Assembly: GCF_001447785.1 (NCBI RefSeq)
Contig: NW_015168044.1
Coordinates: 2,775,343-2,838,665, forward strand
Origin: Gekko japonicus
Taxonomy: Eukaryota
Reading direction: 5' to 3'
Length of the DNA: 63,323 bases
In this document: positions 1 to 63,323 of the stretch, one piece after another
Position numbering within the stretch: the stretch's first letter is position 1
Layout of the letters: every line of letters begins with the position of its first letter
Made by a program: the position numbers and the translations under genes
The notes under the pieces: model-generated
The model's database searches: none
What the model saw: only the letters and a program-made list of their open reading frames with translations
Told to the model about the DNA's origin: nothing

Positions 1-603
1 AGACTTCATGTTCCTGGGATCCAAGATCACTGCAGACGGTGACTGCAGCCATGAAATTAAAAGACGCCTGCTCCTGGGGAGGAAAGCGATGGCGAACCTA
101 AACAGCATGATAAAAAGTAGAGACATCACCCTGCTAACAAAAGTCCGCATGGTCAAAGCAAATGTATTCCCAGTAGTCATGTATGGCTGCGAAAGTTGGA
201 CTATAAGGAAGGCCGAGCGCTGAAGAATAGATTCTTTTGAACTATGGTGCTGGAGAAGACTCTTGAGAGTCCCTTGGACTGCAAGAAGATCAAATCAGTC
301 AATCCTAAAAGAAATCAACCCTGACTGTTCCCTGGAAGGCCAGATAATGAAACTGAAGCTCAAATACTTTGGCCACCAAATGAGAAGGGAGCACTCACTG
401 GAGAAGACCCTGATGCTGGGAAAGAGAGAGGGTCAAAGAAGACGGGGACGGCAAAGGATGAGATGGTTAGACAGTGTCACCGATGCAACAAACATGAAGT
501 TGAGCCAACTTCAGAGGACGGCAGAAGACAGGAGGGCCTGGCGTGATCTGGTCCATGGGGTCGCGAAGAGTCGGACTCGACTGTGCGACTGAACAGCAAC
601 AAA
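1..603 (+). mobile_element. BovB (RTE-clade) LINE, 3' part running off the window edge
   Basis: Translation FLGSKITADGDCSHEIKRRLLLGRKAM...MRVPWTARRSNQSILKEI...RQRMRWLD...HGVAKSRTRL is the characteristic BovB ORF C-terminus. In-frame TGA at 221-223; CTGAACAGCAACAAA tail. Confidence 0.95.
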
Positions 604-1736
604 GAGTCTGTCTCCTCTCAAGCATGTTGTACTGCTTCAGACCAACACGTCTGCCCAATTGGATTTCAGGTAAAGTCTAGGGAAGAATATTTTTATACGT
701 GAGCTTCTGGAGAGCTACTGCCAGGCATGGTGGGCATTATATCAACCATTAAAGGTCTGACTTAGTATAGGGCATATTATGCAAGGGATTTATACGTGAG
801 CTTCTGGAGAGCTACTGCCTTAGTATAGGGCATATTATGCAAGGGATAAAAAAAACAGAACCAAAGTAATATGTGTACTGGAGTGAAGCCCAATTAGTTA
901 ACTGGTTTCAGGGAACCAATGTGACATATCCTACCTTAAGCTAGAGCTTAAGGGGCTTCTTCCAGTTTAAGTGACTCATATTGGAGGAGGAGCCACTGAA
1001 GGCTTCAAACTTTGCTCAGTGGAGTGGTAGGATATATCTCATCATAATATTTGGGAACATTAGACCAGGAAAGGACAAAGATTTAGAAGGCACTCAGATA
1101 CCACAACTAAATCATGTTTCTATTTGTTGTCTGTAATCAGATGGCTACATAGTGTAACATTAATTCTAATCATTCCCTGTTCTAAATTAGTATTAAGAGC
1201 ATTCTAATTAACCCTGCACAGCACTAGGTAGTTCCTCATTGAGTGCTTTTGCAATAGAAAGGCAATGCAAATACTTCTGCAGTGGGTACCAGTATATTTC
1301 AGACAGCCAGGTCAGAAATTTGTTCATGGATCATCCTTCCTGTCCACATGACCCCCTGCTTTCCAGTGGGCAAGAAAAAGCTTCTGAGCATTTGGTGTGT
1401 TGTTGACCAGGAATGTCCAGGAAGAGCTTAGTTCCAAAACAGAGACTGTTTGTGGAATTCAGATGGGGCAATGGCTGCTAATTTACATTGGCTTTCAAAA
1501 GATTTGACAAATTGAATTCAAGTGAATGGAAGCTAGGTGTCTCAATAACTATAAACCATGATAACTTAAGGGAGTTTTCATGTTCAGGGGCAAAATGACA
1601 ACTAGATGCTAAGGATGTATAATGTGCTGCAGTCTGGTTGCTGTCAATCTGCTGTTCGCTAGTTTTTCTTTCTGGTTTAGTTTGATGGTTGAGTTGGTCT
1701 GTGGATTTTTCATTCACTGTTGCTACCATGTGTGAT

Positions 1737-2045
1737 ATTTATTTATTTATTTATTTATTTATCAGACGGGGTGTATAGTCATATAAAACATGTAACCAAG
1801 TTGAGACAAGGGTATATAGACAGACTGAACAATCACGCTAAATACTACTATCTAAATTTTCAGTCCACTCAATCATAGCTGGGGAGACTTCAAAGAGCTC
1901 CGTCACATCTCCCTGGAAAGCAAGATGCTCACATTCCTGTGACAGATGAAAAATAGTTTGGCAGGCTGCACCACAATCGCATTCAGGTCCTGCTATTTTG
2001 CCCCATTTAAACAACAACCACATGTGGTACTGGGGATCCATGATC
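1737..2045 (-). mobile_element. 3' fragment of a non-LTR retrotransposon, Vingi/I-like
   Basis: Minus ORF 1838-2041 (KWGKIAGPECDCGAACQTIFHLSQEC...AMIEWTENLD) resembles the CxC...H...C C-terminus of Vingi/Ingi ORFs; followed by a (TAAA)n tail at 1737-1762. Confidence 0.6.
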
Positions 2046-3995
2046 GGATCTCCTAGTTTATAATTTGCAGTAAAATCCTAACAGTTACAGTATTCTAAAT
2101 CCACTGTAAGCAACTGTAATTCTTTTTAGGATAGCATTGTTAGTCATAAAATGCACAATACGGATAGAGACAGTAGTGTTTTCCACAAGAGGACAGGTTT
2201 TTGTGGTTTCCCCATTGCTGGTATGGCTACTGATACAGCTCGATGGCAGTAGGGCTTCCATTCCCAGTAGAGCTTGCCAAATGAAAAATCCTTTTCCTGG
2301 GTTCTTTAAAAGTCGTGCAGGGCAAAAAGGTGGGATTTCTGACTGGGGAAACTGTGGGATAGAAGTGTTACCCTCCATTCACTGGTGCCATGGCTGCAAT
2401 CTACACGGGCTTCTCCACACCTGCTTTTGGAAGCTATTATCACACATCTGATATCAGTTCTCCAATGTCTCATGTAGTTTGGCTTTTTGCCATCTTTGGC
2501 ATCAACTGAGTAAATGGTGGGATCTTTTAAACAGATATATGTCATAAACACAGGACAGCCTATTACTACAGGCACTTCTGGAAATGTCAGACGACAGTGG
2601 AGAGGTGGCCGGAGTGGGGTGCTGAAACTGCTCCATGCTTGACATTTTCAGGGTGGCAGGGGAGGAATGGCCCTAAACTTATAGCCCTCATAACTGTAGA
2701 GTTGAGAAGTCCTTCTGTTGTCTTGTTTTTGAAACTCCATGTAGTGAAAGCAACCAGTACAAGCCACTGAACATTTTTATCTCTTATTGTTCCTTTGTTC
2801 TTCTCTTCCGGTCTTTATGTGAAGCTGAATCTCAGTCTGAACGTTTTGTCAATTCCATGGTTCTTGGTCACATCAGCTGACCGAAATACAGGCAGTGTCC
2901 ACCATATGCATGCCACTGGCCTCTTGCATACAACCCTTCATTATTTCATTTGTTCCATATTGTTACCAGTGGGTAATTACTCGGAATTTAAAAAATGGTG
3001 CTGACAACCACAATCTTGTCTGGAAGCCTACTACTGAATAGGTGGTGGGCGGTTGCAGTTTCCCAGGTGATAGGAAAGGCATTCTACAGATATTCAGAGA
3101 CCTTTTCCCCCTTTATATTAATTCACATGACCTAGAACTGAGCCCAGTTATTGTAAATAGGTTCCAAAGCTTCACCAAAGTGCACCTGGTCATAAATTAC
3201 TCTTTGTCTTACAAAGGGTATGGAGGAGTTTCCATTTTTCCTCTCTCCCTACCATAGCAACAAAAGCACTGCTGTTACTAGTGTATGGAGTCTGCCCAAA
3301 GTCACAGAGAGGTAAATTAAATCTGCTGTGTCTCTTTTCCCCACAGTTGAGCAATTTTACCTTCTCAATTACCTGAACAGCTGGAAAGACAGATGAGATC
3401 TCCGGTTCCCTTCCCTCCACGGTCCCTATTCTGTTGTGCAGCCATGCATTCCACCACCCCACAAGCCTGTCTCGTTGCTTGTGGACTTTAGGCTGAACTC
3501 TACATCCTGCTTCCTACTAGAGCAGTTTCATTAACAGATCTCTTCAGAAATACATGGATGCCTGATGTAAAGCCAATTAAACCCTTCACCCAGCTGTCAG
3601 GCAGGGAGCCATTTAAGAGAAATATCACAACTGATACCTCTTTCTTTTTCCAAGCTGACAGCTAGAAAACCACAGTATGACTGCCAAACAGTAGTTGATT
3701 TGCCCTGGGCCTTGGCCTTCTCTCAGCCACTGATTGCAAAGTGCATGGCACCCTTAGAAATTGGGATGCCCTGTAATCACACATAAATAAAAGCATGTAC
3801 TTGTGGCTGTAAGAGACTGTGTGTGCATCTATGCAATACTTTCCATTCATGCCATGAAAGTGTTCTGTTATTATTTCATTTACAAGCAGAAACCTGCAAG
3901 GACTTGCAGGAGGCATCTCATTTCCCCCTCCTCCACTATTTCCTCTTTGCCTTTTCTGAAAGCCCCCATAGACTCTTCCCATTTCCCACTTCCTT

Positions 3996-4497
3996 TAGGG
4001 TTGCCAGCTTCAGGTTGGGAAATTCCTGGAGATTTGGGGGAGGAGCCTTGGGAGTTAAGGTTTGGGGAGGGAAGCAACCTCAGCAGGATATAATGCCATA
4101 GAGTTCACACTCCAAAACAGCCATTTTCTCCAGGGAAACTGGAGACCAGTTGTCATTCCGGGTGATCCCCAGCCAGTCTTCCCAAGTACTTACCGTGATT
4201 CGGTGGGGGACGAAGACGTCTTCGCAGGATCATTCCTGCGGGGACAACAGACGTGCCGCACCATGCCGTCGCTAGGAAGTGACGCCGGGTGACGCTCTGG
4301 CAATGGGGCCAGAAACTCTAATGTACCATCAAATTTTCAGCCCCATTGCCAGAGCGTCGCCCAGTGCCATTTCGTGGCGACGGCATGGTGCGTTACAAGG
4401 AGAAATGTTCCGGCCAGGGAGCATGTGTCCCCCACCGGATTGCGGTAAGTACTTGGCAACCCTATCCCCAGCCCCAATCTAGAAGTTGGCAACCCTA
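3996..4497. mobile_element. TAGGGTTGCCA-terminated non-autonomous hAT-like element, host of a nested MITE
   Basis: Begins TAGGGTTGCCA and ends TGGCAACCCTA. Related fragments recur at about 5470-5637, 56687-56960, 57110-57280, 58115-58305, 59110-59215 and 61710-61920. Confidence 0.7.
4174..4464. mobile_element. CpG-rich hAT-type MITE nested in the previous element
   Basis: About 37-bp imperfect TIRs (...CCAAGTACTTACCG...CGGTGGGGGA); exact 8-bp TSD TCCCCAGC at 4166-4173 and 4465-4472; central hairpin. Confidence 0.85.
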
Positions 4498-4732
4498 GCC
4501 CATGAAGAAAATGGCTGCTTTAGAGGGCATTATGGCATTATACCCTTCTGATGTCCCTCTCCTCCTCAAACCCCATCCTTCCCAGGCTCCACCCTACAAA
4601 TCTCCAGGTATCTCCTTCCCAATCAATAGCCAACCTATCTTAATCTACCCCTGTCTTAATCCCCGCCCCCTGGAAGCCTCCACCTAGGAAAACTGTGTCC
4701 TAGTTTTGTAGTGCCAACCACTGGTTCAGGCC

Positions 4733-4969
4733 TAGGGCTGCCAAGTGGGGGCGGGGGGCGGGTAAACCCCCGCTTTGGAGGCCCGATTTCCGCCGCCGCG
4801 GAATCGGGCCCTGGGGGGAACCCCATCCCTTGTATGGCCGTGGCCCCGCCCCCAGCGTGCCTGGCGTCCTCCCGTCACTTCTGGGTGACGTGCGTGCGGC
4901 ACGTGCGCACGCACAAGACGCCGGCCGGGAGCCCCACCGTTCCTGGCGAAGATACACTTGGCAACCTTA
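4733..4969. mobile_element. CpG-rich hAT-type MITE
   Basis: TAGGGCTGCCAAGT...ACTTGGCAACCTTA termini; exact 8-bp TSD TTCAGGCC at 4725-4732 and 4970-4977. Confidence 0.85.
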
Positions 4970-7900
4970 TTCAGGCCCACTTGCATGGCAGGGAACCCTC
5001 AAGGACTTGTAGGGTGGCACCTCACTTTCCCTGTATCCCCCTGCCCACACTGTATCCTCTTTCCTCCCCCCTGTCAACCCCCTCATATCCTCTCCCTTTC
5101 CCCTGCCTCATTCTCAGCCGTTCACCAACCAACCTTTTGTCTACCTTACATCTTTTGCCTACCTTCCAGCTATATTTATTATTTATTTTCTTCATTTATA
5201 CCCCACCGTTCTCCACAGTGGGGACAAAAAACCCTTGTTTTCCTCTTTTTTATCCACACAGCGACCTTTTAGGTAGGTTAGTCTGAGAGTATGTGACCGA
5301 TACAAAATCACAGCAAGATGGGGATTCAAACCTGGTCTCCCAGACTCTGCTCTGAAGCTCTAACTGCTATACCACACTGGCTTTCATAGAGTAGCGCCTG
5401 TTGAACAGTAGCAAGCAGCCAGGCTTAGTTGAGTCATGCAAGTTGGGTGATATCAAGTCATCCAGAGGTTGCTGCCAGGCCTAGGCTTGCCAACCTCCAG
5501 GAGGGACATGGAGATCTCCCAGAGTTACAACTCAACTCCAGATGACAGAGATCTGTTCCCCTGGAGAAAATGGCTGCTTCTGAGACTGTATCACAATATG
5601 GCCAGGAATTTCCCAACCTGGAGCTGGCAACACTAGCCAGGCCTGGCCCCAAGGAATCCTCCCTCAAAGGCTAAAGTAGTCCTGGAAAGGGACCTGCACC
5701 CTCCCCCTGCCTTTTACTCACAGAAACGTAGAATGCGGTGGTTACCTAGCAATAGGCACTGGGGGGGGGCTTCTGTTTCTTAAAGCTCCTTTTATCATTT
5801 TGGGTTTTTTAATCCCCCAGAATGTATTTTTTTATTTTAGATTTCAGATTTTTCTGCAAACCTGGGCCCCTTTTCAGCTTTGTAGGAAGATCTGCCTTGC
5901 CTGTTCACAGCTCGTCACCGGATTTATCCTCAGGTTTGGCCAACTTCGCTGTTAGATGGCACAATCCTAGTAGGCATGTTTATTCAGAAATCATACTGTG
6001 TTCAGTGGACCTTGCTCTGAAGAAAGTATGCATAGGACTGGATTGCAGTCTCAGTCTTTCNNNNNNNNNNCTAAATCCAGTATCCTCAAACCACTTATTC
6101 AGGAACAAAAGAAGTCAGTGCGATAGGTGCTGGTGTAACGCCCCTCCCAGCTATTTGGTTTAGCCCAGTAGTGGTGGAGTCAGGAACGGAGGTTGGCAGC
6201 AGAGAGAGTCAGTTTGCTAAGGAGCTTGATATGTCTTTCTGGGCTCTTATTACCTTGTATAAGGTAATTGGAAAACTATATATGTGAAAAGGTAGTTAGT
6301 AAAGGGGAGATTAATATAACTAGCAGTGCTCTAATTGTTATCCAACATTGGCTTTTCTTACGTTCTTACGTTCTTAATTGCTATTTCAGGGCTATTGCCT
6401 TTCTAGTGCAGATTGTAGGTCTGGTTAGTGTGTTGTTCAATATTTGGGAACTGAATTTATTTTGAAAGAATACATTAGAAGAATTCAGGACCTTGGTGGA
6501 TTTTAGAAAATGTTGGACTTGACCTGCAACAAAGTTTTGCAAGCAAGAACATGTTATTTAATAGAACTCAAGAGAGACTGTTTGCAACTTTCTGTTCAAT
6601 TAGACATGTTCGTTATGTTGTCCTGTATTGTGGAGTGCACTGCATTAAAGAAATCATTTTAATTTTATTTTACTTGTAAATTGTATTTTCAGCTTAAGCC
6701 CCATAGAACCCATGCAGGTAGAGGTATTGGCACATTCCTAGCCCACTTAATACTCTTGTCAAGTCCCTCTGGATTAAAAGGGATTTCTTTCCACATAGCC
6801 ATACATAAGATTGCAGTCTAAAAGTTTTTGCAGAATTTCAGTGGCTCAGGATTGCACCTATGTTGTCTTCGGGAATAATCCACTATGAAATTCTCCTGTG
6901 CAAGTTTTAAGTAATTAAAAAGGTTTATATAGTTTCCCTTCCCTGCAGATTGCACTTTTATGGTGTAGCTCAATCATTTACCTATTTCCTTAAAAGTTAA
7001 GCCCCACTCAGGTGAATGAGATTTTCTCCTGAATAAATGTCATAGACTTTAATCTCTCCACTTCTGCTATTTCTTTGTCTCCAGATGTGTTCTCTGTGTT
7101 GCCGCTACCTGTCCTGATCCTTTGGCATAAGACTGAAACTATAAATAAATCCCATTGCATCACCATTTCCATGATGTCAGTTGTTTCACTGCATAATTCC
7201 CAGTCCTTCAAGCTGAATAATGGGGCCAGATTGTTTATGAGATAGGCTCTTATGAGATGAACTACTTAAAAAAATAACTTTTATTTTTTGTGTTACCCAA
7301 AGATCAAGGAGCCTAGGTAGCCATGCTAGCACCAAGGGTCAACATGGTTCGACTTCTGCCAAGGCCCATAGCCCAGCAGAGGGCCCACTGCTGACAAGAA
7401 AGAGGTGGCCCGTGTGCTTCTACCACGAATAGGAGACCATCCATTCCAGATACCTTGCCTGGCTGGGGGTGGGGCTTATAGCAGAAAACATGCAGGATCT
7501 TATTAGATGAACCGGTAGTTAAAGAATATCAAAATTTAGTTTTATATTTAATTGTCACTGTTCTAGTAGTGTATGCAAGACACAAGACATTGCATATAAT
7601 TTCATCAAGGTAAGTGTGACTGCAAAAAGTATGGTAGCTGACAGTGACAGTCAAATAGGTGGCCTATTTTTTTAAAACAGATGTCTCAGCACATTGAAAG
7701 TGGATTGAGAACTGGTTGCTAGTTCTGCTGTACTGTTTAAACTGTTTTCAAAATACTAATTTGAATTTGGAATGACTTAATCTAATATGAAAATTAAACA
7801 ACTAGATTAATCTTAAGCATGTTTTGTATTTATACATGTGTTTTTCTATTAGTTTATATTTCATTGACTTGAATTTTTGTACTCTTGAAATTGCAAATAA

Positions 7901-8128
7901 GTATTAACATTAATTTGAGGAAGTACATAGCACTGGAAGCAATGGGACTTTTCCCTGTAGTGTGTAAATGCTGATTTCCCTGTAGTGTGTAAATGCTGAT
8001 GCCTACAGAAACCAGTGGTAATGCATTTCTTAGACTGCCCTGATGGGATGTATGTTTGACTGCTTCTCTCCGGGGAACAAAATACTCTATGCACTTTGAA
8101 CCCAAGCCTTTTCCTTGACAGGCTAGGT

Positions 8129-8502
8129 CAGGGGTGTCAACCATGCGGCCTGGGGATCAGATTAGGCCCCCAGAGGGCTTCTATCAGGCCCGCAGTGAAA
8201 CTGGCTGTCTTCTGCTGCTTCTTCCAGTTCTGCTGCTGCTGCTGCATCATCGTAAGTTTGCAGTTTACAGATACAGACCTGAACAGCATACTCAAGATTG
8301 CAACAGCACAGACATTTTGATGCAATAATTCAGAGCAACAGGTGTCAGTTATCAGACACTGTTAAATAAACAAAATATTGCAAGAGTGCTAATGTATATA
8401 AAGTTTACCTGGCATTACATTTTATGATACACATGGCCTGGCCCAACAAGGTCTTATTTATGTCAGATCTGGCCCTCATAACAAATGAGTTCGACACCCT
8501 TG
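8129..8502 (+). mobile_element. hAT/Charlie-type non-autonomous DNA transposon with a transposase C-terminal remnant
   Basis: CAGGGGTGTCAA...TCGACACCCTTG TIRs; exact TSD GGCTAGGT at 8121-8128 and 8503-8510; internal QFTDTDLNSILKIATAQTF resembles the hAT dimerisation-domain end. Confidence 0.85.
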
Positions 8503-8749
8503 GGCTAGGTTGTTTGATGTACACTATTTTAGATGAGGAATCATTAAAAAATGCCATCCCTACTTGCCCCCATCACTATTCCTACTATTTGATAATAATG
8601 CAACTGTTTAGCATTTATAGAGTGCTTTATAGTATTCAAAGCACTTAGCTGGAAAGAGTTGGTTCTTCATTTTGGGGGGCCCTGGGCAGAAAAGGTTCAG
8701 CTCCCCCATGCCCAAAATGAGGCCCTTTTCTTGTCCACCCACCCACTCA

Positions 8750-8956
8750 GAAGAAGAGTTGGTTTTTATACCCTGCTTTTGACTACTCAAAGGAGTCTGA
8801 GTGGTTTACAATCATCTTCCCTTCCTCTCCCCACAACGGTGGGGCTGAGAGAGCTGTGACTGACCCAAGGTCACCCAGCTGACTTCATGTGGCGGAGGAG
8901 GGGGAACCAAACCAAGCTCGCCAGATAAGAGTCCACCACTCTTAACCACTACACCC
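8750..8956 (-). mobile_element. Squam3-like tRNA-derived SINE
   Basis: Reverse complement begins GGTGTAGTGGTTAAGAGT (Pol III A-box like), with a GTGACCTTGGGTCAGTCAC core and ...GGGTATAAAAACCAACTCTTCT tail. Confidence 0.75.
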
Positions 8957-9155
8957 ATGTACTCCCACCTGCCTATACATCCTTTCTCTGCCCATTTGGA
9001 TTTTTCTCGCACCAGCTGCAGTCACAACTGCCCACACTGCTGGGTGCTAGATGGTGTGGAGCTAGGAGTGTCACTGTCATGGCCACCAGGAACGTTGATG
9101 CTTTGTGCACCATCCACAAGACCTCCTCCAGCAAAGCTAGGCAGCATATGCAGCT

Positions 9156-9509
9156 GGAAGCACAGTTGACAAAGCATTCACAAGCAGGCAGTTGAAGGGT
9201 TTGAGTGCAGGCATAAAAAGAGATGTGTGAATAGGGAGTCAGGAGGAGTGGGCCCCACCAGAAGCCATGGATCCTGGCAACTAGCCCTCCTAGGGTATGC
9301 TGACACCGGCCTTAGCTGGAGCTCTGACTTGCGGAAACACAGTTGACAAAGCATTCACAAGCAGGCAGTTGAAGGGTTTGAGTGCAGGCATAAAAAGAGA
9401 TGTGTGAATAGGGAGTCAGGAGGAGTGGGCCCCACCAGAAGCCATGGATCCTGGCAACTAGCCCTCCTAGGGTATGCTGACACCGGCCTTAGCTAGAGCT
9501 CTGACTTGG
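9156..9509. repeat. Near-perfect 177-bp tandem duplication
   Basis: CACAGTTGACAAAGC starts at 9161 and again at 9338; the units differ at very few positions. Confidence 0.9.
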
Positions 9510-9740
9510 GGAAAGTATCATCTGTTGATTCTCTGCCTCTTTTGCAACTTATAAAAGCACACCTACATGGTCAGATGAAAGAAAAGTTAAGTTGAATAAG
9601 TAGTGCTGTGTTTTTGGTGGTGTGCAGCAAATAGGGCAGCTTTTTCCTTGCAAACCTAGCATCAACTATTTAAATGCCTCAAGTTATAAAAATATGCAGA
9701 GCCTAAGCAGAGGAAGGAGGGAGCATGTATAATAATTTTT

Positions 9741-11075
9741 TTAGTAAACAATCGTGGCTACAAATAGAGCAACAAGAAATACTTCCAAAACCCCTACATT
9801 AAATCATCTGGCATTCTCTCAGTGGGGCTTTTTTGACATCTCTACATAACCCATTTTTAAAGTATACACTACAACTATGGCAGAAATATAGACAAATATT
9901 GGCCCCAGGTGTTTCAACCATAGCTGCACTGTTCGGACAGACCTGGTTCCCTCTGGGCATGGACTCCTCCTTTTTATATAAGATTAGAGACAAAGGTATA
10001 TTTAGAATTGGTGATTTTATAATTAATGAAAACATTAGTACCCAGCAACAGCTTGAAAACAAATTTGATATTACGCTTCCTTGGTTGCAATATTTTCAAT
10101 TAAATCATGCTCTACATGAACTTATCTCTTCTTCTCCATTAGATAGATCTTTAACATCTTTTGAGCAATTTGTTAAGAAACAAGGTAATGGAATACAAGG
10201 ATTGTTAGCACTAAGTGTTAAGTGTAAAAAGTTGGAAGGCACTCACTGCTATACAACAGGCTTGGCATAAAAATTGTGGTATAACATTTTCAGAAAAACA
10301 ATGGCTACATATTTGGTCGTCTAATTTATTTACAAGTCGATCTTCACAATGTAAATTACAACATGTTAAAATCTATACAAGATGGTATTTAACACTGGAG
10401 CGTTTGTTCAAAAGCAAACTTAAGGCCTCGCCTATTTGTTGGAAGGGATGCAACACAGCTGGAACCTTCATACACTGTTGGTGGGCATGTCCTAAAATTC
10501 AATCCTACTGGAACAACATTTTGAATGAAATCAAAAAATTTACTGGATACAGTCTCCATAACTCGCCGGAATCCATTCTCTTAAATTACTGGCCTGATTT
10601 ATAGCTTTCCAAACAACACAGAGAGTTAATTTCACTTCTACTTGTTGCGGCAAAGAACTTTATAGCTTCGGTCTGGAAGTTACCAAGAGTTCCTACACTC
10701 GCACAACGGAAAAACAAACTTTGGGACATAGCAGTTTCTGATAAAATAGCAATGCAATTGGTGGCAATGGACAACCCTACTTCTACCAATGACTTTTTAG
10801 GAAAATGGTTAGTGTTCTTTGATTATGTTACAGCACATCAATCGGACCAATATAAGCTACCACACAAATATAAGAACTTTGTTTTTTATTGATGGTCCTT
10901 AACATTAAGAGTGGACTATTGATAGTCAAATTATTCCATGTCTAATGTTTTCATGGTTGTAATTATTTGTTTATTCTGATTTAATAACTTTTCAATACTT
11001 CACCTGTTGTAACCCCTATACTATATTGTTATGTTTTATGTACTTAATATAAAATTAATACAATATTATTTGCAA
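9741..11075 (+). mobile_element. 5'-truncated L1/Tx1-type LINE (ORF2 3' end plus 3' UTR), frameshifted
   Basis: ORFs 9833-10270 and 10215-10604 include CWKGCNTAGTFIHCWWACPKIQSYW (L1 C-terminal zinc knuckle); candidate TSD ATAATAATTTTT at 9729-9740 and 11076-11087. Confidence 0.85.
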
Positions 11076-11337
11076 ATAATAATTTTTATAAATTTATTTT
11101 TTCCCTTTCAGATTGTATTATGAAATAGGGTTGTGGGCTTCAGAGGAATGATACTCAATGGGCACTAAATGTAAATTATTAAATTCATGCATTTTGTGCA
11201 GAATGTATTTTTTTAAGAAAAGGGGTTCAGAAATTACAATGGAGAGAGGCAGCTAGATTTCCAGACCCCAGACCCCTCCAAAAGCCTTTCTTACAGAAAA
11301 CTGGGGTCTGTCTCATTGATTAGAAAACGGTGCTTTC

Positions 11338-11416
11338 CCAAAGTGAGCCGTGACTCACAAAAGCTCATCCCCTGCCACAAATTTTGTTAGCCTTTAAGGT
11401 GCTACTGGACTCCTGC
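11338..11416 (+). mobile_element. Penelope-derived short remnant
   Basis: GTGAGCCGTGACTCACAAAAGCTCAT...TTTTGTTAGCCTTTAAGGTGCTACTGGACTC, the same family as 26135-26195, 48217-48304, 52430-52510 and 54680-54935. Confidence 0.65.
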
Positions 11417-11649
11417 NNNNNNNNNNNNNNNNNNNNNNNNNNNNNNNNNNNNNNNNNNNNNNNNNNNNNNNNNNNNNNNNNNNNNNNNNNNNNNNNNNNN
11501 NNNNNNNNNNNACCAATTCAATTACACCTGAGTAAGTCCCATTGAACAGCTTCGCTTTCTTCACATTACTTTGCGACCTGTGAGAAAGGCATGCTATAAA
11601 TAAAACCTCAATCAAACTCTCCCTCGGCTTCCTGTTCTTCACAGCTGAC

Positions 11650-11960
11650 ACCGGAGAGAGCAAGGGTGGATGAGTCTCTGCGAGGAAAGGAAGGGGAGGA
11701 GAGATTGCCCTTAAAAAACATGGCGGAGCAGATCATTTCCCTTCCTCGGTGAAGCTTCTCAGTAACAACTGCGACGGGGAACTACCGTTTTCAAAGATGG
11801 CCGCCTGCTTACGTACGCATGCGTGTTAAGGGGATGGGAAGTTTCGTGTCCTAAGTGGACCACCGGCTTGAATCTGGCCTTGTCGCTGCTGGAGCCTGCT
11901 GGGGCGACGTTTCTCCTTTAATGTAGGTTGAGATTTTGGCGGAACGGCGGGGTGGTGGTG
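11650..11960 (+). promoter_or_regulatory. POLR3D: CpG-rich promoter and probable non-coding first exon of POLR3D
   Basis: Local CpG cluster about 3 kb upstream of the first coding exon; two YY1-type motifs (AACATGGCGG 11717-11726, AAGATGGCCGCC 11794-11805) and an NRF1-like CGCATGCG near 11816. Confidence 0.7.
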
Positions 11961-13619
11961 TCTATGTAATAGCACCCAAAGCAGCTACTAGTTTGGAACG
12001 GGAGTATGGGGAGGGGTGTGTGTGTTTATCCTTTCTTGAGTGGGATCTGGTACCCGCGTGGCCCATTTAGTCTGGCCCAGAAAACGACACCCGTCTTGTG
12101 GAGCAGTACTAAGGGCTAAGACTCCAGTAGAAGCTTTCGTGGGCTCAAGCCCCACTGCACGCGAGGCAGGAATATTTATGCTTCATACCCAGGTGATCCT
12201 TCTTGCCGCTGATGAAATGAAGTAGTGAGTCCCGGAAGCTTCTGCCACACTGAGTCTGTTGGCCTTTAAAACACCCGGCAATTTCAGTGCAACAAGAGAG
12301 CAAAAGGGTTACCGTCTGCAGAGTGGTCCAGAGGTTGCTGCACCTTTCATTCAAGGAAAGGCTTTTTTAGGTTAGACAAAGATGACTACAAGGGAGGTGG
12401 AAAGAGATGAGAGAGTTTTGTAAATCAACATACGGAGCGGGAGAACAGCATTATTTACATACTACTAGAATTTGGGGGTCACCAAGTGAAATTGATGAGC
12501 AGTAGATTCAGGACAGGCAAAAGGAGTTAAGTTGTTGTATGGTGCATATTTTAGCTTATGAAACTCACTGCCACAAGATGCGCTGGGACAGTAGCAGGAA
12601 TAGCTTTCAAAAGGAATTTGAGAAATTAAATCTATCCAGTCTCCAGGTTCTGAGGTAGTTTCCAGCTACCCACTAGTTGCTGTGCGGGGGGACCTAGTTG
12701 CTTTCATGTCTTCTTTGTTGGCTTTACTGGAAGAAACTAACTGGCCATTGTTCGAAACAAAAGACTAGGTATAACTTGTCTGATCCAGGGAACCTTTTAT
12801 AGACTTACAGGCTGTATTGCTTAACATGCGAGCTGCTGCTTTTGGGACTGTTGCTATCATCATTATTATCGTTAACAGTAATATGTCTGTTGTCATGATC
12901 GGTGGGTTTATACACAGGGGGAGGGCTGCTCTTAGGCAATTTCAGTGCATCTTTGTGTACTCTGAGCACAGATACATGTCTCCCAACTCCCAAGAGTCTG
13001 TGTCATTAGGAGCCAGGTCATATGTGTCAACCTTCTGGTCTTTTAATTTTCAAAGTGATATTTTGCCTTTGTTTTACTATCATATATCTTGTTGAATGAA
13101 ATCAGATAATGCTTCTGAGTGAGGTTTTAACCTCCCTCCCCCTCTGTTGGCCTCATGTGGTGGTCTGTTAGGCTGTATCCTTGGACAGCCACAAACCTTC
13201 CAGGCTCCATCTTCAGCCAGTGGAAATGCCTGCTGACCAGATTTTTTTAAGGCAATAAATTGGCAACTTAACCAGAACACAGAGTACCAAGGATGAATAG
13301 CAGGTTTTACTTTAATTTCAGTTGGGTCCCCAGTGGTCATACTTCAATTGCCAAGGAAGAAATATCTATATATCTAATTCTCAACAGTCCCCTCTGCATG
13401 CCGATACTTATTTCCGCAGATAGGGGGCACACTCTCCCCCAACAGGTTTTTCTACAGACTCTGGGGACTCCGTGGGGCTGAAGAAATATCCAGAAAGTTT
13501 TTAAAAATACCTTATGAAATGGCTGCTGCAGGAATCTACTCCAGGCCCTGCCGCATTGACAGTGAGAGATAGACTGACTGATGGCTTTGCTGGGGGGGGG
13601 AGCAAAAGGCAGGAGAAGG

Positions 13620-13902
13620 AGATGATGATGATGATGATCGGATTTATACCCGGCCTTTCACTACCCAAAGGAGTCTCAGAGCAGCTTACAATCCCTTTCC
13701 CTCCCCCTCCCCACAACAGACACCCTGTGAGGTAGGTGAGGCTGAGAGAGCGTTCCCAAGAACTGCCCTTGAGAGAGCAACTCTGGAAAATTTATGACTG
13801 ACCCAAGGTCACACCAGTAGCTGCATGTGGAGGAGTGGGGAATCAAACTGGGTTCTCCCCGATTAGAGTCCGCATTACTAACCACAACACCAAGCTGGCT
13901 CT
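13620..13902 (-). mobile_element. Squam3-like SINE with (GAT)n tail
   Basis: Reverse complement starts GAGAGCCAGCTTGGTGTTGTGGTTAGT; core shared with 8750-8956. Confidence 0.75.
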
Positions 13903-14884
13903 CCAACTGGAGTTCAGATTGGGAAGCATTCCTCCTGCAGTATGAATGGCTACATAGCAGAGGGTTTGGAGCCAGGCCTGGGACTAGGATTGCCCACCCC
14001 AGGTTGGGAAATTCCTGGAGGTTCTGTGGTGAAGTCTGAGGAGTGCTCACAGGCACTTCAATAGGTGCACTAATTATGTCCCATCTAATGTGACATGAAT
14101 TTATAACTTGTTCCAGAATTGGGATCAGACATATGTTTTTAAATTCAAAAATACTTTAAATTATTTTAGTCCATGTATCATATAACTCTTGACTTGTATA
14201 TTTAAACTTGATGAGATGGATATCCTAGGTGTAAATCATGTTTCGGAAGGAAAACCTTCATGTCATAATAATTTGTAGATGGAACTATACAAAAAATAAT
14301 CAAATATTCATTTATAAATAATATATAAATCCAACAATCTCTGACACTATGTAGAGTATTCAGATTCTCAAAACATGCACTAAGGCTGACTAACTTTTTG
14401 CAGACATGCAAACCTAGAAGAATGGAAATTGCCACATGGACAAACTTTGGTGGATCAAGCTGGCTTGTGCAATGTTTCTTCTTCTTAATATACCATTTGG
14501 AAAGGGCTGCTTTAACATCATTAGTATTAAATGCTTAAAGCACATCAAATTCATTGTTGGTAATCCTTTTAAGAATCCTGTAAGGTAAGGCAGTCTGTTT
14601 ATTCCCACAGAAAGGACATGGGAGAGATGGGGATATGTTTAAGGTCATCTAGTGAACTGACTCAGGTGAGATTTGAACTAGAATCTCCAGCTCATAGCTT
14701 GTACTGTTATTGTCTGTACTACCTCACTAGCTTGTGAAGGAAGAGGGGCATTCTAATATTTTGTGGTTAGGCAGGTGAAAAAAATCATAGATGCCTATAC
14801 AAATGGAACATCTGCTCTATGGCATAGCTTAAGCATGTTCTTTTGTCTTTGACCATTCGGTTATCCCTTGACAGATAAGCCGAG

Positions 14885-15043
14885 ATGTCAGAAGCAGGCA
14901 ATGATCCTGGGAACCCTGGCTGCAGCCGGCCTACACTCTCAGCTGCACGAGGGTTAATAGGGAGGAGGACTACTGCCCCCATTACCCCTGGCCGCCTGCC
15001 TTCCATCCGCTCCCGAGATCTTACCCTTGGTGGAGTGAAAAAG
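14885..15043 (+). CDS. POLR3D: POLR3D coding exon 1
   Basis: MSEAGNDPG...DLTLGGVKK; acceptor ACAG at 14871-14874, donor GTGAGT at 15044. Confidence 0.95.
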
Positions 15044-18000
15044 GTGAGTGTCTGGCTGTATTCAGATGCTATAGTAAACCTCAATTTATAAACCACAGTT
15101 TATATCTGAGTTCAGGCTTCCAAACTGTGGTTTGTTTGTGGGTGCTAAACTGGGATGTCAAACCACACTTTGTACCTTATTTATTAACTGTGGTTAGTGC
15201 TAACTATGGTTTCTCATTATGCCTAAGTTTTACAATCCCAGTTTGTTCAATATCACCTCCTCAGCCTCTTGTATACAGAATCTGATCCACAGAGCAGCAG
15301 AAAAGTCTAGCTGTTCCTGCTGTCAGTGTTATTGTTGTAGGATGCACCCATCCTTCCTTTGCCTTCTCTCCACTTGCCCCCTCCCTACTAAAGATGACTT
15401 ACCAAGGAGGACTGTACAACTCCAGCCTTTATATATTTATTTATTTAGTTTTGTTTATTTACAAAATTTGTATCCCACCTTTCTGCCCTTAACAAGGGCT
15501 GCCAAGGGGAAATTTAAAAGGTAGTAGCTCAAAATATCTCGTTTAATCACATATTTTCTTCAGTGTATTTCAGTGTACATGATAGACATTGTTTCACACA
15601 AAATACCGTTTCAATCAAATGCTGCTTCCAGCCCACCTGCTACCATATGTTCCTACTCTCTTCCGAAACCCTTTATATCCCCAGAGTTATGTGGCCCATG
15701 ATCACAAGTTTCTTCCCAGATTTTTATTTCATTTTGGAAGGAAAACAAGGTTAGGGAATGTGATGAGAAGAGAGAAGGTGACGATAAGAGTTGTTGAAAA
15801 GGTGTGAAATGGATTTAAAGAGTAGTAATGCACTGAAGTGGATAGGCAAAGGGCAGAGTTGGCTCAGTTGAGAATGGCCTGGAGATCTCTGAGAGGGCTT
15901 GGGCTGCCGAAGCCTTTCCTGTCTTTCCCCTTCCTATTATACTGTTGTTATCCTGTTTTGTTTGTTGGTGTTTGTATTTTTCGTATGTGCATGTGTGTGA
16001 GTGTGTGTGTGTGCACCTGGAAGTCATGGCAACCTCTGGTGACTGACCCCTACTGGGGGCCTGGAGGATATTCAGAGAGGTGGCTGAATAAAGCCTGCCC
16101 CCGCCTCCCGACTGCTAGTATTCCAAGGAGGTCTCCCATCCGAGTACTTGCCAGAGTTGACCCTGCTTAGCTTCTGAGATCTGACGAGATCGGGCTTGCC
16201 TGGGCTATCCAGGTCAGGGCATTTTTGTTTTGCATTGCTCTTAAACTTTGTCATCTGCCTTGAGTCTAAGAAAGAACAGCAGACAAAAAAATGCAGTAAA
16301 TTAAAAAATTATTGCAACCAACCAGTAACAAGTGGGATAGCCAATCCGGCATAATGGGTAGAATGTCAGACGGAGCTTCAAATCTCCACTGCCATGAAAC
16401 TCATTGGGTGAGTCTCTCTGTCTCTGTCAGGGATGTTATGGGGATAAAATGTGGGGAGCTTTGCATGGACACTGAGCTCCTGGGAGGAAGGGTGAGATAA
16501 AAACTGGTAGACAGATGGGTAGGAAGTGATGCTTTATCAGTGGCTTTGCCAGATCTTGGAATAGCATTCAAAGACACTTGGAGGTGGGAAGCCAGGTAAG
16601 CAGTAGATTGGATTTAGATTGTAAAGAAACTGGTCTGTTATGCATGTCCGGTATTTCTGGTAACTAACTAGAGTTTGCGCAAAAAACAGTTCTGGCACAA
16701 ACAAATCATGGCTTATCCTAACATATGGATAAAGCCCCTGTCTTTTCATGATAAAGGTTTCCCCCCCCCCTCTCATTAGGATGCAGCTATAAGAAGAGCT
16801 TAAATAGTTCTGTTGTCTGATCTGGAGGTTTTCATGTTGAGGAATGATCAGGATTGACAGTTGGAATGCTTGATTTCATGGCTCAGGTTTCCCTTGTGGC
16901 CTTGGGCGGGTTCTTGGTTGCTGATGTTTTGTTTCCTCATCTATAAAGTGGGAGTAATACTTTATCCACCTACTTCAGCAGTAAGTTTTAATTAGTCTCT
17001 AAATAATATGGAAGCTTCTGCTCATGGTTATCTCATCTTTCTGGTTGCTGGAAGCTGGGAAGAACCGACAGCTGATGTGTGGAGCGTCCTGTACCTTTTC
17101 ACACTTCCTTTGATTGCCAGACAATGTGAAAGCTTGATTTCTTGTGTTAGCCATCGGTATCATTCTGTCTCTAATTCCAGACTTGGTCGCAAGGTGCAGA
17201 TCAAGTAATCCACATAATAGGGCCGTATGTGAATAGGGGAGATGCTTCTGCAGGAAGGGAAGGAAAGCAGGGAGGAAGTGAGGTTGAGAAGGTTGTCAGG
17301 AAGAGGGAAGGAAGGATGGGAAGGGAAGAGGAATGCCATAGTGGGGGACAGAAAGGGGTAGGTATGCTGGTGGTTGAACGGGAAGGAAGTGGGGAAAGGG
17401 GAAAGGCTACAGCAGGGGTGTCGAAGTCATTTGTTACAAGGGCTGGATCTGACATAAATGGGACTTTGTGGGGCCAGGCCATGCGTGTCATAAAATGTAA
17501 TGCCAGGTAGCAGATATATAAACTTTGTAAAAGATACAAACACAATTAAAGATTTTTTTTAACTTAAAATACAAATATGCTTAAAACTCTTGAGATTATT
17601 TTGTTTTTTTAACAGTCTTTGATAACTGACACCTCCTAAACCTCCCCCCCCTTAAAATATGCGTGCATAAAATGGAAAGGTGGGGGAATATTGGGATTTG
17701 GCAAAGCAGTTTTAAAGATAAAACATCAAAAAATCACAAGGATCACAGCAGAAACTAAAATATAAACTAAAAATATAAAATGCTCTGAGCCTAGGAACAT
17801 AAAATGGCTGGGCATTGCAAGCTTCTCCCCTCCCCCCAGGTCTACTCAGAGTGGCAGTGGCTCTCCAGTGTAATGTCCCCCTTTGGCTGTGGCTTCCCAG
17901 GTTAGAGTACTCACTCAGGCACATGTTCTCAGATAGATCCATTCAGCAGAGACAAGCTGGCTTTAAAACATCAACCCTATATTTGTAAGGAGACAACTCC

Positions 18001-21000
18001 AACAAGCAGCAGCTTCAGCTATACAAACACTGGAGAGTGAAACTACCTGAGCTCCACTCCAATGAAATACATGGCAGTACAGCACTGACAAAGTTGCAAA
18101 GAAAATGCAGAATGGATTTCCCATTAAGGTCTCTGAGCCCAGATAGACTACTCTGGGACTGGAATGATAGACCCCAGAGTGGAATTCCATTCCCAGAATG
18201 CTGCTGCTATTCCCAGGGGCTGTCATTCCACTCTGCGCCCTGTCATTCCAGTCCCAGAACACAGATTTTATTNNNNNNNNNNNNNNNNNNNNNNNNNNAA
18301 GATGGAGGGAGCTGGCAACTTTGGAAGCCTCAAGCTTCAAAGGGTGAGGACAGGAGGGTGAAGAGGGGAGAAGAAAAGAGCTACGGGCCAGATTAAAGCC
18401 ATGGGCAGGCCGCTTCCGGTCCGCAGGGTCTGCCAGAGGAAACGAAGAAAAATGGAGCTAGTGTAGGGAGTAGGAGTGTGCACTAACCCCCCCTCCCCAG
18501 TAAAATTTGGATTTGAGGCTATTCAGGGCTAACATTTGGGATTTCCAAATATCCCCAAATACTAGGTTCAGCAATGCTGGCTGGTTTGGGAGATATTCAG
18601 GAATCCCAAATATATGGCTGCATGGTACCCTATGGACCATTAAAGTCAATGGCAAGATCTCACAGGGTATAATCTGGGGGCTGGGAAGGAGGGGGTTTGA
18701 GGGAGAGGCACCAAATTTGCTGTGTAGCTGCTGGAGCCTCTCCCCAAAAGAACCCCCAAGTTCCAAATACATTGGACCAGTGGATCCAATTCTATGGGCC
18801 CCCAAAGAGGTTGCCCCCATTCCCCATTAGTTCCAATGGTGGGAAAAGTGCTTTCAGTGGGCTTGGGGAGGGGGTTTGAGGGAGAGTCACCAAATTCACA
18901 GCGTGGCTGCTGGAGCCTCTCCCCATATGAACCTCCAAGTTTCAAAGACATTGGACCAGTGGACCCAATTCTATGGGCACCCAGAGAGGTTGCCCCCATT
19001 CCCTCCATTTTTTCCTATGGTGGTAAAAAACCTAACCCAGCAAACAGCAAGGCAGGCAGGCACCCAGCAGTCAGACTTTCCCAGGGAATCTCGTGGGAAG
19101 TGACCTGTTGGAAGGTTGCTTGTTTGCAAGGAGCCTTAACACTGCTATGTGCCCAGCAGAACAAGTGCCACTGTGGCAGCGCAAGTGCCACACCGAAATC
19201 CAACAGGACACACTTCAAACCAAGAATCTCTGTTTTACAAACTGAGCGGAGGCCTTTCTGCAAAGACAGCAGAACCCTGTGCCACTGCTAACCTGCCCCC
19301 CCCCAAGCAACAAGAAGGAACAATCTAAACAGGAAAACTTTCAAAAGCCCATCCTTCAGAACAACAGTGGATGTGCAACAACCAACACAAACCAGAACTT
19401 AAAAGAAGGCACACTATTGATTTTGAAAAGCAACCCAAAACCCACCAGCTCCCCCCTCAAGGAACCCAAAAGGAATAAAACTAGCCAACAGTAAAACTTT
19501 TTGAAACAGGAAAACAAACATTTAAACTTTTAAAACATTTAAAACACTTAAATTTTAACTTTAAGCAAAGTTGAACTGAGCAAAGTCAATCCCCCCCAAC
19601 ATCCACCCAACAGAACCCACCCACCCAGACCAATCAATCCACCCACTCAACACAGGATACATAAAAGAAGACTTAAAAACCATTTTAAATTTTCTTTTTT
19701 TAAAAAAAGTTATATTTTTCCGAACCCTCTTTAGTCCAGTCAGGCAGGAGTCCACCACGGTCCAGCAGGGAAGAGACAGGCAGGCCAGGCACAGGGCAGC
19801 TGAAGCCAAGCCAAGGCCAGCAGCTACACAGTGTCTCCAGCCAAGCAGCCAGCCAGCCAGCAGTGGAGTCTAGTAGCCACTAGGCAGGACTCCTACTTAA
19901 ATGCTCTCTGGCCATTCACAGAACACTTTCAAAAAAGAACACTGTCCTGTGATTGGACAAAGAGCTTTGCAAACTGCAATCCTATTGGCATAATTGCAAG
20001 TTCTCCCTTCCTCATCCCAAGCAAGGTAGGTGGTGCTGTGCTGGGGTGGACCAGCAGCAAGCAATGTCAGCCTTGCAAAGAGCTGCACCATGTATATGTA
20101 ATTTGTAGATACATGGCAGTGATTGGGTGTAAGCTGCCCTCTTCCCCCTACCCCTCCCTCCATAGCGCATGGCATCCAGAGAAGAGGCAGGAAAAGCCCT
20201 GAATTGGTGGGAAACCGGAAAGGCAGGAGGAGGTAAGGGAGTATTTTGAACTTTAACATACACACCCTTCTAACTGTTTCCCACCATTATTCAGGGCTGC
20301 TGTATTCAGCATGATGAATCAGATTAGAGAATCTGATTTGGCATTTGGGGAGCCCGAATACTGCCAAATAAGCAGTATTTGGGCTATTATTCGGCTTGGC
20401 TGAGCTGAATGCACATCCCTAGTAGGGAGGGGGGCTACACCTATGAGTCCTTGTGGGTCCCCCACATCTAATATAATACCTCTTGGGTATCTAATAAGTT
20501 TAATAATTGTTATAACTAATGGCTTAGCTTGGTGCTAAGGAAATTAACTTGGAAGGAACCCTGGTCTTATTTGGATGTGATTGTAAACATCAAAAAGTAA
20601 CTAATTGGCTTGTGGCCCACAAGGGGTTCTAGGTTGTTCACAAACCATGGTTTAGTGTTATGTCTGATGCTGGCCTTTTGGCATAACCCTTGTATTGTTG
20701 ATTCAGATAAAATGTACATGTATAGGTATTACTTAACACCTAAGCTGTTCAATCATATTTACAAAATCAGGTGCTGGAAGTGCAAATTTCTTAATATAGA
20801 TCATCATTGATACTGATGAGTGTGTTATAGGTTTGCTGATTTTAGGCTCTGATTTAGGGAACCCTGCAGCTCCTCAAGTACAACTGCCAGGGAATAATAG
20901 TGTGTTCTAGAGTGCTCATTTAGTTCATGTAGAGAAATTGTGAGGCCCAATGTACCTGCCCCATTAATGCCCTGCATTAATTGAGTACATACACTACATG

Positions 21001-24000
21001 GTGTTCTAGTATCCTCTACAAAATTTACTCTTGACAGGCAGAGGCTCTCCAGGGTATAATGTTGAAACCTTTCATATCCCGCTACTACCTGATTCTTTTA
21101 CCATAGAACCTAATCCTCTGGGACCTTTGTCATCCAGAGCAGATCCTCTACCACTGAGCTATGATCCCTTCTCCAAAAAGCCACCAAGTTTTTAAATGAG
21201 TTTAAAGCAGTCATGCAGGAGTTTCACCCCTCCCCAAACTACTAATAGCTTTCATACAAGATGTAACTGATTTTTTTTGCATACCAAGATGTTTCTGAGG
21301 TTCTTTCCATCTTGTAATTTTTTAAATTGTAGCTTCCCTCCTTCCCTTCTTTCAGTCTGAAGACAAATGAAATAGGTGAGTGCCAAATAATGGTAGCTGG
21401 AACGATTGCAGTGCTCTTTAGTCATTTCAGTGGTGATGAGTGTGAAGTACTTGGTGGCTTTTAAGTTGTACATATATTGCATCTGTAGATCTCTGAAATG
21501 TAGGCAGACTGGTTTCAGATGAAGCTTCCTCAGCCTTTGTCATTCCTGTTCAGAACATGTTTTTCCAATCCTGTACTGTGGAATGGTCAGGAATTAATCA
21601 GACATTTTGATCCTGTTGTGTAAGTTAGCTCACAAATGGCAAAGCTGCAAGGAATACAATTTGACCTGTAATAAAGAAAACGCAGGATACCAAACATGGC
21701 TGGAAGAATGTCAGGCACGATATCCAGAAAGCCAATATCTCCAATATTTTTCCTGTGCCAGTACTTATAAATATGTGACATGAGTTTAGTATAATATGAA
21801 TACAAAGATGTGAATACATATGTAATATCCTCATATGAATACATAAGACATGCCTCACTGCCTACATAGAAATGTATAAATGTAACAGGAAGCTGGTCAT
21901 CTTAAAGTTTATATAGTCATGTCCCACTTTTTTGGTCCATTGCACCATACAGGTGCCTATATATACTGCTTTATTAAGGGAACCCAAATTCTGTGACCGG
22001 TCCATATTTTGCAAATTAAACAAATGTGCTTCATTTGCAAAGTGTGTTTGATAAGAAAAATGGAAATACATGCAGTACTTACAGTCTTAGTGTTTTACTA
22101 CTTTAACAACATAGAATGTGTAAGAGATAGTATAACATTGTACTATTTGCCATAATTGTGAAATTTAAAATATAAATTCTTTATGGTACAGTCCTAACCA
22201 GCAGCACATCCTTCTAAGTTCATTGAAGTCTGTTGGCTGAGAAAAGTATAACTCTGTTCAAGACTGCACTGTTAGTTTTCTAGAAGCAAAATAGTGACAG
22301 TAATCAGTACTGCAAGAGAGAGCGAGCGAGCTGCAGATTGCTGCACTCCATGCTAACTTAGTGCACCTATCTTAGTTTTTGCCATCTGTAAAGCAGGAAC
22401 AAATAAGTTGAAAACAGGAAACACAAATTTTGTAGTACAGAAAAGGAAGTGTGTACACTGTCACAGAGTCACACAGGAGTAGCAGCATATTTATTATATC
22501 TCATTTAATATTACAAAGTTTAATTCTTCCATAGTGTATTATACACATTCCAGCTACTCTTTTGTGGACAGATTAGTCGCATTTTAACAATATGCATATA
22601 GAACATATTTTTCTAAGGTATGTCTACAGTACATATAAGAATTATCATTATTTAGTGCTACAGGTTGTTTTACATAAATATCTTCATAATATGCAATTTT
22701 GCATGAATAAAACCTTAAAGCATTTCACTTACTCCAAAAGAGATTTCATTTAAAAGGTTTTTTTAGTGCTCCTAAAGTTTCTAATTTTTCCATTGGAAAA
22801 AATTGGAAAAACAACTCAGGGAGGGGGGGAGCAGATTTTCTGGCTCCTCCCACCAGCTTTCACATCTCTGGTCCTCTGTCTGCTGGGAATTCTACTGAGT
22901 TGATCTCTGTATGTCTGGGGCATTATAATCCCACCCTTCCTTTGAGCACTATACGTACTTCTCCCTCCGTTGTTTTGTCATCACAACAGTCCTGTAAAGT
23001 AGGCTGGGCTGAGAGACAGTGACTGAACTGAGGTCCACCCACCAGCTACCTGGCAGTGCAATCCTAAATAGAGTTACATTCTTCTAAGTTCACTGACTTC
23101 AGTGGACTGAGAAGTGCATAACTTTGTTTAGGACTGCACTATATGTCTTGCAAGGCCCAGTACAACTCTTTAATTTCTGCAGAACGCTGTTTGCTTGGGA
23201 GATTTCACCAAGCATCTGCTAATCCTTTAACAACTATAATGGATAGGACTTTGCTTTTTCCTAAAGAGTAAGCAGGCTTTGATTCTTGGGAAGCTGGACT
23301 TATGACTTTTCTGTGTGTGAGTGGAATGTGAATACTTGTTGTAGTAGCAGTCTACCTTGCAAAGCAGTTTAGAGGATTGTGCACAATTGGTTCCATAGAA
23401 GTTCTACAGCAGTAAAGTAACTGTACTTGGTAGCCAAGGCTGTATTAAGACAAGGAAATGGAAATCACATGCAGTTGGTATTTATGTAAGTTTCTTCTTA
23501 AATTAGGCTCTGTTGCGTGCTGCTTTCCGAACATCACTTAAGTACTGACAAAATTTGGCTTTTCCTTCGGAGAGCAATGTGTTGGTAATGGCCACTAGAG
23601 AGATGAGGTGGAGGTGGTGATTGGAAGTCAGGGAGGGTCCGGCAGCCACACCAAGCACAGAAGAGCTGGAACTCTTGAACAGATGCTTCCTTCCCCTCTG
23701 AAATGAGGCCTGGAATTCTGTCTTTTCCCAAAATGGTTGAAAATCCCAGATATATTGGAGGCTAGTAGATACTATATTCCGTACATTTCACAGAAAAGGT
23801 ACAGCCTTATACATTCAGTTGAACTGATTACTCTTTCTTTCATTTTCTTTTTTTCTTTTCTTTTTCTACAGAAAACCTTTGCCCCTAATATAATTAGCAG
23901 GAAGATCAAAGAGGAGTAAGTAGCCTCTTTATTTTATTTCTGTGGAGTCTGACTGGGTGAATGAAGTACCTGATGCAGTTATCAGTCTGATGATGAGGCA

Positions 24001-27000
24001 AGACTTATATATTCTGGAATTATTCAGTGCTAGAACAACAGGACTTAGAAGCCATGTGCTCTGGTGGAATGGGGTCTACTAATACTCCAGGCCCATGTGG
24101 AAACGATTTTACCTCCCCTTTCTCATTGCTGTGCTCGCTTACTATGTGCAGGGTACTCTTTTAATTGAACAACAGTCAAATTTATCATCCTGCACCTGTG
24201 GCATGCAGGAAGGGGTGTGTGGCATGCAATTTCTGCCTGTATGAATTCACTGTTATTCATGAATTAGTGCACATCAAGCTGCGGAAGGAAAAGCATTGGG
24301 AAGTTTCTGAATGCGCAATGACACATCTTAAGTAGCAAGAATAATTTTGGACTTTGTTGTTGCTTGATTTGGTGTGCTTTTCCTTAGGCCAAAAGAGGAT
24401 GTTTCCATCAAGAAAGAGAAGAAGGAACGTGATAGAGACCGACAGAGAGATGGTCATGGACGAGGACGAGGGAGGCCAGAGGTCATCCAATCTCACTCTA
24501 TCTTTGAACAAGGACCAGCTGAAATGATGAAGAAGAGAGGTATGTGGAAGAGTTGTGTGGACAAGTCACTTTCTGACCTGGATTTTAAGAGAAATCCTGG
24601 CTTCAGTTATTTGCTCATCTGTTGACTCACTGGTACAGTATTGGCTAAGTTTGTTTAATTATTCATTTATTTGTAGTCAACTTTTCTATTGTAATAGGGT
24701 GTATAACAAACACAGTAATAAAATTGGAATGCAAAGTTAGAAAATGATGCAATAAAAACAGTATAAGGCATGACATAAGAAATGCAACACTGGAATACAG
24801 AAATAAGAAAACTATGCAGTAAAAACCAGAAATACTTACAATGACCAGTGCTATAAATTTCAAGCCCTTGCCCCATTGTAAAAACATCTTTCTTAACAAT
24901 TTCATTTTACTACAGCCCTGTTCCCTTGATTAAAAAATCCCTCCTGAACTCTTCTGGTTTACACATTCTGCAGAACCATAGAAGTGTGGGAGCCTTGCTG
25001 GTCTCCTTTGGCAGGTCATCCAACAGATCAGGAGCCACAGCAGAGAATGCTCAGGTTCAGGCAGCTGCTGATCTTACCCATTTGCAGGGTGGGGCCTTCA
25101 GCAGACTTCATTCAGTGACTGCAGCTGTCACAGTGTGACTTACCAGTGGAGGTGGTCCATTAGCAATGTCGGTCCTACACCGTGAAGGGATTGGAGGTGA
25201 TAGTCAATACCTTGAATTTAACCCAGGAAATAATTGGTAACCGCTGGAGTTATTGCCTCTTAGTTTACGTTTCTGATCTGTGAAATGGGACAACTAATGG
25301 CCTGCCTTCCAGAATTGTTACAAGATTATATGACTTGTTGCAAAGCATTCTCTGGTGCCTGCATGAATCAAACCTCTCCTTCTCCATGCAGCCAGTTATA
25401 GTGTGCACCTGCTTACCCTGCCTGCCAAGATACCTTCAACTTTGGCTCTATTCACTGCCACAGCTGGCTTTACGGTATTGTATTCACCCCCAAAGGCTGC
25501 TCAACAACAAGGAGGAGGAATGCTGCTGATCCTGGATCTGCCATGGCTGGCTTCCCTGAGTCTGCGGCAGCGACTCCCATAAATGAGATCACATATAGCT
25601 AATCAGATAACCACTTAGCAAACAGCATTATGTAATGTCAGGTAATGCTGTGATGTCTTGCACTTCAGGAAGTCAAACCACACGCCAATCAAACATTTAT
25701 TCAGCTATAAGTCATAACAATCGTGTTAAACAAAGCACAGATTCTGCTTTAGATCATATCTGGGCAGAGCCTGTTATTGTGTACAGTGCCGAGAGATTAT
25801 GGATGCTTTATAAATAAGAGTGAGAAGTATTTAATAAAATCTTGCATAGCCCAGAAAAATCCGCAGCATTATTACGTCAGTTCACTGAATCACCCTGACA
25901 GTTGACACCTTCATCAAAGTAGCCAATTGAACAAAATACTGCACAGCAAACATCAAATTATATTACAGTGCAAGACATCACCAAAGGACTGAGCATTTAG
26001 CCCTATTGACGAAATACGGGGCAAAAATATTTTGGGAAAGGTTATTGATTATTTCCTGAAATAGTGAAGCACTTTGCAGGGGGAAGCAAAAACTAAATTT
26101 ATCTTGTACTGGACATCTGATGACGTGAGCTCTGACTCATGGTAGCTGATGCTGGAATAAATTTTGTTAGGCATTAAAGTGCCACTGGACACCTGTTTTA
26201 TTTTGGGCACTCTACTGTCTCCTTGTTTAAACTCTCCCATGCTTGCTGTTTCTCTTCCTGCTTGCACAACTGTGGCTATAACCACAGATTAAGTACACTA
26301 GGTTCACTCTATTGTGAAGTTGGTAACACCAGGGGTTGTTTGGAGCCGAAGTGCGCCGGGGCACTGCTCCGGCAACCCAGGAGTGGGCACAAATGGCGGT
26401 GGTGGCAAGCCCCGCCCCCGCACTCCTGCCTTTCCCCCTGAGCCTCTCCACTTTTGCGGAGAGACTTGGGGGTGGGGGGTTAAATCCCTGGCTTCCCTAC
26501 CTCAGCTTCTCCAGGCGCCCCGCAGGGAAGCCAGGCTTTTGCAGAGAGACTGGGGGGGGGATTTAAACCTATTTGCATAACTCATTTTAAGCATGCCTGC
26601 CCTTTGTCAAGGGGTGTGGCATATGCAAATGAGTTATGCAAATGAGCCCCTGCACCTCTTTTTCTAGGAAATAACCCCTGGGTAACACCATTGTGCAAAC
26701 TGCTCTTGGTCGTGGAGTCTGAGGTTATGTTATAGAAGATGCATTCTGTTATTAGAGATGCATTCTTCTCAAAGGCTGTGCAATTCTCCATTTCCACCCA
26801 GGTACCTGGGATAAGACTGTGGACATGTCTGATTTTGGCCCATCCCACATCATCAACATAAAGAAGGAGAAGAGGGAGACAGATGAGGAGACAAAGCAGA
26901 TCCTGCGCATGTTGGAGAAGGATGATGTGAGTCTGAGACCGACAGTGTTTGAAACTCCTTCCTTAATGTGGAGCACAAAAAAAGGCAACACTCATTGCCT

Positions 27001-30000
27001 TGGGCACCCAGATCCTCCCATCTTTCTCTCGTCCTGTGGGAGACAGGGTTGCCTTTTCCATCTTGGAGGCCTGTGCATGAAGCTGCCTTGGACTGTGTCA
27101 GACCCTTGTCCATCAAGGTTAGTGCTGTCTACTCTGACAAGCAACAGCTCTCCAGGATCTCTTTCCCATCACCTACTACCTGCTCCTTTTGATTGGAGAT
27201 TCCAGGTGTTGAACCCAAAACCCTGATGCTCTACCACCAAGTCACAACCCCCCCTCTACTGCAACAGGAGTAGCTCTCCTTTTTTCAAACATTTAGTTAC
27301 TTCCTTTCTTCTACCTCTGTTGCTAGTTCCTTGATGACCCCGGCTTAAAAAATGACATCCGGAACAAGCCCGTTCAGCTGCCCCTGGCCCATTCTGGCTG
27401 GCTTTTCAAGGAGGAGAGTGATGATCAAGAGGACGTGAAGCATTTGAGCTCCAGCACCGAGGAGATAATGGAAATGGACATACCGTCAGTGAAAGGCAGG
27501 TGGTCCAAATTAGCCACGGGGAGCGATTTGTAGCACTGCCCTTTGGGGACTGTATCACTGGGTATAACTGCTGCAGCCTTATTGCAAAGAGCTGCCCTCT
27601 CCACTGGAACATCCAGCAGGCCCAGACATCTCTGAGATGCCATGAAATGATCTTAGAAATGCTCATTCTTCTCACTGGCCAATTTCCTCTGGTGCTGTTG
27701 GAGAGGCTTTCAAAAGGCTTTACAGAGAATGAGTTCCACAGGCAGAAACCTCCTCCTAGCCAATATCCACTTTAAGCAAATCCTAAAGTTTGGGGATACC
27801 CAGTGCAAATTTTTTTTTTAATTTAGACAGTAGACCTCCAAGTGGAACAATCAGCTTTTGAAATGCCATCAAACCTAAACTAGACACATCTGCATGACAC
27901 CCATCATCTAATAACTTTTTTTAATGGCAAGAAACACTGGGGGGGAGGGGATTTGGATTAGAGCAGCAATGCAGTAGAGTGTGTTCAACCCTTCCCCCGT
28001 GCTTTTCCTGGTCAGTCCCCCCCCCCACACACACACGCACACAATCATTTGTACGCATGAAACTGCCTTATACTGAATCAGACCGTTGGTCTATCAAGGT
28101 CAATATTGTCTACTCTTAACTGGTAGCCACTCTCTCGGGTCTTGAATTAGGGAGTCTTTCACATCATTGTTTTTAGCTGGAGATGCCATACAGAATTTGG
28201 GACCAACTGCATGCAAAACAGATTCTTTGTTATGAGCCATAGCATGGCCCCTCCCTGCAAGGGAAGAGGCAGATGTACCATACAGGAATATTCCCTTCCC
28301 TTGGGGCAAACAGTAGCTGAGGGTTGTTGACAGGGATTTTAATACATGAAAGACTGCAAAGGCAATGGTTTTTTTACAGAGCTCTCTCCCACATCTTAGG
28401 TCCCAGTCCTGATCCTCCCCTAAGCTTCTTATGTCATTAAAAATATAGGGAATCCTGATTATGCTACTTTCCATGCGTATGTGGTGGAGCCAAGACTCCT
28501 GTCTCTAAGAAACACAACCTCAGAGCCCCATTTCCAGTGCACGGCAGCGTCCATGTTGTAAGAGCCTTCTCAGCTACAGCTGGAAGTCACTTGGTAGCTG
28601 AGGGTTGTTGACAGGGATTTTAAAACATGAAAGACTGCTAAGGCAATAGTTTTTTTACAGAGCTCTCTCCCACATCCAGTCCTGATCCTACCCTAAGCTT
28701 CTTTTGCCATTAAAAATATAGGGAATCCTGATCATGCTACTTTCCATGCGTATGTGGTGGAGCCAAGACTCCTGTCTCTAAGAAACGCAACCTCAGAGCC
28801 CCATTTCCAGTCCACGGAGCAAGTTGTGCTGGACTTTGGATCCCAACAGCAGCGTCCATGTTGTAAGAGCCTTCTCAGCTACAGCTGGAAGTCTCTTGGA
28901 TGATCTAAGCAGTTAGAGTAGTATTTGAGCACTCAGATCATACTGCCGTGCTGCAGAGGTCACTTCTTGTGGACAACCTAATCTCATGCTGCTACCCTGA
29001 GGAATGAGAGAACTCGGCACCATGACCCCAAAGGTATCTGTGACTATCCATGAAGGTGGCCTGGAGTTCTGTTGGCTGGATCTCTGCATGCTTGAACTTG
29101 GTGTGCCATATAACAACAAAATAGATATGCAAAGAGAATCATGGAATAAAGGTTCAACAAAAGGAGGGGGGAGTGATATATAATCAAAGACATTATATTG
29201 CAAAAATTATATGTACATTCTACTTAAGTGCAAATGTCCAACACAGTCCTGTTCACCCCAAACAACAAAGTATCAGTGTAAATTGAATTCCGTCACCTCT
29301 TTGTTGATTTAAATATCCTGATTGTTGTTGCTTTGATCCTATTTGTTTGCTTGCATAAATAAGTTCAACAAACAAAATGTGATGCTCCAACATTCTCTGG
29401 AATGCTAAACATTCAAGGTTGGTTATTCAGTATCTCTCAACACTTATCTCCGGTAACACAAGCCCGATGACAGGCAGCTAGCCTGAAAGGCTTTCAAGGT
29501 TCTTTTTAAAGTCAGAAATATATTTCTCAAATCAGAGTCCTTTTGCAACCAATGTATTTCAAAGTATCAGTGTAAATTGAATTCCGTCACCTCTTTGTTG
29601 ATTTAAATATCCTGATTGTTGTTGCTTTGATCCTATTTGTTTGCTTGCATAAATAAGTTCAACAAACAAAATGTGATGCTCCAACATTCTCCGGAATGCT
29701 AAACATTCAAGGTTGGTTATTCAATATCTCTCAACACTTATCTCCAGTAACACAAACCCGATGACAGGCAACTAGCTTGAAAGCCTTTCAAGGTTCTTTT
29801 TCAAGTCGGAAATATATTTCTCAAATCAGAGTCCTTTTGTAACCAATGTATTTTTTCAAAATTGCATCTTTAGATAACAGTCAGTGTTTCAAAGCAACAA
29901 CAATCAGGATATTTAAATCAACAAAGGATGGAATTCACTTTACACTGAGACTTTGTTGTTTGGAGTGAACAGGACTGTGTTGGGTATTTGCACTTCAGTA

Positions 30001-33000
30001 GAATGTATATATAATTTTTGCAATATAATTTCTTTAGTCATATATCAGGCTTTTTCCCTTCTTGATGGAGAATGCATCTGTATCCATGGTGCCAAAAGAT
30101 TGAGTGAGCTCCCATCTCTGGCCCCAGCTTCTGCCAATTTAGCAGTTTGAAACCAAGAAATTGCAAGTAGATAAATAGGTACTGCTTTGGTAGGAAGGTA
30201 ACAGCATTCCATGCACCTCGGCATTTAGTCATGCCAGCCACAGGACCACAGAAACATCTTTGGACAGTGCTGGCTCTTTGGCTTGGAAACGGAGATGAGC
30301 ACCGCACCCTAGAGTCAGACTCAATTAGCTTTCGAGCAAGGGAAACCTTTACCTTTACCTTTTAGAATGTATATATAATTTTTGCAATATAATTTCTTAG
30401 TTACCTATCACAGTGTTTTTTTCCTTCTTGTTATAACAACAAAATAGCCTTGTTGCAGAATATTGGGAAAGGGATTGGAAGTAAAATTGTCTCCTTGATA
30501 CCTTTGTCTGGTGTGGCTGCATCTGGAGTACCATATAGAGTTCTGGCCATTCCAATCCCAAAATGGGCTTTATGGAATTGGAGAAGGTATAGAACTGGGT
30601 AACTGATATGACCAAAGGTTGGGATACTTTCCTAATGAGGAATGCTGAGGGCTCTTTAATTTAGGGAAAGTAACTAAGGGGGATGTGATAGAGATTTAGA
30701 TTTAGTGTGAAGACAGCAGATAGTAAAGTTCATCCTTATAAAACATTCAGGCTCCCATTTAATGAAATAAGCTGGCACTGTTCAAAAGGTGCAAAAAAAG
30801 GTTTCTTTCCATAATGCAGTTTTTTAGAATTCACAGCTGCAAGGTTTGGTGACAGCTGCTAGCCTAAGGTGGATTTAAAAAACATGAGCAAAGAGATTCG
30901 CATTCATAGACGTGTCAACTTTCATGAGAACTTTCATGTTCTGCAACACTGCACCTTTATTTTATTTTTATGCTTTTTATTTGTACTCTTTTCTTCTTCG
31001 TGTGGACCCAGAGTGGCTTATCATATTGTTCTCCCCTCCCCCAGTTTATCCTCACAATGACAACTTTGTGAGGTAAGTTAGGCTGAGAGACTGTGACAGA
31101 CCCAAAGTCCCAAGCAAGCTTTTATGACAGAGCAGAGATTCAAATAGGGGTGTACCAAGTCCTAGTCTGACATTCTAATCACTGCACTACACTACACTGA
31201 CTCTGAAACCAATGGTGGGGCAGGGGGCTATTGTCTCCATGCTCTGCTTGTAGGCTTCTTCAGAAACATTTGGCTGGTGACTACTGGGGAAAGGATGCTG
31301 GACCCTTGTTCTTATTCAGCATGATTCCTGTATCTTAGCCTAGCTAAGCTATTTTGCATCTGCGATAAGGAGCAGTCCTGTGTTTGATGTACACAGGATT
31401 TTCCTTAAAAAAAACTAGAGACATCTCTTCTCCCTGCAGCATCTCTAATGGGGTGCTTCCTGCTTATTCCTCACGGCATGCAATAATCAAAGGATGTTTT
31501 TGTTCCCACTCGCAACACAAAGTAATGGTTGGAAGCCTGAGTTGGAAGCCTCTAGTCCCAGTTCAGCTATAAACTCTCATGGTTTCAGCTCAGTCACTGT
31601 CTCTCAGGATGCTTTGGAGCCAGGAGGTTGAACTTGTCTGGCTTTTGAGTCCTTCCAGCTCTGTGGTCCTGACTGTGCCTCTTGTTCTAGTGAAAGAGGA
31701 GCCCCACGATGAAGAAGAGCCCCCACCTGCTCGCAAACCATCTCTTGCGAAGGCGCCCCCTCCCTTCCCCCAGGACGTGTCCATGGCAGAGCTGCTGCAG
31801 AAGCTGAGCTTGTGCAAGGAAGATGAGTTGCTGTTCTTGCAGCTGCCGGATACACTGCCAGGGCAGTCTCCCACCCAGGATACCAAGCCCATCAAGACCG
31901 AGGTGCAAACTGAGGATGGGCAGATGATGATGATAAAGCAAGAGAAGAGCCAGGTATGTGACTAGAGAGGAATATGTAGTCCAGGTAGAGGAAGTGGTAT
32001 CATAGAACTCGATGGACTTTCGCTGCTTATATTGCCAAACAAAGGGCCCTAGGAAGGACTCTGTCTGAAGTTCTGAAGGAGTTCAGAAAAGCTGCAGGAT
32101 GTGGTATTCGGCATGGGTGTTAGCTTTCTAAGGGCATTGGCTACTTTTAAAACAATTAACATGCCTTCTATACAAATATATATTTTGAAAGTGAGCAGGC
32201 ATTGACTGATGACAAGCAAAATGCAGAGTAATATTTTTCATTAGGACAAGCAAAAGGAGCACAACATAGAATGCAAGCTGATTGGTCCTTACAAGTTAAA
32301 AGTATTACATGGCTTTTAAAAAAATTTTTTGCTTCGGATCAACACAATTGTCTGTTTTGGGGACCTGCAGCAATTCCTCTGGCTTCTGCTGCAAGATTTC
32401 CTGTGGCAGAGGTTTCATCAGTGCCCTGATAGGTCTTGTTCTGCCCCAGGGCAAGCAGAATAAATTATGCAAAATAAGAGTTCACATACATTTAACTTAT
32501 CCTGGTCTCAGGATTCTAGCTGGGCAACTTGGGTTCATGATTTTGGTATATTAAGCACAGTGTACAAGTCATACTGATGAAAGGCCAGTAAAGGCACAAG
32601 AAACCTAGATGTCGCTTTGCATTTCTTCCCAGCTTCCCAGGACGCAAAAGGTCAGCTCCCCCCAAATATAGGAGCTGCTTGTAACCCGCCCCCGCCCCCT
32701 TTCTGTCTTTTCAGGAAGCTAAAGAAGCTGAGAACATCTGCACCCTGGGGGACCTGTCAGAAGGGCAGGTGGGGAAGCTGCTGGTCCGCAAGTCAGGGAA
32801 GGTGCAACTCGTGCTGGGCAGGGTGACCCTTGATGTGACCACAGGGACTCCCTGCTCCTTCCTTCAGGTATGGCTGGCGCAGAAAACATCTCTGTTGTAC
32901 TGTCCTAATCAAGGCAGTAGGCGGCTTTCCTTCAAAGTTCTCATCCTCTACCAGTGGGAGATGAGCAACAGCAGAGAACAGTTCTTGCCCTGCTTATGAT

Positions 33001-34489
33001 ATGGGCTTCCTGGAGGCATCTTATGGGCCCAGTGTGGGCTGCAGTAACTTGAAGGGAAACTTGGTCTGTATAACTGTAAGCAGTTAAAGTCAATTTCACC
33101 CATTACATTCTTAGAGGAACATCTGAAAAAGTGAATTGCGACTTTGGTAAATGATTAGTTGCAAATGCTTGTCTTGGACAGGTGTGCTAATCAGCCAGCC
33201 AGCATTAGTTGCAGCTCTTGGTCAAGTGTAAACTGGATGCTAAACCTGGATTTGCTGGCTGTGTAATATGTGAAATGTTCTCAAAGACACTCTTCAGTGA
33301 CTCTTAGGAGATCACTTGTATTAGAGTTCATTGAGCAGGGTACCAAACTTGTGTGTATAGTGTCAGTCGTGAAGGGGATGTGGGTGTATAAAACACACTT
33401 CGTGCCCTGATCTGGATAACCCAGGTAAGCTCGATCTTGTCAGATCTCAGAAGCTAAGCAGGGCTGACCCTGGCAAGTACTTGGAAGGGAGACCTCCAAG
33501 GAATACCAGGGCTGGGACGCAGGGGCAGGCAATAGGAAGCCACCTCTCTGAAGTGTCCAGGCCCCAATAGGGGTCACCAGAAGTCAGTCATGACTTCCAG
33601 GCATATACACATACAAACAAACACTCACCAAAAAAAATACACTTCATGCATCTGACAAAGCAGGCTCTAATCTTGCACCATGATATATCCGTCTAGGCTT
33701 CGGTGTATCATAAGAGTCTTCATTGTTCTTGTTGCAATAGATTCATACAGCCACCCTTTTGGAATCTGTTATCAAAATACATATAAATGAGGCCTTCCCT
33801 ACTCAGGCTGTTTTTCTTGGCCAATACCACAGTTTATGAATTCATAATTGACAATATCATAACTGACATAATGCATAGATGCTTATGCCCCTGTTACAAA
33901 ATGGTCTGTATGAAGTACGCTTCTCTGTCAGTAATTTGGAACAAGTTTTTTTCAAATCCCATTCGAAGCAGGAGCCTCCAAGCACTTCAAAAGATTTGGC
34001 CGCCTACCTGCCCAGTGAATCTCCATTGAGTATCCTAGGCTACTCCTAGAGAAGTCACAAGAGAAGGGTTGAGGTTTTCCTGAGGGAAAGGATAAGAATC
34101 ACTACATGCCTGTTTCCCTGTGTCCCATCATGAACTGTAAGACTGGCAGAGAAGCACCTCTGTCACCATTGTGTGTCAAGTTAGACTGTCGGGGCAGGAC
34201 AAGGGTTCTCTGCAACTAGAATTTGCTTTCTCCTAGTGGTTTATTAAGAGTCCTCGCAGGTCCACCTCTGCAGGGGAAAAAATACCCTTAGTCAACCATA
34301 GGTGTGTGTTGATTGCAGCATTACGGAGGTTTTGGTTATAACAGTGTTTTCTCTTGGTCTTGGAAGGAGCTGGTGTCAGTGGGCATTGGAGACAACAGGA
34401 GTGGTGAGATGATCGTCCTGGGCCATGTGAAGCACAAGCTGGTCTGTGCCCCAGACTTTGAGTCCTTGCTGGAACACAAGCATCGGTAA
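14885..34489 (+). CDS. POLR3D: DNA-directed RNA polymerase III subunit RPC4; spliced CDS of 8 exons, 1188 nt, 395 aa
   Basis: Exons 14885-15043, 23872-23915, 24388-24539, 26802-26926, 27327-27495, 31691-31953, 32715-32867 and 34367-34489 join in frame. Motifs RLPSIRSRDLTLGGVKK, EVIQSHSIFEQGPAE, PVQLPLAHSGWLFKEE, LLFLQLPDTLPG, GQVGKLLVRKSGKVQL and LGHVKHKLVC...KHR* match vertebrate RPC4. Confidence 0.97.
15985..16220 (-). mobile_element. 5S rRNA-derived SINE (SINE3 type) with (CA)n tail
   Basis: Reverse complement GCCCGATCTCGTCAGATCTCAGAAGCTAAGCAGGGT...AGTACTCGGATGGGAGACC follows the 5S internal promoter region, then a non-5S body. Confidence 0.85.
17413..17636 (-). mobile_element. Partial second copy of the 8129-8502 hAT/Charlie element
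   Basis: CAGGGGTGTCGAAGTCATTTGTT...GGCCAGGCCATGCGTGTCATAAAATGTAATGCCAGG is the reverse complement of that element's right end. Confidence 0.75.
18471..20421. mobile_element. About 1.95-kb non-autonomous hAT element with an internal ~180-bp repeat
   Basis: TAGGAGTGTGCA...TGCACATCCCTA termini; exact TSD GTAGGGAG at 18463-18470 and 20422-20429; internal duplicated block at about 18680-18840 and 18860-19020. Confidence 0.8.
23872..23915 (+). CDS. POLR3D: POLR3D coding exon 2
   Basis: KTFAPNIISRKIKE(E); long polypyrimidine tract plus CAG; donor GTAAGT. Confidence 0.95.
24388..24539 (+). CDS. POLR3D: POLR3D coding exon 3
   Basis: PKEDVSIKKEKKERDRDRQRDGHGRGRGRPEVIQSHSIFEQGPAEMMKKR; TAG acceptor, GTATGT donor. 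Confidence 0.95.
26330..26680. mobile_element. hAT-type MITE
   Basis: CAGGGGTT...AACCCCTG TIRs; exact TSD GGTAACAC at 26322-26329 and 26681-26688. Confidence 0.88.
26802..26926 (+). CDS. POLR3D: POLR3D coding exon 4
   Basis: (G)TWDKTVDMSDFGPSHIINIKKEKRETDEETKQILRMLEKDD; CAG acceptor, GTGAGT donor. Confidence 0.95.
27327..27495 (+). CDS. POLR3D: POLR3D coding exon 5 (GC donor)
   Basis: FLDDPGLKNDIRNKPVQLPLAHSGWLFKEE...DIPSVK; the frame requires the donor AAG|GCAGGT. Confidence 0.9.
28057..28245 (-). mobile_element. tRNA-derived SINE with CR1-like 3' end
   Basis: CATGAAACTGCCTTATACTGAATCAGACC...GAGCCATAGC; related copies at about 21030-21170, 27075-27250 and 59630-59810. Confidence 0.6.
28313..28899. 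repeat. About 281-bp imperfect tandem duplication
   Basis: GTAGCTGAGGGTTGTTGACAGGG at 28313 and 28594; the second unit carries an extra segment of about 30 bp. Confidence 0.85.
29193..30033. mobile_element. Penelope-like insertion: two 294-bp direct repeats inside ~145-bp inverted repeats
   Basis: Direct repeat starts at 29266 and 29560; 29888-30033 is the reverse complement of about 29193-29337; each unit has a CCGATGA-stem-GAAA hammerhead-like motif. Confidence 0.55.
30095..30362 (+). mobile_element. Sauria SINE
   Basis: AGATAAATAGGTAC...TTTAGTCATGCCAGCCACAGGACC...GGAGATGAGCACC...(ACCTTT)n tail. Confidence 0.8.
30470..30890 (+). mobile_element. Degraded CR1 LINE 3' fragment
   Basis: CATCTGGAGTAC...AGTTCTGG...TTGGAGAAGG...AGGGGGATGTGATAGAG...GAATTCAC motifs typical of the CR1 3' end; a similar remnant lies at about 12420-12640. 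Confidence 0.55.
31691..31953 (+). CDS. POLR3D: POLR3D coding exon 6
   Basis: (V)KEEPHDEEE...LLFLQLPDTLPGQSPTQDTKPIKTEVQ...QEKSQ; TAG acceptor, GTATGT donor. Confidence 0.95.
32715..32867 (+). CDS. POLR3D: POLR3D coding exon 7
   Basis: EAKEAENICTLGDLSEGQVGKLLVRKSGKVQLVLGRVTLDVTTGTPCSFLQ; CAG acceptor, GTATGG donor. Confidence 0.95.
33404..33637 (+). mobile_element. 5S rRNA-derived SINE, second copy
   Basis: GCCCTGATCTGGATAACCCAGG...GATCTCAGAAGCTAAGCAGGG...GGGAGACC; CA/A-rich tail; imperfect TSD AAAYACACTTCRT. Confidence 0.85.
34367..34489 (+). CDS. POLR3D: POLR3D last coding exon
   Basis: ELVSVGIGDNRSGEMIVLGHVKHKLVCAPDFESLLEHKHR-TAA; AATAAA candidates near 35501 and 36276. Confidence 0.95.
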   Translation, partial: ELVSVGIGDNRSGEMIVLGHVKHKLVCAPDFESLLEHKHR

Positions 34490-37400
34490 AAAATGAGCCG
34501 TTGCAAAGTCTTCTGGCTCTTCCTGAGGGGGTCTTACAAACAGCAGTATCTTTGGCTGCCCAGAAATGCCTTCTTCCTGGACTGATGGATGAAGACTTTC
34601 CTAGAGAAGTCTGGCTGCACTGCAGTGAACTGGAACAGCATGGCATTCTATTGCATTTGGGCACCGAGAGCTGAAAAGCCTCTTGCAGGTGACACTCGTT
34701 AAGGGCAGTGGAAACCAAGGGCTGGTGCAAAGACCTAGCAGCTCTGGTTAGCAGGACCTTTACTTACATGGTGCAAGACTTAATGTTGGCACAAGCAATC
34801 CCAAGAGCAAAAACCAGTGGGGGTATTTGAGACTTGGAGCTGAGATCGGCTGCTTGGTAGCTGTTTAATGCAGATGGAGGAGGAGTGGGCTGCCCCCATT
34901 CCAAATCCCTGTGTAAGCCCTTAGGGTGAGGCCTACTCCTTGTGCTTTCCTAATGAGTCCTTGCAGCCGCACGCTGTAGCTGTAGCGAAGGAAGATGAAG
35001 TGTTAGGTGTGTGGGCGTATTCCCAAGAAGCAAAAACGACATGGTCCCCCAAGCCATTCTCATGATGTACTCCCTAAGTCTTGAAGCCTGAGTCAGATTG
35101 GACATTTGTGTTTCAAAATTTATTCCTATAGCTTTTTCCCCCTCCTTTGAGCAGAGGCAAAACTTTTGTGCTTTTTAAAAAAGTCTGCTTTCCAGGCCTT
35201 GGGACTTTTGCAGTGCCCACGTAATGTGTGGCAAAAACCACGCCAGGCTTCCTGGACGTATTATGAGATGATACAAAGATAAGCCAGAGAGGGAGGAGTC
35301 GCCTTGCTTTTTGCTCCCGTCTGTCTGGAATTGCTCAGCGCCATCTTTGATGGTGGGAATGGTGACGATGCAGACGACAACACTGGTCTAGGCTTATTTT
35401 CCCTATTTTTGTCCTACTGTCCAGGCATCACGCATGCAAAACAGATTGTCTCTTCCAGCAGCTGGGAGAGGGGAGGGGTGCATGCAGGAAATTGTGCCAA
35501 AATAAATTTATCACTAATCATCTCTTGGAGATGAAAAATTGTGCTTATCTGCAGCCTGGTTTTGGTCGAGGGCTGCCTTGCTTTTCCATTTTAGCCCAGT
35601 TTTTGTTGTGTGTTTTAATCATTGGGCATGATGACACCAAAGCTGTGGTTGGCTGGCTCCTTATGGTACCCAGGAAAAGAAGACAGTCAGTGGTGCCAAA
35701 TGCTCAGGCTTTGGGTATATGGCAGAGCAACCACTGTGATCTATAGATAGTTTTGAGGATTTTTTTTTAAATTCTGAGGGATTTTTGAGGAATCACATGG
35801 AAACAGCGGAGTTTGTGACTAAATATGGGTATGACTTAAAGCCAATTCCTTATTTAAGCACACTGTTCTTAAACAGGAGCAGTCTCATCAAGCAAGACAA
35901 GGTGCTGGAGTATCCACAGCCCAAATCTCCAGCATGTTTGTATTACTAAATAGCGCCATCAGGTGTTCTCATTTCGATCTAGGTGCAAAGAGGGCTTACT
36001 TCTTCTCCACTATGCTGTTTTCCTGACCTCAATTGATCCTCCTTGAAACTGCTGTTTGTCCCACTGAGGCAAAGCAAATAGGAATGTGGAGTGGGGGAAT
36101 CTGTTACGGAAAGGTTCAATCCATTGCTCTGCCATACCATGACTCACATCTGAAAGGCTGCTAGTAGCAATTTAAAAATGTGTGAAATCTCTTCACAGGG
36201 TTACTCTGAACATTGTTTGATTGGCCCATGATTGTTGCAGTGCAGGGGTAAAGTTGTTGGACTCTGCCAGGTGTCAATAAAATCACTCTGAATACAATGC
36301 AAATGTTTGAACTGTGTTGTGTTCCTAAGCATTCTCTGGTTCCTGATGTTTGTGGTCATGGATGCAGATCGACTGAAAGCTGTAACTTAACAGCCAAATA
36401 CTGCAGATTTTTCACAAAAGTACTAAGCGTCGTGCAGATTTCAACATTTATTCAGGTATTAGCAGATTCTTTGAAAATAAATCTGACATTTTAAGATGAT
36501 GGATCTGTAGTGATAACAGGATACTTGAAACTGTACAGCCTGCACCAATTTGGAAACTTAATTATAGCTGCAAAATCATGGAATAGTAAAGGACAGGGTG
36601 AATAGAATTGGATATTAACGGACTGCAAGCAGAAGTGTAGTAATTGAGGCCAAAGACAGAGCTATGAAGAGCAAAGAATGCCCTAGTAGACCCTGGAAGC
36701 CCCAATCAGGACGTTCAGCTGACATTTCCTGGACTTTTTCTTGACACCTTCAGAATTAGAAATTTGTTCACCATATGTATTTAGCACTGAAAACCTCTTG
36801 GCTGATCTTTCCTTGCATGTAAGAACCTGAGCCACAATTAGGATTTTGGAGCAGGCCATTAAGTCAAATGGCATAAGTTCTTTCTATCTGCTTTCTTGAA
36901 TAATTTTATATATCTCCTACCATATTTTCCCTTACCTGTTTTTTTTTTTCTAAACTGAGATGTCCCAATAACTTTAGGGAATGATCTCTAACTTTGTCCT
37001 TTCCTGTACCTTTTTGAGCTCTACATGCTTTCCAAAATGGGATAACCAAAACAAGCCAGAGGGGTGATGTAGCAGCCACTTTCAGATTCAGGGAAATGTT
37101 TTATGAATAACCCCTGGTGTGCAAACAAAGCTGTATGCGGCCGGGTACTAAGAGGGCTGGGCAGAAGAAAAAGGTGGAAATTGAGGCTGCAGCAAACTAG
37201 AGCTTTGTAAGAGGCAGAAAAAAAGAAGGTACCAAAAGGAACATGTGCTTCGGGAAGGCAACGGGGATGTTAGTAATGGTGGATGGATTGTGGAGGACCT
37301 GAGCGGCAGTTGTTTGGGGGTTTCATCCTGAGAAGGACCAAGGGAAGAAGTAGGAAATAAAAACAGTTATTTCCCCCCTTCTACTTGGTTCATCTGTTCT

Positions 37401-38185
37401 TTGCTGTTGAGAGACAAGTAGAGAATAACTTAAGGATTATTAATGGGTCAAACTGAATTTGGCAGCATCTGCTGTCACCACACCTCTAAACTGTTACCTG
37501 CATGACCGCAGTGTTTCATCTGATGGTGGCCACTAATTTGACTCTGGATTATCAGTTTAGTTCAAGGGCATTTCAGGTATCTCAATCCTTCTGTAGTTTT
37601 TGAGTAGCCAGTTTGCAATGTGTTTCTCTCTGTACAGGTATCAGCAATAGGGCTTATACTTTTATAACATGGAAGGTACTGAACATACCACGTGTATTTC
37701 TCTCAATTTGGCTGCTTCCTGGTTTCCCCACTTCTTTCAAGTGTGGATGGTTCTGCATATCTAGAAGGACCAACAACGTGCCCTTCTATAGTAGTAATAA
37801 ATGGCTAAGTGAAAAGAGGGGTGCAATACTCCAGAGAAAAGCTTTTAAATAGGGTTCATCTGTGCTAATGAGGTTGGGTTTATTGCTTGGTCCTTCACAG
37901 AGAAACTTTCTTCTCCCACTGAGTCATGTGCAACTGCAGGCGAATAGCTGGACAACGTTCTTTAAAATTGTGTATGATGTCTTGATTTCTATTTCTGTGG
38001 CCTTTAGCGCTAGATATTTTGAGAATGGCCCAGTATGGCCCACCATTTAACATAATCTCCACAGGGGCTTTAGTGCCCTTTCCAGCATTCATGGCTAGTG
38101 ACTTAGGTTCTTCCTTTTGACAAACTCCAGATCGGGAAGGTACAAAACGAAAAGTGTCCCATTTGGAAGATGTGCTGGTGGTCAC

Positions 38186-38629
38186 TCACTGTGCATGTTT
38201 ATTGGCACAAGTTGTGATGTAATGGGCCATCTCAAAAGCCTTCATGTTTAATGTTCCTCCCTGTATACCCTTCTGGCCAATCAGGATTAGGCACACAGAA
38301 TTGACCAGGACTACAGTGATGGCATGGGTGCAGCTCTCTCCATTGTCACGATAAAGCTTGGTCCGGAGATCCATACTGTATTGATGGGCATCTGTATAGA
38401 GATTATCACGTATGACGAAACACTTGAGGCCACCAAGGGTCAACCCTTGGGTAAGCAGGTTTTCTCTGTTCCTGCCAAGAAGAGCTTGGATCTCTGGCTT
38501 GGTCAGTTTCGCCAAGATGCCCCCTTGGTGGGCAGCTAAGAATTGCTGTTGAGCTACTGACAGAACTGCTGCATCCCAGCACAATCCATCTTTCATCAAG
38601 CTGTTGATGTGTTCCTGCCAGACAGTCAT
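38186..38629 (-). CDS. Divergent profilin-family protein, single coding exon, 147 aa
   Basis: Profilin motifs: N-terminal W, DG.C.DAA, GLTLGGLKCFVIRDNL, SMDLRTK, LIGQKGIQGGTLN..AFEMA. Open full-length ORF; minus-strand AATAAA at 37879-37884; pyrimidine-rich acceptor 42 nt upstream of the ATG. Confidence 0.9.
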   Translation of the reverse strand: MTVWQEHINSLMKDGLCWDAAVLSVAQQQFLAAHQGGILAKLTKPEIQALLGRNRENLLTQGLTLGGLKCFVIRDNLYTDAHQYSMDLRTKLYRDNGESCTHAITVVLVNSVCLILIGQKGIQGGTLNMKAFEMAHYITTCANKHAQ

Positions 38630-39639
38630 CTGGTGATCAAGAAGGCTTTGCAGTTAAGTCCGCCCTGCAGCCTGTTCAGAAGACGGGGAAGAGAGTTCTC
38701 CTTTGAGCTTCCCTGTGGATGTTAGGCTAATATTCCACTCCAATAATCTCCAGGTTGGACAGATGAACAGAATCTATGAAAATAGCTTTTTGTCCATCAC
38801 ACAATGTGCTTTGTCTCAAAAGAATTATTTCAAGTTAAGAGGAGGTGAGGATGCTGATGCTTGCTCATAAGTGCATTTCCTTCCAATGCTGGCAACTATT
38901 CCCAAGGGTAGCTCAAAGTGGAGGCTTCTGGATTCCCAAATCCTTCAGTAGTGTCCTCAATACCTGGTAGCTACTGAAAGCTTGGCATCTTTTCATGGAC
39001 TTTACCTTAGAAACCTGCTAGAATTTTGGTAGCAGTAAGATTCACTGGCTTTGATGTCATAAAGAGAATTTGAGCAGGTCGAGTCAATCCTTTGTGTGTG
39101 TTAGTATGATTTTCTTGATGGTCTTTGTCTGAACTTCTCACTGTGTAGTCTTCTGATGGCCTTTGTCTGAACTTCTCATTGTATTCCATACAGACAACCT
39201 GTTTACCATTCACTGGCATCTGATGTGTGATCAAACTCTCCTTCCCAGTTCGTAGGGTCGTGCAGGCTTGCCTCAATGAAGTGTGCTGAATCGCCACAGT
39301 ACATTGTGGTCCATATGGACCCAGTGTATGTCTCAGTAATTTCAGCCTTTCAGTCCATTTGTAAATCGACTAAGCTCTTTTTTTAATGCTTTATGAATGA
39401 TCCAATTTTAGGTGCTTCAGATAAAAGGAAGAATCCAGAAACCACTGACCCCTCCCATCGGCCTTCTCTTGTTTTGAAGTGAGAGACTGCACTAATAAAA
39501 AGTTACAGGCTTTTCCACTTCTGTATTTAAACATCTTGAATGCTTTATTTATGATCGCTTACTGTTTAAAGACGAAGCTGCAAAAGGAATGATCTACTAC
39601 TGCTGTAGCTTCTTAGAATGAGAGATATTGAGAAACACT

Positions 39640-39900
39640 GAGTAACACAAAGTTCTGGATTCTGGCACGGCCTAGTGGAAGAGAACCAGTAAAGAGAAGC
39701 AGATCGATGTAGAAGGTGGCTCCGCTCAGCATTACAGGGTCCGAGAAGGCGGTAGGCACAGCGGCCTGGCCCAGGCTGTAAGTGGACTGCCATGCAAGGT
39801 GTTGGCCCCTCTCTGGGTCTGGTACAATAAACAGAAAGGACGTGAGGCAGGCAGGGAAGGGGGACGCTGAGCACGGACAGCTTCCTTTGGTGGAAACTGA
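39640..39900. promoter_or_regulatory. GC/CpG-enriched patch between the divergent profilin and PARP11 ORFs; possible promoter or 5' UTR
   Basis: Local CpG enrichment directly upstream of the PARP11 ATG and about 1.1 kb upstream of the profilin ATG. Confidence 0.4.
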
Positions 39901-39933
39901 GCCTGTTGTCATCTAGATGGTTTCAAGGTGACG

Positions 39934-40905
39934 ATGAATTCTCAAAATGTGGCAAGTCAATTTGAAGAAATGGATACATCTGACACCCAGTGGGGATGGT
40001 TTTACTTGGCTGAATGTGGGAAATGGCATATGTTTGACACTGATTCCAGTACTCACTGTTCAGTTAGCACAGAAGACATTGAAAGGAGCTTCAGAATGAA
40101 TCCACAGGGCTCTGTTTGCTTCACAAGCGCAAAATTTACTTACACATTAGACTTTTCAGGGATGAAGCAGACCAACCTAACAACTGGAAAACAACGTCCC
40201 ATAAAACGGGCTCCATTTTCCATCACTGCTTTCAGTTATGTCTGCGAAAACCAGTCTATCCCTATACCTTCACACTGGGAGAATGTAAACTCTGAAGAAC
40301 CTTACCAGCTTATTCCTTTGCAAAAGCAGACAAAAGAGTATAAAGATGTTGCTAGTCTTTTTGGGAAAACAATGGAAGGCAGTTGGATTAAAGGAATACA
40401 GAGAATTCAGAATCTAGACTTGTGGGAATTTTTTTGCAGGAAAAAGAATCAGTTAAAGAAGAAAAGAGGCGTCTCTTTCATTAATGAACATATGTTGTTT
40501 CATGGCACCAGTGGCGAGTTTGTGGAAGCCATCTGCATTCATAACTTTGACTGGAGAATCAATGGCATGCATGCTGCTGTATATGGAAAAGGGACGTATT
40601 TTGCTAGGGATGCATTGTATTCGAGCCGCTTCTGCAAAGACGACATGAAGCACAGCAGTACGTTTCAGATTCATGGTGTTGATCTGCAACTTCATATGTT
40701 CAGGAAGCATAAAGTGATGTTTCTTGCTCGCGTATTGACTGGAGACTATATTACTGGGGACTCAAAATACGTGAGGCCACCTTCAAAAGATGGGAGCTTT
40801 GTAAATCTGTATGACAGTTGTGTGGACAACACATGGAATCCGAAGATTTTTGTTGTCTTTGATGCCAACCAGATCTATCCGGAATATTTAATAGAGTTCA
40901 GCTGA
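39934..40905 (+). CDS. PARP11: Protein mono-ADP-ribosyltransferase PARP11 (WWE + PARP catalytic domain), intronless, 323 aa
   Basis: MDTSDTQWGWFYLAECGKWHMF (WWE), RIQNLDLWEFFCRKK, MLFHGT, YGKGTYFARDA, YDSCVD..WNPKIFVVFDANQIYPEYLI match PARP11 end to end. H-Y-I catalytic triad retained; no internal stops; first ATG at 39934 (the track starts at GTG 39928). Confidence 0.95.
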   Translation: MNSQNVASQFEEMDTSDTQWGWFYLAECGKWHMFDTDSSTHCSVSTEDIERSFRMNPQGSVCFTSAKFTYTLDFSGMKQTNLTTGKQRPIKRAPFSITAFSYVCENQSIPIPSHWENVNSEEPYQLIPLQKQTKEYKDVASLFGKTMEGSWIKGIQRIQNLDLWEFFCRKKNQLKKKRGVSFINEHMLFHGTSGEFVEAICIHNFDWRINGMHAAVYGKGTYFARDALYSSRFCKDDMKHSSTFQIHGVDLQLHMFRKHKVMFLARVLTGDYITGDSKYVRPPSKDGSFVNLYDSCVDNTWNPKIFVVFDANQIYPEYLIEFS

Positions 40906-41471
40906 GACTTCGGGGGGGCAGATCAGTTGTATTCACCCCCTTTATTTCAGGTGGCCAATTACTTCTTGTAAAGAAAAGTTCTTTAGCAGGTTTAAAAAAA
41001 AAGAAAAGAGAAGCAGATCCAGCAATATGCTTTAATGTTGTCCTTTTTATTTCTAGTTATACTACTTCATATGTGCAGTTGGTTGCTAACCACAGAATTA
41101 AAGAAACCCTCTCTTTGCTGGTGATTTCCTTTGCACTTTTGCACTAAATGGCTCCCTCCCCTAAAGAAAAGCTGTGCCATTTTCCTTGTACATACATATT
41201 CCTTGTTCTTTATTAACATCTCCAACCCCTCTCATTTGACATAAAACCTTCCTCCCTTCCGAGTGTCCTTCACTTCCACCCTACCCCACATCCCATCCGT
41301 GTGTTTCAGCCCAGTTTCCCTTGCTCCCATCTATGCAGCCAGTGCCTTTCAGTCTCCACCTCAGCCTTTACTTCGAAGCTAGTAAAAAAGCAGGGAATCA
41401 TCAGCATAAATCCCTGCCTTTCCATACTGGGTTTGATGATCTTCAATGTATTGGCTTAGTAGGCCAGAAGT

Positions 41472-41598
41472 TCAGTCTAAAGCAAGTTTTTTCAGAGCTG
41501 ACGTGGCAGATGCAGCTCCCTTGGACTCTTTCATCTTCTCTAGGGCAAGCAGAAGGTCAAGCTGGGTAAGTGGCCGTAGCTGTTCCTCTTCCAGGTCA
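41472..41598 (-). CDS. atad1a: atad1a-like last coding exon
   Basis: (S)[44 protein letters not shown]; minus-strand AATAAA at 41209-41214. Confidence 0.9.
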
Positions 41599-44500
41599 CT
41601 GGACATGGACACACACATGGACACACACAAAAGAAAAACCAGACAGGGCTCATGGAATAATGTTTGAAATAAGGTAAGAACTTCTCAGCTTCCTGAGTTT
41701 TCTTGACCATGAGTCCTTTGCATTTGCAGTTACTAAAGATAATGTTTTTGCCAATGCCCTTCATTGCAGCTGCAGCATCTACCCACACCCTGTTTGTTTG
41801 AATATGTGCCATTTTTAGAACTGCAAAGTAGAAGAGAAGTGGCAGTATAATTATGTGACTCTCTCATTAATTTCAAGAGGAGATTATCACGTTCTTGCAA
41901 GTCATGCCAGTAAGGCATCATTTAGCAATCCTTGGGGTAGAAGACATATCAAGTAACCATAACCTGAATGATACCATTGGTTCCCCCAGCTCTTCATTGT
42001 CTCCTATGATTGGCAACAGCTCTTCAGGGTCTCGGTCAGAGAAAGGTGTCCTTTAAGTGGAGATGCCAAAATGTTCTACAGGCAAATCATCTACTTCAGG
42101 AAGCAGTATCCTACCTTACTACTGTACCATATTCATCTCTGTTCGCATGGACCTATGAACATATGAAGATGCCTTAGGCCAAGGCCTTCTTTCCCTCCCC
42201 CCCTTCCGCATTTTTGGCTTTGAGTTCCTTCTCCCCCTGCCCAGAAAATGGCCAGGTAGTCCAGAACCAGGATACAAAATGTACAGGATGCCATCTTGGA
42301 TCTCTTTATTCTGGTTCTCTTAGTTTTTATCAAATTGTAAATTGAATTGTACTGTTTTGTATATTTTTACGGCATTATGCCCCCCTCCCCCCGTACATCA
42401 GCCAAAGCCCAGCATAATTGGGGACAGGGCGATTAACAAATTGAACTAAGAATAATAGTACTAATATTGGCCCGCTTAGCTTAGTGTTGTCTACCCCTCT
42501 TGGCAGTGGCTCTCCAGCATCACAGGCAGAAAAAGATATTTGCTAGCACTTGAGGCCCTTTTTGTAGTGAGTGGGGATAGAACCTAAGAAGTGTAAAACG
42601 TGCTCTACCTCCCATAGTGCATCATGGCTCTTCCCATGTGGTGTTGCTGAAAGCCTGGGCCACAGAGGAAGAATCCTTGCTTCAGTTTCTTCCTGTACTA
42701 ATGTTGCTCCAGTACCAAGATGAGACAACAGCTTGACCTCCCACCATGTGGCCTTAAATCTCTACCATTATCTAGAAAACAAGGCTGGACAGATGAAGGT
42801 TTGTTACATATTTCATGATGTCAAAAGCTGATGAATCTAGGGAACTGGGGTCCAGCGGCTTCTGGCGACAGTGCCAGGAAAGGTCAGGTGCAAGGAGAGA
42901 AGGGCTGTGGGATGAACAAAGGCTCACCTGTCCTCCTCGCTGTCTGTATCGTGGAGCATCTGTGCAATCTGCTTCATCTGCTGCCTGCGAACATAATCGC
43001 GTACCCTGTGCATGGCAGCATCCCGGCACAATTCTCGCAGGTCGCTGCCCGAATAACCATTTGTTTTCTCAGCCATCTCCTTCAGGTCCACAGCATTGCT
43101 TAGCTGTTCCAAGAGCAAAATTCCCCTCAGAGTTATAATGGTTGGCCCATACTTGCTCCCTGCACTGTCACAGCGTTGCTACACCTAGGCAGAGGGTCAG
43201 GTCTTCCTGCTTCCCTGTTCTGCCTTCTAAGGAATGAAAAACTTCTCATTAATCTTTTGGCCCTTCCTCCTCCTACTGAACCCTTATGCTCTCAGCAGGC
43301 ACAAAATGAGTGGCGATATGATCTTAAGGGTTTAGATTCCACACTTCAAAATCAGGCTGACCTCACAGATACTCCCTCTCTGCTGGGGACCTTGAGAAAT
43401 GTAGTTCTGTGAGAGGAGTGAGTGATCTTTAACAAAATTCTCAGTACTCATCATGTGTCCACATTTTCTTTGTGAAGGAAGTTCACTTAATTTTTTTCAG
43501 GCCTAAATTCCCTGGATTCCTTTAGAGGCTGAGTTATTTGAACTCTTAAGGGATTTTTTCCTTTGTTAGTGTTAGCACATGAGCTTTGTTTTAATGTTGT
43601 AAAATAACTGGTAGTTATTTGTACTTTTTGATTCTAACATCATTTTTGTAGTTTTAATGTTATGTGCTGCTTTGAAACCAAAACAGTGCCTAACAAAAAT
43701 ACCTGCAAATATATCAATTACAGTTCCTGGGACTCTTCTGGGAAAACTTATATACATTTGTGAGATAGACTTTTCAAATCTATAAAAGTATTCTTGACCA
43801 ATACTGTTGTGTTCCCCGCTATCCAATCTAGTTTACGGTTTATCTCTGTCTGGTGAAGCTACAGTTCTGAAACAGAAAGGGGAAGCTGGGGGGGGGAGCA
43901 AGACTCACATTTTCTCCAGACAAAATGAGTTTCAGAATATCCTGCCGTTGCCTCTGTGTCTGAAGAAGACAGAAAAGAGCATGGGATTGAGAGACTATTA
44001 GAACTGGAGGCTGAGAAAATAATGACAAGCTAATATTTTTGCTGAGTCCCTAGAGTATGCAGAAACCTGCATTTGGTCTGTGAGTAGCCTTGTTTTGTTG
44101 TCCTGCTGCTTGAGAGTAAACTTGATGTTGCTGTGCCTGTTGAAAGGAGTGATACTGCTTCTATACTAGAAGGCTCCATTTAGTTATCATTACTAATAGG
44201 TCTCCCAGTGGCTTTCATTAACTGTTCTTAAAATTCCAGTTGTCATGACCATCGCCTGTTTTTACACCAGGCAAGCCTCCTAATTAGGCTTGCTCAGGGG
44301 ACATGGGAGAAAGAGGCAAGATTGGATTTTGTCACTGCAGATGGAGGAACATGAGGAATCCTTCCGTAAGTTAAAAATGCCCTGCAAATAGAACACAAGC
44401 AGAGCAGGGGGGCAGGTCCTTTGTCTCTGCTGGACTAGTTTTCGCATTGATTTTTTGTTTCATGCAAAGGAACATACAAAATAAGAGTCGATTTGCTGTA

Positions 44501-47500
44501 GTTTGAAGAGGTGTTGTCCATTCTACTACCTCATCCTCCTGCATATGTGGCATTTTAAAATGTGTGTGTTGACTATCCCTTGAAGTGAATGTATGATCTT
44601 GTCCTTGGAGCTGTCAATTTTGGTCCACCATTTCTGTTGCTTGGAATTATTTTTATCCTGATTTGTCTGATTTTTCTAGATGGGGGCTGCTTCTTAAACA
44701 ACATCCCAGATACGTGCAATTGTTTTTATTATTATTATTATTATTCTTAAGGGTTTCTCCCTATTAATTGCTTATAGCAGGATGAACAATTCTTTTAATG
44801 CCAGGGAAAGCAGATTTTTAGAGGAACTTAGCGTCAAGAAAACCATTTGAAGGAAACAGATTTTTGAGTCTGAGCCTTGCAAGCTTAATATTGGGCAGCT
44901 TTAGGAGGGAATAAGTCTGGATGGTGACTGGATTTAGGGGAGAGCAGTAAAATTTACTTACAGGCAGACCAATCTGGAAGGTTGTGGGCATCCTCCGCAG
45001 GATGGCAGGATCCACATCTTGGGGCCTATTGCTTGCTCCCAGCACCATCACCTGGAATGCAACAAAGCGGCTAGTTAGATTGTCACCTGATAAAAGAAAT
45101 GTTAGTTGATTAACTGCATGAGATTTGACTGCTGCATGAGATTTGACTGATGCTCAATTTGCATATGCTTGTATGTGGATATAACAAAAGGTCTTTGTGT
45201 TTGACTAGGATACTGGAAAACTGTATAGAGATCCCCACTCAGTAGCAAAGCTCAGGCAGGGCTAAAAATGGGGATTTGTATATTGGTCTCTCCCCAGTTA
45301 CAGCCCAACACTCTAAACCCAACACCACAGTGGCTCTCTAAGTCATCACTGTCCAGGGAAGGGGAATTTAGCAGGCCAGGGAAGAAGTTACCAGCCATTT
45401 GGGCTTTGCCCTCACAGCTGATCAGTGTAAATGTAATAAGATGGTGTCAGGGCTGGAACCTGACCCCTTGTGAGAGCTGGAGTTCCCACAAGAAGCCGGG
45501 ACAAACAGCGAGGCATGTGCAGTGTGCCAGGCCTTCTTCAAAAGGGTGAGGGAGGCTGGCCAAGGAGGGCAATTTACCCTCTTGTTACTGGCTGTGTGGA
45601 CAGGCGCCAAAGGAAGGGAGTCGGAGGAGGGTGCTGTAAATGCTCTCCAAGATAGAATTACCAACACTGGGTTGGGAAATTCCTGGAGATTTTGGGAGCG
45701 GTGCAACAGAGGAAAAGGCAGGAAAAATTACAGCTGATGGAGGAAAGTGTGCACAAAGCTGCCATGCGGATATTCAGTTGCCTTGCTCTGCCTTGCTTCG
45801 TGTCATCTCAACCAACGGCTTCCTGGTAAGTGGTACCTGGCAATTGGGTCCAGTTTCCAGCCCATCCCAAAGGCTCATGAACTCTGCTTTCATCATAGCT
45901 GTGGCTTCATGATCAGCATCGGAGCGGTTCCTCAGGAAGGCATCTGCCAAGAGGGATAAAAAGAATGGCTCAGCATTGGACTTCTGTCCTTCTCTGCACT
46001 GGCATCTACTTCCACTCCACTAGCACCTTGAAAACATTTTTCTCTTTTGACCTAACCTAAATCTTACATTTTCTTTTCAACAGAAATCATGAAATGCAGC
46101 CAGTAGGAGTGTTCAAAAGTCTACTTGTGTCTCCTGTTATAAGATCCCACATTTCTGGCTGTCCTGAATCTCTTTGTGGAACAGGCAGCAAAGGTGCTAC
46201 TGGAAAGTTGGTTGCAATGGGAAGGTGTTCCATTCACATTTGGAGAATCTGAAATCTCTCAAGTGAGAGAGGATCTCACAGAACTGCATAAGGGGATATT
46301 ATAAGCTGCCTTCATTTCAGACTTGCTTGCATGTCTAGCAACTAACATATCCTAATGAGAGGAGCAAAGACTGCCATCTTTAAGAAGCCTGGGGATAAGA
46401 TATCAGGAGCTAATGCAAGTGTACAAAGGTAGGCAGCATCCAGTGTTCACCCAGTCAGCTGAAGCCCATCCTTATTGCCACAATTCCATACATATGCCTA
46501 TTATTTGGTGGGCATTTTGCTAAATTTTCAGTCGGTTTCAGGCCTGCACAGCTTCTTGCAAATACTTGCTGATGAAGCATGAAATGCAGGTTTAACTCTC
46601 AGCCCAATTACAGACTTGATTTAAATCCATTCCTTCCTTTCCCTCAGCATCAGTGTTTCCGTCAGCATAAGAGGAATACTTGCAATACTTTAATGATTTG
46701 CCTTTAGATTCAAGAATATGGTGCAATCTGAAATCCATCCTGTTCTTTAAATTCTCCAAACCACACTAAATCTTTCTCTCTATAAAAGGTGTTCATATTG
46801 CAAACATTACACATGAGTTATCCCTTGGTCACTTTACTGCAACAACAACAAAAAAGGTAAGGGTTTCACTTGATCAAACGAACACTGACCTAGCACAGTG
46901 GTCTGCTTACAACAATGGCACTTCTAGGAAGCCCCTGAGCAAGACCCCAGTACAAGGAAGAACTCAGCATTGTGTTGGGATAAAGGGGCTGAGATGCAAC
47001 AGAGTTGCATAAAAAATACCCAGTTATCATTTTTAGCAAAGGACTGTAACTGGCATCCTCACTACACATTAATATACAACGCAAAGATAATAAATACATT
47101 CAGCTGTGTGATTAAACTTGGGTCTGCCCCAGTCATGTCTGGGGAAAGGACACATTTACTACATTATGGGTTTTTCTGCATGTCTAATATTTATCGCTTC
47201 TGTGCCCATACTGTGTCATTGGGATTTTTTTTGTTTTTGCTTTCAAAATGTTCACAAATAAACAGGAGATGCAGTGATGAAATACCAAAGTGATCACTAG
47301 AGGATGCAAAACACTTGTGGAGAAGGAAAAAAAAACAACAACCTGAGGCAACACAGGCACACAAACAAGGGTAACAGGCGCAGAAAAGCCCTGAGAAAGG
47401 AGAAAGGTGGGTGGGCCTAGAAACAGTCTAGGTAAATCAGTAAACAAGCCCTGCCCTCATTCATGATAGTCTGTCCCCTCGCAGGGCTCTTTTTTTTGCT

Positions 47501-50500
47501 TTCAAAATGTTCACAAATAAACGGGAGATGCAGTGATGAAATACCATATTGATCACTAGAGGATGCAAATCACTTGTGGAGAAGGAAAAAGGATTGGCTA
47601 CATTAGGGATGTGTCGCCTAATATGTAGAGGAGTTCCTGCTACAAAAAGGCGGCTTCAGGTACTTTTCTCCTTTATCAAATTCTGCTCCCAGAACAAAGC
47701 TGGGATGTGAAAAAAGTGCTTGTGAGGAGAGACTGTGGTGACGCAAGAAGCAAGCCAGAGGAGGGTGCAGCTCCCTTCACCTACATGTTCCATTTCTTTC
47801 AAGCTATAACTTTCCCCCTTGTTAACTATTAAAAAGATATAACTATAATTGGGGAAATGAAAGAGCAGGCAGGGATGTAGAAATTACCTATTTCATCTAT
47901 GAAAATGATGCAGGGTTGGATCTTGGTTCCCAAGGAGAAAACTGCAGCCGTGAGCTTCTGTGACTCTCCATACCATTTGTCAGTCAAGGTAGAGGCTTGC
48001 AGGTTTATGAACCTGCATCCCGATGCCTGGGCTGTTGCTTTGGCAAGAAGGGTTTTGCCACAGCCAGGAGGACCATAAAGCAAAACACCTGGTGCAAGGA
48101 GAAACTCATTAATTCTCAGTCTCCCCCCTTCCTTGCCAGGCTTTATTCCCCCCCCCATTGTTTTTTTTGCTTGTGTGAAAAAGGAACGTTCTTCACATGA
48201 GACTTCAGTAGAAGAGAGCAAGCATCCAGTAGCATCTTAAAGACTAACAACAGTTGTGGTAGGGTATGAGCTTTCATGAGTTACTGCTCACCTCTTCAGA
48301 TACCACCTTGCTTTATCAGTATGAGACTCCAGTGAGTGTTTAATGAAACCTGCACCAATCTTAACATACAAATGTGACTCATATACTGCAGCTGGTACAA
48401 CCTGACTGCTTACAGTCCAAGGTAAGCAGCAAAAGCAGAAGCGTTATGTTTCTGTAAAGCTAGGATTTTTTTATTTATTGCTCTGTTCAACACACCTACA
48501 TGGTTCAAAAATGTCCAGTTCCTTTTTCATGGGGCTACTGATAACAATTTAAAATTTGATAATTTTTTCTCTAGTGGAACAACAAAGATTTTTTTCTTCA
48601 AATGCATGTGATAAATAATGAGTTTAAGTTTAAATAATCTTTCATAAATGTGGTTATACTGGGTTTAAATTGAATGTTTATTATTTAAATATTTAAAGTA
48701 CCTTTCATAAGTGTTGATACATTGGGTTTAACTTGAATGTTCATTTACTTGAATCCTGTTTTAATGCAGATTTCAAATATGGAAATATAGATATCACCTT
48801 TATCTTTAAAGAAATAATGCCCACTCAAATTTTGTTAATACAACAGAACACCTGTTAACATTCCACTTCACAAAGTATTGGAGGCAAACACTTTTTATAC
48901 TGCAAATGCAGAACTGACTCTGTATCCATGCAGACATACTGTGAAACAGTTTTACCTTTCTCCTTCCTAGCTAGCTCTCATAACTGTTTGGGAGAAGACT
49001 ATCATTCTCAGAAAACTGCTGGGTATTTATTAAGCTGCCATTAAGTAAGGAGCTTTACACCCCTCTATCCATCACTCCTTGGGATCTAGGCTCCAGCAAA
49101 TGAGTGGAGGCAGATCCTGTCAGAGGTCCAGAAAGGCTTTTGAGGCCCTTAGCCATTAAAAGAAACCTTAGTTGTGAAACGTATCAGCCAAAAAATAAAT
49201 GTCTTGAGGTCCCTTTGAGTCTGATGCCAAATGGCCCTCCCTCTGACTGGCTGTGAATGGGGTTTTTAAAAGAGGCAAGTCTGAGAAAAGGTACTGAGTG
49301 ATTTATGACTGGCTCTTCTCCAAGGTGTACCTCGTGGGGGTTGGCAGAGCCTGGAGTGATGGAACAAGTGCCTCTGCTGGAAAGGCAGGATCACTGTGTC
49401 CTGAAGTTCGCTGACCACTTCATCCAGGCCCGCGATATCCTTCCAAGAGACCTGAAAATGGAACAGCATTTGGAGCCTTCAGAGATAACAAGAGGACTGT
49501 AAGCTACCTGGCAAGGGAAGCCAAATGCTGCATGCTGGCATTTCAGATTTTGGAATTGGCATGTATTCATCCCTTGCATGGTGATGGAGTTCCATTAATT
49601 ATATGTAAAAAATTCATTTCCATTTTCATTCAATTCATTTTCAGATTTTTGCAATCTCATATCTGCTGATAGCTTTATCCCCCTTTACTCCCACCTTGAA
49701 AACTCTCTAGTCTTCATCAGGGGGAACAGCAAGCTCCCCTTCTTACTTGTATGTCCTTCGGGTCCACCAAGTGAGCTGCGATGTTCATCTCATGTTCTGT
49801 AAGCTTCACTCCTTCTACTCCAATCTGCTTCATCAAGCGTTCTGCCTGCAGAAAAAAGACAACGGGTTCAGGTCCCACTCTTGCCCTGTGGCTGGCTCAG
49901 TCAACACAACCTTTCATTATGGTTCTTCCTAGCTGTTTATTTACACCTGAAACTACTAGAATATGCACAGATTGTAATAGGTTAAACTGCAGTATAGCAA
50001 AACTCCACCCCCATTCTTTCTTTCTAGTGTATTTGGAAGATTTTGTATCACGCGATACAGTCAGAGACTGTATGGGAAACAGTTGGACCATTTTATCATG
50101 TTCCCCGAATACAGTTTTGGTAGCTACCCATTATCTCCAGATTCAACACTTGTCAGCAGTGACCAGGGGTGTAGTCACACGGTCCATCTGATCGGGGTTC
50201 ACCACTGTTCTCTCTCGCATTTAAATTTTCTATTCACATGTGCCAATCGGCCTCCTGTGCCGAAGCAGGCTCACTCCCTAAATGCTCCCGGGTTTTCCTG
50301 CCCCCAGGGAAAATCAAGTATTTTCCTGGCACTTGCGCTTTGAATGTGCGATTTTGCCCATCTGGACAGCCATCTTTTGCAATTATTGTGATTAGGGCCG
50401 CTCTGACCACTCTGTGCGATTTTTTTTTTAACTTTCTGGCTTTGAGTGCTTGAGTAAACAAGTGCTCATCCTGCTTGGAGAAAAGCCCTGCCCGCCGTCC

Positions 50501-52749
50501 CCCGGCATGGAGGCAGCTTTGAAAGTTTTGGGGCGGGGGGGAAGAGTAAAAAAGACTTTGCCTGACTCCAAAAGGTAATAGAATCAGTGCCAGGGAAATA
50601 GATGTGGGGAGACCACCTACAGTCAAGGTGCCACAACAGAGAAGGCCCTGTTTCTTAGAAAACAACAACCAATATCACTCTAGAAGGTGGGGTTGCATAG
50701 AATGGAACTTCTGATAGTTACTTCAGTATTGATGGGCCTCATGGGAGTAGATAGTCTTTTATAAGCTCTGTTGTTATTATTCCCTCAAGCTCCAGTAAAA
50801 TTGCAGCCACTATGGCAAGCTTTTGGTTCCAGGTCAGGCAGTACTCTGGTTCAAATCTTCTCTGTAAAGGTCACCTGGCACTTTTCAAGACCAGCCTCAC
50901 CCCTCACCCCCAACTTGATACTTTCCTGCCATCACAGAAGGTGGATTACAAAGGATAAGGCAATGCACTAAAAACAGGTGATACCTACAAATAATAAGTG
51001 CAGTGGATTACAATCCTGTTCCATCTAAAACAAAAAAGTGCCCCCTGTTGGTGCCACCACCATTTTCATGCTTCTTTAGGAGTTTTTAAAAGGAGGTAGG
51101 TGAGGGGAAATTGATAAAGATATCTTAGCCACATCAACTAACATTGATATAAGGGGAAATCGTCTAAAATTAATGATTAGATGGCATTATACTCCTGTTA
51201 AATTAGTGTCTCTGAACAATGTTGATGATGCCTTCAGGAGAAAGGCTCGTTCTACCATATAAATGCTCTTCCACCAGGCCAGCTCTTCCACCAGGCCTTC
51301 GACTAGGAGCCACCACCAATAACATCAATTATAGTAGTAACATCAATTAACATTAACTGAACTGGAGAATACGGACTAACTATGCCAGATGCCGATGGGG
51401 GCCATTTTTTGGGAACATCTATCATAGCCACCGGGTTGTTATTGTCTCCAGCACTTAATTTTCATTTTATTCTATTTTATTGTTGAGCTATGCTTGTCAT
51501 GTTTGTGTTTTAATGTGGTTTTAACCCTTATCGTAAACTGCCCTGAGCATGCCTGTGGCGGGGAGGGTGAGATAAAAATTGAATAAAATAAATAAAATAG
51601 TTCTGAGAGAGACCATATATAAAGTGTTAAGTGAAATCATAGCCCACAGAGTGGAACGCTCATCATTTTAAATTTTATTTGGCCAAATGGAGCACTCATT
51701 AGATTAGCTGTATGGTCACAACTTAAGAAATTTGATGGTGGCTGCAAGGTTGCGATTGCAGGTCATTGGAAGCAATAGACGACACCATCTATCGAAATCT
51801 GGCTGAGGAAACATTGGTTAGCTATGGTGATGGAGAAAACTGCAGAGTGTAAGCAATTAAGGGAAGGAAACATAAGTGCAGTCAGTACAAAGATGGTCTC
51901 TGTTCATAAATTATTGGAACAGAATTAAACCTGAAGAACAGACCAAGCTTGTGATTCTTAGTAGTATATGAAGGAATTGTTCAGAGTAAACATGGTAATT
52001 TACTTATTTACTAATTAATTAGATTATAAATTGATTTAAGCTTTTATTAAGAAGGTGATACATGTTGTATTGTATACATTTATACTGTTCAAATGTTTTT
52101 CTTTTCATTTTTGATAGCCACACTTTGTGTGTAGAAGATTGCTATTTGATTTGATTATGTTATTGAGCTTTGTCTTTTTCTCTTTGTAAACTATTGTTAT
52201 TTAACAAAACTAAAAAATAAAAGGAGAAACAGGCAGGGGGCAGTGGAAGAACCAGGAGAAAGACTGATCACTGTCACTGTATGCTGTAGGGGACAGGCTA
52301 TGCTAAAAGCATATATTTTCCTCCAGATTCTGATTATGTGGATGTATTTCTAATAATTAGTCATATGAAGTAGTCTTCACAGCAGGGTAACCTTGATAAA
52401 CATGTGTGACCCTCTTGGGACTCCATACCAGAAGACAAGAGTAAGAGTCCCATAGCACCTTAATACTAACAAAATTTGTAGTCGGTATCAGTTTTCCTGA
52501 ATCAGATGCTCCATAGTTATACAGTAGGTGATTCCATCACCACCACCTCTTTGATGACATAGTCCTCATAGGTACCTTTTTCTTTAGCTGTATCCTTTGC
52601 TTTCGAGTGGGGTCCAGGACATCTGATACCCACTTTATGCTGAAATATGTGGCAGCTCCAAAGACAGTCAGGCGGAGAAGGACAGCAAACACTTCATTTT
52701 GAGTCAGTGGTCGGGTTAGGAGGTCCTTGGAAATTTCCCCTAGCAACAT
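41472..52749 (-). CDS. atad1a: ATAD1/Msp1-family outer-membrane AAA+ dislocase, atad1a-like paralog; 9 coding exons, 1146 nt, 381 aa
   Basis: Exons (minus) 52576-52749, 49747-49845, 49331-49451, 47888-48088, 45837-45943, 44962-45051, 43909-43959, 42928-43103 and 41472-41598 all have GT-AG boundaries and join in frame. N-terminal TM, Walker A GPPGCGKT, pore loop KWYG, Walker B IIFIDEID, and [18 protein letters not shown] are present. Confidence 0.93.
42928..43103 (-). CDS. atad1a: atad1a-like coding exon 8
   Basis: [58 protein letters not shown]. Confidence 0.92.
43909..43959 (-). CDS. atad1a: atad1a-like coding exon 7
   Basis: [17 protein letters not shown]; CAG acceptor, GTGAGT donor. Confidence 0.9.
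44962..45051 (-). CDS. atad1a: atad1a-like coding exon 6
   Basis: [30 protein letters not shown]; CAG acceptor, GTAAGT donor. Confidence 0.93.
45837..45943 (-). CDS. atad1a: atad1a-like coding exon 5
   Basis: (D)[35 protein letters not shown]; not in the ORF track, read by hand. Confidence 0.93.
47888..48088 (-). CDS. atad1a: atad1a-like coding exon 4 (Walker A and B)
   Basis: (G)[66 protein letters not shown]. Confidence 0.95.
48263..48304 (-). ncRNA. Minimal type-I hammerhead ribozyme motif in a Penelope-derived remnant
   Basis: Minus strand GGUAU CUGAAGA G GUGAG cagtaa CUCAU GAAA GC UC AUACC: 5-bp stem I, intact core, 5-bp stem II, palindromic AGCU in place of stem III. Confidence 0.6.
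49331..49451 (-). CDS. atad1a: atad1a-like coding exon 3
   Basis: [40 protein letters not shown]. Confidence 0.93.
49747..49845 (-). CDS. atad1a: atad1a-like coding exon 2
   Basis: [33 protein letters not shown]; CAG acceptor, GTAAGA donor. Confidence 0.93.
51650..52222 (+). mobile_element. Degraded L1-type 3' end
   Basis: Fragmentary [20 protein letters not shown]...MEK, resembling the L1 ORF2 terminus, then a T-rich UTR and A-rich tail. Confidence 0.55.
52576..52749 (-). CDS. atad1a: atad1a-like coding exon 1 (TM anchor)
   Basis: [58 protein letters not shown]. Confidence 0.93.
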
Positions 52750-53504
52750 TGCTTAGGTATTTCTTGTCTTCAGACCAGAACTTGAACTAAATGCAAAGGG
52801 GAGGGGGCTGTTAAGTGAAAAAGGGACTTGAGAGACAATACTGAGGTGCCTGTGCTGGCATACAGCACTGTCGTAAAGATAAGAAGGCAATGAACGTATT
52901 CCACAAAGGAGACAGCGAACTAAAAATAGTGTAGTCATTGCTAACCTTTTATGCAGCAGAGTCCATTTCATAAAAAGAGTCCACTTCACAAAAGCTTAAG
53001 CAATAAAAATGTCTTTAGTCTAAAGTGACACAAAACTCCATTCTGGTTTTGTAACATCTCGAAGATTAAAATATTTATTGTAAAATAAGCTTTTGTGAGT
53101 CTGATGAGGTGGGTTCTGGCTCATATTAACTTATTAGGCTGCCCTGATTTTTGCTGTTTAGGGCACTAGAAGTTTCAATATGCACTGAGTTTTAAAACCT
53201 CATTATACAGATGGACAGCTTGTTCAATAGTATACCATGAAAACAGGTATCATAGACTAGAAGGCCCAAGCCAAATTGCAAGTCAAAACATGCCTGTAAT
53301 TGTTACAGCTTATACAAAATTTGCCTGCCTGTGGTAGACATGTTGTATTTCTTTTAGTGAAAGCATATAAGACATTGGCATTCTAAGGCAAGAAGAGAGT
53401 TGAGCATTTTCTTGTTTCCTTTCCAATGTATAGTTCTGCTCTTTGATTCTGTGGTTTCTGGAGAATTTTATTTTAAGAAAACAGTTTCTAATGCAACACA
53501 TTTC

Positions 53505-54410
53505 TAGGGATGGGCATGAACTGGAAAATGTGGTTTGTGATAGTTTGTGGTTTGTGGCATACCTCGTTCATGAGCTATGGACCACCATGAACTTTTACGT
53601 TGTGGTTTCTGGCATACCTGGTTCATGAGCTATGGACTACCATGAACTTTTACGGGCAAAATGAACCACTCTGGTTCATGGCACAGTAGAAAGCCTCTCC
53701 CCTGATATGCTAGAGACACCAAACTCACAGGGGATCTCCAGCTGACTCTCCTCTACCTGCCCTCCAAGTTTGGTGAGGATTGGATTTATGGGGTCTGAGT
53801 TATGGCCCTCCAAAGAAGGTGCCCCCATCCTCCATTGTTTCCAATGGAGGGGTGAAGCAAAAAACACCAAGGGCAATAGAAGCCCAGCAGAACAGAATCA
53901 AAGTCCCCAAGAACCTCTACAGTAGAAACTGAAAGTGGGGAGCATTTTTGCAAGCCCAGCAGAACCAGTGCCACTGTGGCAGTACAAACCCAAGGTCAAG
54001 TCAGAGAATTTCTGAAGTAGAAACTGAATGCCCAGCAGAACCCAGTGCCACTGGCATTGCAAGCTTAAAAGGACTGATCTCAAAGCACAGAGTCACAGCA
54101 AATCTAAGCAAGGGTGTAAAATCTGTGCAAGAAAATGGGAAGGGAACAGGAAGAAACCCAGAGAGTGTTTCCAAGGCTGGATAATTCCACACACCACTTT
54201 TGTTTGAAGTTTGATAAATATTTTCTTTGAGTGGAGACTGTCTGTTTGGAAATGTGTCCATCCACAAACTGGCATGAACCTCCATGAACTGCTTGAAAGT
54301 TTGTGGAAAGTTTGTGCCAGCTGACCTGCCATGAACTTCACGTCACAAACTACAAATAGGCTAACATTCTTCACAAACTAAATTCATGAGCCAGTTTGTG
54401 CCCATCCCTC
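53505..54410. mobile_element. Non-autonomous hAT element
   Basis: TAGGGATGGGCA...TGCCCATCCCTC TIRs; flanks CACATTTC and CATGTTTC (decayed 8-bp TSD); interior related to 18471-20421. Confidence 0.8.
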
Positions 54411-54475
54411 CATGTTTCTGTTCAGTAGGCATGTTCAGAAGATGATAGTGAGGCTATAAAGATATGTGTACGTAA

Positions 54476-54662
54476 ACTGCTGTCAAGTCACACCAGATTT
54501 ATGGTGACACTGTAGGGTTTTCAAGGCAAGAGACGCTCAGAGGTAGTTTGCCATGGCATACCTGTGTTGCAACCCTGGACTTCTTGGTGGTTTCCCATTC
54601 AAGGACTAACTAACCAGGGCTGACACTGATTAGCTTCCACGATCTGATGAGATTGGGCCAAT
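54476..54662 (-). mobile_element. Older 5S-derived SINE
   Basis: Reverse complement CCCAATCTCATCAGATCGTGGAAGCTAATCAG...CCTGGTTAGT...GGGAAACCACC resembles a 5S head. Confidence 0.65.
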
Positions 54663-55379
54663 CTGTCACAGCAAAACAAAAAAGAAACTTGTGGCACCTG
54701 GAAGATTAACAAATTAATTGTAGCAGTAGCTTCTGTGGACTTGAGCCCATTTAATCAGCATGAGATGTGTTTTCAGCTTGCAGATGCCTACACAATTGCC
54801 TGTGGGCAATTTTATTTCTCTATTCCCAGTGTGTGTATATAACTGCCAACTAAGGACCCGCTTCATGCATCTGAAGTGGGTCCATTAAAATTTATGCCAC
54901 AATAAATCTGTTAGTCTTTAAAGTGCCACAAGTCACTTTAAAAGAGTAGCTCATGTGAAAACAATTACTGAATAGACTATTGCTTTAGCACACAACTAAG
55001 TTATCTCCATTGCAATATCCCAGATGCATATGGTCTGATTTTGGTGGTTCAGTGCTAAAGAAAGAGAACATTGCACATGTTCTACAGCATTTTACTATTC
55101 CAGTATTCTACTATTCCTAAATCTTGGCTTTGAAACTGGGTTCTCAAACTAAGCCCCTGATGGTGTTTGGTTCAGATTAAGGGAGGAGTGCCTTGCTACA
55201 ACATGGCTCCCCCTCTGAAGCTACTGTCCTTGGGAATCTCTCTTTGAGTGATTGCAGCATGGAAGAGGAAGCAGATACATTGATGTTAACAATGCATGGG
55301 TGATTTTAGTACCCTTAAAAAGCTAGACTACTTCCCCTAAATACAATAAAATTATCACTGTGTCTTTAGAAGAAGGGGT

Positions 55380-55950
55380 ACGGTCAGGTTGTGGGTCTTT
55401 GCACGCAAGTTTCGTACAACCCAACATTTCCTTTGTGGCACCTTAAAGGCGACCAGATCTGTCGTGGGGTAAGCCTTCTCGGACAAGAGGTTCCTGCATC
55501 AGGTGCAGCAGGACCTGATTCTTCCCAGCACAAAGGAATTCCGATCACCTTCAAAGGGACAAACGCCCGCACCGTCGCCGGGGGTTGCTGATCGTGGTAC
55601 TGAATTGGCATGCAGCGACGCGCCAGGAAGGCACAGTTTTCTGCTACTCTTCCCTTAGAGAGGAAACGCTAGACAACTCACCCATTCAGCGCCGCAGCTC
55701 CATCCCCGACGCTCCAGCCGGGAAAACACCCCGTATAGAAACAAGAGCTGCGAGAAAATCTGTCCTCCCGGCTTTTTTTCTGCACGGTGCATTTTTGCAC
55801 AGAAGGTTTAAATCAGGTTTAAATTAGCACAAGGTTTATAAAACCAATGTAAACGGGTGAGAATGGATGTTGCTCCTGCATTCTAACAGAACAATGTCAT
55901 GATCATGGACGACAACGGCCGCGGCCAGATTAAACTGTGGCCGCCAGAGT
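55380..55950 (-). promoter_or_regulatory. atad1a: CpG-rich promoter and probable non-coding first exon of the atad1a-like gene
   Basis: CpG cluster about 3 kb upstream of the ATG; minus-strand donor TGG|GTGAGT at 55682/55681; acceptor TTTAG ahead of 52786. Confidence 0.6.
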
Positions 55951-58900
55951 AAGATTCCTGGGTCATAGCTGTCTGGTCTATATCCTGTTTGTTTATTCTT
56001 GGAGAATAAGTGCACCCAGGATGATAGATTATACTTGCAATAAAATTATTACTTTTTCATATTATGTATTTATTTATTTTATTTACAGCCCACTCTCCTG
56101 AAGACTGACTCAGAGTGGATAACAGCTCTCCTTATATATAATTGAGTAGTGGTCCCACAATGTTCTATGCACTCCAAAATCAGTTGACTCCATGATGTGT
56201 CAATCACAAGGTGTCTCTATCCACTGGCTGTGTTGCCTGAGTTCTCTCCCACCCACTGCAGCCTAGACCACTCTTCTCTGATTGGGCCAGCTTTTCAAGG
56301 TCATTTGCATATGGAAGCTGACGGGACTTCACTCCATTCCACACCTCAAACTCCCTTCCCCCCAGGAGACAGTTGGAACTGTCAGTTGCATATGGGACAT
56401 GTTGTATTCTGAGATAAAATATGTCCTCACTCACATCACTTCCCCTTCAAAAGAAACAAACCCTATAACACAATCATGCCACACCACAAAAAAGACAGAT
56501 CATACCACAAGCAGAATACCACAAGGCAAAAAATGATAGGAAAAGGTGCCAGCAGTCACCCCATTACTGCCACAGATATGTGGCAGTCAGGGCTTCAGAG
56601 CACGGTGAGGGCTGCTGGTGTGTGGGGGGAGATGGAAAGCTGATCAATGAGGGGGAAATGTAGGTTGATGCTTGGCTGGGAAGTAGATAGGGTTGCCAAC
56701 TCCAGATGGGAAAATCCTGGAGATTTGAGAGAGGGAGTCTGGAGAGGGTGAGGTTTGAGGAGGAGTGGGGCCTCAGACAGGTACAATGCAATAGACTCTG
56801 CCATCCAAACCAGCCATTCCGTAATGGGGAACCACTGTTGCCAATCTCCAGGTGGGGGCTGGAGGTCACTCAGAATTGCAACTGCTCTCCAGATGGCATT
56901 GATCTGTTCCCCTGGAGAAAATGGTGGACTCTGTGTCCTTATAACCTGCTTAGGTTGCCATGGCAAATTGATTCTGAGTGCCCATGGCCTTGGCACTCTC
57001 CCAGGGCCTCTTTCTAGCATTCATTGTATTTATTTCCACAATGGGCCTTATTCCTAGTCAGTTTATAGATATACAATTAAAATGTCCAAATATCAAATAA
57101 TTAATCAATAAATCTCCAGGCAACAGAAATCAGTTCACCTGGAGAAAATGGCTGCTTTGGAAAGTGGACTCTGTGGCATTATACCCCATTGAGGTCCCTC
57201 CCCTCCCCAACCCACCCTCCTGAGGCTCCACCCCCAAAATCCCCAGGTATTTCCAAACCCAGAGCTGGCAACTCTAGGTGGGAGGGCTCCTACGGTCATT
57301 TCCAACTGTTGAGTTTCTTTGTTGAGGGACTCACATTTTCCACAGTTCTCAAACTAGCCCCCACGTGTGAGGGACGTGGATAGACTGAGGAGATCCTGCT
57401 TCAGTCTTGGGTAAGGATGGCAACTTCACCTTGGAAAATTACCAGAGATTTAGAGATGTGCCTGGAGAGGATGGAGTCTTCAGAATGGTGGAGGCTCAGC
57501 AGGGAATTAATGCCATAGAGCTCACACTGAGAAGCTGCCGTTTCCTCCAGGCAGGGCCTTCCACAAGAGGAGGGAAGGGTATCCTTTACTGTGGCCCAGA
57601 TGTCCAGAGAAGCCTGATGGTGGCCCAAGGCTGTGATACGATGAGGGGAAAAACCTGAGGATAAACTGTAAATCAGGGGTCCCCAACATGGTGCCCAAGG
57701 GTTTTTAGAAAGTGAGCAGAGCCAGATGGGGCTTTTGCCCAGCAGGGCCATTGGAGAGTTGATTACATAGAAATTTAAAAGTTGATTCAGCATCAGCTGC
57801 ACCACAGCTGCATCTTTACTATGTTTGTATGCAAGAGTTTTTTTTAAATGTTAATAGTTGATTCAGCATCAGCTGCACCACAGCACAAGGATCTTTACTA
57901 TGTTTGTATGCAAGACTTTTTTAAAAAAATGTTAATTTTAAAAGGCATCATGTGAAACAGAGCTCCTGCCTGAAATATTGAAGAGTTGCTATTAGAGTTA
58001 TGCATAGCTTCACTTACTGAGATTTTGTCATAGGCTCTGCCTCTTGTGGAAGCCATTTTGTGGTTGCACCCACCACTCTGTCAGAATCCTAGTGGTGCCT
58101 TCAGGACTGAAAAGTAGGGTTGCCAACCTCTGGTGGTGGCTGGAGATCTCCCACTATTACAACTCCAGATGACAGAGATCAGTTCACCTGGAGAAAATGG
58201 CCTCTGTGGGAGTTGGGGTCTATGGCATTATGCTCTCAATCCTGTTCTCCTGAGACTCCGCCCCCAAAATCCCCAGGTATTTCCCAACCTGAAGCTGGTA
58301 ACCCTACTGAAAAGGTTGGGGAGTGCTGCTGTAGATCATGCCCAAGTGTATTTATAGAAACTTATTTCTCCATATTTATGTATCTAATGTTCAGATCTCT
58401 TGTGAGATCTGAAGCAGTGTTAACATCAGTTTCAAGCAACATTCTGAACAGCCCAGCCTGAGGCCCTTTTCTAGAATAAATAAAGTGTGCTTATACAGTT
58501 AAAGTAGGACTGTGCCAGCGAGACCGAAATACAGAGAGAGATTTGTTTTCTTCTATTTGGCATGGCATGTCATATCAAGAATTACAAATGCCAGTGTTCC
58601 CTGTGCATAGACAGGCGGGAGGGACACCTTGTGGGAAGGGCAAAGCAAAGCACTATAAGAGAGTGGGAGCAAGTGCTGCTGCTGCTTCTGATAGGATTTG
58701 CATGCCCAAAATTCATTTAAGTGTCTAATTCACTCACAGTCTCTCTCACTCTCCCCCATGCTGCCATGTCTGGTGATGGCTATAAATTTAGTGACCCCAG
58801 AATTACGAAACAGCTAGCAAACTTGTAGAACTCTCAGGCTGGGTGGTGGTATTATTAAAGAAGCAAAGGTGGGCATTTTTCAGAAATGTAGCTTACGTGA

Positions 58901-61467
58901 CAGTAATTTTGGAATTAAACTTTCTTTCTTTCTTTTTTTTTTGTGGATTAGATAGGATTGGAATTAAACTTTCTTCATGGCTCATGAGATTGTATGTGTG
59001 GGATGAGGGAATGTGGTGTCAGTGTGTGTGTGGGGGGGCATGTTATAAGTTTGTAGTAGTTTCCCTTGCTCGAAAACTGTTTCCTTCCCACTGAAGTTTG
59101 TAGTAGGCCTGAAAAAAAATGCTTGAGCTGTGCCTCCAGGGGAACTGATCTCTGCAGTCTAAAGATCAATGATAATTCCAGCAGAACTCCAGCCCCCACC
59201 TGGAGGTTGGCAACCTGAAGTCCTTGGTCACTCAGACCAACCTACCTCATAAAGTTGTTGTGAGAATAAAATGTGGGAGGGAGACCATATAGTAACTTGG
59301 AGCTCCTTTGAGGAAGGGTACAATACCCAGGTAATAAACATTTTGGTATTAGGGAAATTCAACTATTTTCTCTTTCTCAGCTAGCACATGCATTGTTTGT
59401 ATTTACGTAGCCTGTATAGAGCATTGTTATCATTATGGATGCCACTACAGACACTGTGGCAGAATTTGCAGGAAAAACTGGTGGTTCTCAAAATGTGGGT
59501 TGGATCCCCTGGTCGGTATACAAACTATGAGGGAGGGACAAGCTCCTGTCAGGTGGAGCCTTTTCCCCACCACTGACCAAGATGGTTTGAATGCCCTCAG
59601 TGAACTTGAACATGTGAAGAATACATGAGCACATGAAGTTACAGAATCAGACCTTTGATCCATCTAGGTTCGCCTTGTCTGCTCAGACTGGCAGCAGCTT
59701 TCCAGGGTCTTAAGCTGAGGTCCTTTAGCTCACCTACTACCTGATCCTTTTAACTGGAAAGAGCAGGGATTGAATTTGGTATCTGATACTGTCCCACTGA
59801 GCCACAGCATGTCCCAGAGATTTTCACCAGACCTTTCCCCCCTGAGTTTTAGGCACCAGCTCCAAAAGATATTATTTGTTTGACCATTTATAATTGAACG
59901 AAATCTTCTGCTGGTTGCTGTGTATTGGGGGGGGGTTAGTTAATGGTTCTGCTATTTGTTTCATTTATGCTCAATTGTGATTTTTGTTGCTTAGCTAAAG
60001 ATAAAACACATTTAAACAAATATATGCAATATGTTCTGCTGCTCTGAAGACTTAAATGGAATTAATAGATGAAAAAAAGGATCCAGATAAAGGGTGGGAT
60101 GGTGAGAGCTGGAAGAAAGTCCATAAGTGAGTCTAAGTTATCACATGTAAGGTGCCAGGCTCCTGAGGCTGCAGTCCAGGGTGGGCACACCCTCTAGCCT
60201 CCTTCCTCCAATCCACCCAAGGGTTGGGCCTCATTTTAAGCACAGAAGGGAGATTCAGCTACATCTTGAGTCACCTCTCTCTGCCTCTTGCCTTGTACCA
60301 GTCCTTCACTGCAAAATCATTACATAACCCTTCCCACACAGTGCACTCTGAGCCAGCCTAATAAAGGACTGTTGGGAGGTGGGCTGACTTTGAGCTCTGC
60401 CAATGTCCTCTCTTCAAGGCATAGTCTCCCTGTCTAGGCCCTCACCTCTCCTGATCTGCCCTCCCCTGAGGTTTTAAGAGGCTGCTCTGCCAGTCTACAC
60501 AGGACCTAGGAGGTCTAAGCCACTGCCAGCCTCCTTCTCTGGCCCATTCCTTGGTGCAGTCCACTGTCAGCATCCTGCCTTCCTTCTGAGGTGTGCATGG
60601 GGCCTGTTGGGCTCTGAGGCTGCTGCTGGCACATTTCTGCGTGTGGCCTTATCCTTGTATTTTTAACTGCTGGGGGGAAAAGGAAAAAAGAAAGGAAATA
60701 AGGAAAACAGAAGTGAAAGATGAAGGTGTCAAGAAAACTGGCCTTGTCTAGCCATTTCTTGGCCTTTCAAAATTTGATTCAGGCTTTTGGGTTACTGAAG
60801 ACTCCTCTGTGGGAAATTAATGTCACAATGACTTGTGGTTTCAACAGAGATAAGGGATGGGATGGAGGCAGGCACATGTGCAAGGGGGATCAAGGGCCTG
60901 GGAGCTTCAAGGCCAGAGACCCAGAGGGCATTTTGCACTCACATTCCATCGCATTATAGCAAGGAACCCTGGGCATGATTGAATGTACCAGCTGCAGAGA
61001 TGTGTGGACAAGTGTCTTAGCAGCACACCTAATTGGCTTGTTGGGCTGGAGACTTGGTCCTTTGGTCTTTCAGATGACAGTTAGCTTAGAGGGGCTGGTG
61101 ATGGCTTGTTACTCTAGGTGGTGAGAATTCACTCTCCAGTATTGTGTGTTTTGCTTTTTCACCCAAAGCCTTCTTGTGGGAAGGGGGATTTGACAGCAGA
61201 AAATGGTGATGAGGAGGAGATAGGATTGAGCAGGAGGGGTGGGCTGAGGAGGAAAAAGTGGAATTGGGAGGGGAAAGGCAATGCAGGTTCACAGAGGGGC
61301 CACTGGATGTGCCATCCTGCCTGGAACACTGATTTGCCCACCAGAAAATGCTGTGCCCTGCCTAGTGAGGAAGTTTGGCTACATTCCTGAGTTGTAGGAA
61401 GGGTAGCAAGTGACAAGGAGAAGGGCTGTCTCAACTAGAGCTGGTTGCTTCTTCTGTCTCTAATCTC

Positions 61468-61702
61468 AGTTTGGGTGGAGCCAGGGGTAAAGTTAGAGTG
61501 TTGGAGTAGGATCTGGGAAATCCAGTTTCAGACACCAATCCCCACTATATAACAGGAGTTTAACTTTGGGCCAGCCACACACTTTCAGCCTAACCTAACT
61601 TACAGGATTGTTGTCAGGGTAAAATGGAAGAGGGGAGAATGTTGTATGCTACACTGGGTCCCCACTGGGGATAAAAGTGGGATATAAATGATGTAAATAA
61701 AC
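61468..61702 (+). mobile_element. Degraded Squam3-like SINE
   Basis: AGTTTGGGTGGAG...GTTAGAGTGTTGG...CTTTGGGCCAGCCACAC...GGGATATAAATG. Confidence 0.55.
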
Positions 61703-62162
61703 AAACTTTGGCTTGAAAAATTCTTGGAGATTTAGGGGTGGCACCTGGGGAGGATGGAGTATGGGAAGAGGTGGGAGCTTAGTGGGGATGTGGTGTCATA
61801 GAATCTGCCCTCCAAAGCTGTCATTTCTTCCCAGGGAACTGATCTATGCAGTTGGTGATCAGATGGAATTCTGTGAGAACTCCAGCTCTGTCCCCCCCCC
61901 GCCCCCCGCTGGTAACTCTAGGCCAGGGGTGGCCAAATTGGGGCTTGGGAGCCACATGTGGCTCTTTCACACATATTGTGCGGCTCCTGGCAAGGCAGCT
62001 GGGGAAGTAAAGGAGAGGTATACTTTTTCTCCCTCCCATCTATTTGCTTTCTTTGTTTTTCTTTCTCTCTCTTTTGCCCTGCCTCCCCCTCCCCCATCTC
62101 TTTGCTTTGTTTGTTTCTCTTTCTTCCTTTCCACCTCTCTTTTACTCTCTCAAACAAATATC

Positions 62163-63323
62163 ATTTGTTCTTCAGTCGCACAGTCGAGTCCGACTCTTCG
62201 CGACCCCATGGACCAGATCACGCCAGGCCTTCCTGTCTTCCGCTGTCCTCTGAAGTTGGCTCAATTTCATGTTCGTTGCATCTATGACACTGTCTAACCA
62301 TCTCATCCTTTGCCGTCCCCATCTTCTTTGACCTTCAATCTTTCCCAGCATCAGAGTCTTCTCCAGTGAGTGCTCCCTTCTCATTTGGTGGCCAAAGTGT
62401 TTGAGCTTCAGTTTCATTATCTGGCCTTCGAGGGAACAGTCAGGGTTGATTTCTTTTAGGATTGACTGATTTGATCTTCTTGCAGTCCAAGGGACTCTCA
62501 AGAGTCTTCTCCAGCACCATACTTCAAAAGAATCTATTCTTCAGCGCTCAGCCTTCCTTATAGTCCAACTCTTGTAGCCATACATGACTACTTGGAATAC
62601 CATTGCTTTGACCATGCGGACTTTTGTTAGCAGGGTGATGTCTCTACTTTTTATCATGCTTTTTAGGTTCACCATCGCTTTCCTCCCAAGGANNNNNNNN
62701 NNNNNNNNNNNNNNNNNNNNNNNNNNNNNNNNNNNNNNNNNNNNNNNNNNNNNNNNNNNNNNNNNNNNNNNNNNNNNNNNNNNNNNNNNNNNNNNNNNNN
62801 NNNNNNNNNNNNNNNNNNNNNNNNNNNNNNNNNNNNNNNNNNNNNNNNNNNNNNNNNNNNNNNNNNNNNNNNNNNNNNNNNNNNNNNNNNNNNNNNNNNN
62901 NNNNNNNNNNNNNNNNNNNNNNNNNNNNNNNNNNNNNNNNNNNNNNNNNNNNNNNNNNNNNNNNNNNNNNNNNNNNNNNNNNNNNNNNNNNNNNNNNNNN
63001 NNNNNNNNNNNNNNNNNNNNNNNNNNNNNNNNNNNNNNNNNNNNNNNNNNNNNNNNNNNNNNNNNNNNNNNNNNNNNNNNNNNNNNNNNNNNNNNNNNNN
63101 NNNNNNNNNNNNNNNNNNNNNNNNNNNNNNNNNNNNNNNNNNNNNNNNNNNNNNNNNNNNNNNNNNNNNNNNNNNNNTCTCTTTAAGGCCCTGCCATAGT
63201 TTGTTGTGATCCACACAGTCAAAGGCTTTAGCATAGTCAATGAAGCAGAAGTAGATGTTTTTCTGGTACTCTCTTGCTTTCTCCATAATCCAGCGAATAT
63301 TGGCAATTTGATCTCTCATTCCT
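62163..63323 (-). mobile_element. BovB (RTE) LINE spanning an assembly gap
   Basis: RDQIANIRWIMEKAREYQKNIYFCFIDYAKAFDCVDHNKLW (RT domain) and MRVPWTARRSNQ...KSRTRLCD; nearly the same sequence as 1-603, in inverted orientation. Confidence 0.95.

Follow-up and report, generated by a model that had tools for sequence, protein, structure and literature searches.

The window (the whole stretch of Gekko japonicus DNA that was analysed, 63,323 nucleotides of contig NW_015168044.1) carries on its minus strand, at positions 38186..38629, an intronless profilin coding sequence of 147 aa, and the question arises which profilin this is and what its product might still bind. The preliminary description had proposed a fifth vertebrate profilin fitting none of PFN1-4, with remodelled poly-L-proline (PLP) and actin faces. 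Judging from sequence comparison, the gecko gene is very probably an intact member of the PFN5 clade, so that the paralogue implied to be unnamed already has a name, from mouse Pfn5 and human PFN5P. It probably serves in the testis, where it would bind monomeric actin and proline-rich partners weakly and would not feed formins or VASP as PFN1 and PFN2 do.

The reading frame is a real gene with a profilin fold. It stayed open in none of 2000 base shuffles, and the Pfam Profilin model (PF00235) scored 65.3 bits on it against a cut-off of 25, which places it in the family. As had been noted at the outset, it is free of introns like PFN3, a single coding exon being seen in the ORF itself and in relatives' contigs, which run unspliced across it; the protein ends in TTCANKHAQ. 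The structure prediction suggested earlier gave a confident profilin fold (AlphaFold, pLDDT 85), for which VIA-align returned profilin-beta-actin 2btf_P as the top match (Z 23.2, rmsd 1.6, 137 residues) and Foldseek a PFN1/2-like fold at TM 0.83-0.85. The closest named protein, from the gecko Heteronotia, is 97% identical, and databases call these PFN5-clade proteins 'profilin-1/2-like'. An atlas feature search ranked a 153-aa profilin cluster first for gecko PFN5 and for the teleost protein P0107 alike, which we treat as a lead only.

In the first homologue search 18 proteins were matched, namely those of squamates, turtles and the alligator, Logan proteins and one rodent sequence (P0018, 49%). 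The latter belongs to a eutherian PFN5 group of 57 proteins; P0158 and P0135 correspond letter for letter to the mouse and dog rows of the published PFN5 alignment, as given in the accessible part of PMC6886504. Gecko PFN5 and mouse Pfn5 are 45% identical over 138 aligned columns. The amphibian and shark members escaped the word-based searches and came to light in the full HMMER scan alone (235 proteins at E ≤ 0.001, best 150 listed), in which the newt Pleurodeles, the frog Discoglossus and a six-shark cluster scored above PFN2. No bird, marsupial or monotreme PFN5 was identified among the matches inspected (the homologue searches and 44 of the best 150 of the 235 HMMER rows, 10 of them named), and such searches cannot show absence; a metagenome scan for related loci gave 98 pattern matches, none of them confirmed. 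When the mammalian protein P0018 was searched against the gecko genome, the PFN5 locus came first with 120.9 bits, followed at 78.8 bits by a full-length PFN1 retrocopy, the sole fair comparator, since spliced paralogues are scored exon by exon in such a search. A shark protein also matched the PFN5 locus best (124.8 vs 108.7 bits, spliced genes again being scored exon by exon).

Trees were inferred with IQ-TREE under LG+C20 from 18-36 rows hand-picked from approximately 330 proteins, with fragments, fusions and near-duplicates left out. In all five of them gecko PFN5 and eutherian PFN5, including mouse Pfn5, formed one clade (UFBoot 95-100); four trees supported the sauropsid-eutherian grouping at 98/96, 97/94, 100/100 and 95/92. 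A tetrapod clade with frog, newt, turtles and alligator received 99/97, and tetrapods together with sharks and two probable teleost proteins (one from Paramormyrops) stood apart from PFN1/2/3 at 98/95, while a grouping of sharks with PFN2 was not rejected by the AU test (p=0.056). The same test rejected the union of sauropsids with PFN3 (p=0.0009, 0.0013 and 1e-5), with PFN2 (p=0.0003) and with PFN1 (p=0.0006), as well as that of eutherian PFN5 with PFN1, PFN2 or PFN3 (all p<0.001). Columns common to sauropsid and eutherian PFN5 and absent from four PFN1/2/3 rows numbered 7, and each of the two remaining pairings had fewer (5 and 3), a thin margin. As sister group of PFN5 the tree gave PFN3 at no more than 57/80, and PFN2 was not rejected in that position either (p=0.41). 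The phylogeny that had been called for thus upholds a fifth profilin, with its own clade, AU rejection of PFN1, PFN2 and PFN3, and separate PFN1-4 genes in the same genome.

In the accessible text of Mudge et al. 2019 (PMC6886504), mouse Pfn5 is an intronless, testis-specific profilin-like gene, human PFN5P (chrX:64,405,660-64,406,074) is a pseudogene with a stop common to apes, and PFN5 was probably formed by retro-insertion. In our trees the clade extends to amphibians, and probably also to sharks and teleosts; because of this breadth, PFN5 is probably an old vertebrate gene and not a mammalian retro-insertion as published. Its origin would then go back at least to the ancestor of tetrapods, and probably to that of jawed vertebrates. 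An age greater than that of sharks would be compatible with an origin in the era of whole-genome duplications.

The residues of gecko PFN5 were mapped in PFN1 numbering through a HMMER alignment with human PFN1, with the PLP and actin contacts taken from the available portion of PMC2694148. On the PLP side W3 is kept, Y6 is replaced by H, W31 by L and Y139 by N, with a tail four residues longer, and H133 has become Y, an aromatic retained as in PFN2. Two of the five aromatics of the cradle W3/Y6/W31/H-Y133/Y-F139 (W3 and Y133) are therefore left, fewer than the canonical set. On the actin side, Y59 is replaced by L, H119 by Q and K125 by M, and K69, R74, R88 and K90 are kept; among the contacts F/Y59, R74, R88, K90, H119, K125 and Y128, three of seven are identical, one is conservative (F128) and three are changed, so that the canonical set is again incomplete. 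Beyond these, N99 has become A, R135/R136 have become T/T, three residues are inserted after MDLRTK, and the beta1-beta2 loop is one residue shorter than in human PFN1. Every residue that the preliminary description had listed by eye, including an insertion of about 3 aa, holds in this alignment, and erosion of both binding faces is indeed seen; the aromatic at 133 had been overlooked.

How far these changes characterise the clade was counted in 39 sauropsid and 56 eutherian PFN5 proteins, some of them partial. W3 is kept in 37/39 sauropsids and 46/56 eutherians, and Y133 in 33/39 and 54/56, respectively. Leucine occupies position 31 in 37/39 and 55/56, and the rows for amphibians, sharks and teleosts have it too; W31L is, as far as these alignments go, a mark of the whole PFN5 clade. 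Position 6 is Y in 25 of the 39 sauropsids, H in three, all gecko-like, and C in 47 of the 56 eutherians, and position 139 is seldom aromatic throughout. On the actin face K90 is invariant in both sets, R74 and R88 are present in all 39 sauropsids (54/56 and 50/56 in eutherians), K/R69 is found in 37 of the 39, and F128 and N124 are mostly kept. Position 119 is Q in 38/39 sauropsids and E in 52/56 eutherians, position 125 is L or M and position 99 is A in both groups; H119, K125 and N99 are each replaced in 38-39 of the 39 sauropsid proteins. Shark members have H119 and K125 intact, and these residues were lost in tetrapods. According to the part of PMC2360229 at hand, H119E in PFN1 is the standard laboratory mutant without actin binding, so most eutherian PFN5 proteins carry natively the same change as the laboratory null.

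H119Q is milder than H119E, and W3 and Y133, together with Y6 in most reptiles, remain; weak binding is what we would predict from these sequences, and it may persist. A stronger version of this view leaves the PFN5 identity as it is and takes the reptile form for a working low-affinity binder of G-actin like PFN3, with the eutherian H119E form alone non-binding. The basic patch conserved in sauropsids, the retention of F128 and N124, and the intact H119 and K125 of sharks speak for it, as does PFN3, which in the accessible part of PMC2694148 binds actin in spite of the same Y59L change, and PLP with half a site. However, the replacement of H119, K125 and N99 in nearly every sauropsid exceeds what PFN3 has lost, and W31 is gone clade-wide. 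We regard this as the main alternative, although a less likely one.

It is less plausible still, and on balance improbable, that PFN5 is a phosphoinositide specialist in the manner of PFN4 or the poxvirus homologues, with no protein partner on its actin face. PFN4 binds lipids and neither actin nor PLP, and the accessible text of a preprint on A42R counts R74/R88/K90 among the residues of the PIP2 surface too. The phosphoinositide sites K125, R135, R136 and PFN2a R104/R107 are nevertheless absent from gecko PFN5, its net charge is +2 and that of eutherian orthologues -3 to -8, and the gecko fold is nearer to PFN1/2 than to A42R. The possible phosphoinositide binding suggested earlier accordingly finds no sign of a gain, and the likeness to poxvirus profilins can be called convergent only, as gecko PFN5 is 20-21% identical to A42R vs 38-40% to PFN1/2.

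The neighbourhood of the gene bears on its history. A candidate polyadenylation signal, AATAAA, probably lies approximately 300 nt past the stop (37879..37884, minus strand); of the relatives' contigs there, which are RNA only by guess, X3 ends at ~37930-37965 and X2 runs beyond. Tail-to-tail with PFN5 is POLR3D (24345..36250, plus strand, outer bounds approximate), recognised from an RNA_pol_Rpc4 exon at 32715-32876, other exons placed by eye, and RNA reads at 36000-36400. Upstream on the same strand as PFN5, domain search and exons reveal a multi-exon ATAD1-like AAA ATPase (41475..52737, minus strand), and a PIWI gene follows 117 kb further on; POLR3D and PIWIL2 are presumably adjacent on human 8p21. 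In two gene models from turtles, P0022 and P0040, ATAD1-like exons are joined to the profilin, and these exons map to the gecko locus at 45-76% identity, so the link between PFN5 and the ATAD1-like gene is old in reptiles. In sea turtles (P0022, P0024) the Walker B motif of the ATAD1-like protein reads IDKIG, vs IDEIG in the gecko, which suggests that the turtle protein may be a degenerate ATPase.

Head-to-head with PFN5 and 1.3 kb from it lies a WWE+PARP retrocopy, which we take to be PARP11-like (39934..40905, plus strand), identified by domain search and by the exons of its parent. It is intact, intronless and 323 aa long, shows as much as 95% identity with exons of the multi-exon parent on contig C6831, and may share a promoter with PFN5. 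Just before the PFN5 ATG (38630-38660, minus strand), gecko, snake and turtle have conserved bases, translated as DHQ/DHR, which together with a branch-like CTTAAC look like a splice acceptor; an intron in the 5'-UTR is possible, and no joint was seen. A promoter motif scan, run without a control, found one CRE-like octamer at ~39055.

The gecko gene lies by POLR3D, the ATAD1-like gene and PIWI, and human PFN5P at chrX:64.4 Mb, so synteny is not shared and one of the two copies must have moved. The long eutherian branch and the N-terminal extension suggest that the placental copy may be the mover: eutherian PFN5 would have moved to the X, or an X copy would have replaced the ancestral one. Our claim for PFN5 is hence one of clade membership and not of positional orthology. 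ZC4H2 is spread over three small contigs of the gecko assembly, and with the X-syntenic region fragmented in this way another PFN5 copy might lie there.

These differing positions, together with the long eutherian stem (0.73-0.83) and the 8-residue N-terminal extension and acidic pI found only in eutherians, could also mean that reptiles and eutherians each have a duplicate of their own, the two looking alike through long-branch attraction or parallel loss; the gene of reptiles would then be a sixth, unnamed lineage. We consider this very improbable, as every separate placement tried was rejected by the AU test, branching within the clade is roughly that of the species, amphibians falling outside the amniotes, and the genome searches gave no second PFN5-like locus.

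The gecko genome holds five separate profilin genes, PFN1-4 and PFN5. PFN1 is spliced and accompanied by two broken retrocopies (L002 and L003, one with a stop and one with a frameshift), and PFN2 is spliced with 2a/2b last exons. PFN4 is read as one uninterrupted 128-aa ORF (L021 1495-2031, minus strand); human PFN4 is multi-exon. Genome search also located an intronless PFN3-like gene (L006 1316-1722; G000:C15650:551596-551996), 33% identical to gecko PFN5 and in a 100/99 clade with a coelacanth 'profilin-3-like' protein. That the PFN5 locus is instead the 1:1 reptile PFN3 orthologue in a genome with no other PFN3, which both being intronless might suggest and which the preliminary description had considered, is refuted by the trees (AU p≤0.0013) and by this separate gene, and has next to no chance of being true.

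A separate PFN3-like gene therefore exists, a point that the preliminary description had wanted confirmed, but it is flanked by a MOSC-domain (MTARC) gene on one side and RDD1/KA1-domain (C1orf115, MARK) genes on the other, presumably the block of human 1q41, and not by SLC34A1/F12. In mammals PFN3 adjoins SLC34A1 (PMC8877773, in the part available); an SLC34A search of the gecko genome turned up a single exon, on a different contig, which says little on a second PFN3. With this position, and with the sister group of PFN5 as loosely fixed as described above, the earlier case for PFN5 as an ohnolog of PFN3 via 5q35/8p21 is weak. Both intronless testis profilins, PFN3 and PFN5, may have moved in mammals. 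LINE fragments, which we take to be RTE/BovB-like, are plentiful around the PFN3 locus too, and in the window they occupy 224-592 and 62172-62540.

As to expression, relatives' contigs from three runs, which are RNA only by guess, are unspliced over the PFN5 ORF; X2 and X3 run across it at depth 9-13, and X1 is partial at depth ~2. One raw RNA run from an unspecified tissue, of which 3% was read, had no reads on the ORF and covered the POLR3D 3' end. This pattern is compatible with tissue-restricted expression, and by analogy with the mouse orthologue, gecko PFN5 would be expressed in spermatids. RNA reads on the PARP11-like ORF may come from the multi-exon parent and not from the retrocopy.

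It is tempting to suppose that PFN5 is a spermatid profilin uncoupled from formin/VASP actin delivery. Its part would then be that of a stabilising partner, or adaptor, for an actin-related protein of the testis, for acidic membranes, or for both, possibly at the acroplaxome-manchette, with the kept R74/R88/K90 patch as its contact surface. The adaptor role is drawn by analogy with PFN4 and with PFN3, which partners the actin-related protein ARPM1 in the accessible text of PMC8632698, and we hold this mechanism tentatively, at slightly less than an even chance.

The gecko genome also contains an intact intronless 376-aa ORF of cytoplasmic actin type (L038 1498-2628, minus strand). Other long ORFs related to actin, each in a single frame, number at least nine, and these are candidate partners of PFN5.

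A bolder and doubtful scenario makes PFN5 a fifth jawed-vertebrate paralogue from about the time of the genome duplications. Poly-proline binding would have gone from the very start, with W31L, and actin binding in steps (position 119 being H in sharks, Q in reptiles and E in placentals), until the protein served an actin-related protein of sperm as its dedicated partner; the gene would have moved to the X in placentals and been lost in apes. If true, PFN5 would be an H119E profilin made by natural evolution and bound up with the evolution of ape sperm. With or without this scenario, the presence of PFN5 across tetrapods and probably in sharks makes an old, conserved paralogue of what had passed for a mammalian retrocopy, gives more meaning to its loss in apes, and makes the series at position 119 a natural test of the way in which a profilin parts from actin. 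The available part of PMC8632698 still gives mouse and human four profilin genes each; we found no functional study in the literature on Pfn5/PFN5P/Gm45800, and no paper covering the clade by title or abstract in that on vertebrate profilin phylogeny, where Polet 2007 and Pandey 2017, known to us as references, may hold such sequences under other names. The age of the clade, its relocation and the natural position-119 series seem to be new here.

Finally, we would like to set gecko PFN5 beside the known systems. PFN4 and orthopoxvirus A42R are likewise profilin folds with actin and PLP binding reduced or lost, but neither is close, PFN4 scoring 2 bits on the reptile PFN5 profile and A42R having the low identity given above. 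PFN1 and PFN2a resemble gecko PFN5 in fold (Z 22-23, rmsd 1.6), in overall identity (38-45%) and in R74, R88, K90, K69 and W3; unlike it, they are multi-exon and have the full aromatic PLP cradle and the H119/K125/N99 actin contacts. PFN3, a testis profilin, is similar in being intronless, in its partly eroded PLP site and in L59, as far as the available parts of PMC2694148 and PMC8632698 show, whereas it forms a separate clade at a separate locus and keeps W31, H119 and K125 while losing Y133/F139, the reverse of gecko PFN5, which loses W31, H119 and K125 and keeps Y133. The closest system is mouse Pfn5 (Gm45800, ENSMUSG00000109858) with human PFN5P (PMC6886504, PMC7779007), of the same clade and with a single coding exon, which shares with the gecko gene W31L, N99A, K125L/M, the loss of H119 and the beta1-beta2 loop deletion. 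The gecko gene lies by POLR3D and the ATAD1-like gene and theirs on the X; the reptile form is without the 8-residue N-terminal extension, has Q and not E at position 119, mostly keeps Y6, and is a basic and not an acidic protein with a longer beta5-beta6 loop.

What the first reader, a model, noticed from the sequence alone, without database searches (positions are those of the whole stretch)
38186..40905. Head-to-head module of two intact intronless genes (divergent profilin + PARP11) between POLR3D and atad1a
Seen: two single-coding-exon ORFs diverge across about 1.3 kb, with a CpG patch between them and no recognisable transposon, in an otherwise repeat-rich, intron-rich window. Established: in mammals POLR3D is followed by PIWIL2; mouse PARP11 (nuclear-envelope mono-ADP-ribosyltransferase) and the intronless PFN3 both act in spermatid head shaping; retrogenes often gain testis expression from bidirectional promoters. 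Inference: this may be an undescribed co-regulated germ-line gene pair, possibly with ADP-ribosylation acting on an actin/ARP-profilin pathway.
Basis: partly seen in the sequence, partly recalled or inferred. Interest (0 to 1): 0.8.

Follow-up and report, generated by a model that had tools for sequence, protein, structure and literature searches.

The report
PARP11 retrocopy beside a PFN5-type profilin
In this gecko window an old, conserved intronless profilin gene of the PFN5 type has a recently inserted, still-intact processed copy of PARP11 next to it, so the head-to-head pair comes from a retrotransposition event and is not shown to be a co-regulated module.

Summary
Both ORFs are real and intact. 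One is a 147-aa profilin (38186-38629, minus). The other is a 323-aa WWE+PARP protein (ATG 39934 to 40905, plus). They lie head-to-head between POLR3D (plus, 14885-34489) and an ATAD1-type gene (minus, 52749-41472).

The PARP11 ORF is a LINE-type processed retrocopy. It has no introns. It carries a 228-nt 5'UTR, an 88-nt 3'UTR and an A9 tail. It is bracketed by an exact 15-bp target-site duplication (39691-39705 and 41005-41019; none expected by chance). The true spacer has background CpG (0.23).

The ancestral start codon (39917) is frameshifted, and the ORF now starts at a downstream ATG. The H-Y-I catalytic residues are intact.

The profilin is not undescribed. It is annotated as "profilin-2-like" in squamates, turtles and alligator. 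It falls in a strongly supported tetrapod clade with mammalian Pfn5, which is intronless and testis-specific in mouse and a pseudogene (PFN5P) in human. That clade is separate from PFN1, PFN2 and PFN3.

The pairing can be no older than the insertion. Co-regulation is untested, and the retrocopy's expression and function are unknown. Overall this is a clean but ordinary retrocopy.

The parts
38186..38629 (-). PFN5-clade profilin, complete CDS in one exon (147 aa plus stop)
   Evidence: ORF. Pfam PF00235 at 7.7e-18. PDB PFN2 at 2e-29. Orthologues at 65-94% identity in squamates, turtles and alligator start at the same Met. Clade support 98/98, including mammalian Pfn5-type rows.
37879..37884 (-). 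Candidate AATAAA polyadenylation signal of the profilin gene, about 300 nt after its stop
   Evidence: Motif scan. Its use as a signal is inferred.
38630..39690 (.). True spacer, i.e. the pre-insertion upstream region of the profilin. It has no CpG island and no repeat hit.
   Evidence: CpG o/e 0.23 overall and 0.11 in the 370 bp next to the profilin ATG. No intra-window similarity. No Pfam hit for its ORFs.
39691..39705 (+). 5' target-site duplication AAAGAGAAGCAGATC
   Evidence: Exact 15-mer found only twice in the window, with 0 expected in 100 shuffles. It extends to 17/18 identity over 39688-39705 versus 41002-41019.
39706..39933 (+). Retrocopied 5'UTR of PARP11 mRNA.
   Evidence: It lies between the 5' TSD and the CDS. 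GC 0.575, 8 CpG, o/e 0.45. Its origin from the parental 5'UTR is inferred from position, because no parental sequence was available.
39917..39931 (+). Ancestral PARP11 start codon, now frameshifted into a 4-codon uORF (MVSR*)
   Evidence: Shifting by one base, 39921-39941 reads FQGDDEF. This matches the canonical gecko N-terminus MFQGGDEF.
39934..40905 (+). PARP11 retrocopy ORF (323 aa plus stop) with complete WWE and PARP catalytic domains
   Evidence: Pfam WWE covers 1-67 of 67 positions and PARP 1-197 of 199. PDB PARP12 catalytic domain 5e-52 and PARP11 WWE 1.6e-41. Identity is 95% to Gekko and Heteronotia PARP11. H190, Y222 and I305 are kept.
40906..40993 (+). Short retrocopied 3'UTR with only a weak AAGAAA signal at 40971
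   Evidence: Sequence and motif scan.
40994..41002 (+). Poly(A) tail remnant (A9), directly abutting the 3' TSD
   Evidence: Sequence.
41005..41019 (+). 3' target-site duplication AAAGAGAAGCAGATC
14885..34489 (+). POLR3D (RPC4), eight coding exons, convergent with the profilin
   Evidence: Exon ORFs. Pfam RNA_pol_Rpc4 at 3e-16. PDB RPC4 at 3.5e-32. Searched exon by exon only.
41472..52749 (-). ATAD1-type AAA ATPase gene, nine coding exons. Its stop lies 452 bp from the 3' TSD.
   Evidence: Exon ORFs. Pfam AAA 1.4e-21 and AAA_lid_3 3.4e-15. PDB ATAD1 at 1e-34. Exon 49720-49896 hits only ATAD1, at 9e-10. Minus-strand AATAAA at 41046 and ATTAAA at 41031.

Best explanation
Two unrelated histories are superimposed here.

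(1) The profilin (38186-38629, minus) is an old, conserved, single-exon gene of the PFN5 clade. That clade is tetrapod-wide (amphibians, reptiles, mammals) and distinct from PFN1, PFN2 and PFN3. The gene keeps the profilin fold signature and the actin-contact motifs (VIRD, DLRTK, GG.LN.KAFEMA). Like the rest of its reptile clade, it lacks the Trp31-type poly-proline-binding residue. By analogy with mouse Pfn5 it is probably a testis-biased actin-monomer-binding protein; this step is inferred.

(2) The PARP11 ORF is a processed retrocopy. A spliced PARP11 mRNA (228-nt 5'UTR, full CDS, 88-nt 3'UTR, poly(A)) was reverse-transcribed by a LINE (L1-type) machinery at a GT/AAAG nick. It was inserted 1,076 bp upstream of the profilin ATG and about 450 bp beyond the ATAD1-type stop codon, creating a 15-bp target-site duplication. 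This step is shown by the sequence.

Before the insertion the order was POLR3D (plus), then profilin (minus), then ATAD1-type (minus). The head-to-head arrangement and the CpG patch are by-products of the insertion.

Since insertion the copy has lost its ancestral start through a frameshift, but it keeps a 323-codon ORF with intact WWE, PARP and H-Y-I features. It brought no promoter of its own. Any expression must therefore come from the profilin-side spacer or from read-through.

Whether it is a working retrogene or a young, not yet decayed pseudogene is open. I put this at about 45:55.
For: Retrocopy hallmarks: an exact 15-bp direct repeat (17/18 over 18 bp) brackets the unit, occurs nowhere else in the window, and is expected 0 times by chance. 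An A9 run abuts the 3' copy. The ORF is colinear with PARP11 proteins from genes annotated with several splice isoforms. Isoform break points near CSVS/TEDIE and DLWEFFC mark introns in the parental gene.

Species signal: identity follows the species tree, at 95% to Gekkonidae, 91% to Eublepharis, 82-87% to other squamates and 76-78% to mammals.

CpG patch: all clustered CpGs (39723-39874) lie inside the insert, while the spacer is at background.

Start codon: the ancestral ATG at 39917 is out of frame, and shifting by one base restores FQGDDEF.

Profilin: orthologues occur in squamates, turtles and alligator. The clade has 98/98 support, is separate from PFN3 (100/99) and PFN2 (98/98), and contains rodent rows. 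Those rows reciprocally best-hit reptile members and match the published mouse and dog Pfn5 peptides. Pfn5 is intronless and testis-specific in mouse.

Flanks.
Against: There is no canonical AATAAA before the A-run, only AAGAAA at 40971, and the tail is just 9 nt. The source transcript may therefore have used a weak or proximal site, or been internally primed.

The parental PARP11 of this genome was not available. The assignment of 39706-39933 to its 5'UTR, and the two inferred indels, rest on protein alignments only.

Both frame-breaking indels sit in the first ~10 codons while the other ~310 codons are clean. The amino-acid rate is not clearly raised, at 10 versus 6 changes against Gekko. 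This pattern hints at purifying selection, i.e. that the copy may be functional.

The age of the insertion is poorly bounded. An exact 15-mer only argues against a very old event.

Orthology of the gecko profilin with X-linked mammalian Pfn5 rests on phylogeny, not synteny.
Confidence: 0.8

Rival explanations
1. The two genes form a co-regulated germ-line pair driven by a shared bidirectional promoter in the 1.3-kb interval. The PARP11 copy would be a functional testis retrogene acting with the profilin in spermatid shaping.
For: The orientation is head-to-head. The PARP11 ORF is intact with H-Y-I kept. Frame-breaking indels are confined to the extreme N-terminus and there is no clear rate acceleration. 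The retrocopy has no promoter of its own, so the profilin-side spacer is its most obvious source of transcription. The profilin's mammalian relative Pfn5 is testis-specific.
Against: The arrangement was created by a secondary insertion. The CpG patch is retrocopy 5'UTR, and the real spacer has no CpG island (o/e 0.23, and 0.11 next to the profilin). The ancestral start codon is lost and a uORF precedes the new ATG. No expression data and no other genome could be examined. A biochemical link between PARP11 and profilin has no support in the data.
Confidence: 0.13
2. This is the genuine PARP11 locus, or a DNA-level duplicate of it, that has lost all its introns.
For: There is a full-length CDS with an orthologue-like identity pattern.
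Against: A poly(A) tail and target-site duplications mark exactly the mRNA-sized unit. The neighbours are POLR3D and ATAD1-type genes, not the usual PARP11 neighbourhood (the latter from general knowledge). A DNA duplicate would keep its introns.
Confidence: 0.03
3. This is an assembly artefact: cDNA or transcript contamination spliced into the genome assembly.
For: An intronless mRNA-like unit sits in an intron-rich region.
Against: A duplicated 15-bp genomic target on both sides, and an A-tail of only 9 nt, are signatures of in vivo target-primed reverse transcription and not of chimeric assembly. There is no N gap near the junctions.
Confidence: 0.03

Closest known systems
LINE-1-mediated processed retrocopies (retrogenes and processed pseudogenes) of vertebrate genes
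   Same: It is an intronless copy of a multi-exon gene. It includes UTRs and ends in a poly(A) tract. It is flanked by a 15-bp target-site duplication that starts at an A-rich, TT/AAAA-like site (GT/AAAG). It carries no promoter of its own.
   Different: The tail is very short (A9) and there is no canonical AATAAA. The ORF is still open over 323 codons although the ancestral start is lost. Its age and expression are unknown.
PARP11 (ARTD11), a WWE-domain mono-ADP-ribosyltransferase
   Same: It has the WWE plus PARP catalytic architecture and the H-Y-I triad. It is 95% identical to gekkonid PARP11, and it includes the PARP11-specific loop that PARP12 lacks.
   Different: It is not at a spliced PARP11 locus. 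The N-terminus is remodelled (MNSQ... where the canonical protein has MFQGGDEFPQ...). It has private changes R>W and R>G in the otherwise conserved GSRIKRIQ stretch.
Pfn5 (mouse profilin family member 5; human unitary pseudogene PFN5P), Mudge et al. 2019, PMC6886504
   Same: It has a single-exon CDS and full-length profilin homology closest to PFN2. It falls in the same strongly supported clade as the rodent Pfn5-type proteins. It shares motifs such as RDNLYT, MDLRTK and LN.KAFEMA.YI.
   Different: The gecko gene lies between POLR3D and an ATAD1-type gene, whereas PFN5P is on human chrX. It is 147 aa without the ~8-residue N-terminal extension of the mammalian proteins. Identity to them is 42-49%. 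Expression is unknown.
   Same: It is an intronless profilin.
   Different: PFN3 forms a separate clade (100/99). The frog Discoglossus has both a PFN3 and a member of the window's clade, so this gene is not PFN3.
CpG-island bidirectional promoter gene pairs
   Same: The two ORFs are in divergent orientation about 1 kb apart.
   Different: There is no CpG island in the spacer. One partner arrived by retroposition. TSSs and co-expression are unknown.

Membership tests
Processed (LINE-mediated) retrocopy | Lacks the introns of the parental gene | tested here: met
   One uninterrupted ORF is colinear with full-length PARP11 proteins. Annotated isoforms of other geckos break at CSVS/TEDIE and after DLWEFFC, marking introns in the parental gene.
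Processed (LINE-mediated) retrocopy | 3' poly(A) tract at the end of the copied mRNA | tested here: met
   An A9 run at 40994-41002 lies 88 nt after the stop and directly abuts the 3' repeat. The tract is short.
Processed (LINE-mediated) retrocopy | Target-site duplications flanking the unit | tested here: met
   15/15 exact (17/18) at 39691-39705 and 41005-41019. These are the only two copies in the window, with 0 expected.
Processed (LINE-mediated) retrocopy | Polyadenylation signal upstream of the tail | tested here: inconclusive
   There is no AATAAA or ATTAAA. Only the weak variant AAGAAA is present at 40971, 23 nt before the A-run.
Processed (LINE-mediated) retrocopy | A separate intron-containing parental gene in the same genome | not testable with these tools
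PARP11 (WWE mono-ART) | WWE domain followed by a PARP catalytic domain | tested here: met
   Pfam WWE 2.6e-16 and PARP 1.5e-32. PDB PARP11 WWE at 1.6e-41.
PARP11 (WWE mono-ART) | H-Y-I catalytic triad | tested here: met
   H190, Y222 and I305 are conserved in the alignments with PARP12 structures and PARP11 orthologues.
PARP11 (WWE mono-ART) | Ancestral initiation codon and N-terminus | tested here: not met
   ATG 39917 is out of frame and reads as the uORF MVSR*. The ORF starts at ATG 39934.
PARP11 (WWE mono-ART) | Mono-ADP-ribosyltransferase activity and nuclear-envelope localisation | not testable with these tools
   This needs expression and assay.
Profilin / PFN5 clade | Profilin domain over the full length | tested here: met
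   PF00235 covers 3-123 of 127 positions at 7.7e-18. PFN2 structures match at 2e-29.
Profilin / PFN5 clade | Groups with Pfn5 and not with PFN1, PFN2 or PFN3 | tested here: met
   A clade of amphibian, reptile and rodent rows has support 98/98, while PFN3 (100/99) and PFN2 (98/98) lie elsewhere. The rodent rows match the printed mouse and dog Pfn5 peptides, by eye only.
Profilin / PFN5 clade | Single-exon CDS | tested here: met
   The complete CDS, from the shared Met to the stop, is in one ORF.
Profilin / PFN5 clade | Conserved synteny with mammalian Pfn5 (X-linked) | not testable with these tools
   The gecko flanks are POLR3D and an ATAD1-type gene, while PFN5P is at chrX:64.4 Mb. No other genomes were accessible.
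Profilin / PFN5 clade | Testis-specific expression | not testable with these tools
   Reported for mouse only.
Bidirectional-promoter gene pair | Shared CpG-island promoter between divergent TSSs less than 1 kb apart | tested here: not met
   The spacer 38630-39705 has CpG o/e 0.23. The patch (o/e 0.45) is inside the retrocopy. The distance from the retrocopy's 5' end to the profilin ATG is 1,076 bp. TSSs are unknown.
Bidirectional-promoter gene pair | Arrangement conserved across species, with co-expression | not testable with these tools
The TSD shows that the arrangement cannot predate the insertion.

The most novel reading that the evidence does not exclude
In gekkonid geckos a young PARP11 retrocopy has been captured by the upstream region of the testis-type PFN5 profilin. 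It would be transcribed divergently from that region as a functional germ-line mono-ADP-ribosyltransferase retrogene. Its ORF would be kept open by selection, which would explain why frame-breaking indels occur only in the dispensable first ten codons.
Probability: 0.13. Interest if true: 0.5.

Novelty: new member of a known kind. Interest (0 to 1): 0.3.

Why it matters
The finding separates observation from story. The pair looks like a designed module, yet a 15-bp target-site duplication shows it is an insertion event, and the supposed promoter CpG patch is cargo.

Two modest points have wider use. First, the Pfn5 family was described in 2019 as a mammalian retro-insertion with a human pseudogene. 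Here it appears to have amphibian and reptile members, so it would be an old tetrapod profilin paralogue. Second, the locus offers a clean natural test of whether a promoterless retrocopy landing upstream of a probably testis-biased gene becomes expressed.

If the copy proves to be transcribed and constrained, it would be a lineage-specific duplicate of a spermiogenesis enzyme.

Tried and rejected
I therefore could not look for an empty site, check synteny or find the parental gene.

Exact look-up of both proteins found neither in the collection.

PFN3 orthology for the profilin was tested and rejected by the tree.

A relative-rate test for relaxed constraint on the PARP11 copy gave 10:6 against Gekko (not significant) and 9:2 against Heteronotia. 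Gekko against Heteronotia is also 7:2, so the result is uninformative.

Matching the retrocopy's upstream frames to the N-terminal extensions of other species' PARP11 isoforms gave no convincing match.

No transposon-like domains or intra-window repeats were found in the spacer. No Rfam family or notable tandem repeat lies in the locus.

The bacterial promoter and terminator scanner, and the phage, plasmid and E. coli collections, were not used because they do not apply to a vertebrate locus.

POLR3D and the ATAD1-type gene were searched exon by exon, by reference.

The human PFN5P translation printed in a paper's supplement was only read and was not put into any tool. The four N runs (6061-6070, 11417-11511, 18273-18298, 62693-63177) were left as they are.
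Full report
OBSERVATION. Both ORFs exist as described. The minus-strand ORF 38186-38629 encodes 147 aa. It has a full-length Profilin domain (PF00235, 7.7e-18) and best solved-structure matches to PFN2 and PFN1 (2e-29 to 1e-25). The plus-strand ORF was listed from a GTG at 39928, but its real start is ATG 39934, and it runs to the stop at 40905 (323 aa). It has a complete WWE domain (2.6e-16) and a complete PARP catalytic domain (1.5e-32). It matches the PARP11 WWE structure (1.6e-41) and the PARP12 catalytic domain (5e-52). The two start codons are 1,304 bp apart, in divergent orientation.

FLANKS. I searched the flanking genes exon by exon, by reference. I did not build or search a joined spliced model. 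POLR3D (RPC4) has eight coding exons on the plus strand, from ATG 14885 to the stop at 34487-34489. Support comes from Pfam RNA_pol_Rpc4 at 3e-16 and PDB RPC4 at 3.5e-32. An ATAD1-type AAA ATPase has nine coding exons on the minus strand, from ATG 52749 to the stop at 41472-41474. Support comes from AAA at 1.4e-21 and AAA_lid_3 at 3.4e-15, and ATAD1 at 1e-34. Exon 49720-49896 hits ATAD1 only, at 9e-10. The best PARP11 hits are Gekko japonicus and Heteronotia binoei (95%), then Eublepharis (91%), so the window comes from a gekkonid gecko.

THE PARP11 ORF IS A PROCESSED RETROCOPY. A direct repeat brackets the ORF: 39688-39705 and 41002-41019 match at 17 of 18 positions, with an exact 15-mer AAAGAGAAGCAGATC at 39691-39705 and 41005-41019. 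This 15-mer occurs nowhere else in the 63-kb window, even allowing one mismatch, and none is expected in 100 shuffles. The 3' copy is immediately preceded by an A9 run (40994-41002), which lies 88 nt after the stop codon. The 5' copy lies 228 nt before the ATG.

The unit 39706-41001 therefore has the anatomy of an mRNA (5'UTR, CDS, short 3'UTR, poly(A)) flanked by target-site duplications. The target (GT/AAAG) resembles the L1 endonuclease consensus TT/AAAA; that consensus is from established knowledge. The CDS is colinear with full-length PARP11 proteins from genes that are annotated with several splice isoforms. Isoforms of Heteronotia and Sphaerodactylus diverge at CSVS/TEDIE and after DLWEFFC, which marks introns in the parental gene that are absent here. 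One weak point remains. There is no AATAAA or ATTAAA before the tail, only AAGAAA at 40971, so the source transcript used a weak or proximal site or was internally primed.

THE CpG PATCH IS CARGO. The CpGs at 39723, 39742, 39750, 39762, 39841, 39865 and 39874 all lie inside the insert. The segment 39706-39933 has GC 0.575 and CpG o/e 0.45, which is below island criteria. The true spacer 38630-39705 has o/e 0.23, against a window mean of 0.22. The 370 bp next to the profilin ATG have o/e 0.11. The patch is best read as the remnant of the parental CpG-rich 5'UTR. The spacer has no similarity to anything else in the window, and its ORFs have no Pfam match.

STATE OF THE COPY. Gecko PARP11 proteins begin MFQGGDEF(P/S)QNVAS. 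In the window the corresponding ATG is at 39917, but it reads ATG GTT TCA AGG TGA (MVSR*). Shifting by one base, 39921-39941 reads FQGDDEF. The ancestral start has therefore been disconnected. By protein-guided inference this took a +1 change right after the ATG and a -2 change about 24 nt later. The ORF now begins at a downstream ATG (39934), which has A at position -3.

The remaining ~310 codons have no stop or frameshift. H190, Y222 and I305 (the H-Y-I triad) are kept. The relative-rate counts are 10 private replacements against 6 for Gekko (outgroup Eublepharis; not significant) and 9 against 2 for Heteronotia. Gekko against Heteronotia is also 7 against 2. Two private changes, R>W (TGG, as expected from CpG decay of CGG) and R>G, fall in the conserved GSRIKRIQ stretch.

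The data fit either a very young neutral copy or a constrained retrogene. The clustering of both indels in the first ten codons hints at constraint. An exact 15-bp TSD argues against a very old insertion but bounds the age only loosely.

THE PROFILIN IS AN OLD GENE OF THE PFN5 CLADE. The word search found proteins of 143-148 aa at 66-94% identity. They are named profilin-2-like or profilin-1-like in Rhineura, Podarcis, Ophiophagus, Sceloporus, Phrynosoma, Varanus, three turtles and Alligator. All start at the same Met, so the CDS is complete in one exon and the gene predates the split of squamates, turtles and crocodilians.

The exhaustive search and naming of representatives allowed a tree. 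The window's protein sits in a clade of squamates, turtles, alligator, two amphibians (Discoglossus, Pleurodeles) and rodent proteins (Octodon, Perognathus, Neotoma), with support 98/98. PFN3 (100/99), PFN2 (98/98) and PFN1 lie elsewhere. Discoglossus has both a PFN3 and a member of this clade, so the gene is not PFN3. The rodent rows have reptile members as their best non-rodent hits, at 42-50% identity.

Mudge et al. 2019 (PMC6886504) described mouse Pfn5 as a novel, intronless, profilin-2-like gene with testis-specific RNA, and human PFN5P on chrX as its unitary pseudogene. The mouse and dog Pfn5 peptides printed in their supplement are plainly the same gene as the Octodon and Perognathus rows. 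That comparison was by eye only; nothing from the paper was put into a tool.

The window's divergent profilin is therefore a PFN5-clade member. It keeps the actin-contact motifs (VIRD, DLRTK, GGTLN.KAFEMA). Like its reptile relatives, it lacks the Trp31-type poly-proline-binding residue, and it has His where PFN1 has Tyr6. I infer that it retains actin binding and has altered poly-proline binding. Synteny with the X-linked mammalian gene could not be tested.

RECONSTRUCTION. Before the insertion the order was POLR3D (plus), profilin (minus), ATAD1-type (minus). About 1.5 kb separated the ATAD1-type stop from the profilin ATG. Candidate ATAD1-type polyadenylation signals (minus-strand AATAAA at 41046 and ATTAAA at 41031) lie just beside the insertion point. 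The retrocopy landed there in the opposite orientation. This produced the head-to-head picture. It brought no promoter, so if it is transcribed, the profilin-side spacer is the likeliest source.

VERDICT. A conserved, CpG-promoter-driven, undescribed gene pair is not supported. In terms of novelty, this is a new member of a known kind (a processed retrocopy) lying next to a member of a recently named but little-studied profilin family.

As a result, no other gecko locus, no parental gene and no nucleotide-level dN/dS could be obtained. No contig was taken for human, and the N runs were left untouched.

Noticed in passing
window 38186-38629 and proteins P0139, P0141, P0018, P0142: The Pfn5 family was published as a mammalian retro-insertion with a human pseudogene. 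In my tree it forms one well-supported clade (98/98) with amphibian and reptile 'profilin-2-like' genes, which suggests a much older, tetrapod-wide paralogue. No bird member turned up in the searches.
   Followed up: partly
window 41020-41474: The retrocopy's insertion point lies only 452 bp beyond the ATAD1-type stop codon. It is right beside minus-strand AATAAA (41046) and ATTAAA (41031) signals. The insert may therefore sit at or within the 3' end of that gene's transcript, in antisense orientation.
   Followed up: partly
window 16103-16221 (-) and 33408-33520 (+): Two weak 5S rRNA matches (about 44 bits against a gathering score of 38) lie inside POLR3D introns. They are more likely 5S-derived SINE heads than 5S genes.
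   Followed up: no
window 224-589 (+) and 62175-62540 (-): Nearly identical 122-aa ORF fragments (RIDSFE.WCWRRLLRVPWTARRSNQSILKEINPDCSLEG...) occur in opposite orientation at the two ends of the window. From memory they look like the C-terminal tail of an RTE/BovB-type LINE ORF2. They had no Pfam hit.
   Followed up: partly
window 4101-5050, 11601-12250, 55401-55800: These are the only CpG-island-like stretches in the window (o/e 0.66-0.85). Those at 11.6-12.25 kb and 55.4-55.8 kb are placed to be the POLR3D and ATAD1-type promoters. The one at 4.1-5.05 kb has no assigned gene.
   Followed up: no
window 8976-9488, 28424-28900, 47187-47655: Local duplications are visible as repeated ORF peptides: GRCQHTLGGLVARIHGFWWG... 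twice, ASYVIKNIGNPDYATFHAYVVEPRLL... twice, and [28 protein letters not shown] twice.
   Followed up: no
window 39770-39790: A GTAAGT splice-donor-like motif lies inside the retrocopied 5'UTR (GGCTGTAAGTGG). It could be chance, or a trace of an incompletely spliced source transcript.
   Followed up: no

Follow-up and report, generated by a model that had tools for sequence, protein, structure and literature searches.

Retrocopies made by L1 elements carry a poly(A) remnant, a target-site duplication and fused exons (PMC5131818), all of which the copy described here shares with the L1 retrocopies and functional retrogenes of vertebrates. It differs from them in having a squamate host, a 5′ end that appears full-length and a cut site that only loosely resembles TT/AAAA, and in being known from sequence alone. 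Retrocopies are common in lizards, so that one more is unsurprising: in Anolis, 404 are reported, of which 217 are intact and about a third are called retrogenes, with testis the commonest tissue of the expressed retrogenes (41.7%) (PMC3136929), and retrocopies outside mammals, birds and turtles are described as mostly species-specific (PMC13320880). PMC4772013 counts 11 head-to-head cases less than 2 kb from a gene among 230 expressed retrocopies in human and 12 among 243 in mouse (about 5%), a placement that the present copy shares. The same source describes orphan retrogenes, for example RNF113, and these resemble our copy in being intact, intronless and away from the ancestral locus; unlike in their case, a second full-length PARP11 exists in Gekko japonicus, and parent loss is not indicated. 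Mammalian PARP11 is reported to modify nuclear-pore proteins and β-TrCP, to promote loss of IFNAR1 and to be needed for sperm-head shaping (PMC9189837, PMC8240438). No description of a gecko PARP11 retrocopy was found in the literature searched; it may be listed in RetrogeneDB, in RCPedia or in a supplement such as the VGP tables. The retro-OTUD4 copy inside intron 1 of human PARP11 on chromosome 12 (PMC4122923) is unrelated. As an example of LINE-driven gene retroposition in a squamate, the gecko locus is clean, with all scars still readable.

Within the window (the whole stretch of G. japonicus DNA analysed, 63,323 nt), an ORF scan revealed 323 uninterrupted codons followed by TGA (Table 1). 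Both predicted domains beat the curated Pfam cut-offs, and their layout, a single WWE domain followed by the ADP-ribosyltransferase (ART) domain, is that of PARP11; the WWE domain also matches the PARP11 WWE structure 2dk6 (E 1.6e-41, PDB sequence search). The catalytic triad comprises H190 (40501), Y222 (40597) and I305 (40846), with H and Y conserved in 42/42 reference orthologues and I in 40/42; an H-Y-I triad is given as a PARP11 feature in PMC9189837. These references are named, near full-length tetrapod and coelacanth proteins taken from the best 120 matches, leaving out fish, fusions, short isoforms and unnamed matches. The 323-codon frame with its WWE domain, catalytic domain and triad, as reported in the initial annotation, is confirmed.

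Among the best 120 of 164 matches, the top-scoring ones carry the PARP11 name, the closest being a G. japonicus PARP11-like protein (P0002, 95% identity), Heteronotia PARP11 (95% over 87% of the length) and Eublepharis PARP11 (91%). In a tree of 20 rows, with no paralogues in it, the ORF is nested in a clade of five gecko PARP11 proteins with support 100/99. The best solved relative of the ART domain is the catalytic domain of PARP12 (2pqf, 6v3w; E 5e-52), and W151 of the ORF aligns with an aromatic residue in these structures. PARP12 is a paralogue that, unlike the ORF, has zinc fingers, and it is not the parent.

Table 1 Features of the PARP11 insert and its surroundings
Feature	Position	Strand	Basis or remark
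Single-exon profilin-like gene	38186..38629	-	Head-to-head; 1.08 kb separate its ATG from the 5′ end of the insert
Target-site duplication, 5′ copy, 15 bp	39691..39705	+	Exact match to the 3′ copy
GC-rich leader, 211 nt, putative 5′ UTR of the parent mRNA	39706..39916	+	Composition
Ancestral start codon, out of the ORF's frame; begins an upstream ORF of 4 codons	39917..39931	+	Three-frame translation against gecko N termini
Intronless PARP11 ORF, 323 aa	39934..40905	+	One open frame; conserved Met13 at 39970
WWE domain, residues 20–92	39991..40209	+	Pfam PF02825, E 2.6e-16; beats curated cut-off
Putative fused exon junction, codon 35	40036..40038	+	Heteronotia X2 and Lacerta X2 isoforms
Mono-ADP-ribosyltransferase (Pfam PARP) domain, residues 133–322	40330..40899	+	E 1.4e-32; beats curated cut-off
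Second putative fused junction, codon 169	40438..40440	+	Sphaerodactylus, Varanus, Sciurus and Sorex isoforms
3′ UTR remnant, 88 nt	40906..40993	+	Without AATAAA or ATTAAA; AAGAAA at 40971
Short A-tail remnant, A9-G-A	40994..41004	+	Abuts the 3′ duplication copy
Target-site duplication, 3′ copy	41005..41019	+	15/15 bp identical to the 5′ copy
ATTAAA in host flank	41097..41102	+	78 nt outside the insert
Nine-exon ATAD1-like gene	41472..52749	-	Tail-to-tail with the insert; stop about 450 bp away

The ORF is a LINE-type retrocopy of a spliced PARP11 mRNA, because it combines a target-site duplication, an A-tail, fused exon junctions and a non-ancestral site. Between the two duplication copies lie the 211-nt leader, the coding sequence, the 88-nt 3′ UTR and the A-tract, and the duplicated sequence, AAAGAGAAGCAGATC, is found at 39691–39705 and 41005–41019 only, within the whole window; extended to 39688, the 5′ copy reaches 18 bp with one mismatch. 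Among 525 control pairs of 1-kb flanks compared without constraint, 7 shared an exact match of at least 15 bases; with the second copy fixed beside the tail position, 2 of 2,719 pairs did. Runs of at least nine A on the plus strand number only two in the window. The duplication had escaped the initial annotation and is the strongest evidence of insertion. The A-rich tract placed there at 40994–41008 is present as A9-G-A at 40994–41004, whereas 41005–41008 already begin the 3′ duplication copy. The ATTAAA motif also listed is likewise present, but it lies beyond the 3′ duplication and is thus host DNA; being a common motif as well (about 0.12 of the window's 200-nt stretches would be expected to have one), it was discarded as a sign of retroposition. 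It could serve as a candidate recruited polyadenylation signal.

The cut site, GT/AAAG, fits the L1 endonuclease site TT/AAAA loosely; GT precedes the 5′ duplication copy, and there is no T-stretch 10 nt upstream. The insertion signature of squamate Bov-B elements, as described in PMC13295347, includes such an upstream T-stretch, and Bov-B appears unlikely as the mobiliser, this signature being missing at the site. A broken, two-frame relic of the LINE-1 ORF2 C terminus lies at 9803–10604 (+) (E 1e-9 for 10215–10604, PDB sequence search). Because the site, although only a loose fit to TT/AAAA, lacks the Bov-B T-stretch, and because the window holds an L1 ORF2 relic, L1 would be the most likely mobilising enzyme. 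Pfam gave no match for the L1 fragment or for the POLR3D fragment mentioned below, and the PDB sequence search matched both.

In humans, the initial annotation had noted, PARP11 is multi-exon, lies on 12p13 and is not next to POLR3D. In the window, an exon within 31573–31962 matches RPC4 (PDB sequence search), so that POLR3D is nearby, further left, but the directly flanking genes are the profilin-like and ATAD1-like genes of Table 1. Once spliced, the window's ATAD1-like gene gives a protein that matches G. japonicus P0139 at 381/381 residues and has 19 differences from that of Heteronotia. In the best-match listings, in which contig assignments belong to protein clusters and two species may mix assemblies, PARP11 and the ATAD1-like gene lie on different contigs in all nine squamates with both (Gekko, Heteronotia, Eublepharis, Sphaerodactylus, Rhineura, Hemicordylus, Anolis sagrei, Pogona and Varanus). 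The profilin-like and ATAD1-like genes share one contig in 3/3 species with both, and in Phrynocephalus their locus tags are consecutive. The separate contigs in 9/9 squamates, together with the adjacent tags in Phrynocephalus, argue indirectly that the insertion site is not the ancestral PARP11 locus.

The positions of the parental exon junctions were deduced from annotated isoform proteins of other geckos, squamates and mammals. Sphaerodactylus X1 and X2 part after residue 168–169, Varanus X2 skips residues 169–191, and Sciurus and Sorex isoforms resume at residue 169; at the other junction, Lacerta X2 resumes at residue 36, and Heteronotia X2 reads residues about 3–35 in the +1 frame and then jumps to residue 44–45. 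All these break points are uninterrupted in the window's ORF, and the isoforms suggest that the PARP11 parent has introns. Where 35 of the 37 references that have a residue at codon 35 show Glu or Gln, the copy encodes Asp, which would be consistent with release from a splice-donor constraint. The suggestion that PARP11 might be intronless at this position throughout sauropsids is contradicted by the spliced isoforms and by the different contigs in the nine squamates. These same two observations, together with the target-site duplication and A-tail, make it very improbable that the gene is not a retrocopy, whether it were an ancestral intronless gene at the site, a product of DNA-level relocation or an assembly artefact, even though the frame is open and an acceptor-like stretch before the ancestral ATG could make the leader intronic. 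A cDNA contaminant is excluded by the 17/320 differences from P0002 and by the lack of a gap nearby, the assembly gaps closest to the ORF being at 18273–18298 and 62693–63177.

The leader has a GC content of 0.58, compared with 0.41 in the flank, and a CpG o/e of 0.42 compared with 0.22; upstream ATGs lie within it at 39707 and 39792. The possibility that it represents the coding first exon of other amniotes was dismissed after comparison with 11 orthologue N-terminal extensions gave no significant match (best E 0.03, its frame being reversed or unrelated; E 0.47 for Hemicordylus). At 39902–39919, the pyrimidine-rich bases that precede the ancestral ATG end in AG and resemble a splice acceptor; the leader may derive from an intron, or the copy may be spliced to an upstream host exon.

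PARP11 of other geckos begins MFQGGD(E/D)F(S/P)QN, and three-frame translation reads FQGDDEFS in another frame than that of the ORF. The ancestral start would have lost its frame through the gain of a single base following the ATG and the loss of two bases some 25 nt further on, sizes deduced from proteins. Now the first of the ORF, the ATG at 39934 corresponds to the out-of-frame start of Heteronotia isoform X2 and is in frame because of the 2-base loss. Met13, conserved and in strong context, lies just N-terminal to the WWE domain, so that both domains could be made from either ATG. The copy was first called intact, which holds for the two domains and the open frame but not for the ancestral start at 39917, now out of frame. 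The start-codon switch makes the locus a small, neat case of a retrocopy surviving early frameshifts.

P0002, the closest relative, is full-length, differs from the ORF at 17/320 residues and lies on a 229-kb scaffold, the ATAD1-like gene being on one of 3.8 Mb. It stands for a cluster of seven sequences, relatives more than 90% identical falling inside clusters. The two proteins are alike in their WWE + ART order and H-Y-I triad; the ORF is intronless, lies at another locus and has an N terminus six residues shorter, a new start codon and 10 private substitutions from Met13. In the 20-row tree the ORF pairs with P0002 (support 91/77, not starred), on a branch twice as long (0.032 versus 0.016). 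Judged from the protein, P0002 is most simply the parent, and the original PARP11 gene has probably been kept in G. japonicus. The ORF itself may already be annotated.

Because another full-length G. japonicus PARP11 lies on a different scaffold, replacement of the parent is unlikely. An orphan retrogene, in which the multi-exon parent was lost and the copy took over, with or without P0002 as a second retrocopy, is accordingly improbable. It would suit the name 'PARP11-like' without an isoform label, the short scaffold, the fact that P0002 is known from protein alone and its G144A change at a 98% conserved column; on the other hand, P0002 retains the ancestral start, the junction residue Glu35 and the shorter branch, as a parent would, and orphan retrogenes are a small class in the account of PMC4772013. 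The earlier proposals of a relocated gene or of a copy that had replaced its parent thus find no support, and a copy that supplements its parent is likely. A single 114-Mb contig of Spea bombifrons encodes two PARP11-like proteins (P0036 and P0076, 69% and 57% identical to the query), an independent PARP11 duplication.

Selection on the retrocopy was assessed against simulated neutral missense changes on its CDS. From Met13 onwards, 10 changes fall on the copy's branch and 5 on that of P0002. Only 1 of the 10 lies in a column at least 95% conserved (4.8 expected, P 0.017, 42 references), and 7 of 10 are to a residue seen in orthologues (2.6 expected, P 0.004, 42 references); the latter comparison gives 4/5, 4/6, 10/13 and 11/13 on functional gecko branches. 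Both statistics remain at P 0.002–0.03 in six settings, whichever of three reference sets is used and whether or not codon 35 is included. The invariant-column statistic was not significant on all 42 references (P 0.12) and gave 0.014–0.03 on the amniote or sauropsid sets, and the mean-conservation statistic was not significant on the 42 (P 0.08). The last 169 residues carry a single change.

With the Gekko–Paroedura Ks of 0.230 at 87.2 million years given in PMC5901865, functional gecko PARP11 has an omega of about 0.07–0.13. The observed branch ratio of 10:5 compares with 7.7:1 expected under neutrality (P 0.022 at omega 0.13), a test that gives P 0.09 if the parent's omega is 0.2 and fails at 0.2 or above. 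A neutral copy would be expected to carry about 38 changes (12–90) rather than the 10 observed, and the split from P0002 comes out at some 44 million years, within a range from 14 to the age of the family. The first 53 of the 989 nt hold both indels (P 0.003) and 3 of the 13 substitutions (P 0.027), values to be read with the bias that an open frame was the reason for selecting this locus. These protein-level proxies provide moderate evidence of purifying selection, and to that extent bear out the initial annotation through the placement and nature of the 10 changes; they lose force should the true parent prove closer to the copy than P0002 is.

A processed pseudogene, young or dying, its frame open by chance or its selection lapsed and its start loss the first step of decay, is possible although clearly less probable than a selected copy. 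The ancestral start is out of frame, the insert holds three upstream ATGs, T65S, N134K and R151W occur in 0/42 references, and R151W and S228L look like CpG decay. The perfect duplication (P 0.63 at 1.5% divergence, 0.17 at 5.6%) better fits a young copy, and at 1.5% divergence the chance that a neutral copy keeps its frame open is 0.19–0.33; of the 404 Anolis retrocopies, 217 are intact, yet only 136 are called retrogenes (PMC3136929). If the true parent were closer than P0002, the selection signal would consist of changes in the parent's lineage. Against decay stand the non-random placement and nature of the 10 changes, the nearly unchanged last 169 residues, the old split implied by the 5 changes on the P0002 branch and the shortness of the A-tail. 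CpG content could not separate youth from constraint (CDS CpG o/e 0.42, twice the window's 0.21). Overall, the retrocopy is probably functional.

It is rather probable that the locus as a whole is a LINE-made retrocopy kept as a functional retrogene while its parent stayed at its own locus, as the second full-length protein suggests. A spliced PARP11 mRNA was reverse-transcribed in trans at a genomic nick by a LINE enzyme, most likely that of L1, and became inserted with the profilin-like gene on one side and the ATAD1-like gene on the other. Loosely estimated, this would have happened in a Gekko ancestor some 15–85 million years ago. Retained as a protein-coding gene under somewhat relaxed purifying selection, it would have taken two indels and three substitutions in its dispensable N terminus, the WWE and catalytic domains remaining unbroken, with translation now starting at ATG 39934 or Met13. 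The predicted product would most likely be a WWE-guided mono-ADP-ribosyltransferase at the nuclear envelope, like PARP11. Its promoter may have been borrowed at the insertion site; the upstream flank contains no CpG island. Under such separate control the copy could supply additional enzyme, male germ cells being the most plausible site, and a germ-line second copy is our best, speculative guess at its role. If expressed, it would offer a natural test of whether the sperm-head and interferon roles divide between two copies. A more specific version, doubtful at present, would see a Gekko-specific selected retrogene that borrowed the profilin-like promoter head-to-head, rebuilt its start through two indels and took the spermatid nuclear-shaping role from an interferon-responsive parent; if true, it would represent a natural split of the germ-line and immune roles of PARP11 in a reptile, with the LINE scar still readable.

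The profilin-like gene has 16 matches at E ≤1e-15 (57–94% identical), the named ones coming from lizards, snakes, turtles and an alligator, with none from mammals or birds. It is possibly an old sauropsid retrogene or a profilin-3-like paralogue; mammalian profilin-3, also intronless, is testis-specific. The ATAD1-like gene is of the fish atad1a type, with its best matches in squamates, tuatara, coelacanth and fishes and no named mammal or bird among the best 120 of 1,375; it may be a paralogue lost in mammals and birds. The main text of PMC5901865 does not mention it. Candidate polyadenylation signals for this gene lie on the minus strand at 41209, 41046 and 41031, just outside the insert, and a retrocopy transcript ending at the ATTAAA at 41097 could overlap its 3′ end in antisense (41031–41214). 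Between the profilin-like start and the insert, a 29-bp local direct duplication, 93% identical, occupies 39116–39182. Towards the ends of the window, two near-identical ORF fragments at 224–592 (+) and 62172–63315 (-) presumably resemble the 3′ ends of Bov-B/RTE LINEs.
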